A DNA stretch of 64,000 nt from an uncultured bacterium (lineage in GTDB: Bacteria; Abyssobacteria; SURF-5; CBDUXP01): assembly GCA_965371225.1 (NCBI GenBank), contig CBDUXP010000001.1, positions 146,111-210,110 on the forward strand. The letters are read 5' to 3'. Positions 1 to 64,000 of this stretch are shown here, piece after piece. The notes beneath the pieces are model-generated. The model saw only the letters and a program-made list of their open reading frames with translations. It was not told where the DNA came from and made no database searches. Every line of letters begins with the position of its first letter. The first letter of the stretch is position 1. Position numbers and translations under genes: made by a program.

Positions 1-154
1 TAGGCACACGCTGGGGGTTGGTCCGCGGGCATCATCGACAGGACCACCGGACAGGGGTTCATATGGGGGCGTACGTAGGGGAATCGCGCGTCAGGCGACA
101 CGGAGGCATCGACGCGCACATGGACAGCAGTTTTGCAACAGGTGAGGTGTGCCC

Positions 155-1585
155 ATGTTTCTAAAAGAACACGGGCACCAGCTCATGCGGGCGGCACAGT
201 GGGGCGATTTCGCCCTGATGTGTGCCGCGTTCGTGTGCGCCTCCGCAGCCACCCAGGGGGTGCCCACCGCTTCGGTCTCCAGCATCGTGCACGTTCTGTT
301 GGCCAACGTCAGCTTGCTGGTCATCGGGGGGCTCGGCTTTCACGCGGCCGCCGTGCGCGAGCATCTGTACCGGTCCAGGCGCCTGGAGAGCCTCACCGGC
401 GAGTTCATCCCCCTCGTCCGCGTCACCGCGTTCAGTTTCGTCCTCTTCACGTTGACGGCGTACGTGCTGCACCGGGAACTGCTAACCGCCGATTTCCTCG
501 TGCTGTTTTACGTGGGCACAGTCGGTCTCATCGGCCTGCAGCGCCTGGCCATCCGCGCGGTGCTGCGCCAAGCGCGCCGCCGCGGCCGCAATTTCCGGCG
601 CGTGCTGATCGTGGGCACGAACGACCAGGCCCGGCACCTGTGCCGCACGTTCCGGGAGCACCCCGAGTTCGGTATTCGGGTCCTGGGATTTGCCGACGAC
701 CGGCAGCCCCCCCCCGCGAACGGCACCATGGACGACGCCCCCATCGTCACCCCGCTGGAGAGCATCGGCAACTACGTGCAGGCCCACGTGGTGGATGAGG
801 TATTCCTCACGCTGCCCGTCCGGTCGTACTTCGATGTGATCCAGCGCGTGATCCAGATCTGTGAGGAAGTAGGCATCACGTCCCACGTGAGCACCGACTT
901 CTACCGGACCGCCATTGCGGACCAGGTCCCCGGCCACGTGGGCGCCCTCCCATTTGTCACCTACACCACCGAACCGCACGCGCCATCCCAGCTCGCCCTG
1001 AAACGCCTGATCGACATCGCGATCGCCGCCACCGCGTTGGTCTGCTTCTCCCCCGTCATGCTGGTCTGCGCCTTCGCCGTCAAACTCAGCTCTCCGGGGT
1101 CGACCCTGTTCGGCCAGCGGCGCGTGGGCTATCACAGCCGACCGTTCACCATGTGGAAATTCCGGACCATGTCGCAGGACGCGGATGCGCGCAAAGGCGA
1201 ACTGACGGCCCTGAATGAAGCGGACGGGCCGGTCTTCAAGATCCGCAAGGACCCCCGCATCACGGCCGTCGGCCGGGTGCTGCGCCACTTCAGTCTCGAC
1301 GAACTTCCGCAATTGTGGAACGTGGTGCGGGGGGACATGAGCCTGGTCGGGCCGCGCCCCCTGCCCGCCGCGGAAGCCCAGGCGTGCAACGGGGCCCAGC
1401 GGCGGCGCCTGAGCATGAAACCCGGGCTCACGTGCACCTGGCAGGTGTCCGGCCGCAACGCGGTCCCCTTCGAGACCTGGGTGGAAATGGATTTGGCCTA
1501 TATCGACAACTGGTCGCTCACGCTGGACGCGCGCCTGATGCTGCGCACGATCCCCGCGGTGCTCACGGGACGGGGGGCGTTTTGA
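155..1585 (+). CDS. Polyprenyl-phosphate glycosyl-1-phosphate transferase (WbaP/EpsB-like bacterial sugar transferase), priming enzyme of polysaccharide synthesis
   Basis: 478-aa ORF with N-terminal TM segments and the C-terminal 'bacterial sugar transferase' signature (...PGLTCTWQVSGRNAVPFETWVEMDLAYIDNWSL...). RBS-like GGTGAGG sits 7 nt before ATG 155 (a GTG at 149 is an alternative start). First gene of a co-directional polysaccharide operon. Confidence 0.8.
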   Translation: MFLKEHGHQLMRAAQWGDFALMCAAFVCASAATQGVPTASVSSIVHVLLANVSLLVIGGLGFHAAAVREHLYRSRRLESLTGEFIPLVRVTAFSFVLFTLTAYVLHRELLTADFLVLFYVGTVGLIGLQRLAIRAVLRQARRRGRNFRRVLIVGTNDQARHLCRTFREHPEFGIRVLGFADDRQPPPANGTMDDAPIVTPLESIGNYVQAHVVDEVFLTLPVRSYFDVIQRVIQICEEVGITSHVSTDFYRTAIADQVPGHVGALPFVTYTTEPHAPSQLALKRLIDIAIAATALVCFSPVMLVCAFAVKLSSPGSTLFGQRRVGYHSRPFTMWKFRTMSQDADARKGELTALNEADGPVFKIRKDPRITAVGRVLRHFSLDELPQLWNVVRGDMSLVGPRPLPAAEAQACNGAQRRRLSMKPGLTCTWQVSGRNAVPFETWVEMDLAYIDNWSLTLDARLMLRTIPAVLTGRGAF

Positions 1586-1825
1586 CCCGGCCCGTCCCCG
1601 CGCTGCGGCCGGCGTGGCCAATTGTGGTCAGGCTACGGGACGTATATGCTAAGCACCCGAGCGTCGCGGACTTATGGAGACGGTCGCGCCGCTCGTGCCA
1701 CCCTCTGGGAGAGCGTGGGGCTTTGCGTTCGGGCCGGCGGTTACGACCGCCCCCGCGGGCGTTACAAGCTCGGAGTACAGAACGGGTTCCAATGGTTGTA
1801 CGGGAGGAACCGACCCCAGAGGCGT

Positions 1826-2641
1826 ATGCACAGCCGCACCGATTATCGGGCCGCCGCAGCCGAAACGGCTGCTAGCCCCCCCACCGCCACCCCCGCCGCC
1901 GCGGTTTCGGCCGGCCACGCGCCTGCCGTCCGCCGGGCGCTCGCCGTCCTGCTCGCCGGTGCGGCGTGCCTCAGCTGCGCCACCGGTTCGCGCGAGGTCG
2001 CGGACACATCCGCGGCAGCGGCGCCCGCCCTGGTGGCGGAGGCCCCTGCGCCGGCCGTGCACGAGCCGCTGCGGCTGGTACCGGGCGACGGCATCCAGGT
2101 CCGATTTTTCTACTACCCCGAGTTGAACGCGTCGGTGATCGTGCGCGAGGACGGGCGCGTGTCCCTGGATCTGGTGGACGACGTGCAAGTGGAGGGCCTC
2201 ACCCCGACGGAGCTGGACGCCGTGTTATCGCGTCGCTACGCGCCGCACTTGCGGTACCCCACCCTCACGGTGGTGGTGACGGAAGGACCGCGGCACGTGT
2301 ACGTGGGCGGCGAGGTGCGCCAACCGGGTGCGCTGACCCTGAACCGGCGCATGACCGTCGTCCAGGCCATCTACGCCGCGGGGAGCCTGAGCGACAAGGG
2401 GGATGCGCACCGCATCGTGCTGCTGCGCGAAGCCGGGCCGGGCTTGCGCACCTACCAGGTGATCGACCTGGACCTGGTCCTGCAGGCGAAGGCCGAGGAC
2501 TTGGCTCTGAAACCGTTTGACGTGGTGTTCGTGCCGAGAACGTCTATCGCGAATCTGAACCTGTGGGTCGAGCAATATATCGACAAGCTGCTGCCGTTCG
2601 GCCGGTCCGTCAGCTACAACTACACGGAGGTGTTGCGCTGA
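1826..2641 (+). CDS. Polysaccharide export protein (Wza-like; Poly_export + SLBB domains), probable lipoprotein
   Basis: C-terminal 270 aa of ORF 1622..2641 carry Poly_export/SLBB-like sequence (PGDGIQVRFFYYPELN..., ...FDVVFVPR...). Start placed at internal ATG 1826, which gives a lipoprotein-type signal (LLAGAACLSCATGS). Confidence 0.65.
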   Translation: MHSRTDYRAAAAETAASPPTATPAAAVSAGHAPAVRRALAVLLAGAACLSCATGSREVADTSAAAAPALVAEAPAPAVHEPLRLVPGDGIQVRFFYYPELNASVIVREDGRVSLDLVDDVQVEGLTPTELDAVLSRRYAPHLRYPTLTVVVTEGPRHVYVGGEVRQPGALTLNRRMTVVQAIYAAGSLSDKGDAHRIVLLREAGPGLRTYQVIDLDLVLQAKAEDLALKPFDVVFVPRTSIANLNLWVEQYIDKLLPFGRSVSYNYTEVLR

Positions 2642-3291
2642 TGTCCCGGGCGCCGGCATTCCTCCAGTCGCCCGACCCGGGTCTCGTGGCAGACCTGGTG
2701 CGCTTTGCCGCCATGGCGTGGCCGCGCGTGCATGCCCAGGATGTCCGCAGCATCGCCCTGCTGAGCAGCGTCTCGGGCGAAGGCACGACCACGATTGCGT
2801 GTCTGCTCGGCCAAGTCCTGGCCGCCCACCAGGGACTCCGCGTGCTGCTGCTGGATGGCAACACGCGGCATCCCACCCTCGCCGGGGTGGCCGACGTGGA
2901 TGACAGCCGCGGCTGGCGCGAGGCGGCGACCGACGTCCAGACCGTATGCGCGCCCACCCGCTGGCCGAACGTGGTCGTCAGTCCGCTGGGACCGGCGCCG
3001 CCGGCCGGCGCGCCCACCGACCCGGCAGCGCTCCAAGGGTTGCTGGACCGGTGCGTGGACAAGTTCGATGTGACCCTGCTCGACTGCGCGCCCCTGGAGT
3101 TCATGGGCGACGCGTTGCAGATCGCGCGCCTCGCGGATGCCGCCATCCTGGTGGTGGAAGCCGAACGGTTGAACCGGGCGGCCCTCGCTCACAGTTGTGC
3201 CACGCTCGAGAGTCTCGACCTGCATTTCCTGGGCGTCCTCTTGAACCGCCACCGGCATCCCGTGCCGGGGTTTCTGTACCGCCGTGCGTAA
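2641..3291 (+). CDS. BY-kinase-like P-loop ATPase (CpsD/CapB/Wzc C-terminal domain-like) with degenerate Walker A
   Basis: ParA/MinD-like fold of polysaccharide tyrosine kinases. Walker A-like SGEGTTT (canonical GxxGKS/T; lysine absent), A'-like LLLDGNTRHP, B-like LLDCAPL. ATG overlaps the upstream stop (cTGATGt). The C-terminal tail has a single Tyr. Confidence 0.55.
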   Translation: MSRAPAFLQSPDPGLVADLVRFAAMAWPRVHAQDVRSIALLSSVSGEGTTTIACLLGQVLAAHQGLRVLLLDGNTRHPTLAGVADVDDSRGWREAATDVQTVCAPTRWPNVVVSPLGPAPPAGAPTDPAALQGLLDRCVDKFDVTLLDCAPLEFMGDALQIARLADAAILVVEAERLNRAALAHSCATLESLDLHFLGVLLNRHRHPVPGFLYRRA

Positions 3292-3321
3292 CGCGGCCGC
3301 GCACGGGTGGGGCAACCGGTA

Positions 3322-4839
3322 ATGGCGCAGATCCTCGCGGGATACGACGTCTCCGCCCGGGACCCCAGCCTGAGCTTGCGTGACCTGCTCACGGTCGCGT
3401 TCCGCCGGAAGCGCATCGCGATCGCCGCAGTCGTACTGACCACCGCGTTCACCGGGGGAGGGTCGTATCTCAAGGACCCCACCTATCGCGCGAAGGCACA
3501 GGTGTACGTGCAGCGCGAACGGCCGGCCACCGTGGACCTGGACGACGACCGGCGCGGCCGGCCCGTGCTCAGTCGCACCGACGTGATTAACTCCGAGGTC
3601 AACCTGATTCTCTCGCGCGGCGTAATCGAGCGCGCCGTGGACAACCTGCAACTCTGGACGCGGACGACCGAGCCGAGCCTGTTCCAGACCATCTGCCAGC
3701 CGTTCAAGGATCTCCTGGTGGGCATCGGCATGTGGACGCGGGTGGAGCCGCGCGAAGGCAAGATCCTGCGGCTCCAGCAGCAGTTGCGCGTGCGGGGCGA
3801 ACCGGACGCCGACATCATTTCGGTGTCCCACGCGAGTAGCAACCCCAAGCTGAGCGCCGACATCGTCAACGCCGTGGTGGATGCGTACCTGCGCAAACGG
3901 CAGGACGGGTACGTCACGAGCGAGCGGCACCAGTTCTTCCTCGCACAGCTCGACCGAGCCGAGACGGAGTTGGACACGCTTGCGGAGGACCGCTCCGCCA
4001 TCAAAACCGAGTGGAACATCGTCGAGATCGATCAGGAGAAGCGGCTCATTCTGGATGCGCTCACCCTGACGGAAAACCGGTTGCAGGAATCCCTGGGTGA
4101 CGCGCGCGAGGCGGAGTTCACGCTGGTGCAGCTCAAGACCGAAATTGGTGCGCTGCCCGAGCGGGTGCTGGAAGCGACGGAGACCGAACGCAGCGAGCTG
4201 CACGACGAACTCACGACCATGGCCGCGCGGTTGGAAGCCCAGCAGGCGGAACAGCTCGTGAAGTGGCCGCCGGCCGATCCCCGCGTGCTCGAAGTCACCC
4301 GCGCGCTCGAGGCCATCCAGGCCCGCCTCGCCGACGTCCCGCCCGTCACCCCCAGCGTGGAACGCCACACGCTGAACACGCTGCGCATGCGCCTGCTGGA
4401 ACGCGAGAAGATGGTGGCGGCCAGTCTGGCCGGCCTCCGCGGCAAACTCGGCGAGTTCAAACAGCAGCGGGACCGCCAACTGGAGCGGCTGCTCATGCTC
4501 GACGCGCGGGCGGAGGATCTCGAGAAGTTGGATGAGCGCATCGGCACGAGCCGCGCCCGGCGTGACCTGTTCCTGGCGCGCGCCGAAGAGGCCCGGGTCC
4601 AGACCGAGAGTGGCCCGAACTTCGCCAACGTCTGGGTGATCAATCGCGCCAGCGTGCCCCAGCGGCCGACCCAGATGCGGCTCATCGTCCTGGCGATCGG
4701 CTTGGGCCTGGGCCTCGCGTTGGCGGGCATCCTGGTCGCTATCGCGGAATACTTCGATCACACGATTCACAACCGCGACGACGTGCACCGCCATCTGGGG
4801 GTCCCGGTCGTGGCCGCCGTGCCGTACCGCCGCGGGTAG
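3322..4839 (+). CDS. Polysaccharide co-polymerase / chain-length determinant (Wzz/GumC-like, PCP family)
   Basis: N-terminal TM (IAIAAVVLTTAF), long coiled-coil periplasmic region, C-terminal TM (LIVLAIGLGLGLALAGILVAIAEYF). Start at ATG 3322 (a GTG at 3307 is possible). Confidence 0.65.
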   Translation: MAQILAGYDVSARDPSLSLRDLLTVAFRRKRIAIAAVVLTTAFTGGGSYLKDPTYRAKAQVYVQRERPATVDLDDDRRGRPVLSRTDVINSEVNLILSRGVIERAVDNLQLWTRTTEPSLFQTICQPFKDLLVGIGMWTRVEPREGKILRLQQQLRVRGEPDADIISVSHASSNPKLSADIVNAVVDAYLRKRQDGYVTSERHQFFLAQLDRAETELDTLAEDRSAIKTEWNIVEIDQEKRLILDALTLTENRLQESLGDAREAEFTLVQLKTEIGALPERVLEATETERSELHDELTTMAARLEAQQAEQLVKWPPADPRVLEVTRALEAIQARLADVPPVTPSVERHTLNTLRMRLLEREKMVAASLAGLRGKLGEFKQQRDRQLERLLMLDARAEDLEKLDERIGTSRARRDLFLARAEEARVQTESGPNFANVWVINRASVPQRPTQMRLIVLAIGLGLGLALAGILVAIAEYFDHTIHNRDDVHRHLGVPVVAAVPYRRG

Positions 4840-4857
4840 AATGGGCTAGGGGGGACG

Positions 4858-5958
4858 ATGGTCGAGCTGGTCGAGACGTGGGACGGGATCGTCGCGCTCG
4901 CGCCGGAGTGGCAAGCGCTGGATGCGCGCGCCGGCCACCCGCTGCTTTGCCAGAGTGCGGACTGGGTCCTGCCCTGGTTCAAGGCGTTTGCCGCCCCGGG
5001 CCGCGCGCGCGTCGCCGTGCTTCGCGAGCGCGGGCGCCTGCGCGCGCTCGCGCCGTTCACCGTCACCACGACCATGCTGGGTCCCCTCCCGGTGCGGGCC
5101 TTGGCGCTCGTGCGCAACGCGCACAGCACGCGCAGCGGCATCCTGTGCGCGCAAGACGATCCCATGGCCGCGGCGGTCCTGGTCGCGGGCCTGCTCGACC
5201 GGCACCCGGCCTGGTCCCTCATCGAACTGCGCGACCTGAGCGCGGATTCGCCCACCGTTCCGGTCCTCCGACGCGCGCTACGCGAGCGCGGGGCAGCGAC
5301 GGAGTGGTTGACGCCTGCACTGCGCACGCCCATCGTGCCGCGCGCGGGAACCTGGGAGGCGTACCTGGACAGCCGCTCGCACAACTTCCGCCGCAGTCTC
5401 AATCGGGGCTGGGCGAAGCTGGAGCGGCGGGGCCGGGGCGACGTGGTCTGCTGTCGGACGCCGGACGAGGTGCGCGCCGGCGTGCGCGCCCTCGCCACTA
5501 TCGAGGCGGCAAGTTGGAAGGGCGCGGCGGGGACCGCGCTCGGCACGGACGAACGGGCGCGCGCGTTCTACACGGATGTGGCCACGCGCTTCGCCGCGCG
5601 CGGGGCAGCCGACCTCAGCGTGCTACGCATCGACGGCGCCCCCATCGCCGCATGCCTCGCGCTCCGCCACGGCCGCGTGATGTACGGCCTCAAAGTGAGC
5701 TACGACCCGGCATACGCGGAGGGGTCGCCGGGCCTGGCCTTGGCCCTCGCCATGCTCGAGCGCCAGTGGTCCGGGGACATCGACCGGTTCGACCTCATGC
5801 AGACGTCCACGTTTCCCACGGACCGGTTGACGGACCGCTACGACGAGCGCGTGCTGCTGCGCGTGTTTATGGGGCGGGGGTACGGCCGCGTGCTGGGGGC
5901 CGTGAAGCGCGGGTACGGGCGGCTGCGCGGAACCGCCGCGACCGTGGGGGCCGAGTGA
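4858..5958 (+). CDS. CelD/BioF2-like GNAT acetyltransferase (FemAB-like, Acetyltransf_6 type), polysaccharide-locus associated
   Basis: 366 aa. C-terminal ...EAASWKGAAGTALG...VLRIDGAPIAACLALRHGRVMYGLKVSYDPAYAEGSPGLAL... is typical of CelD-like GNATs. ATG preceded by AGGGGGGA. Confidence 0.6.
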   Translation: MVELVETWDGIVALAPEWQALDARAGHPLLCQSADWVLPWFKAFAAPGRARVAVLRERGRLRALAPFTVTTTMLGPLPVRALALVRNAHSTRSGILCAQDDPMAAAVLVAGLLDRHPAWSLIELRDLSADSPTVPVLRRALRERGAATEWLTPALRTPIVPRAGTWEAYLDSRSHNFRRSLNRGWAKLERRGRGDVVCCRTPDEVRAGVRALATIEAASWKGAAGTALGTDERARAFYTDVATRFAARGAADLSVLRIDGAPIAACLALRHGRVMYGLKVSYDPAYAEGSPGLALALAMLERQWSGDIDRFDLMQTSTFPTDRLTDRYDERVLLRVFMGRGYGRVLGAVKRGYGRLRGTAATVGAE

Positions 5959-5966
5959 GGGGGCCC

Positions 5967-7121
5967 GTGCAGGCCGTGGCCGCGGATGTGCGGACGGAGT
6001 GCATTCACGATGCCGCCCGCCTGGCAGAGATCCGGCGCGAGTGGCTGGCGCTGCTGGAGCGCTTGGCCTCCGACAACCCGTTCGTGCGGCCCGAGTGGGT
6101 CCTGTCATGGTGGGATACGTTCGGCCCGGAACACCGGATGGCTACCGTGGCGGTCTGGGAGGACGACACGCTGATCGGCCTCGCCCTGCTCATGACCGCG
6201 CCGGCCAGGCACGCCCGCTTGCCAGCCACGGTGTTGCAGTTCATCGGCACGCCGTTAGCGGACCGCATGGACCTGCTGATCGAACCGGGCCGCGCGGCGG
6301 AGGTAGCCGCGTGCATCCTGGACGCCGTACAGACGGCGCGGGTGAAGTGGGACGTGCTCAGCCTCCGGGAAGTGCCCGGCAACAGCCCCACCCTGCCCGC
6401 GGTGCGCGCGCACGCGGACGCGCGCGGGTGGAACCGGGACGAACGACCGTGCGCGTGTGCGCCCGTGCTCCCGCTTGCACGGCCGTACGCGGCCCTGCAC
6501 GCCGGACTCAGCCGGAATTTGAAACGCCAACTCACGAAGGCGCACACGCGCCTCCGCCAGCGCGGCGCCCCCGCCTTCACCCGGCGCCTCCTCCTGCCCG
6601 AGGACGTGGGACCCGCGCTGGACACGATCGTTCCCATCGAGCAGGCCAGTTGGAAGGGCGGCGCCGGCGTGGGGATTTTCAAGAACGCCACACAGTGCGC
6701 CTTCTACCGCGCTGCGCTGCACGCGATGGCCGCCGCGGGGCTGGTGGACCTGGCGCTCCTCGCCGTGGATGGCACGGTGGTGAGTTACCAACTCAGTTTC
6801 CGCGTGCGCGGCCGGTGTTTGCTCTACAACAAAGCCTTCCTCCCCGCCTGGGCGAACGCATCACCGGGCATCCTCCTGTTGGACGAACTCGTGCGCGATT
6901 CGGTGGACCGGCGGGATGTGCACGTGTTGGACGCGTCCCGAAGCATGCGCGTGAAACCGGATTCGCTCGCCGGTTGGGCGAGCGAAGCGTACACGCACTT
7001 CGAACTCACGCTCTATCCGCCGCGGTGGTATCCCCGCGGTCTGCACCTGCTCCACGCATCCCTGGCGCCCCGGTGGCGCGCATGGCGCGCGGGCGTCCCC
7101 CACGCGGAGGTCCCGGCATGA
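5967..7121 (+). CDS. CelD/BioF2-like GNAT acetyltransferase (second paralog)
   Basis: This is the 3' portion of six-frame ORF 4878..7121 (the upstream part overlaps gene 4858..5958 out of frame and is rejected). Same family signature (...EQASWKGGAGVGIF...ALLAVDGTVVSYQLSFRVRGRCLLYNKAFLPAWANASPGILLL...). GTG 5967 sits 6 nt after GAGGGGG; an in-frame start nearby is possible. Confidence 0.55.
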   Translation: MQAVAADVRTECIHDAARLAEIRREWLALLERLASDNPFVRPEWVLSWWDTFGPEHRMATVAVWEDDTLIGLALLMTAPARHARLPATVLQFIGTPLADRMDLLIEPGRAAEVAACILDAVQTARVKWDVLSLREVPGNSPTLPAVRAHADARGWNRDERPCACAPVLPLARPYAALHAGLSRNLKRQLTKAHTRLRQRGAPAFTRRLLLPEDVGPALDTIVPIEQASWKGGAGVGIFKNATQCAFYRAALHAMAAAGLVDLALLAVDGTVVSYQLSFRVRGRCLLYNKAFLPAWANASPGILLLDELVRDSVDRRDVHVLDASRSMRVKPDSLAGWASEAYTHFELTLYPPRWYPRGLHLLHASLAPRWRAWRAGVPHAEVPA

Positions 7122-8359
7122 GCCCGCGCCCCGTGTGGGCCTTGCGGCGACTGCTCGATGCGGCGCCGGCAATTCCCGCACTCATCTTCCACAGCGTGGG
7201 GCGCGACAATGGGCACCCGCTGTGGCGACACCTCACCCTGCCCGTCGACGTGTTTGAGGCGCAGTTGGCGTGGTTGCAGCGCAAAGGGTTCCGGTCCGTG
7301 TCGCTGCACGACCTGCGCGCGCACCTGAAGGGGCAGATCGTGCTGCCCGATCGCTCGATCGTGCTGACGTTCGACGACGGATTTCTCGATTCGTGGGTGT
7401 ACGCGAGCCCCCTGCTGGAGCGCTACGGTTTCCAGGCGACGGTGTTCCTCTGTCCCGCGTTCGTGCAGGCGGGCACCGGCACCCGGCCCCGCGCCGGCCG
7501 CGGCCCGCACGGCAGCACGGACCCGGCGGAGTGGTGGGGCTACCTCCGCTGGGATGAAGTGCGCGCTATGCAGGCCTCGGGCACGTTCGATCTCCAAGCC
7601 CACGGCTCAACGCATCGGCGGCATTTCACGGGACCGCGCATCGTCGATTACCTGCGCCCAGGCACGCCGCACTTTTGGCATCGGTGGAACACCGCGCCCG
7701 AGCGGCAGCCCTACTCGCTGTCCGACCCGCTCGTGACCGACGCCGAGTACGGCGAACCGATCTACGAGCACGGGCAAGCGCTGCTCGGGCCGCGCTATCA
7801 GCCCGACCCCGCCGTGGCAGAGATGGCGAAGGCGCTGGTCCAAGCCGAGGGCGGGGCCGCGTTCTTCGCGCGACCGGATTGGCGGACGACGTTGGATGAG
7901 GCGGTCGAGGGGATGCGCCGGGCGCGCGGCGAACGGGGAAGCCGCGAGTCGTGCGCCGCGTACCGGGACCGCGTGCGCCGCGAGTTGATCGATTGCCGGA
8001 CCCTGTTGCGCCGGGAACTCGGCAAGCCCGTGGACTTCTTGTGCTGGCCGGCGAACCAGGATTCTCACGAAGCGCACGCGTTGGCCTTGGACGCGGGTTT
8101 CGTCGCCACCACGTGCCTCCACCGCGCGAACGTGGCGGGGGCCGACCCCACGCGGATCGGCCGCACGTACTTCGGGCAGGATGAACAGTTGTGCCGCGTG
8201 GGGCGCCCGTGGCTTGCGGGGCTGCGCTTCCAGGGCACCGTGCAGTTGGCGAGCGGCCACCGGGCTGGGTACCCGAAGCTCTTCCTGGCGAACCGGCTTC
8301 TGGCATGGTACGACCGGCCGGCGCAACAGCCCGTCGACCGGGACGGCGCCCATGCCTGA
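7118..8359 (+). CDS. Polysaccharide deacetylase (NodB homology domain, carbohydrate esterase family 4-like)
   Basis: NodB motifs LTFDDGFLDS and HGSTHRRH. ATG 7118 overlaps the upstream stop (ATGA). Only the 3' part of six-frame ORF 5999..8359 is genic. Confidence 0.75.
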   Translation: MSPRPVWALRRLLDAAPAIPALIFHSVGRDNGHPLWRHLTLPVDVFEAQLAWLQRKGFRSVSLHDLRAHLKGQIVLPDRSIVLTFDDGFLDSWVYASPLLERYGFQATVFLCPAFVQAGTGTRPRAGRGPHGSTDPAEWWGYLRWDEVRAMQASGTFDLQAHGSTHRRHFTGPRIVDYLRPGTPHFWHRWNTAPERQPYSLSDPLVTDAEYGEPIYEHGQALLGPRYQPDPAVAEMAKALVQAEGGAAFFARPDWRTTLDEAVEGMRRARGERGSRESCAAYRDRVRRELIDCRTLLRRELGKPVDFLCWPANQDSHEAHALALDAGFVATTCLHRANVAGADPTRIGRTYFGQDEQLCRVGRPWLAGLRFQGTVQLASGHRAGYPKLFLANRLLAWYDRPAQQPVDRDGAHA

Positions 8360-9842
8360 ACTCGCCGCGCAGTGGAACGCGCCCGCGGACCGGAGACTGC
8401 CCGATCCGCTCGTCTATGCCGCCATCACAGCGCTCGCTGTCGCGGTCGCCGCGGGCACCCTGCTGGAGTTGTGGGTCCAGACCCTCCTCGTGCTGGTGGG
8501 AATCAGCTTCCTGCTCGCCGTCCTCATACGACCTCTGGTCGGCCTGCTGGCTTGGCTCGTGACGGCACCCGTTCTGAACTACTACGTGCACGTGCGCCTT
8601 CCCGTCGGGGTGCCGGACATTACGTTCCAGCGGTTGGTGATCGGCCTGCTGCTGCTGGTGGTGCTGGCGCCGGTGATCCTCGGCCGCAAACCGTTTCCCC
8701 GCATCGGCGCTACGGAGAAGGCGATGCTGGTGTTTTCCGTGCTGGGGTTCATCTCGTGTTTCTTCGGCGCCCCCCCCGTGCACAGAAATGTGGAGCTGTT
8801 TCTGCGCGCGTATTGCATGCCGTTTCTTATCTTCTTCACCACGACCCACCTGGTGCGAAGCGATCGGGACCTCCGACTCGCCCTCTGGCTGATCGTCCCC
8901 CAAGCCGTGTACCTGGCCCTCCTCGGCATCTACCAGCGGTTCACGGGCACGCTGCTCCTCGTGCCTGCCTCGGCCGAGTTGCAGTCCACATACCTCTTAC
9001 TCGTGGGCCGCGCGACGGGCCCGTTCGCGAACTCGGTCGAGTTCGGGATCGTTGTGGCCATCGGCTTGGTGGTCATGATCGTGCTGCTCGCGCACCGGCG
9101 GCATGACGCGCACGCCGTGCTGTTGTGGGCCGTCATCCCCATTGCCGCCCTGGGCATCTTCTACAGTTATACGCGCGCCGTGTGGCTCGGGCTCGCCCTC
9201 GCCCTCGCCGGGCTGTACTTCTGGGTGCCCCGGATGCGGCGCATGCTGGGGGTCGGGACACTCCTTGGCGGGCTCGGGGCGCTCGTCAGCGTGCCCCTGT
9301 TCCTGGCCGACCCCCTGTTTCTTAGCCGCCTGTCCGCGACCAACCCGATCACGGGCCGCCTCCTCATGTATCCCACGGTCGTCCGCATGGCCATGGCTAA
9401 ACCGCTCTTCGGGTACGGGTTTGCCCCCACGACGTTCTCGCAGGCGCGCGGCGAATTTTTCGACACCTTTGCGGGGATCGGGATCAGCACGGCCCGGGCG
9501 TTGAATCCTCCGCACAATGAAATGTTGCACGTGCTCGTGCTCACGGGTTTTGTGGGGCTGGCCGCGTACGTGGCCGTTTATGTGGGCGTCTGGCGAGACG
9601 GCCGGCGCCTGGCCGCGCTGACGGAGCCGTCGGATGCCTTCGGGCGTGGCTTCCTGGGCATCTACCGGGCCGTCTTCGTCATCGTCGCCGTCAATATGCT
9701 GTTCATCGACCTGGTGTTCCTCACGTACCTGACCGGGTTCGTGTTCTTCTTCTTCGGGCTCATGCAGGCGCGGCTGCGAATGCGGCAAGCGGCCCAGCTC
9801 GCACCGGGCGCGCGCGGGGACGCGGGGGCCGCGGACGGGTAG
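8352..9842 (+). CDS. O-antigen ligase/polymerase-like membrane protein (Wzy_C domain)
   Basis: About 12 TM helices plus a large loop (…YSYTRAVWLGLALALAGLYFW…), typical of the Wzy/WaaL family. ATG 8352 overlaps the upstream gene by 8 nt. Confidence 0.6.
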   Translation: MPELAAQWNAPADRRLPDPLVYAAITALAVAVAAGTLLELWVQTLLVLVGISFLLAVLIRPLVGLLAWLVTAPVLNYYVHVRLPVGVPDITFQRLVIGLLLLVVLAPVILGRKPFPRIGATEKAMLVFSVLGFISCFFGAPPVHRNVELFLRAYCMPFLIFFTTTHLVRSDRDLRLALWLIVPQAVYLALLGIYQRFTGTLLLVPASAELQSTYLLLVGRATGPFANSVEFGIVVAIGLVVMIVLLAHRRHDAHAVLLWAVIPIAALGIFYSYTRAVWLGLALALAGLYFWVPRMRRMLGVGTLLGGLGALVSVPLFLADPLFLSRLSATNPITGRLLMYPTVVRMAMAKPLFGYGFAPTTFSQARGEFFDTFAGIGISTARALNPPHNEMLHVLVLTGFVGLAAYVAVYVGVWRDGRRLAALTEPSDAFGRGFLGIYRAVFVIVAVNMLFIDLVFLTYLTGFVFFFFGLMQARLRMRQAAQLAPGARGDAGAADG

Positions 9843-9848
9843 GCGCCG

Positions 9849-11066
9849 ATGCCCGCGACGGTACACGCGCCGCCGGCCACTGCCGTGGCCGATCCCCCGG
9901 TGGTCATGCACCTGCTCCCGACGCTGGCGACCGGCGGTGCGGAAATGATGGTGTTGCGCGTGCAAGAGCGCGTCCGGCGGCGCGGCCGGTACGCCCCCCT
10001 CATCTGCACCCTGCGCGATGGCGGCACATTGCTCGACGCGTTCCGCGCCCAGGGCTTGCCGGTGCTGGTCCTCGGCCTGCCTCGCCGCAGTCTGTTCAGC
10101 TTCCCGGCGTTCCTCTATGACGTGACCCGCCTGTGTCTGGCCATCCGGCGGGCCATGCGCGCGCACGGCGTCCGCCTCCTGCAGTCGCATCTGCCTGATG
10201 CGGATTTGCTCGCGCTCGCAGTGGGCCGCCTGACGGGCGTCCCGACCGTGCTGACGCACCAGAGCAGTCAGCTCATCCCGGTGCGGCGCCGGCCCGGCCT
10301 GCGTTTGAGTCTGCGGCGTTGGCTGGTCCGCCGGCTGTACCGGCATGCGGATGCCCTGATCGCCGTCTCGCCGACCGTCACGGAGATGCTGACGACGCAG
10401 GCGCGGGTACCCGAGGCCAACATCAGCCTGATCTTCAACGCGGTGGACGCGCCGGGGAAGGCGTCGGCTGCGGCGCGCGCCGCCGCACGGAAGGTATTCG
10501 GCGTCGCGGAAGGCGAGTACGTCATCCTGTGCACCGCGCGCCTGGTGGCAAACAAGGGGCAGGCGTATCTCGTCGACGCCTTGCCGCACCTGCCGGCGGA
10601 CGTCGGGCCCGTGCATGTGATCTTCATCGGCGAGGGTGACGACCGGGAAGCGCTCGAGACACGGGCTCGGGCGATACCCGCACCGCACCGGGTCACGTTC
10701 CTCGGGCTGCGGGCGGACGCGGTGGATCTCTTGGCCGGCGCAGACCTGTTCTGCCTGCCCAGCCTGCGCGAAGGTCAATCCCTCGCGCTTCTGGAGGCGC
10801 TGGCGCGCCAGGTACCGGTGGTGGCGACACGGGCACCTGGCATTCGGGACACCCTTGCGGACGGCCGGCACGCGCTGCTGGTCCCCCCCGAGGATGCCCC
10901 GGCCCTGGCCGACGGCATTGCCCAACTTGCACGCGACCCCGCGCAGGCCGCACGGCTAGCGGTGGCCGGCTACGCCTTCGTGGCAGAGCGGTACTCCTTG
11001 GACAGCGCGGCGGAGCGAACGGAAGCGCTGTACGCCCGCTTGCTGAACGGACGGGCTCGGCGATGA
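9849..11066 (+). CDS. Glycosyltransferase family 4 (GT-B, GT1-like)
   Basis: N-terminal PTLATGGAEMM plus a C-terminal GT1-type nucleotide-sugar motif region (…CLPSLREGQSLALLEALARQVPVVAT…). Confidence 0.75.
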   Translation: MPATVHAPPATAVADPPVVMHLLPTLATGGAEMMVLRVQERVRRRGRYAPLICTLRDGGTLLDAFRAQGLPVLVLGLPRRSLFSFPAFLYDVTRLCLAIRRAMRAHGVRLLQSHLPDADLLALAVGRLTGVPTVLTHQSSQLIPVRRRPGLRLSLRRWLVRRLYRHADALIAVSPTVTEMLTTQARVPEANISLIFNAVDAPGKASAAARAAARKVFGVAEGEYVILCTARLVANKGQAYLVDALPHLPADVGPVHVIFIGEGDDREALETRARAIPAPHRVTFLGLRADAVDLLAGADLFCLPSLREGQSLALLEALARQVPVVATRAPGIRDTLADGRHALLVPPEDAPALADGIAQLARDPAQAARLAVAGYAFVAERYSLDSAAERTEALYARLLNGRARR

Positions 11067-12241
11067 CCGCGCGGCCCACCATCGCGTTTGTCACCACGTC
11101 GTTGATCGTCGGCGGACAGGAGCGGTCTCTGGTGGACTTGGCCGTCGGCTTGAACGGCGACCGCTTCCGCACGCTCGCCATCACGACGAAGATGCCGGGT
11201 CCCTTGGCCGCCGACCTCCGGCGCGCCGGCATCCCGGTATACAGCGACCTGTTGCGCTCGCGCTACGACGTCCGCATCCTCCCGCGCCTGGTCCGCATCC
11301 TGAAACGCGAACGGGTGGATGTGGTGTACACCATCGGCAGTGGGGACAAGATGTTCTGGGGGCGGCTCGCCGCCCGACTCGCCGGGGTTCCGATCGCGAT
11401 CGCGTCCATACGCAAAACCCGGAGCGCGGATGGAACGCACAGCATCGAGTGGTTAAACCGGCTGCTCACCCCGCTTACGGATTGCATCATCGCCGTCGGC
11501 GCCGCCCAAGCGGCGTACCTGCGAGAGTGTGAGGGGATCCCGCCCAGGCTCCTGCGCGTCATCCACAACGGGGTGCCGGTGGCGCGCTTCCCGCGGGAAC
11601 CGGACGCGGCTACGGCACTGGCCGCGCGGCAGGCGCTCGGGCTGCCCGCAGACGCGCCGGTCATCGGCATCGTTGCGGCCCTGCGGCCGGAAAAGGCGCA
11701 CGAAGTGTTCCTGGAAGCCGCCCGCCACACCCGCACGCAACACCCGACGACGCACTTTCTGGTAATCGGGGACGGGCCGCGCCGGGCAGAGCTGGAAACC
11801 CTGGCGGAAGCGCAGGGGCTGGCCGACTGTGTGCACTTTCTCGGGACGCGGGCCGATGTGGCGCACGTGCTCCCCGCGCTGGACGTGATTTGCCTCAGCT
11901 CGCACCCGCTGGTGGAAACGTTCCCCGTGTCCATCCTCGAGGGCATGGCCGCGGCGCGGCCGGCGGTGGTGACGGATGTGGGCAGCCTGCGCGAGATGGT
12001 CCGGCATGACGAGACGGGGCTCGTAGTCCCTGCGGACAATCCGGCCGCCTTGGCCGAGGCCTGGGGGTGGATGATTGCGCATCCGGCCGAGCGCCGCGCG
12101 ATGGGCCGGGCGGGCCGGCAGCGGTTCCTGGAACGCTTTACACTCGCCATCACCCTGCGCACACACGAGGACCTGTTCGATGAGCTGCTGGCGCGCGGAC
12201 CGCGACTCGCGCGCGTGCCGGCCGGGGAGACGGTCTCGTGA
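11063..12241 (+). CDS. Glycosyltransferase family 4
   Basis: GT4 signature (…SSHPLVETFPVSILEGMAAARPAVVTDVGSLREMV…). ATGA overlap with upstream gene. Confidence 0.75.
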   Translation: MTARPTIAFVTTSLIVGGQERSLVDLAVGLNGDRFRTLAITTKMPGPLAADLRRAGIPVYSDLLRSRYDVRILPRLVRILKRERVDVVYTIGSGDKMFWGRLAARLAGVPIAIASIRKTRSADGTHSIEWLNRLLTPLTDCIIAVGAAQAAYLRECEGIPPRLLRVIHNGVPVARFPREPDAATALAARQALGLPADAPVIGIVAALRPEKAHEVFLEAARHTRTQHPTTHFLVIGDGPRRAELETLAEAQGLADCVHFLGTRADVAHVLPALDVICLSSHPLVETFPVSILEGMAAARPAVVTDVGSLREMVRHDETGLVVPADNPAALAEAWGWMIAHPAERRAMGRAGRQRFLERFTLAITLRTHEDLFDELLARGPRLARVPAGETVS

Positions 12242-13407
12242 TCCCCGTCGGCCACTTCATCCGGACGTGGTTGCGGCCGACGGAGACCTTCGTGTGGCAG
12301 CCGCTCGCGCACCACGTGCGGTATCGCCCCGTCGTGCTGGCGCGAGACTGGCTGCCGAGTGCGCCCGCGTGCGCCGCGGAGGTGCACATCGCGAGTCGGG
12401 CGCTGCGTGGGCCGGCGCGGACCTGGGCCGACCTGCGCTATCGCGCGCACCGGGGCCTGGTCGGCGCGGAACGCCGCTACTACACGCGCACCCTGCGGGC
12501 GGCCGGGTGTGCGCTCGTGCACGCGCAATTCGCCACGGACGCGCGGTACGTGTTGCCGGCGGTGCGCGATGCGGGCTTGCCCTTCGTGGTCAGCGTGCAC
12601 GGGTATGACTATTCGCGCTTCCCGCAGAGTTACGGCGGCCTGGGACAGCGCTACCTCCGGCCGCTCTTCGAGAGTGGGGCGCGGTTCATCGCCGTGGCCG
12701 GCGCGGTGCGGGACGCGCTGGTGGATCTCGGCTGCCCGGCGGAACGCATTACGGTGTTGAGCTTCGGGATCGACACCGAGCAATTCAGCCCGGGACCATC
12801 CTCCCCGGCGTCCGACGGCTGCACGTTCCTCATGGTGTCCGGTTTCACCCAAAAGAAGGGCGTGCCGACGGCCATTCGCGCGTTCGACCGCGTGCGCCGC
12901 GAGGTGCCTGGCGCGCGGTTGGTCCTCGCGGGCACGGGGCCGGAGCGGGCGACCGCCGAGGCGTTGGTGCGCGACCGCGGCCTGCAGGAGCACGTGACGT
13001 TTCCGGGGTTTGTACCGCAAGCGGACCTGCCGGCGCTGTACCGCCGCTGCCAGGTGTTCGTGCAACCGAGCGAAACCACCGCGGCCGGCGACAAGGAAGG
13101 CATCCCCACCGTGATGATGGAAGCGTACGGCTGCGGCCTGCCGGTTATCGCCACGACGCACGCGGGGATACCCGAACTCGTTACCGACGGGGACAATGGG
13201 TACCTGGTGCCGGAACGTAATGTCGAGGCCCTCGCGGCGCGCATGCAGCAGCTCGCCGAGCGGGCGGACCTGCGGCACGCGTTTGGCGAAGCGGGGCGGC
13301 ATCGCATCCTGGCGGACTACAACGTGCGAACGCAGACCGCCCGCCTGGAAGCCCTCTACGACCTGTGCATGGGAGAGAGTGGGGCCGCGGTCGGGGCCGC
13401 GGGATGA
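12238..13407 (+). CDS. Glycosyltransferase family 4
   Basis: GT4 signature (…QPSETTAAGDKEGIPTVMMEAYGCGLPVIATTHAGIPELV…). GTGA overlap with upstream gene. Confidence 0.7.
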   Translation: MIPVGHFIRTWLRPTETFVWQPLAHHVRYRPVVLARDWLPSAPACAAEVHIASRALRGPARTWADLRYRAHRGLVGAERRYYTRTLRAAGCALVHAQFATDARYVLPAVRDAGLPFVVSVHGYDYSRFPQSYGGLGQRYLRPLFESGARFIAVAGAVRDALVDLGCPAERITVLSFGIDTEQFSPGPSSPASDGCTFLMVSGFTQKKGVPTAIRAFDRVRREVPGARLVLAGTGPERATAEALVRDRGLQEHVTFPGFVPQADLPALYRRCQVFVQPSETTAAGDKEGIPTVMMEAYGCGLPVIATTHAGIPELVTDGDNGYLVPERNVEALAARMQQLAERADLRHAFGEAGRHRILADYNVRTQTARLEALYDLCMGESGAAVGAAG

Positions 13408-13452
13408 ACGTGCGCGACACGGGCGTCCGCGCAGACCCGGCGGGGGAAGACG

Positions 13453-14829
13453 ATGCCTGAACCCGAAGCGCCGCTCGGTGCCGCCGGGCGCATCGGCGCA
13501 AACATCCGGCGCATGCTGACGAACAGCGCCGGCGTGCTCGCGTTGCACTTCGTCGCGACGATCCTCCTCTCCCGGTGGCTGCTACCGGAAGGCAAGGGGA
13601 TCTATGCGCTCGTCATCCTGATCCCCATGACGCTCGCGCGCGTGGCGAGTTTGGGCATGCCTCAGGCGCTCACCCACTACGTGGGCAAGGATGAATCGCG
13701 CGTCCCGGCGCTGCTGGCCGGTGCGACGCTCGTGGCAGCCGTCGCGGGCGGCGCGTGCATCGTGGCGTTTGCCGTCGTGGAGCGGTCCTACCCCTTGGCG
13801 ATTTTCGCGCACGCGCCGACGCCTGCGAAGATCGCGGCCGTCGGCATCGTCCCCCTCCTGCTGTGGGTGCAGTTCGCCTCCGGGCTGCTGTTGGGCCTCG
13901 ACCGCCAAGCGGCGTACCGCGGCGTGCGCTTGACGGAAGCGGTCGCGCTGCTGGTGGGCGTGGCGGCGCTCGTCGTGGGCCGCGGCTACCTGGTGTACGG
14001 CGCGCTGGGCGCCTGGCTGGCCTCGCAGGTCGCAGCCGCAGCCGTGTGTCTCGCCACGCTCGCGCGCTACCGCTTGTTGCGGTTCCGCTGGGACGGCGCC
14101 CTCCTGCTCCGGTGCCTACGGTACGGCGGCGCCGCGTGGATCGGGGGGATGGCCAGTTACCTGCTCCTCCGCGCGGACCTCTACCTGGTCAATGCATACC
14201 TGGGATCGGAGGCGGTGGGCCATTATTCCGTCGCGGTCGCGCTGTTCACGATTCTGTTCACCCTGCCCCTCTCCGGCGCGCTCGCTGTGTTGCCACAGGT
14301 CACGCGCACGGATGCGGCGGAGGCGCGGCGCATCACGGCCCTCACTTCGCGCGTGATCACGTTGGCTTGCGTCGTGGTCGCAAGTGTCAGCCTCCTGGTG
14401 GCACCGGCGGGGGTGGTCTTGCTCTTCGGAGAAGCATTCGCACCGGCCATCGCACCGCTGCTGCTGTTGCTACCCGTGTTCCTGCTATTCGGCGCGGGCG
14501 CCATCGTGCACGCCGCGATGCAGGGTATGGGCGACCTCCGCCCCTACGCGTACGCGAACCTGGCCGGGATGGTGCTGAACATTACGCTGAATCTGTTCTG
14601 GATTCCGCGATGGGGTCTGCCGGGCGCGGCCGCGGCGTCGACCATCGCGTACCTGCTCATGGCGGCCCTCCAGGTGGCCGCGTACGCGCGCAGGTCGGGA
14701 ACACCGGTGCGGGACTTACTGATCGTGAAGCGGGACGATTGGTCACTCGTGGCCGACTTCGTGCGGTTTCGCCGGCCCCCCCAGCTCGGGACCGCCGCGC
14801 CCGCTGCCACACCCACCGCCCACCCGTGA
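13453..14829 (+). CDS. Polysaccharide biosynthesis protein / Wzx-like flippase (MOP superfamily)
   Basis: 458 aa, about 12-14 TM helices, pattern typical of Polysacc_synt/Wzx. Confidence 0.65.
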   Translation: MPEPEAPLGAAGRIGANIRRMLTNSAGVLALHFVATILLSRWLLPEGKGIYALVILIPMTLARVASLGMPQALTHYVGKDESRVPALLAGATLVAAVAGGACIVAFAVVERSYPLAIFAHAPTPAKIAAVGIVPLLLWVQFASGLLLGLDRQAAYRGVRLTEAVALLVGVAALVVGRGYLVYGALGAWLASQVAAAAVCLATLARYRLLRFRWDGALLLRCLRYGGAAWIGGMASYLLLRADLYLVNAYLGSEAVGHYSVAVALFTILFTLPLSGALAVLPQVTRTDAAEARRITALTSRVITLACVVVASVSLLVAPAGVVLLFGEAFAPAIAPLLLLLPVFLLFGAGAIVHAAMQGMGDLRPYAYANLAGMVLNITLNLFWIPRWGLPGAAAASTIAYLLMAALQVAAYARRSGTPVRDLLIVKRDDWSLVADFVRFRRPPQLGTAAPAATPTAHP

Positions 14830-16739
14830 GCGCCTTCGCCGCCATTTTCGAGTGTGCCCAGGGCCACGGCACTCTCGCCGAGGATTTGCGCCGCGTGCAT
14901 GAGGTCGGTGCGCGACGCCCGCACCAGGCGGCTGGGTCCCGCAGCGATGCCAGCGCCGGCCTGACCGCACATCTGGTCGCCACGGCGGCGGGCGAGCCCC
15001 CGGCCGCGGTGCCACAGGACGCGCGCGGGCGCATGGCGGCGTGTGCCGGTACCTTCTACAACCTGGGCGATCTCGCCCCGGCCCTCGACCTCACGGCGGC
15101 GCAGGCCGACCGGCTGTCCACCGCCGAACTGCTGCTCCGTGCGTACGAGCGCTGGGGGGATCGCTTCGTCGAGCACGTGGTCGGCGAATTTTCGTTCGCC
15201 CTGTGGGATCCGTTGGAACGGCGCCTGCTCGCCGGGCGCGATCCGCTCGGTGTGCACTCTCTCTTTTATTTTTGGGACGGGGAAACGCTGGTGGCGGCCA
15301 ATAGCATTGCGCAAGTCCTGGCGCATCCGCGCGTGGCGCGAGACCCGGATTGGGCGCAGGTCGGCGTGTTCCTGCTGGGGGAGATGGGCCAGCGGGCGAT
15401 GGGCGAGGCGACGTGCTTCGCGCAGGTGCGCCGCCTGCTCCCAGGCCACGTGCTCCGCGCGCGCGGCGGGCGGCTGGAAACCGAGCGCTACTGGCGCGTG
15501 GACCCCACGTCCACGATCCGGTTCGAGGCGGATGACGCGTACGGCGCCGCCTTTCGCGAGGTGCTGGGCACGGCCGTCGCGGACCGGATGCGCAATGTGA
15601 CGGCGCTGGGGGCGAACTTGAGCGGCGGGCTCGACTCCGCCTCCCTGGTGGTGCTAGCGGACCGGATGCGGCAGGCGCACGCCCCCCCGCTGCCGACGTT
15701 CTCGGCCGTGTTCCCTGAAGTGGAAGCGTACGACGAACGGGACGCCATCGGGAGCGTGCTGGAACGCACGAATACGACCCACCGGTACTTGTCCAATGGG
15801 GCGGACGATCTCTTCGGTTCGATCGATGCGTTTTTCGATGCTCACGACGAGCCTACCATCGGCTTTTCGGCCCTGGTCTTCTGGCTATTGAAAACCGGCC
15901 CCGCCGAAGCGGGCGCCCGTGTGGTCTTGAACGGCGTAGGCGCGGACGAGAGTCTGATGGGTTCGCTGTACTACTTCGCGGACCTGCTCCGCGCCGGCCA
16001 GTTCGGGCCGCTCCACGCGGAACTGGCTGCCTATCAGAAACACGATGCGTTCCACCTCCGCGACAGCGGAACCCGGTTGCTGTTCCGCTTCGGGCTGCGT
16101 CCGCTGGCCCCGGCGTGGCTGCGCAGGGCGCAGCGCCGCTTCGCCCCCGTGGCGCAACCGGAGTGGATGCCCGCCGACTTCGTCAACGGCAGCGGCGTGT
16201 TGGACCGGATCCGCGCGCGGCCCCCCCGCCTGTTCCGGTCCGAATTCCATCAACGGATGCACGACGGACTCTTCTCCGACTACACGCCCCATCTCCTCAG
16301 CTACGAAGAGGCGGGAGCGGCCGCGCGCGGATTCGCGTACCGCTTCCCGTTTCTCGACTCGCGGGTGGTGCAGTTCCTGTTCGCCCTCCCGCGCGATCAG
16401 TTGCTGCGGGGGGGCGTCCCCAAGGTCGTCCTGCGGTCGGCGGTGCAGGGGCTGGTGCCCGAAGCGATTCGCACCAAGATCGTCAAGTCGGGCATCCCGC
16501 TGCTGATCGATACGTGGCAAACCACTACTTATCGCGACCGGATCGAGGAGTGCCTCACGGATCGAGTGCTCGACGACTGTCCGGTCGTCGCGGCCGGTGC
16601 GCTCCCCCGCCTGTTCCGGGCCTACGTGGACGGCCGGCGGGAGTTGCGGGGCCTGGTCTGGCGTGCGTTTCACCTGACGCACTGGCTGCAGCGCCATACG
16701 GCCGCTGGCGCGCCGGCCACCGAGGCCGGAGCCCACTGA
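14826..16739 (+). CDS. Asparagine synthase (glutamine-hydrolysing)-like amidotransferase (AsnB family)
   Basis: GATase-II region (…EFSFALWDPLERRLLAGRDPLGVHSLFYF…) and synthetase PP-loop (ANLSGGLDSAS). This is the 3' part of six-frame ORF 13755..16739. Start uncertain: GTG 14826 (GTGA overlap) or ATG 15033 (MAACAGTF…). Confidence 0.7.
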   Translation: MSAFAAIFECAQGHGTLAEDLRRVHEVGARRPHQAAGSRSDASAGLTAHLVATAAGEPPAAVPQDARGRMAACAGTFYNLGDLAPALDLTAAQADRLSTAELLLRAYERWGDRFVEHVVGEFSFALWDPLERRLLAGRDPLGVHSLFYFWDGETLVAANSIAQVLAHPRVARDPDWAQVGVFLLGEMGQRAMGEATCFAQVRRLLPGHVLRARGGRLETERYWRVDPTSTIRFEADDAYGAAFREVLGTAVADRMRNVTALGANLSGGLDSASLVVLADRMRQAHAPPLPTFSAVFPEVEAYDERDAIGSVLERTNTTHRYLSNGADDLFGSIDAFFDAHDEPTIGFSALVFWLLKTGPAEAGARVVLNGVGADESLMGSLYYFADLLRAGQFGPLHAELAAYQKHDAFHLRDSGTRLLFRFGLRPLAPAWLRRAQRRFAPVAQPEWMPADFVNGSGVLDRIRARPPRLFRSEFHQRMHDGLFSDYTPHLLSYEEAGAAARGFAYRFPFLDSRVVQFLFALPRDQLLRGGVPKVVLRSAVQGLVPEAIRTKIVKSGIPLLIDTWQTTTYRDRIEECLTDRVLDDCPVVAAGALPRLFRAYVDGRRELRGLVWRAFHLTHWLQRHTAAGAPATEAGAH

Positions 16740-16743
16740 GACC

Positions 16744-18720
16744 ATGCCCAGTCCCTCCCTGCGCCTGCGCCGCCTGACGCATCCCGACGCGCTGTTCGCG
16801 CTCGAAGCGCAGTTGGACGCACTCGCGGCTCAACAGCCGCGCCCCACGCCGTTCTGCACAGTGCCGTACCTCCATGCGCTGGCCTGCGCGGCGGCGGAGG
16901 CGTTTGACTACCGGACTGTGTGGCGCGGCGATGAATTAGTGGGGTTGCTGCCGCTCGTGTGCGCGCCGCGCGTCCGCTTCGGGATTCCCGTGCCCCGGCT
17001 GGGGTTCGCCCCCGGGCGCCCCGCGCTGCCGGGCGACTGGCTGCTCGACCCAAGCCTGCACGGGGCCCTGCCGGAGCTTCTCACCGCGCTCAGAGAGTCG
17101 GACGTATGGGCCGATGCGTACTTCACCAAGCTCGCGGCGGATTCGGTGTTAGTCGCCGCGGCGCAGCAAGCCGGGCTGCCCTGCGTGGAGGTCGGCGGGG
17201 AGTACAGCACCACGCTTACTCCGCGGTGGGAAGACGTGTGCGCCCGCTTCTCGAGCAACCGGCGCCGTCAAATACGACGTCTCCTTCGTCTGGAGAAGTT
17301 CGGACCGGGCGTGGGAGCAGACATCGCCGTCCTGCCGGAACCGGCGGGTGACGCTGCCACCCTGGTCCAGGACATGCGCGCCATCCTGGACCGTAGCTGG
17401 AAGTCGGCTGCGCCCGCGTTCGCGGCGCAGTGTGAGCTGTTCCTGCGCATGACGCCGGGCATGATGGAACGCGAGCGCGTCGTATGTTTCCTGCTCCGGT
17501 TGGACGAACGTCCGGCGGCGTTTCTCCTGCTGTATCGCGCGGGCGGGCACCTGTACGCGGTCCTCAACGGCCACGATCCCCAGGCGGCGGCGGGGTCGCC
17601 GGGTGCGACGCTCATCGCCGCGGCGCTACGCTGGGGATGCGCGCACGGGTTTCGCGCGCTGCATTTCGGTAACGACACGCCGTACTTGCGCCACTGGAGC
17701 AGCGTGCGCGCACCGGTCTACGCCGTGCGGTTGTACAACGCGACGTTGCGCGGCCGGCTCCTCCGTGCCTTCAGCGGCAGGCCCGCCGGCAGCGACCTGT
17801 CACGGCAGCCGGCGCACTCGGCAAGCCTTGCGTGTCTGCCCGGGCGGCCGGCACCGTCTGGACCTGACCGCCGCATGCCCCTCACCGCGTGGGTGCGCCG
17901 GGCGTTCCTCGTCGTCTACGAGCAGGGCTATCGCCGCTTTGATTCGCTACTGGTGCCGCTGGAGAATCGGCTACTGGGGTGGTACGCGCGCCGGGCGCCG
18001 GCCGCCTTCGCGCGGCGGATCCAGACCGCCATCGACCGGGGCCTGCGATACGTGGATGCGCAGCCGCACCTGGAAATCTCGACGTTGGTAGCCCTGCTCC
18101 GCTTCGCCGGGGTGGCTCGCGAGCCACGGTTGCGAAGCCTCGAACCGAAACTCGAGGCGTACCGCCGCGCGTGGCGCGATCCCCACTTGCGCCTGTTCGA
18201 CCGGGACTACGATCCGGAGCGCGACGGGGCCGGGCGCCCGCACGAGTTCGAAACGGCATCCCCGATGGAGCTGTGCATGATCGCCTGTCTGTATGCGGAC
18301 CGCCGCGGCCTCGGAGACGCGGCCCTTCAGGAGTTGCGCGCACTGGATGATGGCGGCGGCTACGGCACGACGCACGTGCTGTTCGGGTGTGCGCTACTGC
18401 GGGAGGTCGGCGCGTGTTCGGAGGATGCCCGCGCCGCGTTGGAGGCGAGCACCGTCGAGCCGCTGTTGCGCGCGGCGCGCACCGCCCGTCTCGACGATCT
18501 CTACTGTGAGCGCCTCGCGTTCCTGCAATGGTGCGGCTACCACGACCGGATCGAACCGGCGTGGATGCTCCGCGTCGCGCTCGGCCAATTACGGGACGGC
18601 GGGTGGTACTGGCGACGGGTCGCGGTCCGCCCACGGTCGGGCCAGCACCCCACGTGCCTGGCCCTGTCCGCCCTCATCCATTTTCGGGAGCACTGCCTGC
18701 GGCGAAGCGAGAACGGGTAG
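16744..18720 (+). CDS. CelD-like GNAT acetyltransferase (third paralog) fused to a ~300-aa C-terminal domain of unknown function
   Basis: N-terminal ~340 aa are CelD-like (…DRSWKSAAPAFAAQCELF…FLLLYRAGGHLYAVLNGHDPQAAAGSPGATL…). No stop separates them from the C-terminal region (…LRALDDGGGYGTTHVLFGCALL…), which has no family I recognise. Confidence 0.55.
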   Translation: MPSPSLRLRRLTHPDALFALEAQLDALAAQQPRPTPFCTVPYLHALACAAAEAFDYRTVWRGDELVGLLPLVCAPRVRFGIPVPRLGFAPGRPALPGDWLLDPSLHGALPELLTALRESDVWADAYFTKLAADSVLVAAAQQAGLPCVEVGGEYSTTLTPRWEDVCARFSSNRRRQIRRLLRLEKFGPGVGADIAVLPEPAGDAATLVQDMRAILDRSWKSAAPAFAAQCELFLRMTPGMMERERVVCFLLRLDERPAAFLLLYRAGGHLYAVLNGHDPQAAAGSPGATLIAAALRWGCAHGFRALHFGNDTPYLRHWSSVRAPVYAVRLYNATLRGRLLRAFSGRPAGSDLSRQPAHSASLACLPGRPAPSGPDRRMPLTAWVRRAFLVVYEQGYRRFDSLLVPLENRLLGWYARRAPAAFARRIQTAIDRGLRYVDAQPHLEISTLVALLRFAGVAREPRLRSLEPKLEAYRRAWRDPHLRLFDRDYDPERDGAGRPHEFETASPMELCMIACLYADRRGLGDAALQELRALDDGGGYGTTHVLFGCALLREVGACSEDARAALEASTVEPLLRAARTARLDDLYCERLAFLQWCGYHDRIEPAWMLRVALGQLRDGGWYWRRVAVRPRSGQHPTCLALSALIHFREHCLRRSENG

Positions 18721-18769
18721 GGGCGAAGGAAGGATTCGCGGGCGCGCCCGTCGCGCGCCCCAGCAAGCG

Positions 18770-21415
18770 TTACGGGCCGACAGTCGCGGTGCCGCCGGGG
18801 GTCACGTGCACCACCACACGATCGCCGTCACGGGTGAACGCCGTGGGCGCTCCGTTGACCAGGACCGTGGCCGCCGCCGGCGCGTACAGGCTCACGAGCG
18901 CGTCGGACGCCGCGTCCACGTGCGCCGTGGTGTCTTGCAGCCGCACCTGGACGGTGACGGAAGCATCCTGGCTGCGGACGATCACCTGTCCAGTGGCCCA
19001 GTCTCGCAGCTCAGTGCCATCGCCGAGGAAATAATCCTGCACCTCGCCGGTGGGGTTCGTGTGGACGACCCCGACGCGGCCCGTGAGGCCGAAGGACGTG
19101 GCCGCCGGGGCTCCCTCCGCCAGCCCGACAGCGTACGTGCCAGCGGCGTCGGTCATGGTCACGTGCATCCCGTCGGGACCATCGACGTTGATGTCGCTGA
19201 CCGGCACGCCTTCGGTACTGGAGGCGCGGACAGTCGCGAGCGTCACAAACCGATTGGTGCGTCGAGCGCGTCGCGCGTTGAGGCGCGCGAAGTAGAACGG
19301 CGGGGCCCCGGGGGCGGCGGTATCGGAGCCGTATTTCACCTTCAGGCTCCGCGGCGCCAGCAGCCCCAAGCGGAGGCTCGCGCCCCCGGCCGCTTCCGTC
19401 TCGACCGTTCCTCCGCGTCCACTGAACCGCTCGCCATACCGGCGCCACACGAGATGGACGGGCAGGCGCGAATCCAGGTCCACCTGGTCTACCAGGAGCA
19501 CGAAGCTGGGTTTCAGAAACAGGACGCGCCGCGTATACCGCTGCACGCCAAGGGTGGCGGGGTAGGTGGGGCCGGCTTCCGCCACGGCAAAGTCGTACAG
19601 CGGCACGCCGAGATGGCGGAGAATCTGTCCGCGCGCGTCGGCGGCCACGGCCGCCTGGAGATCGAACGCGTCAGAGCCTTCCCCTACCTGTCCCGTAGTG
19701 TCGACCAAGATGGTGTTGTGCTTGTGAGTGAGTTTAGGAAGGGGATAGCCCGGCCCGCCCAAGAGCTGGGCCCCATGGGCGAACAGGGTGACCGCGTTCT
19801 GGTTCGGATGGTCGTGCGTGGCGTGGAGGTGGCCGGCCCCTGGGCGTTGCGTGAGTACGTCTTCGTACCGCGAGCGCCCCTCCGGCGTGCTGGACTTCAG
19901 CGTCAGGACGGCGGCGTCCGCGCTCCAGCCGGTGCGCATGACGAGAAAATCCAGATCGGGGAATAGCCGGCTCGTCGGCAGATCGGTCGGCGCCTTGGGT
20001 TCGACGGTGGGGTCGTACCAGAAGAACTCGAAGGGTGCCCAGCGCCGGCGTTCGTAATACATGGGGCCGCGGCCAACGGTTATCTGGCGCGCCAGCCACT
20101 CGCCGTAGCCGGTGCGGTAGCGGGCGTCCAAGGCGCGCAGGATGTGTTGCGGCCCGTCGTAGTCGGCGAGGGCGCCGTCGGCGAAGGACGTGACGGTAAA
20201 CGCATCGGGCTGCTGCGCGTAGAGGCGGAAGTACAGGGTCTCGCGCAGCCACGGGTTGGCTCCGACCAGATCCATCCCATCCGCCTGCTCGATGGCCGAG
20301 GTGTGCGCGAGCAGATAGCTGAGCATGTAGCTCCAATAGGCCACCCCTTCGTGATACGAGCCGTCCCCGATGCGGCTGAGGGCGGTGAGCACGCTCTCGG
20401 CATTGGCGCGCGCCTGCGCCGCCCATTCGTCCGCCTCCACCACTTCCCCGCGGAGGGCGTAGCCGGCCATGCCCAGACCGGCGTTGTTGATCGTCGTATG
20501 GTTTTGGGTCCACGTGTCCCGCCACCAAATCGCGGCATACCCGGCCGCGAACGAGTGCATCATCGCCGCCTGATTCGCGAGCTTGCGCCGGACGACGGCT
20601 CGGTCCTCGGGCGAGAGCACGTCGTGGAGCCAGTCGTAGGTCAGGCCGACGCCGAAGAGCAAGTGCGCGGCGGGCAGGTCGCGATCAGGAATGTTGCCGG
20701 CCCCCCAGTGCGGATAGGCGCATACCGCTAACAGCCACCGCCGCGCGGCGGCGATATCCGCCGGGTCGTCCGTGATCATGGCGCGGAATGCCAGCTCCAC
20801 GAGGTTGTTGCCGTAGGTGCGCCAGGGATCGATGCCTCCCGCAGCCACCAGGGTGGCATAGGCGAGCGGTTGGCCGTCGGCGAACTGCGCGACGGACAGG
20901 CGATTCACCTCGAGGATGGCCGCCTGTTCCGCGTTTACGGCACCGCCCCCCCCGCCCGCCGCCCCGGCGGTGAAGAACAGGTGCGGGTGCGTCGCGCCCG
21001 CGTCGCTGGGAGTTCCCACGTCCCACTCGCCCGTTTCGAAGTGGCGCACGAGGGCAAAGCAATAGCGATGCAGCGTGCGGTAGACCGCCTCCAGGTCCCC
21101 TGCCGCCGTCTCGACGCGGCCGCGCGCATCGAACACGATGGCATAGATGCTCATGTCGTGCCCGGCGGCGCCCAAGGTGTCCAGCAAGTCCCGGGCAGCG
21201 GCCAGCCGCGCGTCCACGTTCGACGCGTCCGTGGGAACCGTCTCCAGGTCGAGGCGGAGCGCGGCGACCTCGTCCGCCGTGATTGCGAGCGCGGGGGAGG
21301 CGAAGGCGGCGCACCAGAGGACGAGCGGCGCGACACCGTGGGAGAGCAGGCGCAGGATCCGCCTGCGGAGGGATGAGGCGGCGCAGCCGAAGGACTGTGG
21401 TGTCAGTGGGGCCAT
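18770..21415 (-). CDS. Secreted polysaccharide lyase, heparinase II/III-like (alginate-lyase-like α/α toroid + β-sandwich)
   Basis: About 880 aa, with N-terminal signal peptide (LVLWCAAFASPALAITA) from ATG 21415. Motifs reminiscent of the Hepar_II_III family (…DGSYHEGVAYWSYM…, HATHDHPNQNAVTLFAHG). Confidence 0.5.
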   Translation of the reverse strand: MAPLTPQSFGCAASSLRRRILRLLSHGVAPLVLWCAAFASPALAITADEVAALRLDLETVPTDASNVDARLAAARDLLDTLGAAGHDMSIYAIVFDARGRVETAAGDLEAVYRTLHRYCFALVRHFETGEWDVGTPSDAGATHPHLFFTAGAAGGGGGAVNAEQAAILEVNRLSVAQFADGQPLAYATLVAAGGIDPWRTYGNNLVELAFRAMITDDPADIAAARRWLLAVCAYPHWGAGNIPDRDLPAAHLLFGVGLTYDWLHDVLSPEDRAVVRRKLANQAAMMHSFAAGYAAIWWRDTWTQNHTTINNAGLGMAGYALRGEVVEADEWAAQARANAESVLTALSRIGDGSYHEGVAYWSYMLSYLLAHTSAIEQADGMDLVGANPWLRETLYFRLYAQQPDAFTVTSFADGALADYDGPQHILRALDARYRTGYGEWLARQITVGRGPMYYERRRWAPFEFFWYDPTVEPKAPTDLPTSRLFPDLDFLVMRTGWSADAAVLTLKSSTPEGRSRYEDVLTQRPGAGHLHATHDHPNQNAVTLFAHGAQLLGGPGYPLPKLTHKHNTILVDTTGQVGEGSDAFDLQAAVAADARGQILRHLGVPLYDFAVAEAGPTYPATLGVQRYTRRVLFLKPSFVLLVDQVDLDSRLPVHLVWRRYGERFSGRGGTVETEAAGGASLRLGLLAPRSLKVKYGSDTAAPGAPPFYFARLNARRARRTNRFVTLATVRASSTEGVPVSDINVDGPDGMHVTMTDAAGTYAVGLAEGAPAATSFGLTGRVGVVHTNPTGEVQDYFLGDGTELRDWATGQVIVRSQDASVTVQVRLQDTTAHVDAASDALVSLYAPAAATVLVNGAPTAFTRDGDRVVVHVTPGGTATVGP

Positions 21416-21715
21416 GCGTGGCCTAGCGCTGGGCAGGCGACCAGCCCTGCCGGAGGTGACTTTATGCCAAACATTTTCAGAGCGCACGTAAAAGGGCAGG
21501 CCTCAATATAATGCTAAAAATGCTAATCAAAGTCAACTTTCCCCTCGGCGTCACCGAGGAATGAAACATTCATAACGTGTTTATTTATAAATACTTCCAT
21601 GTATATTTGACCGTAGAGCCCGTCTCCTATGTGCCAATTCAAGTACTGCCGGCCATCGTCTCGATCCTCTGTTTCTGGCAAGTCGCGCGAGAGTCGCCGG
21701 GAGGCCGGTGCCGGC

Positions 21716-22999
21716 TCAGGCGTCTCCTTCGCGCGTTGGCGGCATGCCCGCCCACGCGCGGACGATGCGATCCAGGAAGAGGGCCGCCACCGCGATGAGC
21801 AGATAGTCGTGGGGCAGGCGAAACCGGATTCGCGTAAAGAAGATCGCGTAGCACGCGGCGTTCGCCAGGTAGAGGGCCAGACACAGGACTTCGAAACGCG
21901 ACAGGGGCACGCGCGCGAGAACGCCCAGCCGAACGAGGACCAGTCCGAGGAGCGGGCCGTAGGTTGCCAGCATGAGCATGTCGGCGATGCGGGTGTTTTC
22001 GGTTTGCGTCGCCAGGTTGTTGCGATAGTGGAAGTGGTTCAGGAACTTGAGCGCGTACCGCTTGAGCGATTCCACCTTGTGAGCGCGCATGTAGGCGAAC
22101 GCCTGCGCGCGATAGTAGCGGTCCCGTTCCACCTCGCCGAGTTGGTCTCCGACGTCGCGGTAGCGGCGAATGTCGACCTGCGTACCATCGTTCGGCCCGG
22201 TGTGCTCCGAGTTGCCGAGGAGCAGATTGATGCCGCCGTTCGTCGAGACGGGGACGAATGCGTGGAAGACCACGTAATTCCGGCCCGACCACACGGCCAC
22301 GACGCATGCCGCGATCAGCGCGGTGAGCGGGAAGCTTCGCAGCCATGCCTTCATGCGGTACAGCGCGAACCACAGCGGGACGATCACTAGCACCGTCGCG
22401 AACGTGGGCACGGTCAGGATCAGACCGCCGAGGAGCAGGCCGGCGGCCGCGCAGGCGCGCTGCGGCGCCCACGGGCCCGTCAGGAGGTACAGGATGAGCA
22501 GAAAGACCAGCGCGGCGACGGTCTGTGGGTAGAGGGTCCCCGCGGTATAGAACAACCCCGGATACCCCACCACTCCCACCGCTGCGAAAATCGCGGCCAC
22601 CGGGGAACCGTGTCGGAGCACGGTCAAATAGAGCAGCACCAGCGTGGCGCCAAGCGCCGCGTAATTGAGCGCGCGCAGGTGGATGGGCCGCGCCCCCCAC
22701 GCCACGAACGCGGACAGGAACATGGGATAGCCGGGCGGCCGGTATGCGGTGGGGTGGGTGCCCTGCACGCTGAATGCGTGCTCGTCCGCCAAATGCGTAG
22801 CGAGGGCCATGTATTCGCGTTCGTCGGGAAAGCGCAGCCGGTCGCCGACCGCGCGGGAGTAGAGCAGGCCGGCAAGCACGAGGACAGTCACCAACACGCA
22901 CACCATGCTCGCATGTCGCCGCTCGACGAATGCCAGGACCCCATGCACTCGCGCGGCGCGCCCGCGACCGTGCGCCTCGATCGGGGCGGGCACCGTCAC
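21716..22999 (-). CDS. GT-C fold glycosyltransferase, family 39/83-like (ArnT/PMT-type, polyprenyl-phosphate-sugar dependent)
   Basis: Polytopic membrane protein with a DE motif in the first loop (LRFPDEREYMALATHL) and a long hydrophobic core. Confidence 0.5.
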   Translation of the reverse strand: MTVPAPIEAHGRGRAARVHGVLAFVERRHASMVCVLVTVLVLAGLLYSRAVGDRLRFPDEREYMALATHLADEHAFSVQGTHPTAYRPPGYPMFLSAFVAWGARPIHLRALNYAALGATLVLLYLTVLRHGSPVAAIFAAVGVVGYPGLFYTAGTLYPQTVAALVFLLILYLLTGPWAPQRACAAAGLLLGGLILTVPTFATVLVIVPLWFALYRMKAWLRSFPLTALIAACVVAVWSGRNYVVFHAFVPVSTNGGINLLLGNSEHTGPNDGTQVDIRRYRDVGDQLGEVERDRYYRAQAFAYMRAHKVESLKRYALKFLNHFHYRNNLATQTENTRIADMLMLATYGPLLGLVLVRLGVLARVPLSRFEVLCLALYLANAACYAIFFTRIRFRLPHDYLLIAVAALFLDRIVRAWAGMPPTREGDA

Positions 23000-24195
23000 G
23001 TGGCGAACAACTGGTCGTAGGCCCGGAGCAGCTTGGGGGCCTCGTACCGCCAGGCCAGTTCCTCGTCCACCCGCCGGCGCCCACAGGCCCCCAGGGCAGC
23101 GGCCCGCTGCGGGTCGTCCAGCAACTCCACCACCCGATCCATCAGATCCGCCGGATCGTTGGGACGGGCGTAGAGCGCCGCCTCGCCCGCCGCCGCCCGG
23201 CCCTCCGGCAGGTCGAACTGCACCTGCGCGCGCCCCAGCGCCATGTACTCCAGCACTTTATTCATGGTGCACCGGTCGTTGTACGCGTTGGACGGATCGG
23301 GGGTCACGCACACGTCCGCCGACCCGAGCGCGCTGCGCAGCCGCGCGCCGTCGCTCACGAAACCCGTGAAGGTGCAATAGTCCTCGATCGCGAACTCCCG
23401 GGCGCGCGCGCGCAGGGCGGGCAATTCCGGCCCGTCCCCGAGCAGCACGAACTGCACGTCGCGCCGGTGCAGGTCGTGCACCAGGTACCGCACCCCCTCC
23501 AAGAGCAGGTCAACCCCGTCCTGGTTCCCCATGACGCCCACGTAGCCGACCAGGTGGGGGCGGCCCTGCCGCCAGGCGGGATCCGGCTCGACGGGGGCGT
23601 GCCACGCCGCGCCCGGTCCACTGCGGACCACGTGCACGCGCTCGGGCGGGAGTTTTCCGCGTCGCAGAACCACGTCGCGTATGGAGGCATTGGTGGCGAT
23701 CACCGCATCGGCGGTCGCATAGTTCAACCGTTCCGCAAGGCGCACGAACGCGTGGACGATTCCGCGGCGGCCGAACTTGGCTTCGTACATCTCCGGACAG
23801 GGGTCGTGTTGGTCGAACAGATACCGCTTGCCGAACAGCTTGAAGAACCCGCCGATGAGAAACAGGTTGTCCGGCGGGTTGCAGGCGTGGATAACGTCGA
23901 AGCCGCGCGTCAAGAACACGCGCCACGCGAGCAGGATTTCCCAGCAGAGGGCCGCGCCATACTCGGCGAAGAAGCCGAGCACGCCGCGGGCTTCCAGGGG
24001 CAGCGGATGCCGATAGATGTGGATGCCGTCGAGGACCTCGCGCCGCGCCTCACAGCCCTTGCCCGCGGGACAGATGACGCTGACCTGGTACCCGGCCTCG
24101 CGCAGGGTGGTGGCTTCCTGCCAGACCCGCCGGTCCACGGGGACGGGCAGGTTCTCCACGATGATGAGTACGCGGCGCGTTTCCGCAGTGGGCAT
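22996..24195 (-). CDS. Glycosyltransferase family 4
   Basis: GT4 signature (…TPDPSNAYNDRCTMNKVLEYMALGRAQVQFDLPEG…). Overlaps the downstream GT39-like gene by 4 nt. Confidence 0.7.
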   Translation of the reverse strand: MPTAETRRVLIIVENLPVPVDRRVWQEATTLREAGYQVSVICPAGKGCEARREVLDGIHIYRHPLPLEARGVLGFFAEYGAALCWEILLAWRVFLTRGFDVIHACNPPDNLFLIGGFFKLFGKRYLFDQHDPCPEMYEAKFGRRGIVHAFVRLAERLNYATADAVIATNASIRDVVLRRGKLPPERVHVVRSGPGAAWHAPVEPDPAWRQGRPHLVGYVGVMGNQDGVDLLLEGVRYLVHDLHRRDVQFVLLGDGPELPALRARAREFAIEDYCTFTGFVSDGARLRSALGSADVCVTPDPSNAYNDRCTMNKVLEYMALGRAQVQFDLPEGRAAAGEAALYARPNDPADLMDRVVELLDDPQRAAALGACGRRRVDEELAWRYEAPKLLRAYDQLFAT

Positions 24196-24234
24196 AGGTG
24201 CGAGGACGCCGGCCGCAGTGGCGCCGGGGTCGGC

Positions 24235-24684
24235 TCAGGCCCCCGCCTGCTCGGCCATCTTGCGGTAGTCGACCGTTAGCCAGTGTTTCGGCGTGAGGCT
24301 GACCAACACGCTCCCGGCGCGCTCGTCCTTCGTCATCTCCAGGTACATGGCCCCCATTTGCTCGCCCAGATAGCGAATCGCCATCTCGCTGGCGACGGGG
24401 CCCGTGTCGGCGTCCGAATCGATGCGCACCGGCCCTTCGACGGTCAAGTACTGGTACGGCGGTGACTCGGTTTGGACGCACAGACTCATGCGCCCCGCCT
24501 GCCGGAACAGCGTCGCCTTCTTCGACGTGCCGCCGGTCACCATCTGCACGTCGCCGCCGGAGGCGTAAGCGTACCAGACGGGGACCGTGAGCGGCCCGCG
24601 CCCCGGCTCCTCGACACTGATGATGGCGCAGTGGGTCTCCGCCAGAAAGGCTTCGCGTTCGGCCTTGCTCATCGCCATGGACAT
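24235..24684 (-). CDS. Pyridoxamine 5'-phosphate oxidase family protein (PPOX class, probable F420/FMN-binding)
   Basis: 149-aa split-barrel pattern (…TVPVWYAYASGGDVQMVTGGTSKKATLFRQAGRMSLCVQTE…). Confidence 0.55.
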   Translation of the reverse strand: MSMAMSKAEREAFLAETHCAIISVEEPGRGPLTVPVWYAYASGGDVQMVTGGTSKKATLFRQAGRMSLCVQTESPPYQYLTVEGPVRIDSDADTGPVASEMAIRYLGEQMGAMYLEMTKDERAGSVLVSLTPKHWLTVDYRKMAEQAGA

Positions 24685-24838
24685 CGCAATCTCCTCGACA
24701 CGGCTGGGCTGCCGCGGGGGTCAGCGTACCAAGCGGTCCCGAGCCGGACAACCGGGGGGCGCCGGCCGGGGGCCCGTGCGATATGCTACGCGCCTCGCCG
24801 CGCCCCGGCCCGGGCGCACACACGAAGGCAGTAGCCCC

Positions 24839-25756
24839 ATGCGCATCGCGATCGGCCACATTGAAGAAACATCCCTGGAGACCTACCTCGCCCGCATCCG
24901 GCAGGCGGAAGCCGACGGCTTCCCCACGGTCACCATCGCGAATATCTTCGACTTCGACGCGCTGATGCTCTGCGCGCTCGCGGGGCGCGAAACGACCACC
25001 GTGGAACTGATGACCGCGGTGGTGCCGACGTTCCCCCGGCATCCCCACGCCGTGGCCCAACAGGCGCTGACCGCGCAGGCCGCCACGAACGGCCGTCTCG
25101 CGCTTGGCGTGGGGATCAGCCATCAGGTCGTCATCGAAGCCATGCTCGGGCTGTCGTACGACAAGCCGGTGCGGCACCTGCGCGAGTACCTGGAAGTGCT
25201 CAACGGGCTGCTGGAGAACCACTCGTGCGAAGTGGACGGGGAGATGTACCGCGTGCACGCGCAGATTGGGTTGCCGGACGTGCCGGCGCCGCCCGTGCTC
25301 ATCGGCGCGCTGCGTCCGCAGATGATCAAGCTCGCCGGCCGCATGACCGACGGCACGATTACGTGGATGGCCGGACCCACCTACCTGGAGCGGGACATCG
25401 TGGGCCCCATGAACGCCGCGGCGGCTGAGGCGGGCCGGTCGACCCCCCGTACGGTGGCCGGGGTGCCCATCTGCGTCACGTCCGACCGCGACACGGCGCG
25501 GGAGGAGATCAACGGGCGCTTCGCCATCTACGGCAATCTGCCCGTCTACCGCGCCGTGCTCGACGCCGAGGGGGCAGACGGCCCCGCGGATATTGCAATC
25601 GTCGGTGACGAGGCGGAAGTGGAAGCCGGGCTGCGGCGGTTGAAGGATGCGGGCGTCACCGATTTCGGCGCCTCGATTGTCGGCACGGGGAGTGATCCCA
25701 AAGCCGCGCACCAGCGGACGTACGAGTTTCTCGCCAGCCTCGCCCCGGAGTTGTAG
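24839..25756 (+). CDS. LLM-class (luciferase-like monooxygenase) F420-dependent oxidoreductase
   Basis: TIM-barrel LLM pattern (MRIAIGHIEE…, …ALGVGISHQVVIEAMLGLSYDKPVRHLREYLEVL…). ATG 24839 preceded by GAAGGCAG. Only the 3' part of six-frame ORF 24587..25756 is used. Confidence 0.65.
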   Translation: MRIAIGHIEETSLETYLARIRQAEADGFPTVTIANIFDFDALMLCALAGRETTTVELMTAVVPTFPRHPHAVAQQALTAQAATNGRLALGVGISHQVVIEAMLGLSYDKPVRHLREYLEVLNGLLENHSCEVDGEMYRVHAQIGLPDVPAPPVLIGALRPQMIKLAGRMTDGTITWMAGPTYLERDIVGPMNAAAAEAGRSTPRTVAGVPICVTSDRDTAREEINGRFAIYGNLPVYRAVLDAEGADGPADIAIVGDEAEVEAGLRRLKDAGVTDFGASIVGTGSDPKAAHQRTYEFLASLAPEL

Positions 25757-25904
25757 GCGCGGCCGCGGCGTGCGCCGTCGCAGACGTGTATTATAGATAG
25801 AGAGACGGCACTCGGCGCCGAGCGGTGGTGACGTGCAGTAGAGGCGACGCATCGCGTGACCGGCGGCGGCACGCTGGCCGGGCCGAAGGCGACATCACCA
25901 GCGC

Positions 25905-28181
25905 ATGACGGACGACGAACGGCGGGAACTCGCCGAGCTGCGCGCGACGCTGGACGCACTCCGTACCCAAGTGCAGGCGGCGGAAGCGCGCCTCCGAGCC
26001 CTGGAAGGGCCCGGCCCGGCAGCAGCAGCGCCCACACCGTCCCCGCCCCTCGCCGCGGCTGCGCCCCTGCCAACGCGTCCCGCGCGCCGCCCGCGCGCCC
26101 GGCCCATCGGTCTCGGCGCTCCCCGCCCCCCCCGCGAGCCGAGTCCCGCCGAGCGGTACGTTCGCGCGTTCCTGGCCGAGGTGAATCCGCTCAGCCTGTT
26201 CGGGGCGCTCATGCTGCTGGTGGGCGCGGCCATCCTCTTCAAGTACGCCATCGACAACAACTGGATTGGGCCCACCGGCCGGGTAGCCATGGGCATCCTC
26301 GCGGGGATGGGGTTCCTCGCCGCCGGGGAGTACTTCCAGCATCAGGCGGAAACGCGTTGGTCCGGCTGGCGCCGGTTTGCGCCGGTCCTGGTGGGCGCGG
26401 GCCAAGGCATCCTCTTCATCGCGGTGTATTTCGGCCAGCAGCAGTACGAGATCATTCCCGCGCCGCTCGCGTTCGGGCTCTACCTGGTCTTCACGGCCAC
26501 CGTCGTCGCGCAATCCCTGCGGTACAACGCCGTGGCGCTGGCCATGTGGGGGCTGGTGGGCGGATACCTGACGCCGGCGCTCGCCAGCACGGGCTCGGGC
26601 AACTACGTCTTCCTCTCCACGTACCTGCTCGTGTTGAACACGGGCGTGTTCGCGGTCGCGTACCACCGCACCTGGCAGCCGCTGAAGTGGATGGCGTTTC
26701 TCCTGACCGTGCCATACATGTTCCTGTGGGTGGCCAACTACCTGGCCGATCCGCACGGGACGCGCTGGCTCGAATTCCACTGGCTGCTGCCGTACCTCTG
26801 GGTGTTCTTCGTGTACTTCGCCGCCATCCCCACCTGGCGGAGCGTCCTGCGGCGCGAACCCATCGACCGCTTCGGCCAGGTCCTCACCATCCTGAACGGC
26901 GTGGTGCACTTCGCGTTCGCCGTGGCGCTCCTGTACGAGGATCACCGCATCTGGCTCGGCGTGGTCGCGGTGGTGGTGTCCGCGCTCTACGTGGTCATTT
27001 CGTCGCGCGTGGTGCGTCAGCCGGAGCTGGACCAGCGGGCGCTCGTCGTGTTCGCGGGCACGGCCGGTGCGTTTCTCATGCTGGCCACCCCGTTCCTGGC
27101 GCGCGGGTCGGCGATCACGCTCGTCTGGTGCGCGGAAACGGTCTTCCTCGCCTGGGTCTGCACGCAGCCGCGGTACGGGTTCCTGCGTTACCACGTGCTG
27201 GTCATGCTCGCGATCATCCTCATCCGATTGATAGCCCGGGACCAGCTGCTGAGCCCCGCGTGGTCCGGCGTGGACAAATCCTACATTCCGCTCTTCCACC
27301 TGCGCAGCTATCCCCCGCTCGCGGCGGCAGCCACGTTCGCCCTGGTGGCACGATTGCTCGCACGGGTGCCCAACCTGCGGCTCCCGCTCGGCTGGGTGCT
27401 GGCACCGGGGCTCATCGTTCTGGTGGCCGCGATGGATGGCGAGGCGTATCGCGTCGCGCGATACGTGCTGGTCCCGGGTACGCACCTGTACCTACGCGAG
27501 CTGGTCCAGGCCGGGCTGTTGGTGGGTGTGCTCGCGGCCATGTGGTTCGCGGCGATGCGCATACTCGGCGCGAGCCGGATTCCGTGGATCGCGCTGTTCG
27601 GGTTCACCGCCCTGCTGACCTTCTGGGTGCTCGATGACCTGCTCTGGCCGGTACCCTACCGGCGGATGGTCCGGGTGCTGGACCCGGACATGGGGCTCTG
27701 GTGGTTGCACGGCGGAGTGCTGTTCATGCTCCCGTTGGTAGTGCTCTTCGCGCGCCTGGTAGCGCACGTGCCGGACGGGCTCGGCAAGCTCTCGCGGGAC
27801 CAAGTGCGTGCGCTGTGTTTCGCGGCGGCTGTGGTCGTCACCATGCTGCTGATGCGTCGGGAAATTTTCGCCATCACCCATGCGCCCCCCCTCGCGGATC
27901 TGTTCCCCGATGCCGCGCGCCGATCCTGGTACCGGATGCTGCTCTCGTTGAGCTACGCCGCGCTCGCGTTCGGGATCTACCTGAGTGCGATCCGCACGGA
28001 CCTGCGCCTGCGCCTGTACGCGGCGTATAGTCTGTACGTCTTCATCGCGCTGAAAGTCATGGTGCTTGACATCGAATCCCGGAACCAGCTCTACCGCGGA
28101 TTCTCCGTGGTCGCCATGGGGCTCGTCCTGATCCTCAGCCATTACTTCGCCCAACGCCAGCGGATGCGCCATGCGCAATAG
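25905..28181 (+). CDS. DUF2339 family polytopic membrane protein
   Basis: N-terminal coiled coil (ELRATLDALRTQVQAAEARLRALEG), Pro/Ala-rich linker, then about 20 TM helices. This is the typical DUF2339 architecture. Confidence 0.5.
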   Translation: MTDDERRELAELRATLDALRTQVQAAEARLRALEGPGPAAAAPTPSPPLAAAAPLPTRPARRPRARPIGLGAPRPPREPSPAERYVRAFLAEVNPLSLFGALMLLVGAAILFKYAIDNNWIGPTGRVAMGILAGMGFLAAGEYFQHQAETRWSGWRRFAPVLVGAGQGILFIAVYFGQQQYEIIPAPLAFGLYLVFTATVVAQSLRYNAVALAMWGLVGGYLTPALASTGSGNYVFLSTYLLVLNTGVFAVAYHRTWQPLKWMAFLLTVPYMFLWVANYLADPHGTRWLEFHWLLPYLWVFFVYFAAIPTWRSVLRREPIDRFGQVLTILNGVVHFAFAVALLYEDHRIWLGVVAVVVSALYVVISSRVVRQPELDQRALVVFAGTAGAFLMLATPFLARGSAITLVWCAETVFLAWVCTQPRYGFLRYHVLVMLAIILIRLIARDQLLSPAWSGVDKSYIPLFHLRSYPPLAAAATFALVARLLARVPNLRLPLGWVLAPGLIVLVAAMDGEAYRVARYVLVPGTHLYLRELVQAGLLVGVLAAMWFAAMRILGASRIPWIALFGFTALLTFWVLDDLLWPVPYRRMVRVLDPDMGLWWLHGGVLFMLPLVVLFARLVAHVPDGLGKLSRDQVRALCFAAAVVVTMLLMRREIFAITHAPPLADLFPDAARRSWYRMLLSLSYAALAFGIYLSAIRTDLRLRLYAAYSLYVFIALKVMVLDIESRNQLYRGFSVVAMGLVLILSHYFAQRQRMRHAQ

Positions 28182-29469
28182 CCTCGCCCTCGCCCTGTGC
28201 GTCCTCTCCTTCGCCGGTGCCGCCTGGGGCAAGACCACGGTCGCGCGGCGGGCGCCCAGCGATTTCCACCGCCTGGCCGAGGTGGACGCGCCGGCCCTGA
28301 CGCCGGGGGAAGCGTATGCCGTCTCCCTGTCGTACGACGCAATCGCGATGCTCCGATTCAAGGGCGAGCTGCGGCTGTTCGACAGCCGCGGGGTGGAAAT
28401 TCCGTCGGTCATCCACACGCGGAAAGAGCGGCGCACCGTCAGCCGTTCACTCACGATCTACGACTCCGCGTGGGAACCGGGGCTCATTCAGACGCTGGCC
28501 GTGGATCGGGGCGCCGCCGCCCGCGAGGCGATCAATGAATTCACGCTGACGATCACCGATCGCCAGTACAACGCCCGCGTGCAGGTGCACGGGCGCGACG
28601 GGGACGAGGAGTGGCGCATCGTGCGGGACAACCTGCACCTGATCCGGCACGCCATTCCCGCGGAAAACATTCGGTACACGCACAACACCCTGCGGGTGCC
28701 CCTGTCGCGCTTTCGCTACTTCCGATTCCTCATTGCCGCGTCGGGCCGCACCGGACCGCTGACCGTCACCGGCGTTGCGGTGCAGCAGATCATGCCGGAC
28801 CCGGACGCGTTCCTGCGACGCGAGGTGTTCCCCGTACGGTGGACCAACCCGAAGGACCCGGACGAGCGGCGGGAGTATTGGCTGTTCGACCTGGGGGCGA
28901 CGTACCTGGGCATGACGGAACTGCACCTCCAGTTCGGGGACGGTGACTTCGCCCGGCCGGCGCGCCTCCAGGCGTGGGATCCCAAACGCAAGCGTCCGGG
29001 CCGCCACCTGGCACGGGCCATGCTCTACCGCTACGGGGACGACAGCCAGACGGCGCTCAAGGGCTTCGCGGCGGACGCGCAGCGCCTGGTGCTCGTGATC
29101 GACCACGGCGACAACGCGCCGCTGCCGCTCACCGGGGCCACGGCGGCGCGCCCGAAGCTGGAGGTGCGGTTCCTGGCGGAGGGCGGTATCACGCCGCCCC
29201 TGCGCCTGTACGTGAAGCCAGACGAGGCCCGTACGCCGAACTACGACCTGGCGAAGCGGCTCGCGAAGCGCAAGGACGTGCAGTACACCGCGTTGGCCCA
29301 CGGCATCGTGATCGAGAACGCCGGGTACGCCGAACCGATCCCGCCCCTCAGCGAGCGCGTGCCGTACCTGCTGTACGCCTTTGTCGTGCCGGTCGTGCTC
29401 CTCATGGGCTGGTACATCGCCCGGGTGGTGAAGGCGGGGGTGCCGGCGGATCCGCCGCCCGCGGGCTAG
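28171..29469 (+). CDS. DUF3999 family protein (secreted/anchored partner of DUF2339)
   Basis: Signal peptide (ALALCVLSFAGAAWG) and a C-terminal TM anchor. Overlaps the upstream gene by 11 nt. Confidence 0.45.
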   Translation: MRNSLALALCVLSFAGAAWGKTTVARRAPSDFHRLAEVDAPALTPGEAYAVSLSYDAIAMLRFKGELRLFDSRGVEIPSVIHTRKERRTVSRSLTIYDSAWEPGLIQTLAVDRGAAAREAINEFTLTITDRQYNARVQVHGRDGDEEWRIVRDNLHLIRHAIPAENIRYTHNTLRVPLSRFRYFRFLIAASGRTGPLTVTGVAVQQIMPDPDAFLRREVFPVRWTNPKDPDERREYWLFDLGATYLGMTELHLQFGDGDFARPARLQAWDPKRKRPGRHLARAMLYRYGDDSQTALKGFAADAQRLVLVIDHGDNAPLPLTGATAARPKLEVRFLAEGGITPPLRLYVKPDEARTPNYDLAKRLAKRKDVQYTALAHGIVIENAGYAEPIPPLSERVPYLLYAFVVPVVLLMGWYIARVVKAGVPADPPPAG

Positions 29470-29537
29470 CCGGGCTGCGCCGGCCCACCCGGATATACTG
29501 GTGCCGCGAGGCCGGTCGGCCCGCAAGGAGTGGGGGC

Positions 29538-30731
29538 ATGAGCACGAACGGCACGCCAATCATCGACGCGGACGGCCACTTCATGGAAGTCCACGAAACG
29601 TGGACGACGCACCTGGGTCGCGCCTTCTGGGACCGGCGCATCGACGTGGTGGAGGATGCGGATGGGGTGACCTGGTCGTGTATCGGCGACCGCAAGCTGC
29701 GAACGCTCGGCCGGATGGATCCCGGCACGATCAAGGAAGAAGGCAAACAGGCGGCCGAAGCGCGGAAGCGCGGCCTGAGCACGCAGGGGCGGGCCCACGA
29801 CCAAGGGGGCGGGCGCACCTACATGGAGTCGCTCCAACCCGGCGCGTATCAGCCCGCACCGCGGGTCGCGATGCTCGACGAGATGGGCATCGACAAGCAG
29901 ATTATCTTCCCCACCATCGGGCTCAGCGTGTACAAGGCCCTGTGGGACGACCTGCCCGCACTGTATGCGAACTTCAGCGCGTACAACCGGTGGGTCGCAG
30001 AGTTCAATAGTCACGCGCCCGACCGCCTGTTCGGCGTCGGACAGTTCAGCTTGGAGGATCCGGCCTGGGCCGCGGCGGAAGTCGGGCGCTGCGCCGCCGA
30101 AGGGATCAAGGCGATCATGATCCCCGCCGCGTCCACCACGCGCGACGTCCCCATCTTCCACGAGAGCCACGACCAGGTTTGGCGGGCGTTCGTCGAGCAC
30201 AACGTGGCGGCGGTGTTTCACATCGCGACGCACAAGCGCCCGCTCCCCATGGAGTGGTACGACGGGGATGACGCGCCGAGCAACAAGGCTATGGACCTGG
30301 TGTTCCAGTACCTGCCGGCGGCGACGACGTTGACGGCGCTCATTGCCCACGGCAAGCTGGAGCAATTCCCCGAGCTGCGCATTGGCGTCATGGAGCTGAC
30401 CGGGCGGTGGGTGCCCGAGTGGTTGCGGCTCATGGACATCAACCTGAAGTACCACGCGATCATCGGCGGCGGGGGCCTGCCGAAACGCTCCATGAAGCCG
30501 AGCGAGTACTTCCACCGGCAGGTGTGGGTCAGCCCGTTCGCGTGGGAGAGGATCGGCGATTGCGTGGAGAAGGCGGGGCCGGACACGTTCATGTTCTGCA
30601 GCGACTGGCCCCACCCCGAAGGCAGCAAGAATCCGGTGCCCGACTTCCTGAAAGCCATCAGCCAGGTGGACGATCCCGCCCGCACGGCGATCATGGGGGG
30701 CAACGCCGCTGCGCTGCTGGGGATCAACTGA
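29538..30731 (+). CDS. Amidohydrolase-2 family metal-dependent hydrolase (TIM barrel)
   Basis: …IIDADGHFMEVHE…, …FMFCSDWPHPEG… are typical of Amidohydro_2. ATG 29538 preceded by AAGGAGTGGGGG. The upstream part of six-frame ORF 28974..30731 is rejected. Confidence 0.6.
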   Translation: MSTNGTPIIDADGHFMEVHETWTTHLGRAFWDRRIDVVEDADGVTWSCIGDRKLRTLGRMDPGTIKEEGKQAAEARKRGLSTQGRAHDQGGGRTYMESLQPGAYQPAPRVAMLDEMGIDKQIIFPTIGLSVYKALWDDLPALYANFSAYNRWVAEFNSHAPDRLFGVGQFSLEDPAWAAAEVGRCAAEGIKAIMIPAASTTRDVPIFHESHDQVWRAFVEHNVAAVFHIATHKRPLPMEWYDGDDAPSNKAMDLVFQYLPAATTLTALIAHGKLEQFPELRIGVMELTGRWVPEWLRLMDINLKYHAIIGGGGLPKRSMKPSEYFHRQVWVSPFAWERIGDCVEKAGPDTFMFCSDWPHPEGSKNPVPDFLKAISQVDDPARTAIMGGNAAALLGIN

Positions 30732-30734
30732 GCG

Positions 30735-31811
30735 ATGACGGAGCAGACGCAGGCGGACCGGGAACTCGTTCCCGTCCGCGAGGGGCTTGAATTCGATTTC
30801 GCCGCGCTCCGGGGGTGGTTCGACGGCAACGTGCCGGATTTCCCGGGCGGCGAGTTGGAAGTCCTGCAGTTCGGCGGCGGGCAATCTAATCCCACGTTCA
30901 GCATTCGCGCGGGGGGCGAGGAAGTGGTGCTGCGCAAGCAGCCGCCGGGCGACCTGCTGCCGACGGCGCACGACATGGCCCGTGAGTTCCGCGTCATGTC
31001 GGCCATGCACAAAGCCGAGGTGCCAGTCGCACGGCCCATCGCCATGTGCACGGACCGCGCGGTCATCGGCACGCAGTTTTATGTCATGGAGCGCAAGCAC
31101 GGGTTCGTCGTGCGCGAGGCGATCACGCCGGAGATCGAGAGCGAGGAGATGCGGCGAAAAATCAGCTTCGGGCTGATCGATGCCGCGGCGAAGGTGCACG
31201 GCGTGGACTACGAGGCCCATGGGCTCGCGGACTTTGGCAAGCCCCACGGCTATGTGGCGCGGCAGGTGAAACGCTGGTGGTCGCAGTACGAACAGTCACA
31301 GACGCGGGAGATCGCGGTGGTCCCGCAACTGCGCGACTGGCTGATGGGGCGGCTGCCACCGGACAGCGAATCGCGGGTAGTGCACGGGGATTTTCGCGTC
31401 GAGAATGTGATGTATGCCGATGACGGCACGGGCCGCGTGACCGCGATCATGGATTGGGAGATCAGCACCCTCGGGGATCCGCTCTGCGACCTCGGGTATT
31501 CCATGGCGTACTGGCTACAGGGCGAGCGGGAGTCGTTGCAGAGCATGCTCATCCCCAACGTCACGCTCGAGCCGGGCTTCCCCACGAAGACCGAAATGAT
31601 CGCGTACTACGAAGAGATCACCGGCCGCACCATGACGAACTTGGAGTACTACGAAGCGTTCAGCTTCTTTCGCCTGGCGTGCATCGCCCAGGGCATCATG
31701 AAACGCTACCTCATCGGCCAGGCCAAGCACCCGCGCGCGAAACTCATCGGTGAAGCAACGGAGATGATTGCGCAGGCGGGATGGACCATCGCGGAGAAGT
31801 CCGGCCTCTGA
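30735..31811 (+). CDS. Phosphotransferase enzyme family protein (APH/CHK kinase-like)
   Basis: …VVHGDFRVENVMYADDGTGRVTAIMDWEISTLGDPLCDLG… matches the catalytic loop and DxD of the APH family. Confidence 0.6.
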   Translation: MTEQTQADRELVPVREGLEFDFAALRGWFDGNVPDFPGGELEVLQFGGGQSNPTFSIRAGGEEVVLRKQPPGDLLPTAHDMAREFRVMSAMHKAEVPVARPIAMCTDRAVIGTQFYVMERKHGFVVREAITPEIESEEMRRKISFGLIDAAAKVHGVDYEAHGLADFGKPHGYVARQVKRWWSQYEQSQTREIAVVPQLRDWLMGRLPPDSESRVVHGDFRVENVMYADDGTGRVTAIMDWEISTLGDPLCDLGYSMAYWLQGERESLQSMLIPNVTLEPGFPTKTEMIAYYEEITGRTMTNLEYYEAFSFFRLACIAQGIMKRYLIGQAKHPRAKLIGEATEMIAQAGWTIAEKSGL

Positions 31812-34111
31812 ACGCCGCACCCGCCGCATCGGCCCCGACCGCTGCGCCTGTCGCCCGCTGGGCCGATCGCGCCGCGCTCGGGGCGTTCTTCATCTGGGCC
31901 GCGGTCTACGCCACGCGCCGGCTGGGCGGCGCCGACTACTGGTGGCACCTGGCGTTCGGCCGCTACGTCTGGGAGCACCGGGCGCTGCCCGAGGTGGATG
32001 TGTTCACCTTCACGCACCATGGCGCGCCCTGGGTCAACGTCTCCTGGCTCGCGGACCTGCTGCTCTACGGGTTCTACAGTCTCGGCGGCGTGGCGGCGAT
32101 GGGCGCGCTGGTCACCATCCTCATACTCGGCAGCCACGTGGTCATGGCCGGCGCGAGTCACCGCGCGGGGCGCAGCATCCTGTTCATCCCTGCGGCCGCG
32201 CTCGCCCTCGGCCTCCACTGGGGCCGCTTCGTGCTCCGCCCGTTCCTCATCTCTTCACTGCTCACCGCGACGGTGATGCTTCTTATCGAACGCGATCGGC
32301 GGCGGTCCGCGCGCGGCGAGCCGACACCGGGCCGCGCACTCTGGCTGCTGGTCCCGCTCGCGTGGTTCTGGGCATGCAGCCACGGGGCGTTCGTGATCCT
32401 GTACGGGCTCATCGGCGCGTACGGCCTGGAAGTGCTCTGGCAACAGCGCCCGGCGCGCGACGCCGACGCTGGCGCGCGCACAGCATGGCGGCTTCGATTC
32501 CGGAAGCTGGTGCTGCTCGGCATGGCGTGTGCGGTCGCAACCGTCGCGCAACCCTACGGATTCACGGCGTTCGGACGCATCGCCGCCATGATGGGCAGCG
32601 AGGTGTGGCGCACCGCCATCGGCGAGTGGCAGCACACGTGGGAGTACGCCGCGCGCAGCCCGCAACTGGCGATGCAGTGGTACGGCTTGTGGGCGTTGAT
32701 CCTGGTTAGTTTTGTCGCGGCTGGGCGTCGCGGCAGTCTCTTCCGGGGTTGCGTGGTGGCGGGCATGGGGGTGCTCGCCTTCGACGCCGTGCGCCACCTG
32801 GACATCTTTCTCTACATCGCCGTCCCCGCCGTAGCGTGCAACTTCCATGACGCCTGGGAAGCGCGTGGGGCGCGCGTGCGCGAGTGGTTGCGCGCACGCG
32901 GGGTGCGCACGGTCGGTTTCGCGCTCGGGTGGGCCGTCCTCGTCGCCGGCGCGTGCGGCTTTGCCGCGTCACGCTACGTGGTCGGCACCTACGTCCGTGG
33001 GGACGCGCAGGGGCGCGTGCGCGCATGGGCTACCGCGCCGGGCGCCTACCCGGCACAACCCATGAGCCTGCTGCTTGCCCGCCCCACCAGCGGCCGCGTG
33101 TTCAACTCGTTCGAGCACGGCGGCTACGTCTTCTGGCGCCAGTATCCCAAACCAGTCTTTATCGACAGCAAAGGCCTGGACGAACGGCAGTTCCTCGACT
33201 ACGTGGACATCCTGAATTCGCACGAGGCCTTTCAGGCCGCGACGGAGACGCACAACCTGCGCGCGGTGGTCATGCCCCTGGCTCCGCGCTGGGCGGACTT
33301 GTACGTGCGCCTGCAGGCCGACCCCGCGTGGCGGCTGGAACTGCTGAGCCCTGACGGGTACCTGTTCACGCGCCGGCAGGGCACCGCGCCATCCCCATCG
33401 CCCGAAGGAGATCTGGCGACGTTCATCCCGCCGCCGGTAGGACTCGTGGACGCAGGCGCCGCGCGCGTGGCCCCGAACCCCATCGATGCCCGGGCCATGG
33501 GGCAATTCCTGACCGCCGCCGGCATGCCCAAGCACGCCGCGGTCGCCTATGGTACGGGCATCAAACTGAGTCCGCACCACGCCCCCACCCGCCTGGACTA
33601 CGCCAATCTCCTGGTGGACCTCGGCCACGGGAGCGCTGCGCTGGCGGCCGTCGAAGGGGTCGATCGGCGTGCGGGCCGCGACGTGGCAGCCGCAGCCAGC
33701 CTCGTGCGCGCGCGGGTCGCGCAAACGGCCGGCGACCTGACGTCAGCGGTGATGCACGCGGAAGCGGCGGGCCGCGCGGCGGGAGAACCCGGTTTCGAAC
33801 TGCGGCTGCAGTTACGCCTCCAGCAGGGGGACGCTGCGGGTGCCGTCGCGGAAGGCCGCCGCTGGGTGCGGCGCTATCGCCGTTCCGCGACCGCGCGAAA
33901 CAATCTGGCCGTGGCCCTCAACACGAACGGGGACTCCGACGCGGCGCTCCGCGCGATCGGGCGGGCGGGGGAATTGGCCCCGGCGCGCGGCGATATACAG
34001 TACACGCGCGGGCTGATTCTGCAGGGCGCGGGCGATGCGGCTGGTGCGGCGGAGGCATTTGCCGCGGCCCGTAGGATGGGGTTCACGTCCTCGGAGGACG
34101 GGGGGAGGTAG
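31781..34111 (+). CDS. Polytopic membrane protein with C-terminal TPR-repeat domain (function unknown; possibly GT-C-like)
   Basis: About 400 aa with about 11 TM helices, followed by about 250 aa of TPR-like Ala/Leu-rich repeats. Start uncertain (the 31781 ORF start overlaps the upstream stop by 31 nt). Confidence 0.4.
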   Translation: MDHRGEVRPLNAAPAASAPTAAPVARWADRAALGAFFIWAAVYATRRLGGADYWWHLAFGRYVWEHRALPEVDVFTFTHHGAPWVNVSWLADLLLYGFYSLGGVAAMGALVTILILGSHVVMAGASHRAGRSILFIPAAALALGLHWGRFVLRPFLISSLLTATVMLLIERDRRRSARGEPTPGRALWLLVPLAWFWACSHGAFVILYGLIGAYGLEVLWQQRPARDADAGARTAWRLRFRKLVLLGMACAVATVAQPYGFTAFGRIAAMMGSEVWRTAIGEWQHTWEYAARSPQLAMQWYGLWALILVSFVAAGRRGSLFRGCVVAGMGVLAFDAVRHLDIFLYIAVPAVACNFHDAWEARGARVREWLRARGVRTVGFALGWAVLVAGACGFAASRYVVGTYVRGDAQGRVRAWATAPGAYPAQPMSLLLARPTSGRVFNSFEHGGYVFWRQYPKPVFIDSKGLDERQFLDYVDILNSHEAFQAATETHNLRAVVMPLAPRWADLYVRLQADPAWRLELLSPDGYLFTRRQGTAPSPSPEGDLATFIPPPVGLVDAGAARVAPNPIDARAMGQFLTAAGMPKHAAVAYGTGIKLSPHHAPTRLDYANLLVDLGHGSAALAAVEGVDRRAGRDVAAAASLVRARVAQTAGDLTSAVMHAEAAGRAAGEPGFELRLQLRLQQGDAAGAVAEGRRWVRRYRRSATARNNLAVALNTNGDSDAALRAIGRAGELAPARGDIQYTRGLILQGAGDAAGAAEAFAAARRMGFTSSEDGGR

Positions 34112-34113
34112 TT

Positions 34114-34893
34114 ATGTACGACACACTGGAACTGGAGCGGGACGGCGCGATCGCGCACGTGTGGCTGAACCGGCCGGAGAAATTAAACGCCATCAACAGC
34201 ACGATGCTCAAGGAGATCGTGCAGGTGTGCGACGCGCTCCAGCAGATGCCGGACGTGAGCGTGGTGGTGTGGGGCGGCCGGGGCCGGGCGTTCAGTGCGG
34301 GGGCAGACTTCACCGCGCCCCCCGGCGGGACGGGCGCGCAGGCGGCGACGAACGCGCGGGCCCAACGCTACGCGGGCCAGATTGGCCGGCGCGCCACGGA
34401 GGCAATAGAATCCCTGGAAGCGACGACAATTGCTCGCGTACACGGCTGGGCCGTGGGCGGCGGGTTGGTCCTGGCGTTGGCGTGTGATTTCCGCATCGCC
34501 GCGGCATCGACCACGTTCTGCATCCCGGAAGTGGACTTGGGCATTCCGCTCATGTGGGGCGCAGTGCCGCGGCTCATCCAGTGCGCGGGCCCGACGAAGG
34601 CGCGGGAGTGGATCCTGCTGTGCGACCGTTTTCCCGCCGCCGAAGCGCAGCAGCACGGGCTGCTGAACGCCGTCGTGCCGGACGACGACCTGGACGGCAC
34701 CGTCCGCGAGTGGGCCCAACGCCTGGCGGCGAAAGATGAATTGGCGCGGCACGTGACGAAGACCCAGTTCCGCGCGTACGGACGCCGTGCACTCCTGGGC
34801 GACCTGACGGAGTGCGATGCCGACGCCATTCTGATGGGCGGCCGGATGCGGCGGCCGGCGGGTGGTGACGCTGGGGACGGCGAGGGGCCGTAA
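34114..34893 (+). CDS. Enoyl-CoA hydratase/isomerase (crotonase) family protein
   Basis: …AHVWLNRPEKLNAIN…FSAGADF…GWAVGGGLVLALACDFRIAA… ATG preceded by GGGGGAGG. Confidence 0.75.
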   Translation: MYDTLELERDGAIAHVWLNRPEKLNAINSTMLKEIVQVCDALQQMPDVSVVVWGGRGRAFSAGADFTAPPGGTGAQAATNARAQRYAGQIGRRATEAIESLEATTIARVHGWAVGGGLVLALACDFRIAAASTTFCIPEVDLGIPLMWGAVPRLIQCAGPTKAREWILLCDRFPAAEAQQHGLLNAVVPDDDLDGTVREWAQRLAAKDELARHVTKTQFRAYGRRALLGDLTECDADAILMGGRMRRPAGGDAGDGEGP

Positions 34894-34940
34894 GCCCTTG
34901 CCCCCTTGCGTCTTGTGGGGGTAATGTAAAACTAGGTGTA

Positions 34941-35210
34941 ATGCTCAGCTGCGAGGCTGTCAAACAGCTCATTGAACAAGCGCTCCCCGGGGCCGAGGCC
35001 CGGGTGCAAACCTTTGGCGGCGGGGCGGATCACTTCGAGGCCGTAGTAGTGGCGCCACAGTTCGAGGGCTTGTCGATGGTCAAGCAACACCAACTGGTCT
35101 ACGCACCGGTGCAGACGCACCTCCAGAGCGGGGCGATGCATGCCCTGGGCCTGAAGACGTACACGCCCACGGAATGGGCCGACACCCACAGCGGCCCGGC
35201 CGGCACATAA
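34941..35210 (+). CDS. bolA: BolA family protein
   Basis: 89 aa. …GGGADHFEAVVVAPQFEGLSMVKQHQLVY… is the BolA fold signature. Confidence 0.65.
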   Translation: MLSCEAVKQLIEQALPGAEARVQTFGGGADHFEAVVVAPQFEGLSMVKQHQLVYAPVQTHLQSGAMHALGLKTYTPTEWADTHSGPAGT

Positions 35211-35221
35211 TCGAGGAACCC

Positions 35222-35560
35222 ATGTCAGATCTCGCTACCCAAATTCGCGACGCCATCACCGAACACAAAATCTTGTTATTCATGAAGGGCACGCCGGAGT
35301 CTCCGCAATGCGGTTTTTCCGCCACCGTGATTGATGTGTTGAAGCAGTACGGCAAACCCTTCGCCTCGTGGAACATTCTGGAAGACCCCGCCGTGCGCCA
35401 GGAATTGAGCGCGCAATCCGCCTGGCCCACCATCCCGCAGTTGTTCATCAATGGCGAGTTCGTCGGCGGCTGCGACATCGTGCGGGAATTGCACGCCCGC
35501 GGCAAAATCCAAGCGCTGATCGATTCGGCCTTCGCCGAAGAAGAAGCGCCCACCGGCTAA
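35222..35560 (+). CDS. grxD: Monothiol glutaredoxin (Grx4/GrxD family)
   Basis: CGFS active site (…LFMKGTPESPQCGFSATVIDVLK…). Adjacent to bolA, its classic partner. Confidence 0.8.
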   Translation: MSDLATQIRDAITEHKILLFMKGTPESPQCGFSATVIDVLKQYGKPFASWNILEDPAVRQELSAQSAWPTIPQLFINGEFVGGCDIVRELHARGKIQALIDSAFAEEEAPTG

Positions 35561-35594
35561 CGGGGGGGCGCGCCCGGCAGGGCGCAGCCTCGGC

Positions 35595-36506
35595 TCAGCC
35601 GCCGAGGATCTCCGTCAACGCCGCCTCGGCCGTCGGATACTGGAAGCGGTAGCCACTCGCCAGCGCGGCGGCGGGTTGCACGTGCTGTCCGTCGAGCAGG
35701 ATGGTCGCCATCTCGCCGAAGAGCAGCCGCAGCACCGGCGCGGGGACGGAGGCCCACGAGGGGCGGCGCATGACGCGGCCCAGCACACGGCAGAACTCCC
35801 GAAACGACAGGCCTTCGGGTGCGGTGGCGTTGACGGGTCCTGCCAGCGTCGGCGTATCGATGGCGTGCTCAACCAGGCCGATGATGTCCGCGCGATGTAC
35901 CCAGGGGAAATGTTGGCGTCCGCTGCCCAGCGGGCCGCCCACGAACATCTTGAACGGCAGCAGCATCTTCGCGAGCGCGCCACCGTCCGCGCCGAGCACC
36001 ACACCGATACGCAAGCACACGACACGGCAATGCGCCTCCGCCGCCCGCGCGGCCGCCTCCCACTCCACGCAGAGCTGCGCCAGGAAGTCGGTGCCCGGGG
36101 GCGTGGATTCGGTCACCGGTTCCGCATCGCGCGGCCCGTACCAACCGATCGCCGACGCGTTGACCAGCACGGAGGGCGGCGTCGCAGCACCGGCAATCGC
36201 CTGGACGATCGCATCGGTGGCCTGAACCCGGCTATCGCGGAGCGCCGCCTTCCGCGCCGGGGACCAGCGCTTGTCCGCCACCCCTTCCCCAACAAGATTA
36301 ATCACCGCGCCCGCGCCGTTCACGTGCGCGGCCCAGTTGCCGTGGGTGCGCCCGTCCCATGCCGCGAGGGTGATGCCGTCGCCAAGCCGCGCCGGGGCAC
36401 CACGGGGATTGCGGCTGAGACCGATCACCGCATGGCCGTGCTGCGCCAGATGAAGGCAGAGGGGCACGCCGATGAACCCGGTCGCGCCGGCAATGACGAT
36501 CTTCAT
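35595..36506 (-). CDS. TIGR01777/YfcH-like NAD-dependent epimerase/dehydratase family protein (DUF1731 C-terminus)
   Basis: MKIVIAGATGFIG Rossmann start and the conserved C-terminal region. Confidence 0.6.
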   Translation of the reverse strand: MKIVIAGATGFIGVPLCLHLAQHGHAVIGLSRNPRGAPARLGDGITLAAWDGRTHGNWAAHVNGAGAVINLVGEGVADKRWSPARKAALRDSRVQATDAIVQAIAGAATPPSVLVNASAIGWYGPRDAEPVTESTPPGTDFLAQLCVEWEAAARAAEAHCRVVCLRIGVVLGADGGALAKMLLPFKMFVGGPLGSGRQHFPWVHRADIIGLVEHAIDTPTLAGPVNATAPEGLSFREFCRVLGRVMRRPSWASVPAPVLRLLFGEMATILLDGQHVQPAAALASGYRFQYPTAEAALTEILGG

Positions 36507-36656
36507 GAGGACTCTCCGTTGCGACGACCCCGGACCCTCCCGTGGGGTCCGGCCCAGTCCATAGTGACACAGGCTGCGCTGTAGAGAAAAGCGGTAACGG
36601 CGCGGGGCAACCGGCTATGCTGAAGGTCCGGCGCAAGCCGGTTTCGCCACGTCATC

Positions 36657-38465
36657 ATGATGCAGGATACCGTGACGCCCGCCGCCGCGCCGCCCCCCCG
36701 TCTGCAGCGGGCCGCCGCGTACACGGGCCGGCTGTGGGTGCTCGCCGCTGCGTGCGTGCCCCTCAGCACGCTCGCGTATGCGGTGGCCGCGTATTCCCCC
36801 GTTCAGCTCCACGATCAGTGGGAAGAAGTCCTGTGGCTACAGCGGTACGCCGCGGGGGGCGCGCGGTTTTCCGACCTGTGGCGGCTGCACAACGAACACA
36901 GCATTCTCTTTCCCCGATTCTTCATTCTGGCGGACCTGTTCCTATTCCGCGGCACGAACGCGTTGCTGACTCCCGTCAATCTCGCGTTGCAAGCGGTGAC
37001 GTGCGCGCTCTACGCGCGGTTCGCGTGGCGCACGGTCAACCTCTCGCGCCCACTGGTGTATTTCCTCGTTGGCGTGTATCTCGTGGTGCTACCGTCCGCC
37101 GTGCAGATGGAGAATTTCATCTGGGGCTTCCAAGTGACCTTTCTCCTGGTCTTCTGCGCGGCGGTCGGGTCGATCGTCTGCATCTCCCGGTACGGCACAA
37201 GCCTCGCCACCGGCGTGGCCGCGCCCCGCTGGCTCGCCCTCGGGTGTGGGGCGGCCATCGTGGCGACCTTCTCCATGGTGAACGGCATATTGATCTGGCC
37301 CGTGCTGGTGCTCCTCGCGTTCGCCAGCCGCCTGCGCGGGAGGGATATGGCCCTGCTCGTCTGCGTAGCCACCGCGGTGATCGGAGTGCGCCTGGCCATC
37401 GGCATCCCCGGCGCGGATCTCACCGTCGTCCTCACCCAGCCGCGCCGCGTGCTGACGTTTTTCTGCTGGTACTTGGGCACCCCCTTCCGCCATGTCTCCG
37501 TGTTCGCGGTGCAGCGGCTCGGCATCGCCGGCGGGATGTTCACCGTCCTCATCCCGGTGTACTTCGCGGGGCGCCGCCGCCGATTAGAGGCCTTTCAGGC
37601 CACCCATCTCGCGGTGATCGCGTTCGTTGCCGGCAGTGGCCTCGCCACCAGTATCGGGCGCCAACATTGGCCGCTGGACATCCTGCTCAACACCCGGTAC
37701 GCGACGCCGGCGCTCCTTTTCTGGGCCAGCGCCGTGTCGCTCGTAGTGTACGAAACGCGCGCGGCGGCGCGCGGCGCGCGCATGGTGCGGGCGTGCGTCG
37801 TCGCGGTGGTGGTGCTGGTGCTGGCCACCTGCGCCGTCCCTGCCCACATGGTGGCCGGCCCCGCCCAGCGCGGCTACTCCCGTTCGGCGGAGTACGCCAC
37901 GCTGGCCTTGGTGGTGGGCGTCGAAGATGAAACGTCGCTCACGAATCTGCACACCCACGCCGAGGTGTTGCTCCCCCTGGTACCGTTCCTGCGCGACCGC
38001 CGGCTGGGACTCTTCTCGGAAGAGTGGACTGCACACCTGAATCGCCCGCTGGCAGACGTCTACGCCATCGATGTCGCGTCGGACGCGGCTCGCCCCGCGG
38101 AACGTGGCGTGGTCGGCAAGCTGGAAAGCGCGGGGCCCCTGCCGACACCGGAGGGTCGGCCGGCGCCGCCCGAGGGCGCGATCGTGGAGGGCTGGGCTTG
38201 GGACGTGCAAGGCCGGCGCCCCGTTGCGCTCGTTCTCCTCGTGAACCCGGCTGGCGTGATCCGCGGATTTGCGTTGCCGCACGTGCCGCGGCCGGATATC
38301 ACCACGCGCTACGGTCCCGAGCTACCCGGCTCCCTGGAGAACGCGGGCTGGTTCGGATTCGTGGCGTCGCGGGGGGACTTTCCCGTGCGGGCGTACGGGG
38401 TGCGCAAAGGCACCACCATCGCGTACCCGCTCTCCGCCGGCCCCGACGCGCCGGCACAGCGGTAG
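36657..38465 (+). CDS. Hypothetical polytopic membrane protein with C-terminal soluble domain
   Basis: About 14 TM helices over 450 aa plus a ~130-aa hydrophilic tail. No family recognised by eye. Confidence 0.4.
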   Translation: MMQDTVTPAAAPPPRLQRAAAYTGRLWVLAAACVPLSTLAYAVAAYSPVQLHDQWEEVLWLQRYAAGGARFSDLWRLHNEHSILFPRFFILADLFLFRGTNALLTPVNLALQAVTCALYARFAWRTVNLSRPLVYFLVGVYLVVLPSAVQMENFIWGFQVTFLLVFCAAVGSIVCISRYGTSLATGVAAPRWLALGCGAAIVATFSMVNGILIWPVLVLLAFASRLRGRDMALLVCVATAVIGVRLAIGIPGADLTVVLTQPRRVLTFFCWYLGTPFRHVSVFAVQRLGIAGGMFTVLIPVYFAGRRRRLEAFQATHLAVIAFVAGSGLATSIGRQHWPLDILLNTRYATPALLFWASAVSLVVYETRAAARGARMVRACVVAVVVLVLATCAVPAHMVAGPAQRGYSRSAEYATLALVVGVEDETSLTNLHTHAEVLLPLVPFLRDRRLGLFSEEWTAHLNRPLADVYAIDVASDAARPAERGVVGKLESAGPLPTPEGRPAPPEGAIVEGWAWDVQGRRPVALVLLVNPAGVIRGFALPHVPRPDITTRYGPELPGSLENAGWFGFVASRGDFPVRAYGVRKGTTIAYPLSAGPDAPAQR

Positions 38466-38474
38466 CCGAGCCGC

Positions 38475-38957
38475 TCAGGGCCAGGCGGGGCGCTTCCCAC
38501 CGTCGTACGGTTTCGCCAGGCCGGCACGCAGCAGCGCCTGGCCGAGGTCCTGGCCGTCCACCTCCACGTCGGCTACCAGGCGAAAGTATTTTCCGCGGCG
38601 CACGTGGTGCAGTTGGATTCGCTCGGCGCCCCACAGCCGGTCCGCGGTGTACGCCTTGGCCGTGACCGCCATCGCCCGCACCTTCGGCCGCTTGTCGCGC
38701 AATTCGGGTGTGTCGATGCCCGCCACGCGCACGCGGATGCCGTCGCCCACGATGGGCGGCCAGCCCTCCACGTCGGCGCGGAAACTATCCCCGTCGTACA
38801 CGGACCGGACCCGGTGGACTCGCGCGGACCCGTAGTCGCTCTGACGGCCCGCGTGGGCCCAGACGGGAGCGGCGAGCACCGCGGCTGCGACCAACAGGCC
38901 AGCCCGCCGGCGCGTCCGCTTCTCCGTCGGGCGGCTGCGTACGTCCCTAAAACCCAA
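38475..38957 (-). CDS. Thermonuclease (SNase-like) family protein, secreted
   Basis: SNase motif IRVRVAGIDTPE and an N-terminal signal peptide. Confidence 0.55.
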   Translation of the reverse strand: MGFRDVRSRPTEKRTRRRAGLLVAAAVLAAPVWAHAGRQSDYGSARVHRVRSVYDGDSFRADVEGWPPIVGDGIRVRVAGIDTPELRDKRPKVRAMAVTAKAYTADRLWGAERIQLHHVRRGKYFRLVADVEVDGQDLGQALLRAGLAKPYDGGKRPAWP

Positions 38958-39990
38958 ACTCTTGTTGGGCCGATGGGATGCGGAACGTGGCGGGGGGATC
39001 GGGCGGGGGCTGCTGATTGAAGCCCAGGCGCTCCGCGTGCAGGTGGAACAGCCGCTGCAGGCTGTCCCAATAGGTGCCGCGGCCGACCATGCGCGCGCCG
39101 AACCGCCATTCGTTTAGCTTGTTGCCGCCGCGCACTTCACGCACGCGACTGAGGATGCGGTCCGCGCGCAGGGGGAGCCGCTCCCGAATCCCCGCCTCGA
39201 ACACGTCCTTCACAGTCTGGGGCAGCCGCAGGCAGATAAAGCTGGCATCGGTCGCGCCGGCGTCGCGCGCGGCGGCGAGCAGTCCCGGGATATCCGCATC
39301 GTTCAGCCCCGGGATGATCGGCGCGATGAGCACTCCCACGGAAAGGCCCGCCTCTGCCAAAGTGCGGATCGCATCCAGACGCTTCTGGGGCGGCGCGGCC
39401 AGCGGCTCGATGACCCGGGCCAAGTCGCGATCCAGAAAAGTGAGGCTGACGACGACTTTCACGGCCGCGCGCGCGTGCAACGCCTGCAGGACGTCCAGGT
39501 CCCGCGTCACCAGGTGGGATTTGGTGACGATCGCGACGGGATTGCGGAAGGCGGCGCAGACTTCGAGACACCGTCGCGTCAGCCGCCATTCCGCCTCCAG
39601 GGGTTGATAGCAGTCGGTGTTACCGCTGAAGGCGATGCACTCCCCCCGCCAAGTCCGCTTGGTCCGGAACTCGCGCTCGAGCAATTCCGGCGCGTTGACC
39701 TTGACGATGATGCGCCGCTCGAAATCGCGGCCGGCGCTCATGTCCCAATACTCGTGGGTCGGCCGCGCGTAACAGTAGATACAGCCGTGCTGGCAGCCCC
39801 GGTACGGATTCACGCTCCAGTCGAAGCCCACGTCCGGGCTGTCGTTCCGCGTCAGAATGGTGTTGGGGCGTTCCTTGATGACCTCCACCGGCACGTCGTC
39901 CGGCGGCGCCTCCCAGTCGATGTGGTGTGCCTGAAAGGCCGTGTCGGGATTCGGGAGGGGCGCGTACTGCCGTCGCCGGTGGACGGGCAC
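38947..39990 (-). CDS. Radical SAM protein (SPL/PA0069-type 'DNA repair photolyase-like' subfamily)
   Basis: CxxxCxYC cluster motif (YRGCQHGCIYCYARP) and a C-terminal domain typical of this subfamily. Confidence 0.55.
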   Translation of the reverse strand: MPVHRRRQYAPLPNPDTAFQAHHIDWEAPPDDVPVEVIKERPNTILTRNDSPDVGFDWSVNPYRGCQHGCIYCYARPTHEYWDMSAGRDFERRIIVKVNAPELLEREFRTKRTWRGECIAFSGNTDCYQPLEAEWRLTRRCLEVCAAFRNPVAIVTKSHLVTRDLDVLQALHARAAVKVVVSLTFLDRDLARVIEPLAAPPQKRLDAIRTLAEAGLSVGVLIAPIIPGLNDADIPGLLAAARDAGATDASFICLRLPQTVKDVFEAGIRERLPLRADRILSRVREVRGGNKLNEWRFGARMVGRGTYWDSLQRLFHLHAERLGFNQQPPPDPPATFRIPSAQQEFGF

Positions 39991-39998
39991 GGACGGCG

Positions 39999-40433
39999 CT
40001 ACTCGGCCGGGCAGCGCACTTCGACGTCGAGGCCGTTGGGATCGCGGCAGGTGAACGTGCGGCGCCAGCTGCCGCCCTCCAGCACATGCTGGGGCTCGCC
40101 GACGGCGAAGCCCGCCCGGCGGCAGAGGGACTCCCGCAGCGAGTGCAGCTCGTCCGCGGTCTGCAGCTCGAAGGCCAGGTGGGCGAAGGGGCTGACCCGC
40201 TGCGCCTCGTTCTGCGCCTGGTCCCAGGACTCTCCGCTGGTGAAGATCACGGCAGCGTTCCCGCCCTCGTAGACCAGCGCGCCGATGCCGTCATCGACCC
40301 GGCGCCAGCCCAGGAACGCCATCAGCGCGTCCCAAAAACGCGCGGCGGCAGCCAAATCCGCCACCACGAACTCCACCGTTCGGCGATCGACCTGTGTCTC
40401 TAGCACACGGCTCTGGGTTTCCATTGTAATCAC
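39999..40433 (-). CDS. VOC/glyoxalase-like domain protein
   Basis: Small βαβββ-like pattern (…HLAFELQTADELHSLRESL…DPNGLDVEV…). Confidence 0.4.
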   Translation of the reverse strand: MITMETQSRVLETQVDRRTVEFVVADLAAAARFWDALMAFLGWRRVDDGIGALVYEGGNAAVIFTSGESWDQAQNEAQRVSPFAHLAFELQTADELHSLRESLCRRAGFAVGEPQHVLEGGSWRRTFTCRDPNGLDVEVRCPAE

Positions 40434-40644
40434 CTACCTCCACTATCGGCAGCTTCGTATCAACCTAAAGTCAGCTCGCGCCTGGCCCCCAGTGCCAGGC
40501 TCCACTGCGTGATGCCTATATATAATGATAGCGTACAAATGACGAAATTACAAATAAAAAGCGAAAGTTACTTCCCGCACTGGTAAGCGTGAGCCTGCCA
40601 ACGCGATAGGCCCCTTGGAGCGCCGCGCGCCGAGGCCAGCGAGC

Positions 40645-41253
40645 CTAGAAGCCCGAGGCGGCGCTGTCGGGAGGATCGTCGTCCAGATGGGCGGTGCAGT
40701 TGAGCAGCCGCACCTGCCAGGGGGGCGTGGCGTCGACCGTGGTCAGGGAGGTATTCGCCCAGCCGTCGGGCCTGGCCCAGCCGTCGGGCAGGGTGAGATG
40801 GCGCTCCGTCAGGACGCGGCAGACGAGCCCATGGGTCACCACCGCCAAGTGGCCCTCGAGCCCGGCCAGGGCCCGGCGGATGCTCTCCCACGCCCGGCCG
40901 ACGCGGCGGTGAAAGACTTCCCAGGTTTCGCCCGCCGGGGGCGCGTAGCCGGGAGCAAAGATGTCGATGCCCACAGCCTCATACTCGCGGCCCCGAAGGT
41001 CGCCGAAGTTCCGCTCGTGCAAGAGCGCGTCGTGCGCCACCGGCGCCCCCGTGGCCGCCTGGACGCAGTCTGCGGTCATGGCCGCGCGGGCGAGATCGCT
41101 CGACAGAATGCGGGTCACCCCCGCATCGGCCAGCCGGTGCCCCAGGCGCGTCGCCTGTTCCATCCCGCGCGCGCTCAGGGGCGTGTCCGGATTCTGGATA
41201 ATCTGCCGGGCGTTCGAGTCCGTCTCCCCGTGGCGGATAAGAAAGATGGCCAT
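40645..41253 (-). CDS. Histidine phosphatase family protein (phosphoglycerate-mutase-like)
   Basis: LIRHGETDSN catalytic motif. …VVTHG… second His region. Confidence 0.65.
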   Translation of the reverse strand: MAIFLIRHGETDSNARQIIQNPDTPLSARGMEQATRLGHRLADAGVTRILSSDLARAAMTADCVQAATGAPVAHDALLHERNFGDLRGREYEAVGIDIFAPGYAPPAGETWEVFHRRVGRAWESIRRALAGLEGHLAVVTHGLVCRVLTERHLTLPDGWARPDGWANTSLTTVDATPPWQVRLLNCTAHLDDDPPDSAASGF

Positions 41254-41388
41254 GGCGCGTCAGCCTAGCAGACCGCCCGCAGGGGCGCCGCGGGGCCGCT
41301 CCGGCCGCCTCGGGTATACTGCCGCGCGCTGGTGGTGGGGATGGACGGTGGTTTAGACGGCTCAGAGGGGCTGGAGGAGTACACGGTA

Positions 41389-42177
41389 ATGCAGTTACAA
41401 GACAAAGTCGCGGTGGTGACCGGCGGGGCGTCGGGCATGGGCGAGGCCATGGTCCGGCGGTTTGCGGCCGAAGGGGCCAAAGTCTACGCGGGCGACGTGA
41501 ACGGGGATGGGGTCGCGGTGCTGGCGGAAGAGCTGGGCGGCGACGTGAAGAGCATGCGCAGCGACGTGACGCAGGAAGCGGACGTGCGCGCCCTGGTGGA
41601 GTCGGCAGTGGACGAGTGGGGCCGGCTGGACATCATCTGCAACAACGCGGGCATCGAAATCCTGGCGCCCACTATCGCGACCAGCAATGAGGACTGGGCC
41701 CGGGTGCTGGCCGTGAATCTGACTGGCGTGTTCTACGGCTGCCGGGCGGCGCTGGAACAGATGGTGCCCAACGGCGGCGGCGCGATCATCAACACCGCCA
41801 GCGTGGCGGGCACGTGGGCGGCGCCGGGGCTGGCGGCCTACGCGGCGACCAAGGGGGGCGTGGTGCAGCTCACGCGCGCCATGGCGCTTGAAAACGCGCC
41901 GTTCGGCGTGCGGTGCAACGCCATCTGTCCCGGCCTAATCGATACGTCCATGTACGACCGCACGGTCGCAGCCGTGGGCGACCCGGCCGCGGACGAGCGG
42001 CTGCAGGCGGCGGTCCCCGCGGGACGCCTGGGGCGACCGGAAGAAATCGCGGCGCTCGCCGCGTTCCTCGCCAGCGACGCGGGGGCGTACATCACCGGCC
42101 AAGCGCTGGTCATCGACGGCGGGCTAACGCTGCGCACGCTGCAAGCGAACCTGGGCCTCCAGCCGCAGGAAGCGTAG
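41389..42177 (+). CDS. SDR-family oxidoreductase
   Basis: TGGASGMG cofactor motif. N[AI]G plus a YxxxK region. RBS GGAGGAG 9 nt upstream of ATG 41389. Confidence 0.75.
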   Translation: MQLQDKVAVVTGGASGMGEAMVRRFAAEGAKVYAGDVNGDGVAVLAEELGGDVKSMRSDVTQEADVRALVESAVDEWGRLDIICNNAGIEILAPTIATSNEDWARVLAVNLTGVFYGCRAALEQMVPNGGGAIINTASVAGTWAAPGLAAYAATKGGVVQLTRAMALENAPFGVRCNAICPGLIDTSMYDRTVAAVGDPAADERLQAAVPAGRLGRPEEIAALAAFLASDAGAYITGQALVIDGGLTLRTLQANLGLQPQEA

Positions 42178-42235
42178 GCGTCTCTTCGTCCCGCGTAGGG
42201 GCGCGATTGATCGCGCCCGACCCGATGGGCGGCCC

Positions 42236-42874
42236 CTACGGGGCGGGGTTCGGGCGGCCGGTGAGGGCTTCGAGGGCGGCTTCGGCCGCCTTGGCGGCTT
42301 CGATGATCTCGGCTTCGCCGCCGCCGAGGTAGAGGCGGCCGAACGCGCCAAAGGTCATCACTTCGAGCACATTGATGGGTGACGCCTTCTCCGCCTCGTT
42401 ACATGCGATGGCGGCGTACCCCGCGGGGTGCGTCTCCAGGATGTACAGCGCGTCGTTCTTCAGCAGCATGTCCCCGTGGCGCATCCGGTTGATGAGCGCG
42501 CTCTGCCGGTCGGTCATGCCGGTGATGATCTCGCGGGACACGACGCGCGGCGCGAGCCGGTCCTCGTCCGTCAGTCCGAAGTAGTCGAGGATCGCGGCGC
42601 CCGCAGCGCGAATCTGGCCCTGGTCCTCGTGGTGCATCTCCAGGAGGCCGAAGGCGCGCTCGACGATCTGCATGCCGGGCACGACCGCGGTCTGCTTGAG
42701 CGCCACGTCGGTCGCCGTGTTGATCTGCAGGCCGGGCGCGATCTCCACGTAGAGCGCCGCTTGCTGTTCGAGCGGCAGGAACCCCTGCGAGACGGTTTGA
42801 ATGAACGACGCGAGTTGCGGCTGCAGGATGTCGATGTACGTGAAGGTACGAAGGTCGATGCCGGCGGCGCTCAT
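42236..42874 (-). CDS. BMC-T shell protein (tandem, non-permuted BMC domains)
   Basis: Two internally homologous halves. The second (…ILETHPAGYAAIACNEAEKASPINVLEVMTFGAFGRLYLGGGEAEIIEAAKAA…) aligns by eye to the BMC-H at 46096..46404. ATG 42874 is 1 nt after the aldolase stop. RBS GGAGG. Confidence 0.55.
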   Translation of the reverse strand: MSAAGIDLRTFTYIDILQPQLASFIQTVSQGFLPLEQQAALYVEIAPGLQINTATDVALKQTAVVPGMQIVERAFGLLEMHHEDQGQIRAAGAAILDYFGLTDEDRLAPRVVSREIITGMTDRQSALINRMRHGDMLLKNDALYILETHPAGYAAIACNEAEKASPINVLEVMTFGAFGRLYLGGGEAEIIEAAKAAEAALEALTGRPNPAP

Positions 42875-42875
42875 G

Positions 42876-43745
42876 TCATGCCTCCGCGCGTGCCAGGGCG
42901 CGGCCCACTGCATCGACGATAACTTGCATCGTCTGCTCGTCCACGTTCGGGATCGTGGCGGCCACCGGCGCGGCCGCTGCCGGCGCACACACCGCCGGTC
43001 CTGGCGTCGGCGACGGGTCGTCTGCCGGGATCGCGAACGGTTGCAGCTTCCCGTTCGGGCACGCGTTGCAGTGCTCGCAGCCCAGGGCCACGGGGCGCCG
43101 CGGCAGGCCCAGGCCGTCGCCGATTTCCTGCAGTTGGCGAATCTGTTCCGGGGTCAGCGGTTGCACCTCGCCGAGCTGGCGGGCGGCGTGCGTAATCTGC
43201 GCCACGTGCTCCATCCGTTCGAGCTTCATGTACGCGTCCATCAGGTCCACACCCACGGTGAGGCTGCCGTGGCGTTCGAGGATCATCGCATCGAAATCGC
43301 CGATGTACTTTTTGATCGCCGCCGGTACTTCGTCGGTCGTGGGCGCGCTGTACGGCGCCGTGGGGATCACGCCGAACGTGAACACGATCTCGGGCAGCAG
43401 GCATTGCGCGAGGGTCTGGCCGGCGACGGAAAACGCGATGCAGTACGTGGGGTGCATGTGCACCACGGCGTTCACGTCCGGCCGCTCCTCGTAGACCGCC
43501 ACGTGCATGGGCATCTCCGTGGTGACGGGGTGCGCCCCCGCCATGCGCCGGCCGCGCATGTCGCAGATCACCAGATCGCTCGGCTTGAGGAATCCTTTGT
43601 GCAGGCCGCTCGGCGTGGAGAGAATCCGGTCGCGGCCGAGCCGCACGGACACGTTGCCGTCCGTGGCCGAGAGCCATCCGCGCTCGTAGGCCCAGCGGCA
43701 GACTTCGCAGATTTGCGCGCGCAGCGCGTGCAAGGGTTGGATCAT
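42876..43745 (-). CDS. Class II aldolase/adducin-family aldolase (FucA/RhaD-like) with C-terminal extension resembling a BMC encapsulation peptide
   Basis: Zn-ligand region VVHMHPTYCIAFSV. 289 aa versus about 215 for FucA. The tail has a Pro/Ala-rich linker followed by amphipathic helix EQTMQVIVDAVGRALARAEA. Confidence 0.65.
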   Translation of the reverse strand: MIQPLHALRAQICEVCRWAYERGWLSATDGNVSVRLGRDRILSTPSGLHKGFLKPSDLVICDMRGRRMAGAHPVTTEMPMHVAVYEERPDVNAVVHMHPTYCIAFSVAGQTLAQCLLPEIVFTFGVIPTAPYSAPTTDEVPAAIKKYIGDFDAMILERHGSLTVGVDLMDAYMKLERMEHVAQITHAARQLGEVQPLTPEQIRQLQEIGDGLGLPRRPVALGCEHCNACPNGKLQPFAIPADDPSPTPGPAVCAPAAAAPVAATIPNVDEQTMQVIVDAVGRALARAEA

Positions 43746-44023
43746 GCGGGCGCGCCCGTGCGGTCAATCGCGTCGACGATCCCGGCGATTACACAGTGGA
43801 CAGGCGATTGCGCGTCTCCGACCACCTGACGGGCGGCGTTCCCCTCGGGCACGATCAGCACGAGGTCCCCCTCGCCGGCCTGCACGGAATCCACCGCGAG
43901 CATGGTCTGGCCATCCGCCCGTCCGTCGGCGTCCAGCGGTTGCACCACCATTATCTTGTGGCCGCGGTAAATGGGATGCTTCACCGTGCTCTGCACGTTC
44001 CCGACGACGGTGGCGAGCTTCAC
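43742..44023 (-). CDS. BMC-P vertex protein (EutN/CcmL/PduN family)
   Basis: VKLATVVGNVQSTVKHP…GHKIMVVQPLD…VDSVQAGEGDLVLIV is a typical pentamer signature. GTG start overlaps the upstream stop (GTGA). Stop overlaps the aldolase ATG (ATGA). Confidence 0.65.
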   Translation of the reverse strand: MKLATVVGNVQSTVKHPIYRGHKIMVVQPLDADGRADGQTMLAVDSVQAGEGDLVLIVPEGNAARQVVGDAQSPVHCVIAGIVDAIDRTGAPA

Positions 44024-44307
44024 GGGGCGGCCTCCACCGGCATGGCGTAGAGCGAGTCGACGATGCCGACGATGCCCGAGTCCACCGGCACGAACCACTC
44101 GGGCAGCGCGTAACACGCTTCGCGCCCGTGGCAGAGCATCACGAGATCGCCCGGCCCGCTCTGCTCGGCCCCGTCGGGTACCACGATGGGTTCGCCCTTG
44201 GCGTGCCGCTCGTGATCCACCGGCTGCACGACCAGCAGCTTCACGCCGGCCAGCCCCGGCGTCTTACGCGAGGCGACGACGCGCCCGATGACTTGCGCGA
44301 GATGCAT
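44020..44307 (-). CDS. BMC-P vertex protein (EutN/CcmL/PduN family)
   Basis: MHLAQVIGRVVASRKTPGLAGVKLLVVQPVD…GPGDLVMLCHG. ATG 44307 lies just after the ALDH stop (44310). Confidence 0.65.
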   Translation of the reverse strand: MHLAQVIGRVVASRKTPGLAGVKLLVVQPVDHERHAKGEPIVVPDGAEQSGPGDLVMLCHGREACYALPEWFVPVDSGIVGIVDSLYAMPVEAAP

Positions 44308-44309
44308 GG

Positions 44310-45749
44310 TTACACGATCCGGAAGTGGTCTTTGAGCGTGCAGCGCCGCTCGCGGGTGAAGTGGACCGCGGTGGTCAGCCCCTCGCCCGTCGGACTCGCA
44401 ATGGTGAACGAGGTGTAACCCTCGCCGCGGTAACCGAGGCCGGACAGGCTCGACCCGTTTTTCACAAAGATGCTCGTATTGATGACCGCCGCCATCCGGC
44501 TGAGGCTGTCGATATTGCGCGAGTGCATCACCGCCGTGTGGCCGAACCCGTGCTCTGCCTCCACCGCCAGGTCGATGGCGGTATCCACGTCGGGCACGCG
44601 CACGAGCGGGATCAGCGGCATCATGAGTTCCATCTGCACCAGCGGATGCTCGAACGGCACTTCGGCCAGGATCATGCGCAGGTCGTGCCCCGCGTCGACC
44701 CCGATCTCCCGCAACAGGCAGCACGCGTCCCGGCCCACCCATGCGCGATTGATGGCACCGTGCGGGTTATCCGGCGACGGCGGCTCGGTCACCACCACTT
44801 GCGTGATGGCATCGATTTGCGCCTCGGTGAGTTCCACCGCGCTAATCGCTTTGAGTTCCGCCTTGAGGTCGTCAGCAATACTGTCGACCGCGAGGATCTC
44901 CTTTTCCGCCACGCAGATGATGTTGTTGTCCGTGGTGCAGCCTTCGATCAGAAACTGCGCGGCCGAGGGCAGGTCGGCCGTCTCGTCCACCACCGCGGGC
45001 GGGTTGCCCGGGCCGGCGGCGATGACCTTTTTGTCGCTGTTCATCGCCTCGCGCACCACGCCCGGCCCACCCGTCACCACGAGCAACCGAACGGCCGGGT
45101 GGCGCATGAGGGCTTGCGCGGTGGGGATCGTCGGTTCGGCCACCGAGGTCAACACGTTGGCCGGCCCGCCGGCGCGCTGAATAGCGCGGTTGAGAACATC
45201 GATGGTGAACAGGGACACGGCCGTCGCCGACGGGTGCGCGTTGAACACGACCGCGTTTCCGCCGGCGACCATCCCGATGGCGTTGCAGAGGATCGTCTCC
45301 GTGGGATTCGTGCAGGGCGTGATGGACCCGATGACGCCGTACGGGGCCCGCTCGGTCAGCATGAGGCCGTGGTCGCCGGTGCACGCCGCCGTCCGCAGGA
45401 TCTCCGGCCCCGGGGTCTTGTCGATGACGAGCCGGTTCTTGATCACCTTGTCCTCGGCGCGCCCGAGCCCCGATTCGTCCACCGCCATTTGGGCGATGGC
45501 GGGCACGATCTCATGCGCCGCGCGGCGCATCTCCGCGATGATGCGGGTCCGCCGCTCGAGCGACTGAGCGCGGAGGGCGGCCGCCGCGTCGTGCGCCGCC
45601 TGACAGGCGTCGTCCATCCGGGTAAACACCCCCTGATACCCGGCGGACGATTGCGCGGCGGCGACCGCCCCATTCCCCTCCGCGGTCAGGCGCGCGACCA
45701 CCTGCTCCACGACGGCAGTGATCTGGTCGCGGCTCAGCGTCGCGCGCAC
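44310..45749 (-). CDS. CoA-acylating aldehyde dehydrogenase (EutE/PduP-like) with N-terminal encapsulation-peptide-like helix
   Basis: ALDH superfamily with the EutE/PduP pattern (…IGSITPCTNPTETILCNAIGMVAGGNAVVF…, …CTTDNNIICVAEKE…). N-terminal DQITAVVEQVVARL helix plus a Gly/Ala/Ser linker before the catalytic domain. GTG start. RBS GAGG. Confidence 0.75.
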   Translation of the reverse strand: MRATLSRDQITAVVEQVVARLTAEGNGAVAAAQSSAGYQGVFTRMDDACQAAHDAAAALRAQSLERRTRIIAEMRRAAHEIVPAIAQMAVDESGLGRAEDKVIKNRLVIDKTPGPEILRTAACTGDHGLMLTERAPYGVIGSITPCTNPTETILCNAIGMVAGGNAVVFNAHPSATAVSLFTIDVLNRAIQRAGGPANVLTSVAEPTIPTAQALMRHPAVRLLVVTGGPGVVREAMNSDKKVIAAGPGNPPAVVDETADLPSAAQFLIEGCTTDNNIICVAEKEILAVDSIADDLKAELKAISAVELTEAQIDAITQVVVTEPPSPDNPHGAINRAWVGRDACCLLREIGVDAGHDLRMILAEVPFEHPLVQMELMMPLIPLVRVPDVDTAIDLAVEAEHGFGHTAVMHSRNIDSLSRMAAVINTSIFVKNGSSLSGLGYRGEGYTSFTIASPTGEGLTTAVHFTRERRCTLKDHFRIV

Positions 45750-45759
45750 CTCTCAGCCC

Positions 45760-46074
45760 TCACACTCCGGCGGGTTCCGCCGCCGGATATTTCTCGAACA
45801 CCACCTCGCCGTCCAGGTCCCACGTGTCCACGATGGCCATGATGACCGCATCCACGGGCCGCGCATCGGTGAGGTCCGTCTGCCGCGCGGCCGAGCCGGT
45901 GGCGTACAACACCACTTCCCCAACGCCGGCACCGACGGCATCGACCGCCACGTGATATCCGTCTGCGGCCTGCGCGCGCACATCCAGGTTGCGCACGAGC
46001 AGTAATTTCAAGTCGAGGAGCCGCTCATCCTTGCGCGTGGCAACGACGGTGCCCTCGACGCGCCCAAACAGCAC
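45760..46074 (-). CDS. BMC-P vertex protein (EutN/CcmL/PduN family)
   Basis: MLFGRVEGTVVATRKDERLLDLKLLLV…VGAGVGEVVLYATGSAARQ. Confidence 0.65.
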   Translation of the reverse strand: MLFGRVEGTVVATRKDERLLDLKLLLVRNLDVRAQAADGYHVAVDAVGAGVGEVVLYATGSAARQTDLTDARPVDAVIMAIVDTWDLDGEVVFEKYPAAEPAGV

Positions 46075-46095
46075 GGTCGAGTCCTCGCGCCCGGC

Positions 46096-46404
46096 CTACG
46101 CGGCCGGCAGCGCGGCGGTCGCCGTGGGCCCGCGCCCGAGCGGCAGCCGCTCGTCGACATTCTCGTGGGGCCGCGGGATCACGTGGACGCTCACCAGCTC
46201 GCCGACCTTTTCGGCCGCGCGGCTGCCCGCCTCGGTGGCCGCTTTCACGGCAGCCACGTCGCCCCGGACCACCGCGGTGACGTATCCCCCGCCGATTTTC
46301 TCGTAGCCCACGAGTTCGACCCGCGCGGCTTTCGCCATGGCGTCCGAGGCTTCGACCATACCGACGAAGCCGCGGGTTTCGATCATGCCCAATGCATCTG
46401 ACAT
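46096..46404 (-). CDS. BMC-H hexameric shell protein (PduA/EutM/CcmK-like)
   Basis: [56 protein letters not shown] is the canonical BMC domain. RBS GGAGGAG. Confidence 0.85.
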
Positions 46405-46583
46405 CTCATTACTCCTCCGCTGCAGGCGCCGCGGTTGTTAAGACCGGAATATGCAATGTGCGCCCGGTCGAGAAAAATCCCTGCGAGATCCTAGGGGCGA
46501 ATCGTGTATTCACCCATCGGGTGCGGGCGATCACAAGGATCGCCCCTACGGGAGAGAGGTGGGACATTGCACAGCCGTTCTCA

Positions 46584-47231
46584 CTAATTTGCGGCCGCTT
46601 CCCGGGCCTCTTCACCAAACGGAATACCTTCCACGCGTTCAAGCGCTGCGACGGCCGCTTCCGCCGCGGAGTCGATCTCCGCTTCGCCGCCGGACATGTG
46701 CAGCCGGCCGTACGCGCCATACGGGCGGACTTCCACCAGCTTCACGTCCGCCGCCTTCTCCGCCTCGTTCGCGGCGTACACCGCGTAGCCCGCGGGCTCC
46801 GTCTCCAGAATGAACAGGGATTCTCCCGGCAGGATCATCGACCCGTTGCGGTTCCGGTTGATGAGCTGGCATTGGTAGGGCTCGACGGCGCGGATGATCG
46901 TGTTCGAGACGATGTTCGGCTTCAGCCGGTCGGTCTCTTGCAGGCCGATGTGCCCGAGCACGGCGCGGCCCGCGCTGCGCACCTCGCCCTTGTCCATGTC
47001 GTGCACCTCGAGCAACCCGAACGCGCGTTCCACGATCTGAATGGCCGGCTGACAGGTGGTGGCCTTCAGCGCCACGTCGAGGACCCGATTGATCGCCAAG
47101 CCCGGGGCAATCTCCACGAACAGGGACCCCACGCCGGGGACCGGCAGGAAGCCCCGGGCCGTCGCCCCCATGAACGACGCCAACTGCGGCTGCAGGCTGT
47201 CCAGGAAGATGTAGGTGCGGAGCGTAGTCAT
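46584..47231 (-). CDS. BMC-T shell protein (tandem BMC domains), paralog of 42236..42874
   Basis: Same two-repeat architecture (…[23 protein letters not shown]…, …[55 protein letters not shown]…). Start taken at MTTLRTY (ATG 47231). Confidence 0.5.
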
Positions 47232-47241
47232 GCCGGGGGCC

Positions 47242-48120
47242 TCAATACTGTTTGCGCACAATCGCGTCTTCGATCTTCTTCTGGTTGCGGTACATGCGCT
47301 GGGGATTGCGCATGCCCAGCAGGACGAAGAGCGCGTCGATGATGGCGGCCTGGGCCAGCCGGCTCGCCAGCGCCTCGGCCCGGTACCGGGTTTCGCTGGA
47401 CGCCGTGACCAGCACCACGTCGCTCACCTTCGTGATGGGCGAGAGTGAGTTGTTGGTGATGGCGATCACCCGCGCCCCGGCCTGCGCCGCGACGCGAATC
47501 GTGTCGATGGGATCCGTGGTGCTGCCACTGTGCGACACGGCCAGGACCACGTCGCCCTTCCCCAGCAGGGCGGCCTCCATCATCTGCAGGTGGCTGTCCG
47601 TCTGGACGCGCACCGGCAGCCCGAGGCGCAGCAGCTTGTTATACGTGTCCGTGACCACGGGGCCCGAGGTGCCCACGCCAATGACGACGATGGTCCGGGC
47701 ACGGAACAGCAAATCCACCGCCCGCTCCACGGCGGCGGGATCTAGCACGTCCAGCGTGTCTTGAAGCGTCTGGATGTTCAGGCCGAACACCTTGCGCACC
47801 ACCGTGGACGTGTCGTCCGACGCTTTCACGTCTTCCAGCAGGCTCTGCAGGGGCGTCAGCCGGTCCCGCGCCAGCGCGATCTTGAACTCCTGGAAGCCCG
47901 AATAGCCCAGGGTGCGGCAGAAGCGCATGACGGTGGCCTCGCTAACGCTGCTGCCGGCCGCCACCTCGTTGATCGCCTGCCCCAGCAGCGCCTCCGGCTC
48001 GGCGGCCACATAGGCGCCGACTTTCCGCTCGGCCTTGGACAGACTGGCCTGGGCGCCGCGCACGCGGGCCAGGCAACCGCTGCCCAGGGGACCGGCGGTA
48101 CGCGCCTGGGTCTTAGCCAT
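47242..48120 (-). CDS. RpiR/MurR-family transcriptional regulator (HTH_6 + SIS domain)
   Basis: N-terminal HTH (…[54 protein letters not shown]…) and SIS domain (…[14 protein letters not shown]…[12 protein letters not shown]…). ATG 48120 with GAGGA 8 nt upstream. Confidence 0.7.
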
Positions 48121-48171
48121 GGGACCGTTCCTCCACAGCCCCACCCTAGCAAGCGTGGGCGGCCAGGTCAA

Positions 48172-48225
48172 GAGTTTTACGTTATTTTACTAAAAAAAAT
48201 GTAGTAAAACGTTATTTTTCCACCA
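48172..48225. promoter_or_regulatory. AT-rich divergent intergenic region with 8-bp inverted repeat (TTTTACTA-N9-TAGTAAAA) and 10-bp direct repeat (ACGTTATTTT); candidate operator/promoter between RpiR regulator and ABM gene
   Basis: Read directly. Arms at 48185-48192 and 48202-48209. Direct repeats at 48179-48188 and 48209-48218. Strongly AT-rich island in a GC-rich context. Confidence 0.4.
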
Positions 48226-48308
48226 AGCCCCCCTTTACCGGGCCCGCCCGGTAGGAGAGAATGGCCCCGAAAGCGCCCGCGCCCGTCCCAGGAGGCTCGC
48301 TCAGTGCC

Positions 48309-48632
48309 ATGATCGTGTCCATCATCCGGTTTCGCGTGTTCCCCGACAAAGAACCGATCCTGCCCATGGTGTGGGGCGGGCAAAAGGGCATGCTCAATGA
48401 CGTGCCCGGGTTCGTCCACGCCCAGCTCTTGAAGGACCTGGCCGAAGAGCACAGTTACATCATTCAGACCGTGTGGGAAACCGAGGATGCGCTGACGGCT
48501 TGGAAGACGGCGGCGCAGGAGCGCGGCGGCGAGCACATGCAGCGCATGCTCCGCGGCGAATCGGTCATGGTGGATCCGCCGTACGAGGTGCGGCACTTCG
48601 AGGTGCTGCTCCGGTCCGACGACCCGGACTAG
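48309..48632 (+). CDS. ABM (antibiotic biosynthesis monooxygenase/Dabb-like) domain protein
   Basis: About 107 aa with a ferredoxin-like ABM pattern (MIVSIIRFRVFPDKE…YIIQTVWETEDALTAWKTAAQ…). Start at ATG 48309 (the 48261 start adds an Ala/Pro-rich leader). Confidence 0.45.
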   Translation: MIVSIIRFRVFPDKEPILPMVWGGQKGMLNDVPGFVHAQLLKDLAEEHSYIIQTVWETEDALTAWKTAAQERGGEHMQRMLRGESVMVDPPYEVRHFEVLLRSDDPD

Positions 48633-48635
48633 GGT

Positions 48636-48666
48636 CTTTCCCCGGCGGTCCGTAGCGCGGGGAAAG
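48636..48666 (+). terminator. GC-rich hairpin (9-11 bp stem) immediately after ABM stop; right arm overlaps the AAGGAGG RBS of the downstream SGNH gene
   Basis: CTTTCCCCG (48636-48644) pairs with CGGGGAAAG (48658-48666). No U-tract, so it may be an intrinsic-type terminator of the high-GC kind or an RBS-sequestering structure. Confidence 0.3.
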
Positions 48667-48679
48667 GAGGCGCGCCCGA

Positions 48680-48725
48680 TATACTCCGCGGCATGCGGCG
48701 CCCCCTGACGTTTCGGGAAATGCTG
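48680..48725 (+). repeat. 46-nt exact direct repeat (copy 1) spanning TATACT box, 7-nt spacer and first 11 codons of SGNH gene
   Basis: tatactccgcggcATGcggcgccccctgacgtttcgggaaatgctg is identical at 48680..48725 and 49513..49558. Confidence 0.8.
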
Positions 48726-49454
48726 CGCGTGTATCTCGCGTGCTTGACGGGGTTGGCGCTGATGCTGAATCGCGACCAGTTTCCGGCCTGGGCGCTCCCC
48801 GAACTCCGTGGCCTGGGACCCATCGTGCGTGAGGCCCACCCGTGGCTCGGGGAACAACGGTCTCGCTCTGCGTCGTTCCGGGGCTCCGGCGTTTCCCTCT
48901 TAGGCAAAGCCCATCTTGTGGTCGGCGATTCCCAAGCGTATTACTGGCCGTGGTCCGCGGACATCATCGGTATCCCTGGCATTATGGCCGACCAGATGCG
49001 TGAGCGGTTTCTTCAGGAGACAGCGAAGCGCCCGTTCCACTATGAACTGATCGTGCTGTGGATTGGTACGGCCCATTTCCAGCGCGGGTGCGACGTCCCC
49101 TCGTACGTTGACGGCGTAGCCGAGACGGTGGCGGCCGCGCGGCAATTGGGTGACCACGTGATCGTCCTGACGGGGATGCCCCATGAGGAATGGCAGGCGG
49201 CCCGGTATATCAAGCACAATCCGGACACGCCCGCACAGCGCGATACGCTTGCGCAATCGGCGGAGGCGGTTCGCGCGCTGCGGGCGCACCTGCCCGATGT
49301 GTTCGTCTTTGACATGGGGGCGTTCCGCGCCCCGTTAGCAGCGGCGGACCTCCTCGACACGTATTACGATGACGCCGTACATCTGTCGTCAACCGGCTGG
49401 GAGGCGTTGGGGGACGAGCTCGCCACCGCCGGCGTTTACGTAAGTCCCGACTAG
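48693..49454 (+). CDS. SGNH/GDSL-like hydrolase (copy 1 of tandem pair)
   Basis: Block-I-like LVVGDSQ, N-terminal TM/signal (LRVYLACLTGLALML), and a C-terminal DxxH-like region (DDAVHLSSTGWE). Confidence 0.5.
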   Translation: MRRPLTFREMLRVYLACLTGLALMLNRDQFPAWALPELRGLGPIVREAHPWLGEQRSRSASFRGSGVSLLGKAHLVVGDSQAYYWPWSADIIGIPGIMADQMRERFLQETAKRPFHYELIVLWIGTAHFQRGCDVPSYVDGVAETVAAARQLGDHVIVLTGMPHEEWQAARYIKHNPDTPAQRDTLAQSAEAVRALRAHLPDVFVFDMGAFRAPLAAADLLDTYYDDAVHLSSTGWEALGDELATAGVYVSPD

Positions 49455-49512
49455 CCGCGTTCCCCGCCGGGAAGCTGCGTAGTAGCGGCCACCGTGGTAC
49501 CGGCGTGCCCGG

Positions 49513-49558
49513 TATACTCCGCGGCATGCGGCGCCCCCTGACGTTTCGGGAAATGCTG
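49513..49558 (+). repeat. 46-nt exact direct repeat (copy 2)
   Basis: Identical to 48680..48725. Confidence 0.8.
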
Positions 49559-50296
49559 GGGGTGTATCTTGTGTGCTTGGCGGGCTTGGCGGTCACGCTC
49601 AACCGCAACCTGCTTCCCACGTGGGTGCGGCCGGAGTTCTACGCCCTGGAGGAGACCCTCAATGCGGCCCACCCGTGGCTCGCCATCCCGCGCCCGCACC
49701 GCTCGCCGTTCGTGTCCACGCGCGTCGCCATCACGGGGCACTCCTGTCTCGTCGTCGGCGATTCGCAGGCGATCAAGTGGCCCTGGTGCGCGGACGTGCT
49801 GGGCTTTGCCGGCGGCAACGCCATGCAGATCTTCCGGCGGATGCGCGTGGAGTTGGAGCACCGCCAACCGCAGTACGCCCAGATCGTGGTCATGGTCGGC
49901 ACGGCCCACTTTCAGGGCGGCGCCAACGTGCGCACGTACGTCGACGGTGTGGCCAAGATGGTCGCCTTGGGCCGGGAGAGCGGTGCGGAGGTTTTCGTGG
50001 TGACTCCGATGCCGTATGACGAACGCCAGATCGAGCGCTTCCTGGCCGCGCATCCGCACATCCAGGGGAAAGGGATGCGGCGCGACACCCTCGCCCACAC
50101 GACGGAAGCTGCCGCGGCCTTGCGCCTGCGCCTGCCCGACGTGGTGATGTTCGACTTAGGACAATTTCACGCCATGCTGACGGGGAGCGGCCGGCGGGAG
50201 GCCTTGTACGTGGATGGGCTCCATCTCACCCCCGAGGGCTGGTCGCTCTTGGCCGATGAGCTCGCCGCGGCCGGGATTCAAGTGACGGACTTCTAA
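49526..50296 (+). CDS. SGNH/GDSL-like hydrolase (copy 2 of tandem pair)
   Basis: Paralog of 48693..49454 (LVVGDSQ, …DGLHLTPEGW…). The first 11 codons and 13 nt of leader are identical to copy 1. Confidence 0.5.
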   Translation: MRRPLTFREMLGVYLVCLAGLAVTLNRNLLPTWVRPEFYALEETLNAAHPWLAIPRPHRSPFVSTRVAITGHSCLVVGDSQAIKWPWCADVLGFAGGNAMQIFRRMRVELEHRQPQYAQIVVMVGTAHFQGGANVRTYVDGVAKMVALGRESGAEVFVVTPMPYDERQIERFLAAHPHIQGKGMRRDTLAHTTEAAAALRLRLPDVVMFDLGQFHAMLTGSGRREALYVDGLHLTPEGWSLLADELAAAGIQVTDF

Positions 50297-50353
50297 TCCC
50301 TACCCCGCCGATCGAGATCCGGTCCACGCGTCGGTCCGCCCCGCGTACAGGGC

Positions 50354-51172
50354 TCAGCGTGCAGTTGGCGGCGTTCCCAACGTGCGGAGAAAACGGAGGT
50401 GGCCGGGCGGTGCCTCGCCCGCCAAGGCGGCTTCGTAGCGCTCCAGGTCTTGGACCGTGTCCACTTCGCACCAGTCGCCGGAAATCGGCACGGCGGACGG
50501 CGCCACACCCGCCGCGATCATGCCCTGGAGCAGGTCCGTCATGTACGCGGCGCGGAGGGACGGCACCCCGGCGAACGCCTCCGCCCCCGCGGCCTCGCGC
50601 TGCGCCGCCTCGTCGTACACTCGGCGCAGCGAGGCCAGGCCGTCCGTGGTGAAGCGCATGAGGCCGATGTATTGCCCCTGGATCTCGGCGAGGCTGCCGG
50701 GGCGCTGCCCGATTTCCGTGAGGTGGCCGTCGGCGTCCACCCGCAAGCTCTCCGCATCCTCCAGCGGATCGTCATGCCGGAAGCGCCACAGCGTCTCCCA
50801 CGCGCGGTCCACCGCCACCGCGCAGGCCGCCTCCGCCGCCAGGACGCGGCGCACCACCTGGCCGCTATACACGATGTCCGTATACGCGACCAGGGTGGGT
50901 TCGGTGAACTCGTGCGCCGCGCAGAAGAGCGAGTGCACCATGTTCGTGGTGGCGTACTCCGGATTGTGAACCCGCCGGGTACCGTAGGCGGCCAGGGCCT
51001 CGGCCCGGTAGCCGGTGACTACCACGATGTCGTCCACGCCCGCCGCGTGTAGTACCTCGAGTTGCCACGCGAGCAACGGGCGCCCCGCCAGCGGCACGAG
51101 GCACTTCGGCCGGTCGTCCGTGTGGGGTCGCAGGCGCGTGCCCTGCCCCGCGGCCAGCAGGATCGCCTTCAC
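50354..51172 (-). CDS. Nucleotidyltransferase (LicC/CTP:phospho-substrate cytidylyltransferase-like)
   Basis: VKAILLAAGQGTRLRPHTDDRPKCLVPLAGRPLL is the GxGTRL nucleotide-binding signature. C-terminal …ISGDWCEVDTVQDLERYE… GTG start overlaps the upstream stop (GTGA). Confidence 0.65.
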   Translation of the reverse strand: MKAILLAAGQGTRLRPHTDDRPKCLVPLAGRPLLAWQLEVLHAAGVDDIVVVTGYRAEALAAYGTRRVHNPEYATTNMVHSLFCAAHEFTEPTLVAYTDIVYSGQVVRRVLAAEAACAVAVDRAWETLWRFRHDDPLEDAESLRVDADGHLTEIGQRPGSLAEIQGQYIGLMRFTTDGLASLRRVYDEAAQREAAGAEAFAGVPSLRAAYMTDLLQGMIAAGVAPSAVPISGDWCEVDTVQDLERYEAALAGEAPPGHLRFLRTLGTPPTAR

Positions 51173-51873
51173 GATGCGTGCGCGCGCAGGGCATCGAGCA
51201 ACCGCTGCCAGAATGCGCCGGCATGGATGCGCGCCGCGCCGTCCGTGGGCATGGGACGTTCCGGATGCCACATGATGCCAGCGATGGGGGCGCTGCGGTG
51301 CACGCAGGCTTCCACGCTCCCGTCCGGCGCGAACGCGGTGGGCTCCAGGTCCACGGCAATGTCTTCCGGCCGGATCCAGCGGTCATGATAGGAATTGACG
51401 GACACGGTTGGCTCGGGCCACACCCCCGCCAGGGCCGCGCCGGTGAACTGCACGTCGTGGCACGTGCCCCGGTGCGCCTGCACGTCCGGCACCGGCGCAT
51501 CCGCGCCGCCGAACGCCTGGTTCAGGAACTGGAAGCCGCGACACACGCCGACCACGGGGATGCCCGCCTCCCGCGCCGCGCGCAGGTAGGCTAGTTCCGC
51601 ATAGTCGCGCCGCGCCCAGGGATCCTCGGACTCCTGCACGGGAGTGTCCGGACCGATGGGCGCGCGGAGGTCATCGCCACCGGTCAGCACGAGCAGATCG
51701 AGGTTGCTGCGGTGCAGGCGGTCGGCGGCCGCAAGCGGCGCGTTGGGCAGGAGCACGGCCTCGGCCCCGCACGCGTCGAGCGTCCGGGACCAGTCGTGGC
51801 TGATCGCATCCCGCGGGTCGCTGTAGTCCGCGCTGGCGACATCCATCACCCGCATGGTCAGCCCAATCCGCAT
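51169..51873 (-). CDS. Peptidase C26 / class-I glutamine-amidotransferase-like hydrolase (γ-glutamyl hydrolase type)
   Basis: Catalytic Cys context GVCRGFQFLNQAFGG and His context MWHPERP. ATG 51873 overlaps the upstream stop (TGATG). Only the 3' 705 nt of six-frame ORF 51169..52527 is used. Confidence 0.6.
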   Translation of the reverse strand: MRIGLTMRVMDVASADYSDPRDAISHDWSRTLDACGAEAVLLPNAPLAAADRLHRSNLDLLVLTGGDDLRAPIGPDTPVQESEDPWARRDYAELAYLRAAREAGIPVVGVCRGFQFLNQAFGGADAPVPDVQAHRGTCHDVQFTGAALAGVWPEPTVSVNSYHDRWIRPEDIAVDLEPTAFAPDGSVEACVHRSAPIAGIMWHPERPMPTDGAARIHAGAFWQRLLDALRAHAS

Positions 51874-54800
51874 CACACGCCCGCCACGGTGCGATTCCCG
51901 CAATCCAGTTCGATGGCGGACGCGCGGCGCAGGTCGGCATAGAGCGCCGCCCCGCACCCGATGGCCGCGGGGAGCCCGAACTCCGCCGACCGGATCGCCA
52001 TGTGGGAATTGGCGCCCCCGTACTGCGTAATCAGGCCGGCGATGTCCCGGGTGAAAATCCAGTCGAAGCCCGGGTCCGCAAAGGAGAGCAACACGATCTT
52101 TCCGGACAGGTCGCCCGCTGCCGCGTCCCCTTCGAGCACTGCGGGCGGCGCCAACACGCGGCGCGTGGTGATGAAATTGGGCCGACTGTGAATCTGTTCG
52201 ACGATTTCCAGATCCCGCGCGGCGGTAATCAGGCCGGGCATGATCAGCATCTGCTCCAGCCGGTACTGCTCCCGCGCCGCGGCGATCTCGGCGCGCGCCG
52301 CGTCCACCCGGGCGGGCGACGCCGCTTCCCGGCTCAGCCGGAGCAGGGTGCCGTAGGACAGGAACGACAGATCGTCCCGCGTCAGCCCCACCGTCTCGCC
52401 CCAGCGGGCGATGCACTCGAGGGCGGCGCTGAGGTTCACGGTGAAGCGAAACTTCGCCGCTTCGCGCGCGGCCACCGTCGCGGCGACGAACCGGAGCACC
52501 GCATCCGCGGAGGCGCACAGCCCGCACGCTTCCAGGGCCTGCGTCATCGCACCGCGTTCACCTTCGGAGAATTCGCCCAGCAGGTCCCCCGCGTCCGCGG
52601 GCGCCTGTGCCGGCGCCTGGGCGGTGGGCGACGCCGCGGCAGGGAAATACCGGTCGGGCGCCGCATCGTAGCGGGGGGAGAGGATGTCGTAGGTGCCGGG
52701 GCGGAGGTGCCCGTACATTTCGAGAAACGAGTCAAGGCTCGTGCGACTTTCACGCACGCCGGTCAGCGCAGCCATGAGGTCGGACGCCACCGTTGGAATG
52801 TGTTGGTGCACGCTATCCAGTTGCCGCGGTGTGAGGAGCCCTTCCGCCGCCAGCCCCCGCAACAGGGCGGACCCGACGAACGCCATGCGCGCCAGCATGC
52901 TGAACGGCAGGGTGCCGCACGTGCGCGCGTCTTCCAGCATCCGCTGCATCGCACTCAGCGGCACGGTCTCGCCCAGTGCGTGGTGCTGCGCCCGGCGCGC
53001 CGTCAACCGGTCGACCTGCTCCAGCAGGCCGGCGACGGTCGGCCCTTCACCCTGCAACATCCGATTGGTCAGCGGCAGGAGCGCGGCGCGGAGCGCGGCA
53101 ATGTCGCCGTCGACCACCCCGTGTTCGCGGAGCCGACCGGCGTGGCGGTCGAAGTCCGGGGTGGTGCACGTGACGGCGATTTCGAACTCCAATTTGTCGT
53201 GGGCCGCCGGTTCGGCCTCGAGCGCGTCCAGGTACGCCGTCACGATGCGGTCCCGCACGTCGGGCGCGAGGGCCGCCGGGGTCAAGCTGTTCAGGCTGTT
53301 GCGCACGTCGATGTACGGGTGTCCGCCCACGAGCAACATCAGGGGCTCGCCTTCGGGGTGGAAGTAGCCCAGGGCCGCGCGCGCGTCCCGCCACGTGTGA
53401 TTCGTGATCAGGTCGGCGTACAGCGTGTGCGCCAACGGGCGGGGATGCGCGCCGAGCATCTCGGCCGGATTCCAGTCCGGCATGTCGCCCAGAATCGTGC
53501 GGTCGCCCCCCAGCGGCGGGCGGGGGCCGAGCTGCGCCTCCACGAACGCGCGATTGGCCTCCACCAGCGGCGTGACGTCGTTCAGGTAGTAGCGCGACAC
53601 CACTTCGGTGATCGCCAGCGGGCGCGCCTGGAAGAGCACGACCTCGCCCGACGCGCGCACGGCGTACTCCACGTCGACCGTTTCGCTTCCGGTGCGCGCT
53701 TCGACCTCCTGGACCGCGGCGACCACACGCGCCAGCTCCGGTGCGCCCGGGGATTCGCGCGTGTGCTTCCACAGGGCGACGGTTTCCAGGTCGGTGGCGC
53801 TGCCGCTGGTGACGCCGTCCGTGCGGCTGGACCGCTCGTGGGTGAGCACGTAGTAGGGGCCGCCCGTGCGCAGGTCGCAGGACACCGCCACCCCGCTCAG
53901 CACTGCATCGTCCAGCCAGGGCTGCACCAGCACGCGATGATCCGCGCGGGTGTCGCCGTAGCTGTCCAGCACCGCGTCCACTGCCGCGGCCACGGCGGGC
54001 TGATCCACCACCGCCACACCGAGCACGGAGTGGTACACCCCGGCGTTCGAACTATCGAGCGCGTCCTCGTCGGGCGCCGAGCTGCGCACGACGATCTGCC
54101 CCTGGGGAAACGCCTCGCGGATGCGCGCGTACGCCGCCGCCGGCTCCTCCGCCCACTCCCGGGCATCCACTGTCACCTGATCGAGGACGCGCGCCGTCTG
54201 CAAGACCGGCTGGAGGCGCTCGAGAGTCTCCGCCTTGGTGCCGAACACGAACCGGGTCAGGTCCTGCGGCGAGTCCAGGTCCGCCCATGCGTTGCCGATG
54301 TCGACCGCGTGCACTCGGTCGCCGCGGTCGATCAACGCTTGCAACAGGTCGATGATGGTCAGGTCCGCCGTGCGGTCCGCGCCGGCCACCCCGAGGGCCG
54401 CACCGCCGCCCAGGTCGGCTAGTTGGCGCACGGCCGCGGTCTGGGGCGGGGCGAGGTACAGGAGACCGGTGAACTCTCCGTGCGCTTCGGCGCCGGGCAG
54501 GTCGCGGGCGATGCGCCGCACGGTGCCGTCGGGGGCCACCTCCACCTTCTCGGCCTTGCGTTGGAGCGCGTCGCTGCGATCGAGGTACCGCACCTGCCAC
54601 TGCCGGTCGATCGCGACGACGAGGCCGTGCGCCGCCGCATCCAGCACCACGCCGACGGCTTCCGGCCGGTAGACCGTATCGCAGTAAGTCACGAGCACGG
54701 GCCCGTCCACGTCCGCGGTTCCCACGAGGAGCGAGCCCACCATGCCCGACGTGGCCCAGTGGGGATTAAACCGGAATTGCACGGCGGGATACCGCGCGCT

Positions 54801-54977
54801 CAACACATCGATGTCCTTCCCGCCGACGACCACCACGTCCTCGATGCCGTTGCGCCGTAGCGCGTCGAGAAGCCACGGCAGCGTCGCGTCCATGCGGCCG
54901 TGGAGGGAGGACGCCGCGCGCAGGTAAGGGGGCTGCACGGATTCCAAACCGCGCGCGGCCAACAGGACGGCTCGCAC
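51873..54977 (-). CDS. PEP-synthase/PPDK-like ATP-dependent kinase (PPDK_N ATP-grasp-like domain + PEP-utilising phosphohistidine domain) with N-terminal degenerate nucleotidyltransferase-like domain
   Basis: Middle region VVRSSAPDEDALDSSNAGVYHSV (PPDK_N hallmark). C-terminus …GGANSHMAIRSAEFGLPAAIGCG (phospho-His mobile domain). N-terminal ~250 aa resemble an NTP-transferase fold (MRAVLLAARGLES…) but lack GxGTRL. Confidence 0.6.
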   Translation of the reverse strand: MRAVLLAARGLESVQPPYLRAASSLHGRMDATLPWLLDALRRNGIEDVVVVGGKDIDVLSARYPAVQFRFNPHWATSGMVGSLLVGTADVDGPVLVTYCDTVYRPEAVGVVLDAAAHGLVVAIDRQWQVRYLDRSDALQRKAEKVEVAPDGTVRRIARDLPGAEAHGEFTGLLYLAPPQTAAVRQLADLGGGAALGVAGADRTADLTIIDLLQALIDRGDRVHAVDIGNAWADLDSPQDLTRFVFGTKAETLERLQPVLQTARVLDQVTVDAREWAEEPAAAYARIREAFPQGQIVVRSSAPDEDALDSSNAGVYHSVLGVAVVDQPAVAAAVDAVLDSYGDTRADHRVLVQPWLDDAVLSGVAVSCDLRTGGPYYVLTHERSSRTDGVTSGSATDLETVALWKHTRESPGAPELARVVAAVQEVEARTGSETVDVEYAVRASGEVVLFQARPLAITEVVSRYYLNDVTPLVEANRAFVEAQLGPRPPLGGDRTILGDMPDWNPAEMLGAHPRPLAHTLYADLITNHTWRDARAALGYFHPEGEPLMLLVGGHPYIDVRNSLNSLTPAALAPDVRDRIVTAYLDALEAEPAAHDKLEFEIAVTCTTPDFDRHAGRLREHGVVDGDIAALRAALLPLTNRMLQGEGPTVAGLLEQVDRLTARRAQHHALGETVPLSAMQRMLEDARTCGTLPFSMLARMAFVGSALLRGLAAEGLLTPRQLDSVHQHIPTVASDLMAALTGVRESRTSLDSFLEMYGHLRPGTYDILSPRYDAAPDRYFPAAASPTAQAPAQAPADAGDLLGEFSEGERGAMTQALEACGLCASADAVLRFVAATVAAREAAKFRFTVNLSAALECIARWGETVGLTRDDLSFLSYGTLLRLSREAASPARVDAARAEIAAAREQYRLEQMLIMPGLITAARDLEIVEQIHSRPNFITTRRVLAPPAVLEGDAAAGDLSGKIVLLSFADPGFDWIFTRDIAGLITQYGGANSHMAIRSAEFGLPAAIGCGAALYADLRRASAIELDCGNRTVAGV

Positions 54978-54999
54978 TCAGTGCCCGGCCCCGGCCGCC

Positions 55000-55812
55000 C
55001 TAGATGCTCGCCGCCGGCCCCGGGGGCAGCGCTGCGACGATGAAGGTGCGATTCCGGTCGAGAAAGGTGCCATAGTCGAGGACCGTTTCTTCCTGCAGGG
55101 TGAACAGGTCCGCAATGATATCCCGGACCACGGGCAACTGCGCCCCTTCGTGCTCGGGCGGATGGGATTCGAACAGGAACAGGCCGCCGGGTTCCAGCAG
55201 CGCGCGACATTTGCCGAAGTACTCTTCGAGCGGTTGACGCGTATTGCCGTCATAGGTCGAGTGATTCGCGAATGACAGGACCGCATCGACCGGACACGGC
55301 GGCCGGAACTCCTCGAACGCGCTCACGTGGAACTCCACATTGGCGGCGCCGAGGTAGGCGGCGCCCGCCCGCGCGATGTCGATAAGGTGGGGGTTCACGT
55401 CGAAGCCGATGACGCGGTCGGCCACATCGGCCAGCGCCAAGGTCAGGAACCCGGTGTTGCACCCAATCTCCAACACGGTGCGCCCGGCAAGTCGCTCGCG
55501 CAGGCCCATCATCCGCACGCGCTCATCCGTATCCCGGAGACCGGAAAAGCCGAGCGCGCGCAAGCCCTGGTACAGGTAGCCCTCTCCGTAGTCGTAGCTG
55601 TCCCACTCCCGCGCCGCCTGCAGCAGGGCCGCGTTGCAGTGGCGGTGCAATTCCCGAAGGCGTTCATCCTTCATAAGCAACGTGTAATTGCGCAGGCGGT
55701 TCGACAGAGCCAGGCGCCGGCGCTTTCCCCGCGCGCGGAGCATATGCCAGGTAAACACGAGGGGCGCCACGCCGTGGTACCGGTCGTAATACTTCAGGTA
55801 CGCCTCGCGCAT
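55000..55812 (-). CDS. Class I SAM-dependent methyltransferase
   Basis: Motif I VLEIGCNTGFLTLALA, motif II region VIGFDVNP. Confidence 0.65.
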   Translation of the reverse strand: MREAYLKYYDRYHGVAPLVFTWHMLRARGKRRRLALSNRLRNYTLLMKDERLRELHRHCNAALLQAAREWDSYDYGEGYLYQGLRALGFSGLRDTDERVRMMGLRERLAGRTVLEIGCNTGFLTLALADVADRVIGFDVNPHLIDIARAGAAYLGAANVEFHVSAFEEFRPPCPVDAVLSFANHSTYDGNTRQPLEEYFGKCRALLEPGGLFLFESHPPEHEGAQLPVVRDIIADLFTLQEETVLDYGTFLDRNRTFIVAALPPGPAASI

Positions 55813-55816
55813 AGCG

Positions 55817-56701
55817 CTACTCAGGCCCGCCGGTGAACACGCGCGCGAGCGCCGCGCCGCGCACCGCCTCGTGCATGAAGTGATAGGTCACGCCGGCCTC
55901 GCGATCCTGCGGGGTGGCGGGCCAATCGGCGAGGTCCGGCGCCGCCGCCACCTGCCGGGCCAGCATCTCCGCCCGGAGCACGGGATCGTAGAACGCGAAC
56001 AGCGCCCGATACAGGGTCGGATCGTCCGGCCGCGGCAGCCCGGACAGGTCGAACGCCAGGGATTCCAGCTCGGCCGTGCACACCACGTCCCCCGCATCCA
56101 GTTCGGGAACCATAAAGAACACACTCATACCCGGTCGCCCGCGCACCATGGTAGACCACAACAGGCCGTCCGCGCCGCGCACGTGCGGCAGGTAGCCGGG
56201 ATGCAGGTGGAGGAACCGGAGCCCGGGCGTCGCGAGCAGGGGCGCGGGCAGCAGGCCGCCCCCCGTGTAGAGCACCACCGGCTGCCCCAAGGCCGTCAGC
56301 GCCGGGCCCAACGATTCTGCCCGGTAATCCGCCGCGAGAACTCGCCGCACCTCGTCCGCGAAATCCTCGTAACGCACCGGCCCCCGCAGCGCGGATACTA
56401 CGGCCGCGCTCTCGGGATAGGCCTCCCCAATGGCGCGCTCCATCCGCTCCACCAAGCCCGCGTGAGTCTGCCGAATGCGCCGGGGCCAGAACCAGTGTGC
56501 AAGCGATTGCACGCGCTCGGCGTAGGCGAGCCGGAGCCGGCCGGGGAGCCAGCGGCCGACCGGTTTGCCGGTGGCGGGATGCGTGGGCGCAACCAGGAGC
56601 AGTATGCCGGCAGGCCGGTAGCCGGCGGCACGCAGCCGCAGCAGGTACGCGGCAACCTGCGGCCCTTCGTAGGCCAGCACCGTAAGCGGGAGGGTGTTCA
56701 T
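55817..56701 (-). CDS. Formyltransferase-family (Fmt/PurN N-terminal domain-like) protein
   Basis: …LRFLHLHPGYLPHVRG… resembles the HxSLLPxxRG formyl-transferase motif. ATG 56701 overlaps the upstream stop (ATGA). The upstream ~85 codons of the six-frame ORF are rejected. Confidence 0.4.
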   Translation of the reverse strand: MNTLPLTVLAYEGPQVAAYLLRLRAAGYRPAGILLLVAPTHPATGKPVGRWLPGRLRLAYAERVQSLAHWFWPRRIRQTHAGLVERMERAIGEAYPESAAVVSALRGPVRYEDFADEVRRVLAADYRAESLGPALTALGQPVVLYTGGGLLPAPLLATPGLRFLHLHPGYLPHVRGADGLLWSTMVRGRPGMSVFFMVPELDAGDVVCTAELESLAFDLSGLPRPDDPTLYRALFAFYDPVLRAEMLARQVAAAPDLADWPATPQDREAGVTYHFMHEAVRGAALARVFTGGPE

Positions 56702-57150
56702 CCCGCGGCAATCTCCCCGAGCACCGCATCCGCCTCCGCGCGCAACTCCGCCAGCAGGGGCACGTCTGGCTGCGTAGCAAGGAGGTCCAGCGCCTGGAAC
56801 GCTCCGTTGACCCACTTCAGGGCGGGACCGCGGCGGGCGGGCTCCGCATCGGTCGCCGCACGGCCGTACGCCAGCAGCACGGCGACGCCCAACGCCAACG
56901 CCGCATCGGGAAGCGGCGCCGCGTCGGGGTCTTTGCGCCAATCCGCATCGTAAGCCGTCCACACGCGCTTCGCGATGGCGATCTTGCGGCAGAGGGCGTG
57001 CAGCCAGCCCGCGCGCATCCCGTCGGGCGGGTCCCCGGCGGATTCCGCGAGGTGCCGCAACAGCCCCACCATTTCCTGCTGGGGAATGGGGCCCGGCGCG
57101 GACGCGGGGGGCGCCGCGACCAGCGCGCGGTGCAGCAGGGGGGCAACCAT
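56698..57150 (-). CDS. Hypothetical protein
   Basis: In-operon ORF with no recognisable family. Start chosen at MVAPLLHRAL to avoid a 74-nt overlap with the upstream gene, but it is uncertain. Confidence 0.3.
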   Translation of the reverse strand: MVAPLLHRALVAAPPASAPGPIPQQEMVGLLRHLAESAGDPPDGMRAGWLHALCRKIAIAKRVWTAYDADWRKDPDAAPLPDAALALGVAVLLAYGRAATDAEPARRGPALKWVNGAFQALDLLATQPDVPLLAELRAEADAVLGEIAAG

Positions 57151-57154
57151 CGCG

Positions 57155-58318
57155 TTATCCGGCCGCGGCGCGGCGACCGGCTGCGGCCACGATGTAGTCC
57201 GCGGCGGCGCGACCGCTTTGGCCAACATTAAAGAGCCACCGGTCCCGGGCCGCGCGAATTTCCGGAACCCGCTGCGCCGTGGTCTCCCGCAGTTCGCGGA
57301 CGTGCCTGGCGATGTGCGGAATCTCCGCGGGCGAGATGACGGTGCCGATGGCGGACCGGATCAGGACTTCGAACGGCTCGCACGGGATGGCGTCCGCATT
57401 CGGGTTGTTCACTTTGCGCGCCACGTCGATAAACAGCACGGGGCGTTCGAGCCCGAAGGCGAATTCCGCGGCCACCCCGGACCAGTCACTCACCATCACG
57501 TGGGCCGCAAAGAGCGACTCGGCCGACGCGACGTCCGTCTCCAGCACCACCTGCGGATGATCGCCGAACGCCTCGCGCAGCTTCGCAATCACCTCAGGCC
57601 GCTGGAGCGCGGTCCGCGGATGGGGCCGAATCGTGACGTGGCAGCCGGCGTCCAGCAGCGCGGCGACCGTGTCGTGGCCGTGGGCTTCCAGGATCGCCTC
57701 CGGCCCCCACGTGGGTGCCAGCAACACCCGGGGGGGGCCGTCGTGGGCGGGCGGCGGGCGGCGGGCCCCCTCGCGCATAAGCGAATCCAACCGGCTGTAT
57801 CCGTGCTCGGGCAGCGCGCGGGGCGGCCGGCCATGCGCCTGTTCCAGGGCGCGGGCTTCGGCCACGTGGTGCGGCCCCACGCACAGGATCGCGTCAAAGT
57901 AGTCGAATGCCCGTTCGCGGTAGATCGTGTGCATGCTGACGATGGAGTGGTGGAGGTACACGTAGTGGACCGGATAGTAGCGCGACCGCTTGACGTGAAA
58001 GACTTCCAGGTCGGGCGTGGTGAGGACCATCACATCGCTGCGCAGGGTCCAGAACGCATACGTGCGGACGATACCCCTGCCCACGTAGCAGACGTGCAGG
58101 TGCTCCTCGGTCCGGCGTAGCCCGGGATCGGCCGGGTCCGAGGTCAAGTAGGCGACCGGGCGCTGGTGCTCCACGCGCAGGGCGGTGACCACCGGCTCCA
58201 GGTGGACCCAGGCGGCCGCGTCCTCGGCGTAGAACACGATGGAGCGGGCCGCAGGATCGAGGGCCAGGAACCGCCGCAGCCCGGCGCACGCCCGGGCGAA
58301 GTCTCGGAAACCATGCAT
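57155..58318 (-). CDS. CDP-glycerol glycerophosphotransferase family protein (TagB/TagF-like, Glyphos_transf)
   Basis: C-terminal …FAAHVMVSDWSGVAAEFAFGLERPVLFID… and preceding …LLAPTWGPE… are typical of the TagF-like catalytic domain. First gene of the minus-strand operon. Confidence 0.55.
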   Translation of the reverse strand: MHGFRDFARACAGLRRFLALDPAARSIVFYAEDAAAWVHLEPVVTALRVEHQRPVAYLTSDPADPGLRRTEEHLHVCYVGRGIVRTYAFWTLRSDVMVLTTPDLEVFHVKRSRYYPVHYVYLHHSIVSMHTIYRERAFDYFDAILCVGPHHVAEARALEQAHGRPPRALPEHGYSRLDSLMREGARRPPPAHDGPPRVLLAPTWGPEAILEAHGHDTVAALLDAGCHVTIRPHPRTALQRPEVIAKLREAFGDHPQVVLETDVASAESLFAAHVMVSDWSGVAAEFAFGLERPVLFIDVARKVNNPNADAIPCEPFEVLIRSAIGTVISPAEIPHIARHVRELRETTAQRVPEIRAARDRWLFNVGQSGRAAADYIVAAAGRRAAAG

Positions 58319-58452
58319 CACAACTGTGGTCGGCACTCTGCGCCGCGGGTTGCAACGTGGATCAGCCGGTCATTAGACTATCTCACCTGTGGTGCCGCGC
58401 GCGGTGGTAGGGGGGATGACCGCGCTCGGGGCGATCCCAGGAAGGGGCGGGG

Positions 58453-58704
58453 ATGCGAAAGATGTGTGCAGGCAGGAACAGGCAACCGGGAACCCGCTGG
58501 GATGTGGTCATCATAGCGGGCTGCATCGCCGGCATCGTGTGGCAACCGCCCGCGTACGCTTACCTGGACCCGGGCTCGGCCGGGGTCCTGGGGCAACTGC
58601 TCGTGGCGATCGTGGCGGGGGCCGGCGCGACGATGACGTTCTTCTGGGGCCGGATCAAATCGACCGTCGGCCGCCTGTTCGCGTCCAAATCCGATTCCGA
58701 GTAG
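58453..58704 (+). CDS. Small hypothetical membrane protein (2 TM)
   Basis: 83 aa with two hydrophobic helices. AGGAAGGGG upstream. Immediately precedes the tandem GT-C-like genes. Confidence 0.35.
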   Translation: MRKMCAGRNRQPGTRWDVVIIAGCIAGIVWQPPAYAYLDPGSAGVLGQLLVAIVAGAGATMTFFWGRIKSTVGRLFASKSDSE

Positions 58705-58735
58705 CCCGCGCCGGTCGGGCACTGAGAGCGCCGGC

Positions 58736-60703
58736 GTGGTGCCGCCGGCTTCGCCCGTGAATCCCAAGCCGCGCGTCCCCCTTGACCTGCTGCTGGTCGG
58801 CGGTGCGCTCCTCGCGGTGCATCTGGGGGTGCGCAACCATACGCTGACCCCGCTGAACGGCGGCATCGAGGCGCTCGACGGCGGCTACCTGATGGAGGCG
58901 CTGGCCCGGGTGGCCGGCGGCGAGCGCGCGTATACCCCGGTGGTCTTCCATTACGGACCGTATTGGGTGGGCTATTACGTGGGGATGATGAAGCTCTTCG
59001 GGGTCTCGGTCGGCGGCGTGCGCTGGGGGGTGGCGTTGCTCGCCTGGCTGCGCAGCGTCACGACGTACGCGCTCACCGCCCGCTTGGCCGGCCGCTGGTG
59101 GGGGTTGGTCGCGGTGGCGGTGACCATCGTGTCCCCAAACGTCCTGTTGGGTGCGCCGTACGGGAGCTACACGTCCGGAAGCGTGCTGCTCGTGTTCGCG
59201 GGCGCGGTGCTCTGGGCGCTGGCAGCGGAGGGATCGGCCCGGCGGTGGTTACTGGTCGGCCTGCTGATTGGCGTCATGTTCGGTGCACGGTGGTCCAGTG
59301 CGTTCATTGCGCTGGCGGCGACCGGCATCGTGGGGGGGGCCACGGGCCTCCTGCACCCGCCCGTGCGGCGGGGCCACTTGGTGGGCACGGTGGTGATCCC
59401 CGGCCTGTTGTTGGTCAGCGTGGGCCTGCTGGTCTGGCCCTATGCGCGCGCGTCGTGGATCGCCTTCGGTCCGCCGGCAGTGGGCGCCGCGGTGTTGGCC
59501 GGGGCGGAGAGCTGGCGGCGCCGGGGCACCGGGCCGGCCACCTGGCGCGAATGGCGCGCGGCCCCCGCCTGGTGCGCGGCCGGCATCGGGACGGCGACCC
59601 TGGTCTGGCTCGTGCCCATGACCCTGGCGGGGGATGTGGCCACCCGGGTGCATGACATGTTCCTGCGCTACGCGGCATCCGTCCAAGTGGGCCGCTGGTA
59701 TGCGGTGGAGCAACCCCCCGGGCTCGAGGCGCTCGGGCTCGTGACGCACACCCCCCCCGCACCGCTCATGCTTGCCGGCTGGGGGCTGCTCCTGTTCGGC
59801 TGGGTCGTGCACGCGCGCCGGGGGGATGGAGCGCGGTGGCGCCTGACCTGTCTGGCGTGGGCCGCCGCAGGCGTGATGCTCACCGTGTCCATGGTGCGGG
59901 CACACGCGTTCCAGTCCGCCCGGCTCGGGGATCTCCTGTGGGCGGAACTGCTGGGGCCCGTGTACCTGGTCTGGTGCCTGCACCACGCGTTCCGCGCCGG
60001 CGACGCGCGGCCTCCCTGGCTGGTGCCCCTGGCCTGCCTGGCCGGGGTGACGTTCCTGGACGGCGCGGCCGACGTGAATTGGGTGCATGTGGGTGCGGCG
60101 ACGGGAGTGGCCATCGTGTTTGGCGTCGTCGCGGCCCATCAGGCGTGGCTCGCGGGGCGGACGGCGACGCGGCTCTTGGGCCCGGCCCTGGCCGTGGGGG
60201 TGGCCCCGCTGATCGCCGCGCAATTCCTGCTGGGCGCCGGCCTGTGGTGGACGCTGCCGGGCGATTCGTGGCGGTTTACGCGCCGCGACCTGGCGTGGGT
60301 GGATGTTCCCCGCGGGCAGGTGTGGGAGGACGTCGGCGTGGCGCGCGAGATCCGGGCAAACGTACTGTTCTTGCAGGCCGCCTTGCCGCCGGATGAACCC
60401 TGCTTCTCCTTTCCGGATGCGCTCTACCTCTTTCTCGCCGACCGGCGCGGCACGGCGGACGTGACCTATTTCTGGCCGGGCTATTCGGCGCCCCACATCG
60501 ATGGACACTATGCCTCCTACCTGCGCACCGATCCGCCGCGACTGGTCGTGACCCGCTACAGCCCGCTTGACGTGTTCGGGGGGCCGTTGTACCTGGCCCG
60601 CGGGTTCCCCAAGATTGTCGACACGCTCGATGACGAGTTCCGTGTCGTCCAAGAAATCGGCATCCTGCGCTACTACGCCCCACGCCGGCGCGGCGGCCGG
60701 TAG
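58736..60703 (+). CDS. Polytopic membrane protein, putative GT-C-like glycosyltransferase (paralog A)
   Basis: 655 aa, about 14 TM helices, first-loop acidic motif (GGIEALDGGYLME), C-terminal ~130-aa soluble domain. Confidence 0.4.
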   Translation: MVPPASPVNPKPRVPLDLLLVGGALLAVHLGVRNHTLTPLNGGIEALDGGYLMEALARVAGGERAYTPVVFHYGPYWVGYYVGMMKLFGVSVGGVRWGVALLAWLRSVTTYALTARLAGRWWGLVAVAVTIVSPNVLLGAPYGSYTSGSVLLVFAGAVLWALAAEGSARRWLLVGLLIGVMFGARWSSAFIALAATGIVGGATGLLHPPVRRGHLVGTVVIPGLLLVSVGLLVWPYARASWIAFGPPAVGAAVLAGAESWRRRGTGPATWREWRAAPAWCAAGIGTATLVWLVPMTLAGDVATRVHDMFLRYAASVQVGRWYAVEQPPGLEALGLVTHTPPAPLMLAGWGLLLFGWVVHARRGDGARWRLTCLAWAAAGVMLTVSMVRAHAFQSARLGDLLWAELLGPVYLVWCLHHAFRAGDARPPWLVPLACLAGVTFLDGAADVNWVHVGAATGVAIVFGVVAAHQAWLAGRTATRLLGPALAVGVAPLIAAQFLLGAGLWWTLPGDSWRFTRRDLAWVDVPRGQVWEDVGVAREIRANVLFLQAALPPDEPCFSFPDALYLFLADRRGTADVTYFWPGYSAPHIDGHYASYLRTDPPRLVVTRYSPLDVFGGPLYLARGFPKIVDTLDDEFRVVQEIGILRYYAPRRRGGR

Positions 60704-60708
60704 ACCCG

Positions 60709-62682
60709 GTGCAGCCCACTCCGCCTGTCACCCGTCCCTCGCGCGTGCCCCTCGACCTGTTGGTGGTCGGGGGCGTCTTGCTGGCCGTGCATCTGGCAGT
60801 GCGCAACTACGGGCTCGGCAGCCTGAACGGGGGCACCGAAGCGCTGGACGCGGGGTATCTCATGGATGCGCTCGCGCGCGTGGCCGGCGGGGAGCGCGCC
60901 TACTCCCCCGTGGTCGCCCACTACGGGCCCTACTGGATGGCCTACTTCGTGGGCATCTTGAAACTCTTCGGCGTGTCCCTCGGCGGCGTGCAGTGGGGCG
61001 TGGCCCTGCTGGCGTGGGTGCGCAGCGTCGTGACGTACGCGCTCACGGCCCGCTTGGCCGGACGCCGGTGGGGTCTCGTCGCCGTAGCCGTCACCCTCGT
61101 GTCCCCGGGCTTGCGGTGGGGTATTCCCTATGGCGTGTTCATGTCCGGGGTCGTGTTGCTCCTCTTCGCGGGGGCGGTGCTGTGGACGCTGGCCGCGCCC
61201 GCCAGCGTGCGGCGATGGTTCCTCGTGGGGGTGCTGATCGGCGTACTGGTGGGCACCCGCTGGTCCAGCGCGTTCATTGCGCTCGCCGCGCTCGGCATCG
61301 TCGGTGGCGCCACGGGCCTCCTGCACCCGCCCGTGCGCCGGGGCCATCTGCTCGGCACGGTCGTGATCCCGGCGTTGCTCCTGGTCAGTACGGGCCTGCT
61401 GCTCGGCCCCTACCCCCGCGATTCGTGGGTAGCGTATGCACCCGTCGCGTTGGGAACGGCCGTGCTGGCGGGGGCGGAAAGCTGGCGGCGCCGGGGGACG
61501 GGACCCGCCTCCTGGCGCGCGTGGCTGGCCGCGCCCGCCTGGTGCGTCGCGGGCATCGTCGCGGCCACCCTGGTCTGGCTCGTACCCTTCGTCATCAGCG
61601 GCGACGCCGCCACCCGGGTGCACGACATGTTCTTCCGGTACGCGGAGTCTGTGCAGGTGGGCCGGTGGTACACCCTGACGCTGCCTCCCGCCCTCCGGTT
61701 GCTCGACCACATCGCGCCCCCCGCGCCCGCACCGGTCTTTCTGGTCTGCTGGGGGCTGATCCTGTTGGGGTGGATTGCCCACGCGCGGGCGGGAGCGCCG
61801 GTGCGCTGGCGGGTGACGAGCCTGGCGTTCGGCGCCAGCGGCGTGATCCTGAGTGCGTGGATGCTGCTCGCCAATGCGTTCCTCGCCGCGCGGCTGGGGG
61901 ATTTCATCTGGATCCAGTTGGCGGGAGCCTTCTACCTGATCTGGTGCTTGCACCACGCCCGCCGCTCCCGGCCCGGGGACGAACGGTCGTGGTGGCTCGT
62001 GCCCCTGGCCTGTCTCGCGGGAGTCACGTTTCTGGACGGCGCCGCAGAAGTGAGTTGGATCCACGTGACCTCGGCGACGGCGGTGCTCATCGTCTTCGGC
62101 GTGGTGGCGGCCCGGCAGGCGTGGCTCCACGGGAAGGCACACTCCCGCCTGTTGGGGCCGGCGCTGGTCGGGGCGGTGGTCCCGCTCATCGTGGCGCAAT
62201 GCCTATTGGGCGCCGGGCTGTGGTGGACGCTGCCCTTTGATTCGTGGCAGCTCATTCGCCGGGAGCTGGCGTGGGTGGACGTTCCCCGCGGGCAGGTCTG
62301 GGAAGACGCCGCGACCGCGCGCGAAGTGCAAGCCAACGTGTTGTTCCTGCAAGCGGCGCTGCCCCGGGACGAGCCCTGTTTTGCGTTTCCCGACGCGCTC
62401 TACCTCTTCCTCGCCGACCGGCGCGGGACCGCCGACGTCACCTACTTCCAGCCCGGCTACTCGGCGCCCCACGTGGACGGCCTGTACGCCTCACAACTCC
62501 GCGACGCTCCGCCCGCGCTCGTGGTCGCCCGGTACAGTCCGCTTGATTTCTTCCAGGGCAATCCCCTGTACCTGGCCCAGGGGTTTCCCCAGATCATCGA
62601 TGCGCTCGATGAAGAGTTCCGCGTCGTCCAGGAAATCGGTGTCATGCGTTACTACGCCCCGCGCCAACGCCTTCGCCGCTAA
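60709..62682 (+). CDS. Polytopic membrane protein, putative GT-C-like glycosyltransferase (paralog B)
   Basis: 657 aa, collinear with paralog A at roughly 70-75% identity by eye. Separated by 5 nt. Confidence 0.4.
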   Translation: MQPTPPVTRPSRVPLDLLVVGGVLLAVHLAVRNYGLGSLNGGTEALDAGYLMDALARVAGGERAYSPVVAHYGPYWMAYFVGILKLFGVSLGGVQWGVALLAWVRSVVTYALTARLAGRRWGLVAVAVTLVSPGLRWGIPYGVFMSGVVLLLFAGAVLWTLAAPASVRRWFLVGVLIGVLVGTRWSSAFIALAALGIVGGATGLLHPPVRRGHLLGTVVIPALLLVSTGLLLGPYPRDSWVAYAPVALGTAVLAGAESWRRRGTGPASWRAWLAAPAWCVAGIVAATLVWLVPFVISGDAATRVHDMFFRYAESVQVGRWYTLTLPPALRLLDHIAPPAPAPVFLVCWGLILLGWIAHARAGAPVRWRVTSLAFGASGVILSAWMLLANAFLAARLGDFIWIQLAGAFYLIWCLHHARRSRPGDERSWWLVPLACLAGVTFLDGAAEVSWIHVTSATAVLIVFGVVAARQAWLHGKAHSRLLGPALVGAVVPLIVAQCLLGAGLWWTLPFDSWQLIRRELAWVDVPRGQVWEDAATAREVQANVLFLQAALPRDEPCFAFPDALYLFLADRRGTADVTYFQPGYSAPHVDGLYASQLRDAPPALVVARYSPLDFFQGNPLYLAQGFPQIIDALDEEFRVVQEIGVMRYYAPRQRLRR

Positions 62683-62774
62683 ACGGTTTACCCCTCGGCG
62701 ACGTCAGCTTCTGGTGGCCGTACGCCGCCGGGGCGAGTGCCACCAAGCGTGGTCAGCCGGTCGAGGGCGCGTGA

Positions 62775-63998
62775 TTACCCATCGACCATCTCGCCGCTCG
62801 GCGCGCGACCGGCGCGCGAACGCACGACCAGCACACCGGCGCACGCGACGAGCGCGCACGAGCCTGTCAGCGCCACCGGGATGCTGGTGGCCTGGGCGAT
62901 AATGCCGAGCGTAATTCCGAGGACGATCTCGCCGAAGTATTCGGCCTGGGCGAGGAAGGACTGCACCGTCGCCCGCACGTCGCTGGTGACGCGCCGGTTG
63001 ACCCAGATCACGCTGACCGTCCGGGTCACGGGCCAGGCGATGCCACCCACGAGCAGCACGCCCGCCATGCCGGTGACATCGTCGGGCGCGTGGGCGAGCA
63101 CGATCAGGCCGAGCGCGCCGATGAAGCACGCTGCGGCATAGATGCGGCGGGCCACGCCCACGCCGTCGATGCGCGCCTCGACGATGCGGAGCGCGAGCGC
63201 GGCGATCGCCAACGTGATGAGACCGAGTGCCGTGAACCACACGATCGGACCGGGTTGTTCAGGAAAGCCGAGGTCGAGGAGCCGCTTGGGGAACAGCCGC
63301 CCGAACGCTTCCGCGGCGCCGTTCACGAGGATCGTCGCCGCGAAGACGAGCAGGATCTCGCGATCGCGGCGCGCGAGGTCGATCCCGCGCCGGAAGATCG
63401 ACACCGACTCCCGCCAGCGGTGCTCGCGGGTTGGGGTGAAGTTATGTTCGGTGAACCGTGCCGCGACGAACAGCCCGAGCACCCACATGGCGAGCCCGGA
63501 CGCCACGATGGAGGTGGCGAGGTCGGTTGCCCAGGCGAGTGCGCCGAACCCGACCAAGCCGCCGGCCGCTCCAACCTGCTGCCAGCGAGCGCTTGCCGTC
63601 AACACGCCGGCGACGCGGTCGGGTCGGTCAAGCTCATCGGTGAGCCACGCGACGTCGGCGCCGCTCGAGAATGTCCAAGCCAGCCCCCACAACATCTGCG
63701 TCGCCACGAGTGCCGGGAAGGCCGTGACGAGTCCCGTGACCAGCATGCCGGCCCCCATCACAAGATGCGCGATCACGATTGACCACTTGCGGCTGATCGT
63801 GTCCGCCATGACCCCGGTGGGCACCTCCGCCACCAGCGCTGTGACCCCCTGGGCGGTGCCGATGAACACGAGCTGGAACGCGGACAGGTCGGCCTCAACG
63901 ACGAGGTAGAGGCTGGTGACGAGCCAGTAGCCGTGGTGGAAGACCGCCCGCATGCACGTCCACCGGATGAAGGTGGCGGCGACGTCGCGATCGGGCAT
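62775..63998 (-). CDS. MFS transporter
   Basis: 12-TM pattern with MFS-like loop motifs. The N-terminus lies 2 nt from the window edge, so it may be truncated or extended. Confidence 0.45.
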   Translation of the reverse strand: MPDRDVAATFIRWTCMRAVFHHGYWLVTSLYLVVEADLSAFQLVFIGTAQGVTALVAEVPTGVMADTISRKWSIVIAHLVMGAGMLVTGLVTAFPALVATQMLWGLAWTFSSGADVAWLTDELDRPDRVAGVLTASARWQQVGAAGGLVGFGALAWATDLATSIVASGLAMWVLGLFVAARFTEHNFTPTREHRWRESVSIFRRGIDLARRDREILLVFAATILVNGAAEAFGRLFPKRLLDLGFPEQPGPIVWFTALGLITLAIAALALRIVEARIDGVGVARRIYAAACFIGALGLIVLAHAPDDVTGMAGVLLVGGIAWPVTRTVSVIWVNRRVTSDVRATVQSFLAQAEYFGEIVLGITLGIIAQATSIPVALTGSCALVACAGVLVVRSRAGRAPSGEMVDG

Positions 63999-64000
63999 CG

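Follow-up and report, generated by a model that had tools for sequence, protein, structure and literature searches.

A single gene on the reverse strand of the window (the whole 64,000-nt stretch of DNA analyzed here), at 51873..54977, encodes a 1034-aa protein that joins a diverged nucleotidyltransferase-fold domain to a kinase of the Cj1418 L-glutamine kinase family. On balance, we favor the reading that this protein is a glutamine kinase that would start the phosphoramidate (P-N) decoration of glycans, and that its N-terminal domain is non-catalytic and serves in sensing or docking. This reading builds on family membership, fold, loss of a catalytic signature, operon conservation and co-occurrence, from which we infer the chemistry and the role of the N-terminal domain. 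The protein comprises the following features:

54249..54977, reverse strand: N-terminal, probable pseudo-cytidylyltransferase domain, aa 1-243 (PF12804 match, structural matches)
54894..54962, reverse strand: degenerate glycine-rich, PPi-binding loop region, aa 6-28 (LAARGLESVQPPYLRAASSLHGR; motif-anchored alignment, pLDDT <50 at aa 10-23)
51873..54248, reverse strand: L-glutamine kinase module, aa 244-1034 plus stop (ATP-grasp, helical substrate domain, C-terminal swiveling His domain)
53940..54140, reverse strand: PPDK_N ATP-binding motif region, aa 280-346, including RSSAPDEDA (Pfam PF01326, E 3.8e-10)
51897..52103, reverse strand: phosphohistidine swiveling domain (PEP-utilizers), aa 959-1027 (Pfam PF00391, E 2.8e-11)

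One uninterrupted gene encodes the fused protein

The open reading frame starts with GTG, has no internal stop codons and contains all three motifs quoted in an earlier note on this DNA, namely (V/M)RAVLLAARGLES at aa 1-13, RSSAPDEDALDSSNAGVYHSV at aa 298-318 and GGANSHMAIRSAEFGLPAAIG at aa 987-1007. Third-position GC was uniformly high (0.82-0.97) in one frame throughout, and a frameshift is therefore not indicated; the sequencing error that the earlier note had considered likewise left no sign. A database protein of 100% identity (P0001) has 1006 aa and begins at M29 of the 1034-aa frame. Because the 28 residues preceding M29, including beta-strand 1, are conserved among homologues, the GTG at 54977 is the better start. 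The structure prediction proposed in that note gave a confident full-length AlphaFold model (pLDDT 91, pTM 0.89), in which pLDDT fell below 50 only in the degenerate glycine-rich loop at aa 10-23. Between the last helix of the N-terminal domain and the first helix of the kinase there is almost no gap, with a linker of ~3 residues. These results confirmed that the 1034-aa protein is a true single-gene fusion, as had been proposed.

The kinase module belongs to the L-glutamine kinase family

The kinase module scored 786.4 bits with the NCBIfam equivalog NF004508, whose cutoff is 501; the match spans aa 239-1032 and covers model positions 5-786 of 789. NF004508/PRK05849 is the L-glutamine kinase family of Cj1418 from the O-methyl phosphoramidate pathway of C. 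jejuni. By family membership the module is thus a Cj1418-family L-glutamine kinase, and it would be expected to phosphorylate glutamine. It shares with Cj1418 the order of ATP-grasp, helical and swiveling-His domains and the operon partners, Cj1417-like and then Cj1416-like; it differs in the extra 243-aa N-terminal nucleotidyltransferase-fold domain. Standalone kinase homologues begin at the motif FGTKAETLERL, which is aa 245 of the fused protein, and homologues with 36-41% identity across the kinase part carry the JGI name 'glutamine kinase'. Among 58 homologues, R298, S299, S300, E304 and D305 were invariant and the GGANSH992M motif was at least 90% conserved. By analogy with Cj1418, ATP would phosphorylate the swiveling-domain histidine, here the predicted catalytic His992 (encoded at 52002..52004).

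The best Foldseek matches of the module were the rifampin phosphotransferases 5hv1/5fbs (E 4e-20). Rifampin phosphotransferase and PEP synthase have the same kinase-module fold, domain order and phosphohistidine swiveling domain, but sequence scores against their models were 32-46 bits, compared with cutoffs of 880-1000. They also differ from the window protein in their PEP/pyruvate-binding C-terminal domain; Pfam detected no third domain, and hence no such domain, in the fused protein. A generic PEP synthase identity was rejected, as the best PEP synthase model scored 45.8 bits against a cutoff of 883. Thus, of the PEP-synthase-like kinase described earlier, the PPDK_N and phosphohistidine domains stood, whereas the likeness to PEP synthase gave way to a specific assignment as L-glutamine kinase.

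The operon mirrors the Campylobacter gene order

In C. jejuni, Cj1418-1417-1416 together with Cj1415 produce CDP-phosphoramidate 3'-phosphate from Gln, ATP and CTP (PMC11800397). The order of kinase, GATase and cytidylyltransferase (NT2) in the window mirrors that of Cj1418-1417-1416. The fused gene is flanked by:

57155..58336, reverse strand: TagF-like protein (CDP-glycerol glycerophosphotransferase family), the operon's first gene (PF04464, 22.9 bits against a cutoff of 22.1)
56698..57228, reverse strand: X176, small conserved ORF with an alternative start at 57150 (GC3 0.86)
55817..56701, reverse strand: formyltransferase-fold protein FT, likely start M88 of a long ORF (PF00551, E 8e-7; PDB matches Fmt, PseJ and FDH)
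55000..55812, reverse strand: SAM-dependent methyltransferase, directly upstream of the fused gene in the same operon (Methyltransf_25/31/11)
51169..51873, reverse strand: GATase/Peptidase_C26-like hydrolase, candidate Cj1417-like gamma-glutamyl-CDP-amidate hydrolase (PF07722, E 6e-28)
50354..51172, reverse strand: NT2, canonical Cj1416-like cytidylyltransferase, LAAGQGTRL...PKCL (PF12804, E 2.7e-21; best PDB match LicC 1jyk, E 6e-18)

The TGA of the fused gene overlaps the ATG of the hydrolase gene in a TGATG junction, and the GTG of NT2 overlaps the hydrolase stop codon. Both of these downstream genes appear translationally coupled. NT2 lies two genes downstream of the fused gene, after the hydrolase gene, and is the separate canonical cytidylyltransferase that the earlier note had pointed out. 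The best NCBIfam match of the hydrolase was NF045546, with 66 bits, below the cutoff of 250. Upstream, the FT start overlaps the X176 stop as ATGA. X176 had no Pfam or NCBIfam family matches, and in 11 loci its homologues are flanked by the TagF-like and FT genes. Homologues of the methyltransferase are present in related loci, often fused to an FT-like protein.

Unlike the Campylobacter MeOPN core (Cj1415-Cj1418), the 64-kb window gave no match to a Cj1415-like 3'-kinase at E<=10 when its ORFs of at least 60 aa were searched with an APS-kinase-domain profile of 10 fusion proteins. FtaD illustrates that TagF-type enzymes move non-glycerol phospho-groups from CDP donors to sugars. The first gene of the operon is of the same family, with a Pfam match barely above the cutoff, and would differ in its donor, proposed here to be a CDP-amidate. 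In one related locus (L083), the TagF-like protein carries an independent Pfam label, and related loci with such labels lie in sugar and capsule loci. A Wzx/Wzy polysaccharide locus is also present in the window.

The N-terminal domain retains the fold and has lost the signature Arg and Lys

The N-terminal 256 aa alone matched PF12804 (NTP_transf_3) with E 1.6e-7, above the gathering score, and the fold matches PntC, IPCT and LicC, which places the domain in the Rossmann-like nucleotidyltransferase fold. The earlier note had described such a fold without the GxGTR(L) signature, and motif-anchored alignment agreed: in the window loop L-A-A-R-G-L-E-S, Gly1 is replaced by R, Gly2 by L and the canonical Arg by S. 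The PK lysine, which contacts the alpha-phosphate in catalytic members, is missing as well, with no PK within 32 residues of the anchor. By comparison, PntC, LicC and IPCT (6pd1, 1jyk, 4jd0) carry GXG(T/S)RX4-8PK. The metal-site acidic residues D100, D233 and D235 (YxD and WxE/D) are kept, and residual catalysis by the domain is therefore possible.

Residue mapping across homologues extended this loss to the clade. The second Gly was present in 71/71 NT2 orthologues versus 10/52 N-terminal domains, the Arg of GxGxR in 71/71 versus 18/52 (35%), the PK Lys in 70/71 versus 2/52 and the TNM Asn in 70/71 versus 0/52; none of the 52 kept Gly2, Arg and PK Lys together. D100 was retained in 49/52 and the WxE Glu in 48/52. 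Relative to Cj1416-type CTP:phosphoglutamine cytidylyltransferases, represented by NT2, the domain thus has the same fold and the YxD, DxxWxx(W/Y)xxR...AE (lid), GxxxG and WxE..DL motifs, but has no TNM motif and neither the PK Lys nor the invariant Arg of GxGTR. The lid motif is also common to NT3, a third, non-pathway group of canonical transferases, and is therefore no proof of phospho-glutamine binding. About 20 columns were near-invariant or invariant, including the pocket-type residues D100, D124, W127, R130, R134, E143 and W231, and the loop LGAG[RK]P, which is specific to this family, has a conserved basic residue in most of the domains. In a neighbor-joining tree, the 52 N-terminal domains and 71 NT2 proteins formed clean separate clades with no mixing, and the two sets cross-matched at 40-140 bits. 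The N-terminal clade, always kinase-fused, evolves faster (mean within-set distance 0.72 versus 0.58).

In PntC, the closest structural relative, R15A and K25A leave <10% activity; a K-to-A change abolishes the activity of FrbH and YgbP, and the Arg and Lys of GXG(T/S)RX4-8PK are required in every tested relative (PMC6697681). On these sequence features, the most likely role of the N-terminal domain is non-catalytic, in ligand binding, docking or regulation; with its metal- and substrate-site residues kept, a variant catalytic mechanism is possible. The non-catalytic role suggested earlier thus gains support from the clade-wide loss of Arg and Lys and from the constant presence of NT2 (see below), and is qualified by the retained acidic residues, D100, D233 and D235 in the window copy.

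The fusion is widespread and accompanied by a separate transferase

A search for the same domain order in other genomes, which the earlier note had suggested, found the arrangement in 56 of the 80 best species loci and in ~80 of the 150 best database representatives, and the fusion spans many bacterial and archaeal phyla. Literature searches turned up no characterized protein of this architecture, as had been anticipated; it is uncharacterized yet widespread, not rare. Co-occurrence was counted in well-flanked loci, 35 fused versus 14 unfused, and these statistics are biased toward the subtype of the query because the 80 loci are the most query-similar among at least 579 relatives. A separate NT2 was co-encoded in 35/35 fused and 13/14 unfused loci, and the order kinase, GATase, NT2 was found in the same proportions (35/35 and 13/14). 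Among the 35 fused loci, then, the fusion never replaces the separate transferase. The Cj1415-like (APS-kinase-like) 3'-kinase was present in 7/35 fused versus 12/14 unfused loci, the TagF-like phosphotransferase in 17/35 versus 0/14, and FT at >=60 bits in 12/35 versus 0/14. Overall, 29 fused loci and none of the unfused ones had TagF-like homologues, which scored up to 351 bits.

Proposed pathway and role of the N-terminal domain

The product of the fused gene would be the first enzyme in the phosphoramidate decoration of surface sugars. As family and context suggest for each step, NT2 (50354..51172) would make CDP-L-glutamine, and the GATase-like hydrolase (51169..51873) would yield cytidine diphosphoramidate by cleaving off glutamate. 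Through the TagF-like enzyme encoded upstream, a sugar hydroxyl would receive the phosphoramidate, which the methyltransferase would then O-methylate. The N-terminal domain would be a diverged NT2 relative: fold, lid motif and metal-binding acidic residues were kept, and the Arg and Lys predicted to hold the triphosphate and stabilize the transition state were lost. It may be a feedback sensor of a cytidine-linked or phospho-glutamine pathway intermediate, or it may dock the active transferase for hand-off of labile N-phospho-glutamine.

We consider it unlikely that the domain has remained active as a nucleotidyltransferase, with a phosphate-binding loop of non-canonical type. In that case one polypeptide would combine kinase and transferase functions, turning the kinase product into CDP-L-glutamine in cis or activating a second phospho-substrate, and the standalone NT2 would be redundant or serve another substrate. 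The retained D100, lid motif and WxE/D residues fit this view, as does the conservation of the family-specific loop LGAG[RK]Pxx(R)G, which is therefore not in random decay, and the APS-kinase-like domain fused to other Gln kinases is a true pathway enzyme. However, the Arg and Lys needed in all tested relatives (PMC6697681) are absent from the window copy and from most clade members, the loop is the sole low-confidence part of the AlphaFold model, and a bifunctional enzyme should sometimes make NT2 dispensable, whereas all 35 well-flanked fused loci encode it. Slightly less probable again is that the domain is an evolutionary relic, confined to helping the kinase fold, stay soluble or oligomerize and devoid of any ligand or pathway role. 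Its faster evolution relative to NT2, the missing catalytic signature and the existence of unfused, presumably functional kinases would agree with a relic; its retention in very distant phyla, including archaea, would not, the ~20 conserved columns with their pocket-type residues exceed the needs of a pure scaffold, and the domain tracks cluster type, with opposite trends for the TagF-like and APS-kinase-like genes.

That the kinase acts on a substrate other than L-glutamine, in a different phospho-decoration for which the Cj1418 analogy misleads, appears improbable. The modest identity to named glutamine kinases, the operon's lack of a Cj1415-like kinase and the FT and TagF-like genes outside the described Campylobacter core speak for it. 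They are countered by the wide margin over the NF004508 equivalog cutoff and by the Cj1417-like and Cj1416-like genes in Campylobacter order, which are sensible only for a glutamine-derived CDP-amidate. An artefactual fusion of two genes by frameshift, sequencing error or misassembly has a negligible probability: nothing was found in its favor, the continuous single-frame coding signal and the confident full-length model contradict it, and the identical architecture in so many of the best loci and database representatives already refutes it.

The preferred reading, a glutamine kinase with a non-catalytic sensing or docking domain, has partial parallels. APS-kinase-like::glutamine kinase fusions such as P0040, P0046 and P0053 also combine this kinase family with an N-terminal pathway-related domain, but there the fused partner has a different fold, that of a P-loop kinase (PF01583, Cj1415-like); its Walker motif is intact, and it is presumably catalytic. 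Impaired nucleotidyltransferase-fold paralogues regulate or scaffold an active partner in GMPPA with GMPPB, in eIF2B gamma/epsilon and in the large subunits of ADP-glucose pyrophosphorylase, following the same pattern of a copy with a damaged glycine-rich loop kept beside an intact enzyme. Those paralogues are separate subunits, whereas the impaired copy in the window is fused to the first kinase of the pathway.

Gene integrity and operon structure

We examined the coding integrity of the fused kinase, in which an N-terminal domain (aa 1-243; N-domain) precedes a kinase module (aa ~245-1034). Its ORF, at 51873..54977 on the minus strand, comprises 1034 codons with a GTG start and no internal stops, and the three peptide motifs quoted in the earlier note were all found in the translation. 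The proposal that this is a single-gene fusion held: third-position GC was 0.82-0.97 in one frame along the entire ORF (window GC ~69%), and because it was uniformly high in that frame, a frameshift is not indicated. A database protein with 100% identity (P0001, 1006 aa) has M29 of the fused kinase as its first residue, a start that drops β-strand 1 and the following loop of the N-domain (54894..54977). This strand and loop are conserved among homologues, and residues 2-7 form strand 1 in the full-length structure model, which together make the GTG at 54977 the better start. At least one database copy of the fused protein thus lacks the N-terminal end.

The gene lies in the following operon:

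57155..58336, minus strand, TagF-like protein
56698..57228, minus strand, small conserved ORF (X176), no family match, start uncertain (57228 or 57150)
55817..56701, minus strand, formyltransferase-fold protein
55000..55812, minus strand, SAM methyltransferase
51873..54977, minus strand, fused kinase
51169..51873, minus strand, GATase/Peptidase_C26 protein (GATase-like), top NCBIfam match gamma-glutamyl-CDP-amidate hydrolase, under cutoff
50354..51172, minus strand, canonical nucleotidyltransferase (NT2)

A separate canonical transferase was indeed encoded two genes downstream, as had been noted, following the GATase-like gene, and stop and start codons overlap at the junctions between the fused kinase, the GATase-like gene and NT2. 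No ORF resembling an APS kinase (Cj1415-like, a 3'-kinase) was found anywhere in the 64-kb window. Homologues of X176 stand between the TagF-like gene and the formyltransferase-fold gene in 11 related loci. The formyltransferase-fold protein, with the motifs HLHPGYLPHVRGAD and ELDAGDVV, is also encoded in loci L010, L016, L025, L035, L061 and L064; it occurs only in fused-kinase loci, and several genomes have it fused with the SAM methyltransferase.

The kinase module belongs to the L-glutamine kinase family

In NCBIfam, aa 239-1032 scored 786 bits against the L-glutamine kinase model NF004508 (PRK05849; cutoff 501), while the PEP synthase, rifampin phosphotransferase and PigC/RedH models scored 25-46 bits against cutoffs of 600-1350. 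The earlier description as a PEP-synthase-like kinase can therefore be made more specific: Pfam detected the two domains described, PPDK_N (aa 280-346) and the PEP-utilising mobile domain (aa 959-1027), but the PEP synthase model fell far under its cutoff and the glutamine kinase model was passed. Homologues with 36-41% identity across the kinase part carry the JGI name 'glutamine kinase'. The ATP-site residues RSS..ED and the histidine motif GGANSH992M were invariant or near-invariant in 58 homologues. Since standalone kinases begin with FGTKAETLERL, found at position 245 of the fused kinase, the domain boundary was set there. The full-length structure model was of high quality (pLDDT 91, pTM 0.89), and its top Foldseek match was rifampin phosphotransferase, with an identical three-domain order.

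In C. jejuni, Cj1415-Cj1418 convert glutamine, ATP and CTP to CDP-phosphoramidate 3'-phosphate (PMC11800397). Support is good for the assignment of the window gene as a kinase of this family and for its place in the pathway, and we regard both as very probably correct. Within the Cj1415-Cj1418 set, work from the Raushel laboratory reportedly identifies Cj1418 as the glutamine kinase.

The N-domain has lost catalytic residues of the nucleotidyltransferase fold

The first 256 residues alone matched PF12804 (MobA-like NTP transferase family) above the gathering score. A neighbour-joining tree from a joint alignment separated 52 N-domains from 71 NT2 orthologues in a single clean split, with greater within-group divergence for N-domains (0.72) than for NT2 (0.58). 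Both groups share YxD, DxxWxx(W/Y)xxR...AE, GxxxG and WxE..DL. In the closest structural relative of the N-domain, GXG(T/S)RX4-8PK forms the pyrophosphate site, and R15A and K25A leave <10% activity; the equivalent K-to-A change abolishes activity in FrbH and YgbP (PMC6697681). The earlier report of a missing GxGTR(L) signature was correct: the window copy has Arg for the first Gly, Leu for the second and Ser at the Arg site, and no PK. This degenerate glycine-rich stretch is the sole low-confidence part of the structure model. Such losses are seen in most of the clade, and no N-domain (0/52) combines the second Gly, Arg and PK.

Signature residues in NT2 orthologues and N-domains (positions anchored on the invariant Ala)
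Residue; NT2; N-domains
Second Gly of GxG; 71/71; 10/52
Arg; 71/71; 18/52
PK Lys; 70/71; 2/52
Asn of TNM; 70/71; 0/52
Asp of ExD; 70/71; 17/52 (Asn in 28)

NT3, a further set of standalone transferases with a fully canonical signature, comes from other contexts. It scored about equally on the N-domain and NT2 profiles, lies between the two clades and also has the lid motif. The standalone ~250-aa cytidylyltransferases P0116 (L081, 340..1095), P0128, P0146, P0156, P0188, P0195 and P0211, with an intact GAGRGxRL...PKC, gave ~200-230 bits on either profile; the P0116 gene adjoins an MFS transporter and a B12-binding radical SAM enzyme, with no glutamine kinase beside it. The N-domain loop tends to be more canonical in the few fused loci with an APS-kinase-like gene (L004, L045, L001, L003, L012, L056), as in LAAGRGIRRL of L045 (Haloferax elongans), and these N-domains may be intermediate forms.

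The fusion is widespread

A protein search returned 75 relatives in three architectures: standalone kinase (about 780 aa), kinase with an APS-kinase-like domain (about 970 aa) and kinase with an NT-like domain (about 1010-1048 aa). Scanning one genome per species with the full-length alignment gave at least 579 relatives, and a profile test detected the NT-like domain in 56 of the best 80 of these loci, so that the same domain order does recur in other genomes. Fused loci were found in Bacteroidota, Acidobacteriota, Chloroflexota, Actinomycetota, Planctomycetota, Pseudomonadota (including Legionella and Marinobacter), CPR bacteria and archaea (e.g. Haloferax elongans). Cultured carriers include Marinobacter zhanjiangensis (L046), Legionella septentrionalis (L051) and Haloferax elongans (L045). 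An exhaustive N-domain profile search with a limit of E<=1e-30 yielded 875 representatives. Of the 150 best, ~80 were 950-1120 aa with the domain N-terminal, and most of the shorter ones checked proved to be fusions cut short or members of a separate standalone group. On the question of whether the fusion arose once, the best split in a kinase-domain tree comprised 55 fused and 9 unfused sequences.

The architecture had been called unfamiliar from characterised proteins; in agreement, our literature searches found no account of an N-domain::glutamine-kinase fusion. Besides the Campylobacter pathway, the literature describes a Borg cluster in which the Cj1416-1418-like genes are separate. Fused proteins are at present labelled 'PEP/pyruvate-binding domain-containing protein' or 'choline kinase'. 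The fusion adds a new, widespread variant to an enzyme family that was already known, and is not a new type of system.

Fused loci suggest a pathway variant

We compared gene content in loci flanked by 6 kb or more on each side. The fused form was accompanied by TagF-like, formyltransferase-fold and methyltransferase genes, and mostly not by the Cj1415-like 3'-kinase.

Co-occurrence in the loci of highest similarity to the query (not to be read as population fractions)
Gene; fused; unfused
GATase-like; 35/35; 13/14
NT2 orthologue; 35/35; 13/14
APS-kinase-like; 7/35; 12/14 (Fisher p 3e-5)
TagF-like; 17/35; 0/14 (Fisher p 8e-4)
Formyltransferase-fold; 12/35; 0/14

Two Pfam-labelled contexts, metagenomic and genomic, independently had matching neighbours within sugar/capsule loci. 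The TagF-like association, together with the low number of Cj1415-like kinases, suggests that fused loci encode a pathway variant, in which a CDP-dependent phosphotransferase would take cytidine diphosphoramidate (CDP-amidate) directly. FtaD provides a precedent for TagF-like enzymes moving non-glycerol phospho-groups off CDP donors; the donor proposed here is CDP-amidate.

Possible roles of the N-domain

The N-domain has the pattern of a pseudoenzyme, not of a second transferase: fold, metal site and lid are kept while both catalytic residues that bind the triphosphate have been lost systematically, it evolves faster than NT2, an intact paralogue is always co-encoded, and a rigid three-residue linker joins it to the kinase. 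Substitution for the Cj1416-type transferase was ruled out by the presence of NT2 in every well-flanked fused locus. The idea that the N-domain is a simple NT2 duplicate retaining a phospho-glutamine pocket is weakened by NT3, which comes from unrelated contexts, sits between both clades and has the lid motif; the lid is thus a subfamily trait and no proof of phospho-glutamine binding. The suggestion that the domain is non-catalytic is consistent with the loss of Arg and Lys in most of the clade beside an intact NT2, but the clade also conserves its acidic metal ligands and a basic loop specific to the family, and residual or variant catalysis is possible.

We favour ligand binding as the inferred role of this pseudoenzyme-like domain. 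It could sense a cytidine-linked intermediate, or dock the active transferase so that the intermediate is handed off. GMPPA is a regulatory paralogue of GMPPB with the same fold, and the N-domain may be comparable. In its most specific form, which we offer tentatively and consider doubtful, the dead cytidylyltransferase domain would be an in-built allosteric sensor or docking site governing the ATP-expensive first step of a second P-N branch, running from CDP-amidate to TagF-like transferases without 3'-phosphorylation in dozens of bacterial and archaeal lineages.

To our knowledge, the biochemistry of glycan phosphoramidate decoration comes from Campylobacter only. Several hundred species or more carry genes for the glutamine-kinase route, and the form with the uncharacterised N-terminal pseudo-cytidylyltransferase dominates among relatives of this gene. 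If that second branch exists, phosphoramidate-decorated glycans would be far commoner than the Campylobacter case implies. Should the N-domain regulate or channel, it would be a clear case of a pathway-derived pseudoenzyme fused onto the entry enzyme of that pathway, and would define a variant with CDP-amidate rather than the 3'-phosphate as donor, both donor and product being testable.

Surrounding genes

NCBIfam gave no matches for the TagF-like, X176, GT-C-like and SGNH proteins, and a PDB sequence search found nothing for the TagF-like protein. Divergent from the operon, 58736..60703 and 60709..62682 (plus strand) encode two membrane proteins of 655 aa, tandem paralogues that score ~1030 bits against one another and match PMT_2 (GT-C fold) weakly; they may be acceptor-glycan enzymes. 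A Wzx/Wzy-type polysaccharide locus occupies parts of the first 25 kb (149..14829 and 21716..24195), with an initiating sugar transferase, Wzz, GNAT, a Wzy_C-type polymerase/ligase, three GT4 glycosyltransferases and a flippase; this locus may supply the glycan to be modified. Convergent with the operon end are tandem paralogous SGNH/GDSL hydrolase-like genes (48693..49454 and 49505..50296, plus strand), and an ABM monooxygenase-like ORF lies at 48261..48632. Finally, 42876..48171 may be a small microcompartment-related catabolic locus; genes for a class II aldolase and an aldehyde dehydrogenase are grouped there with an ORF that has one BMC shell domain and with an RpiR/SIS regulator.
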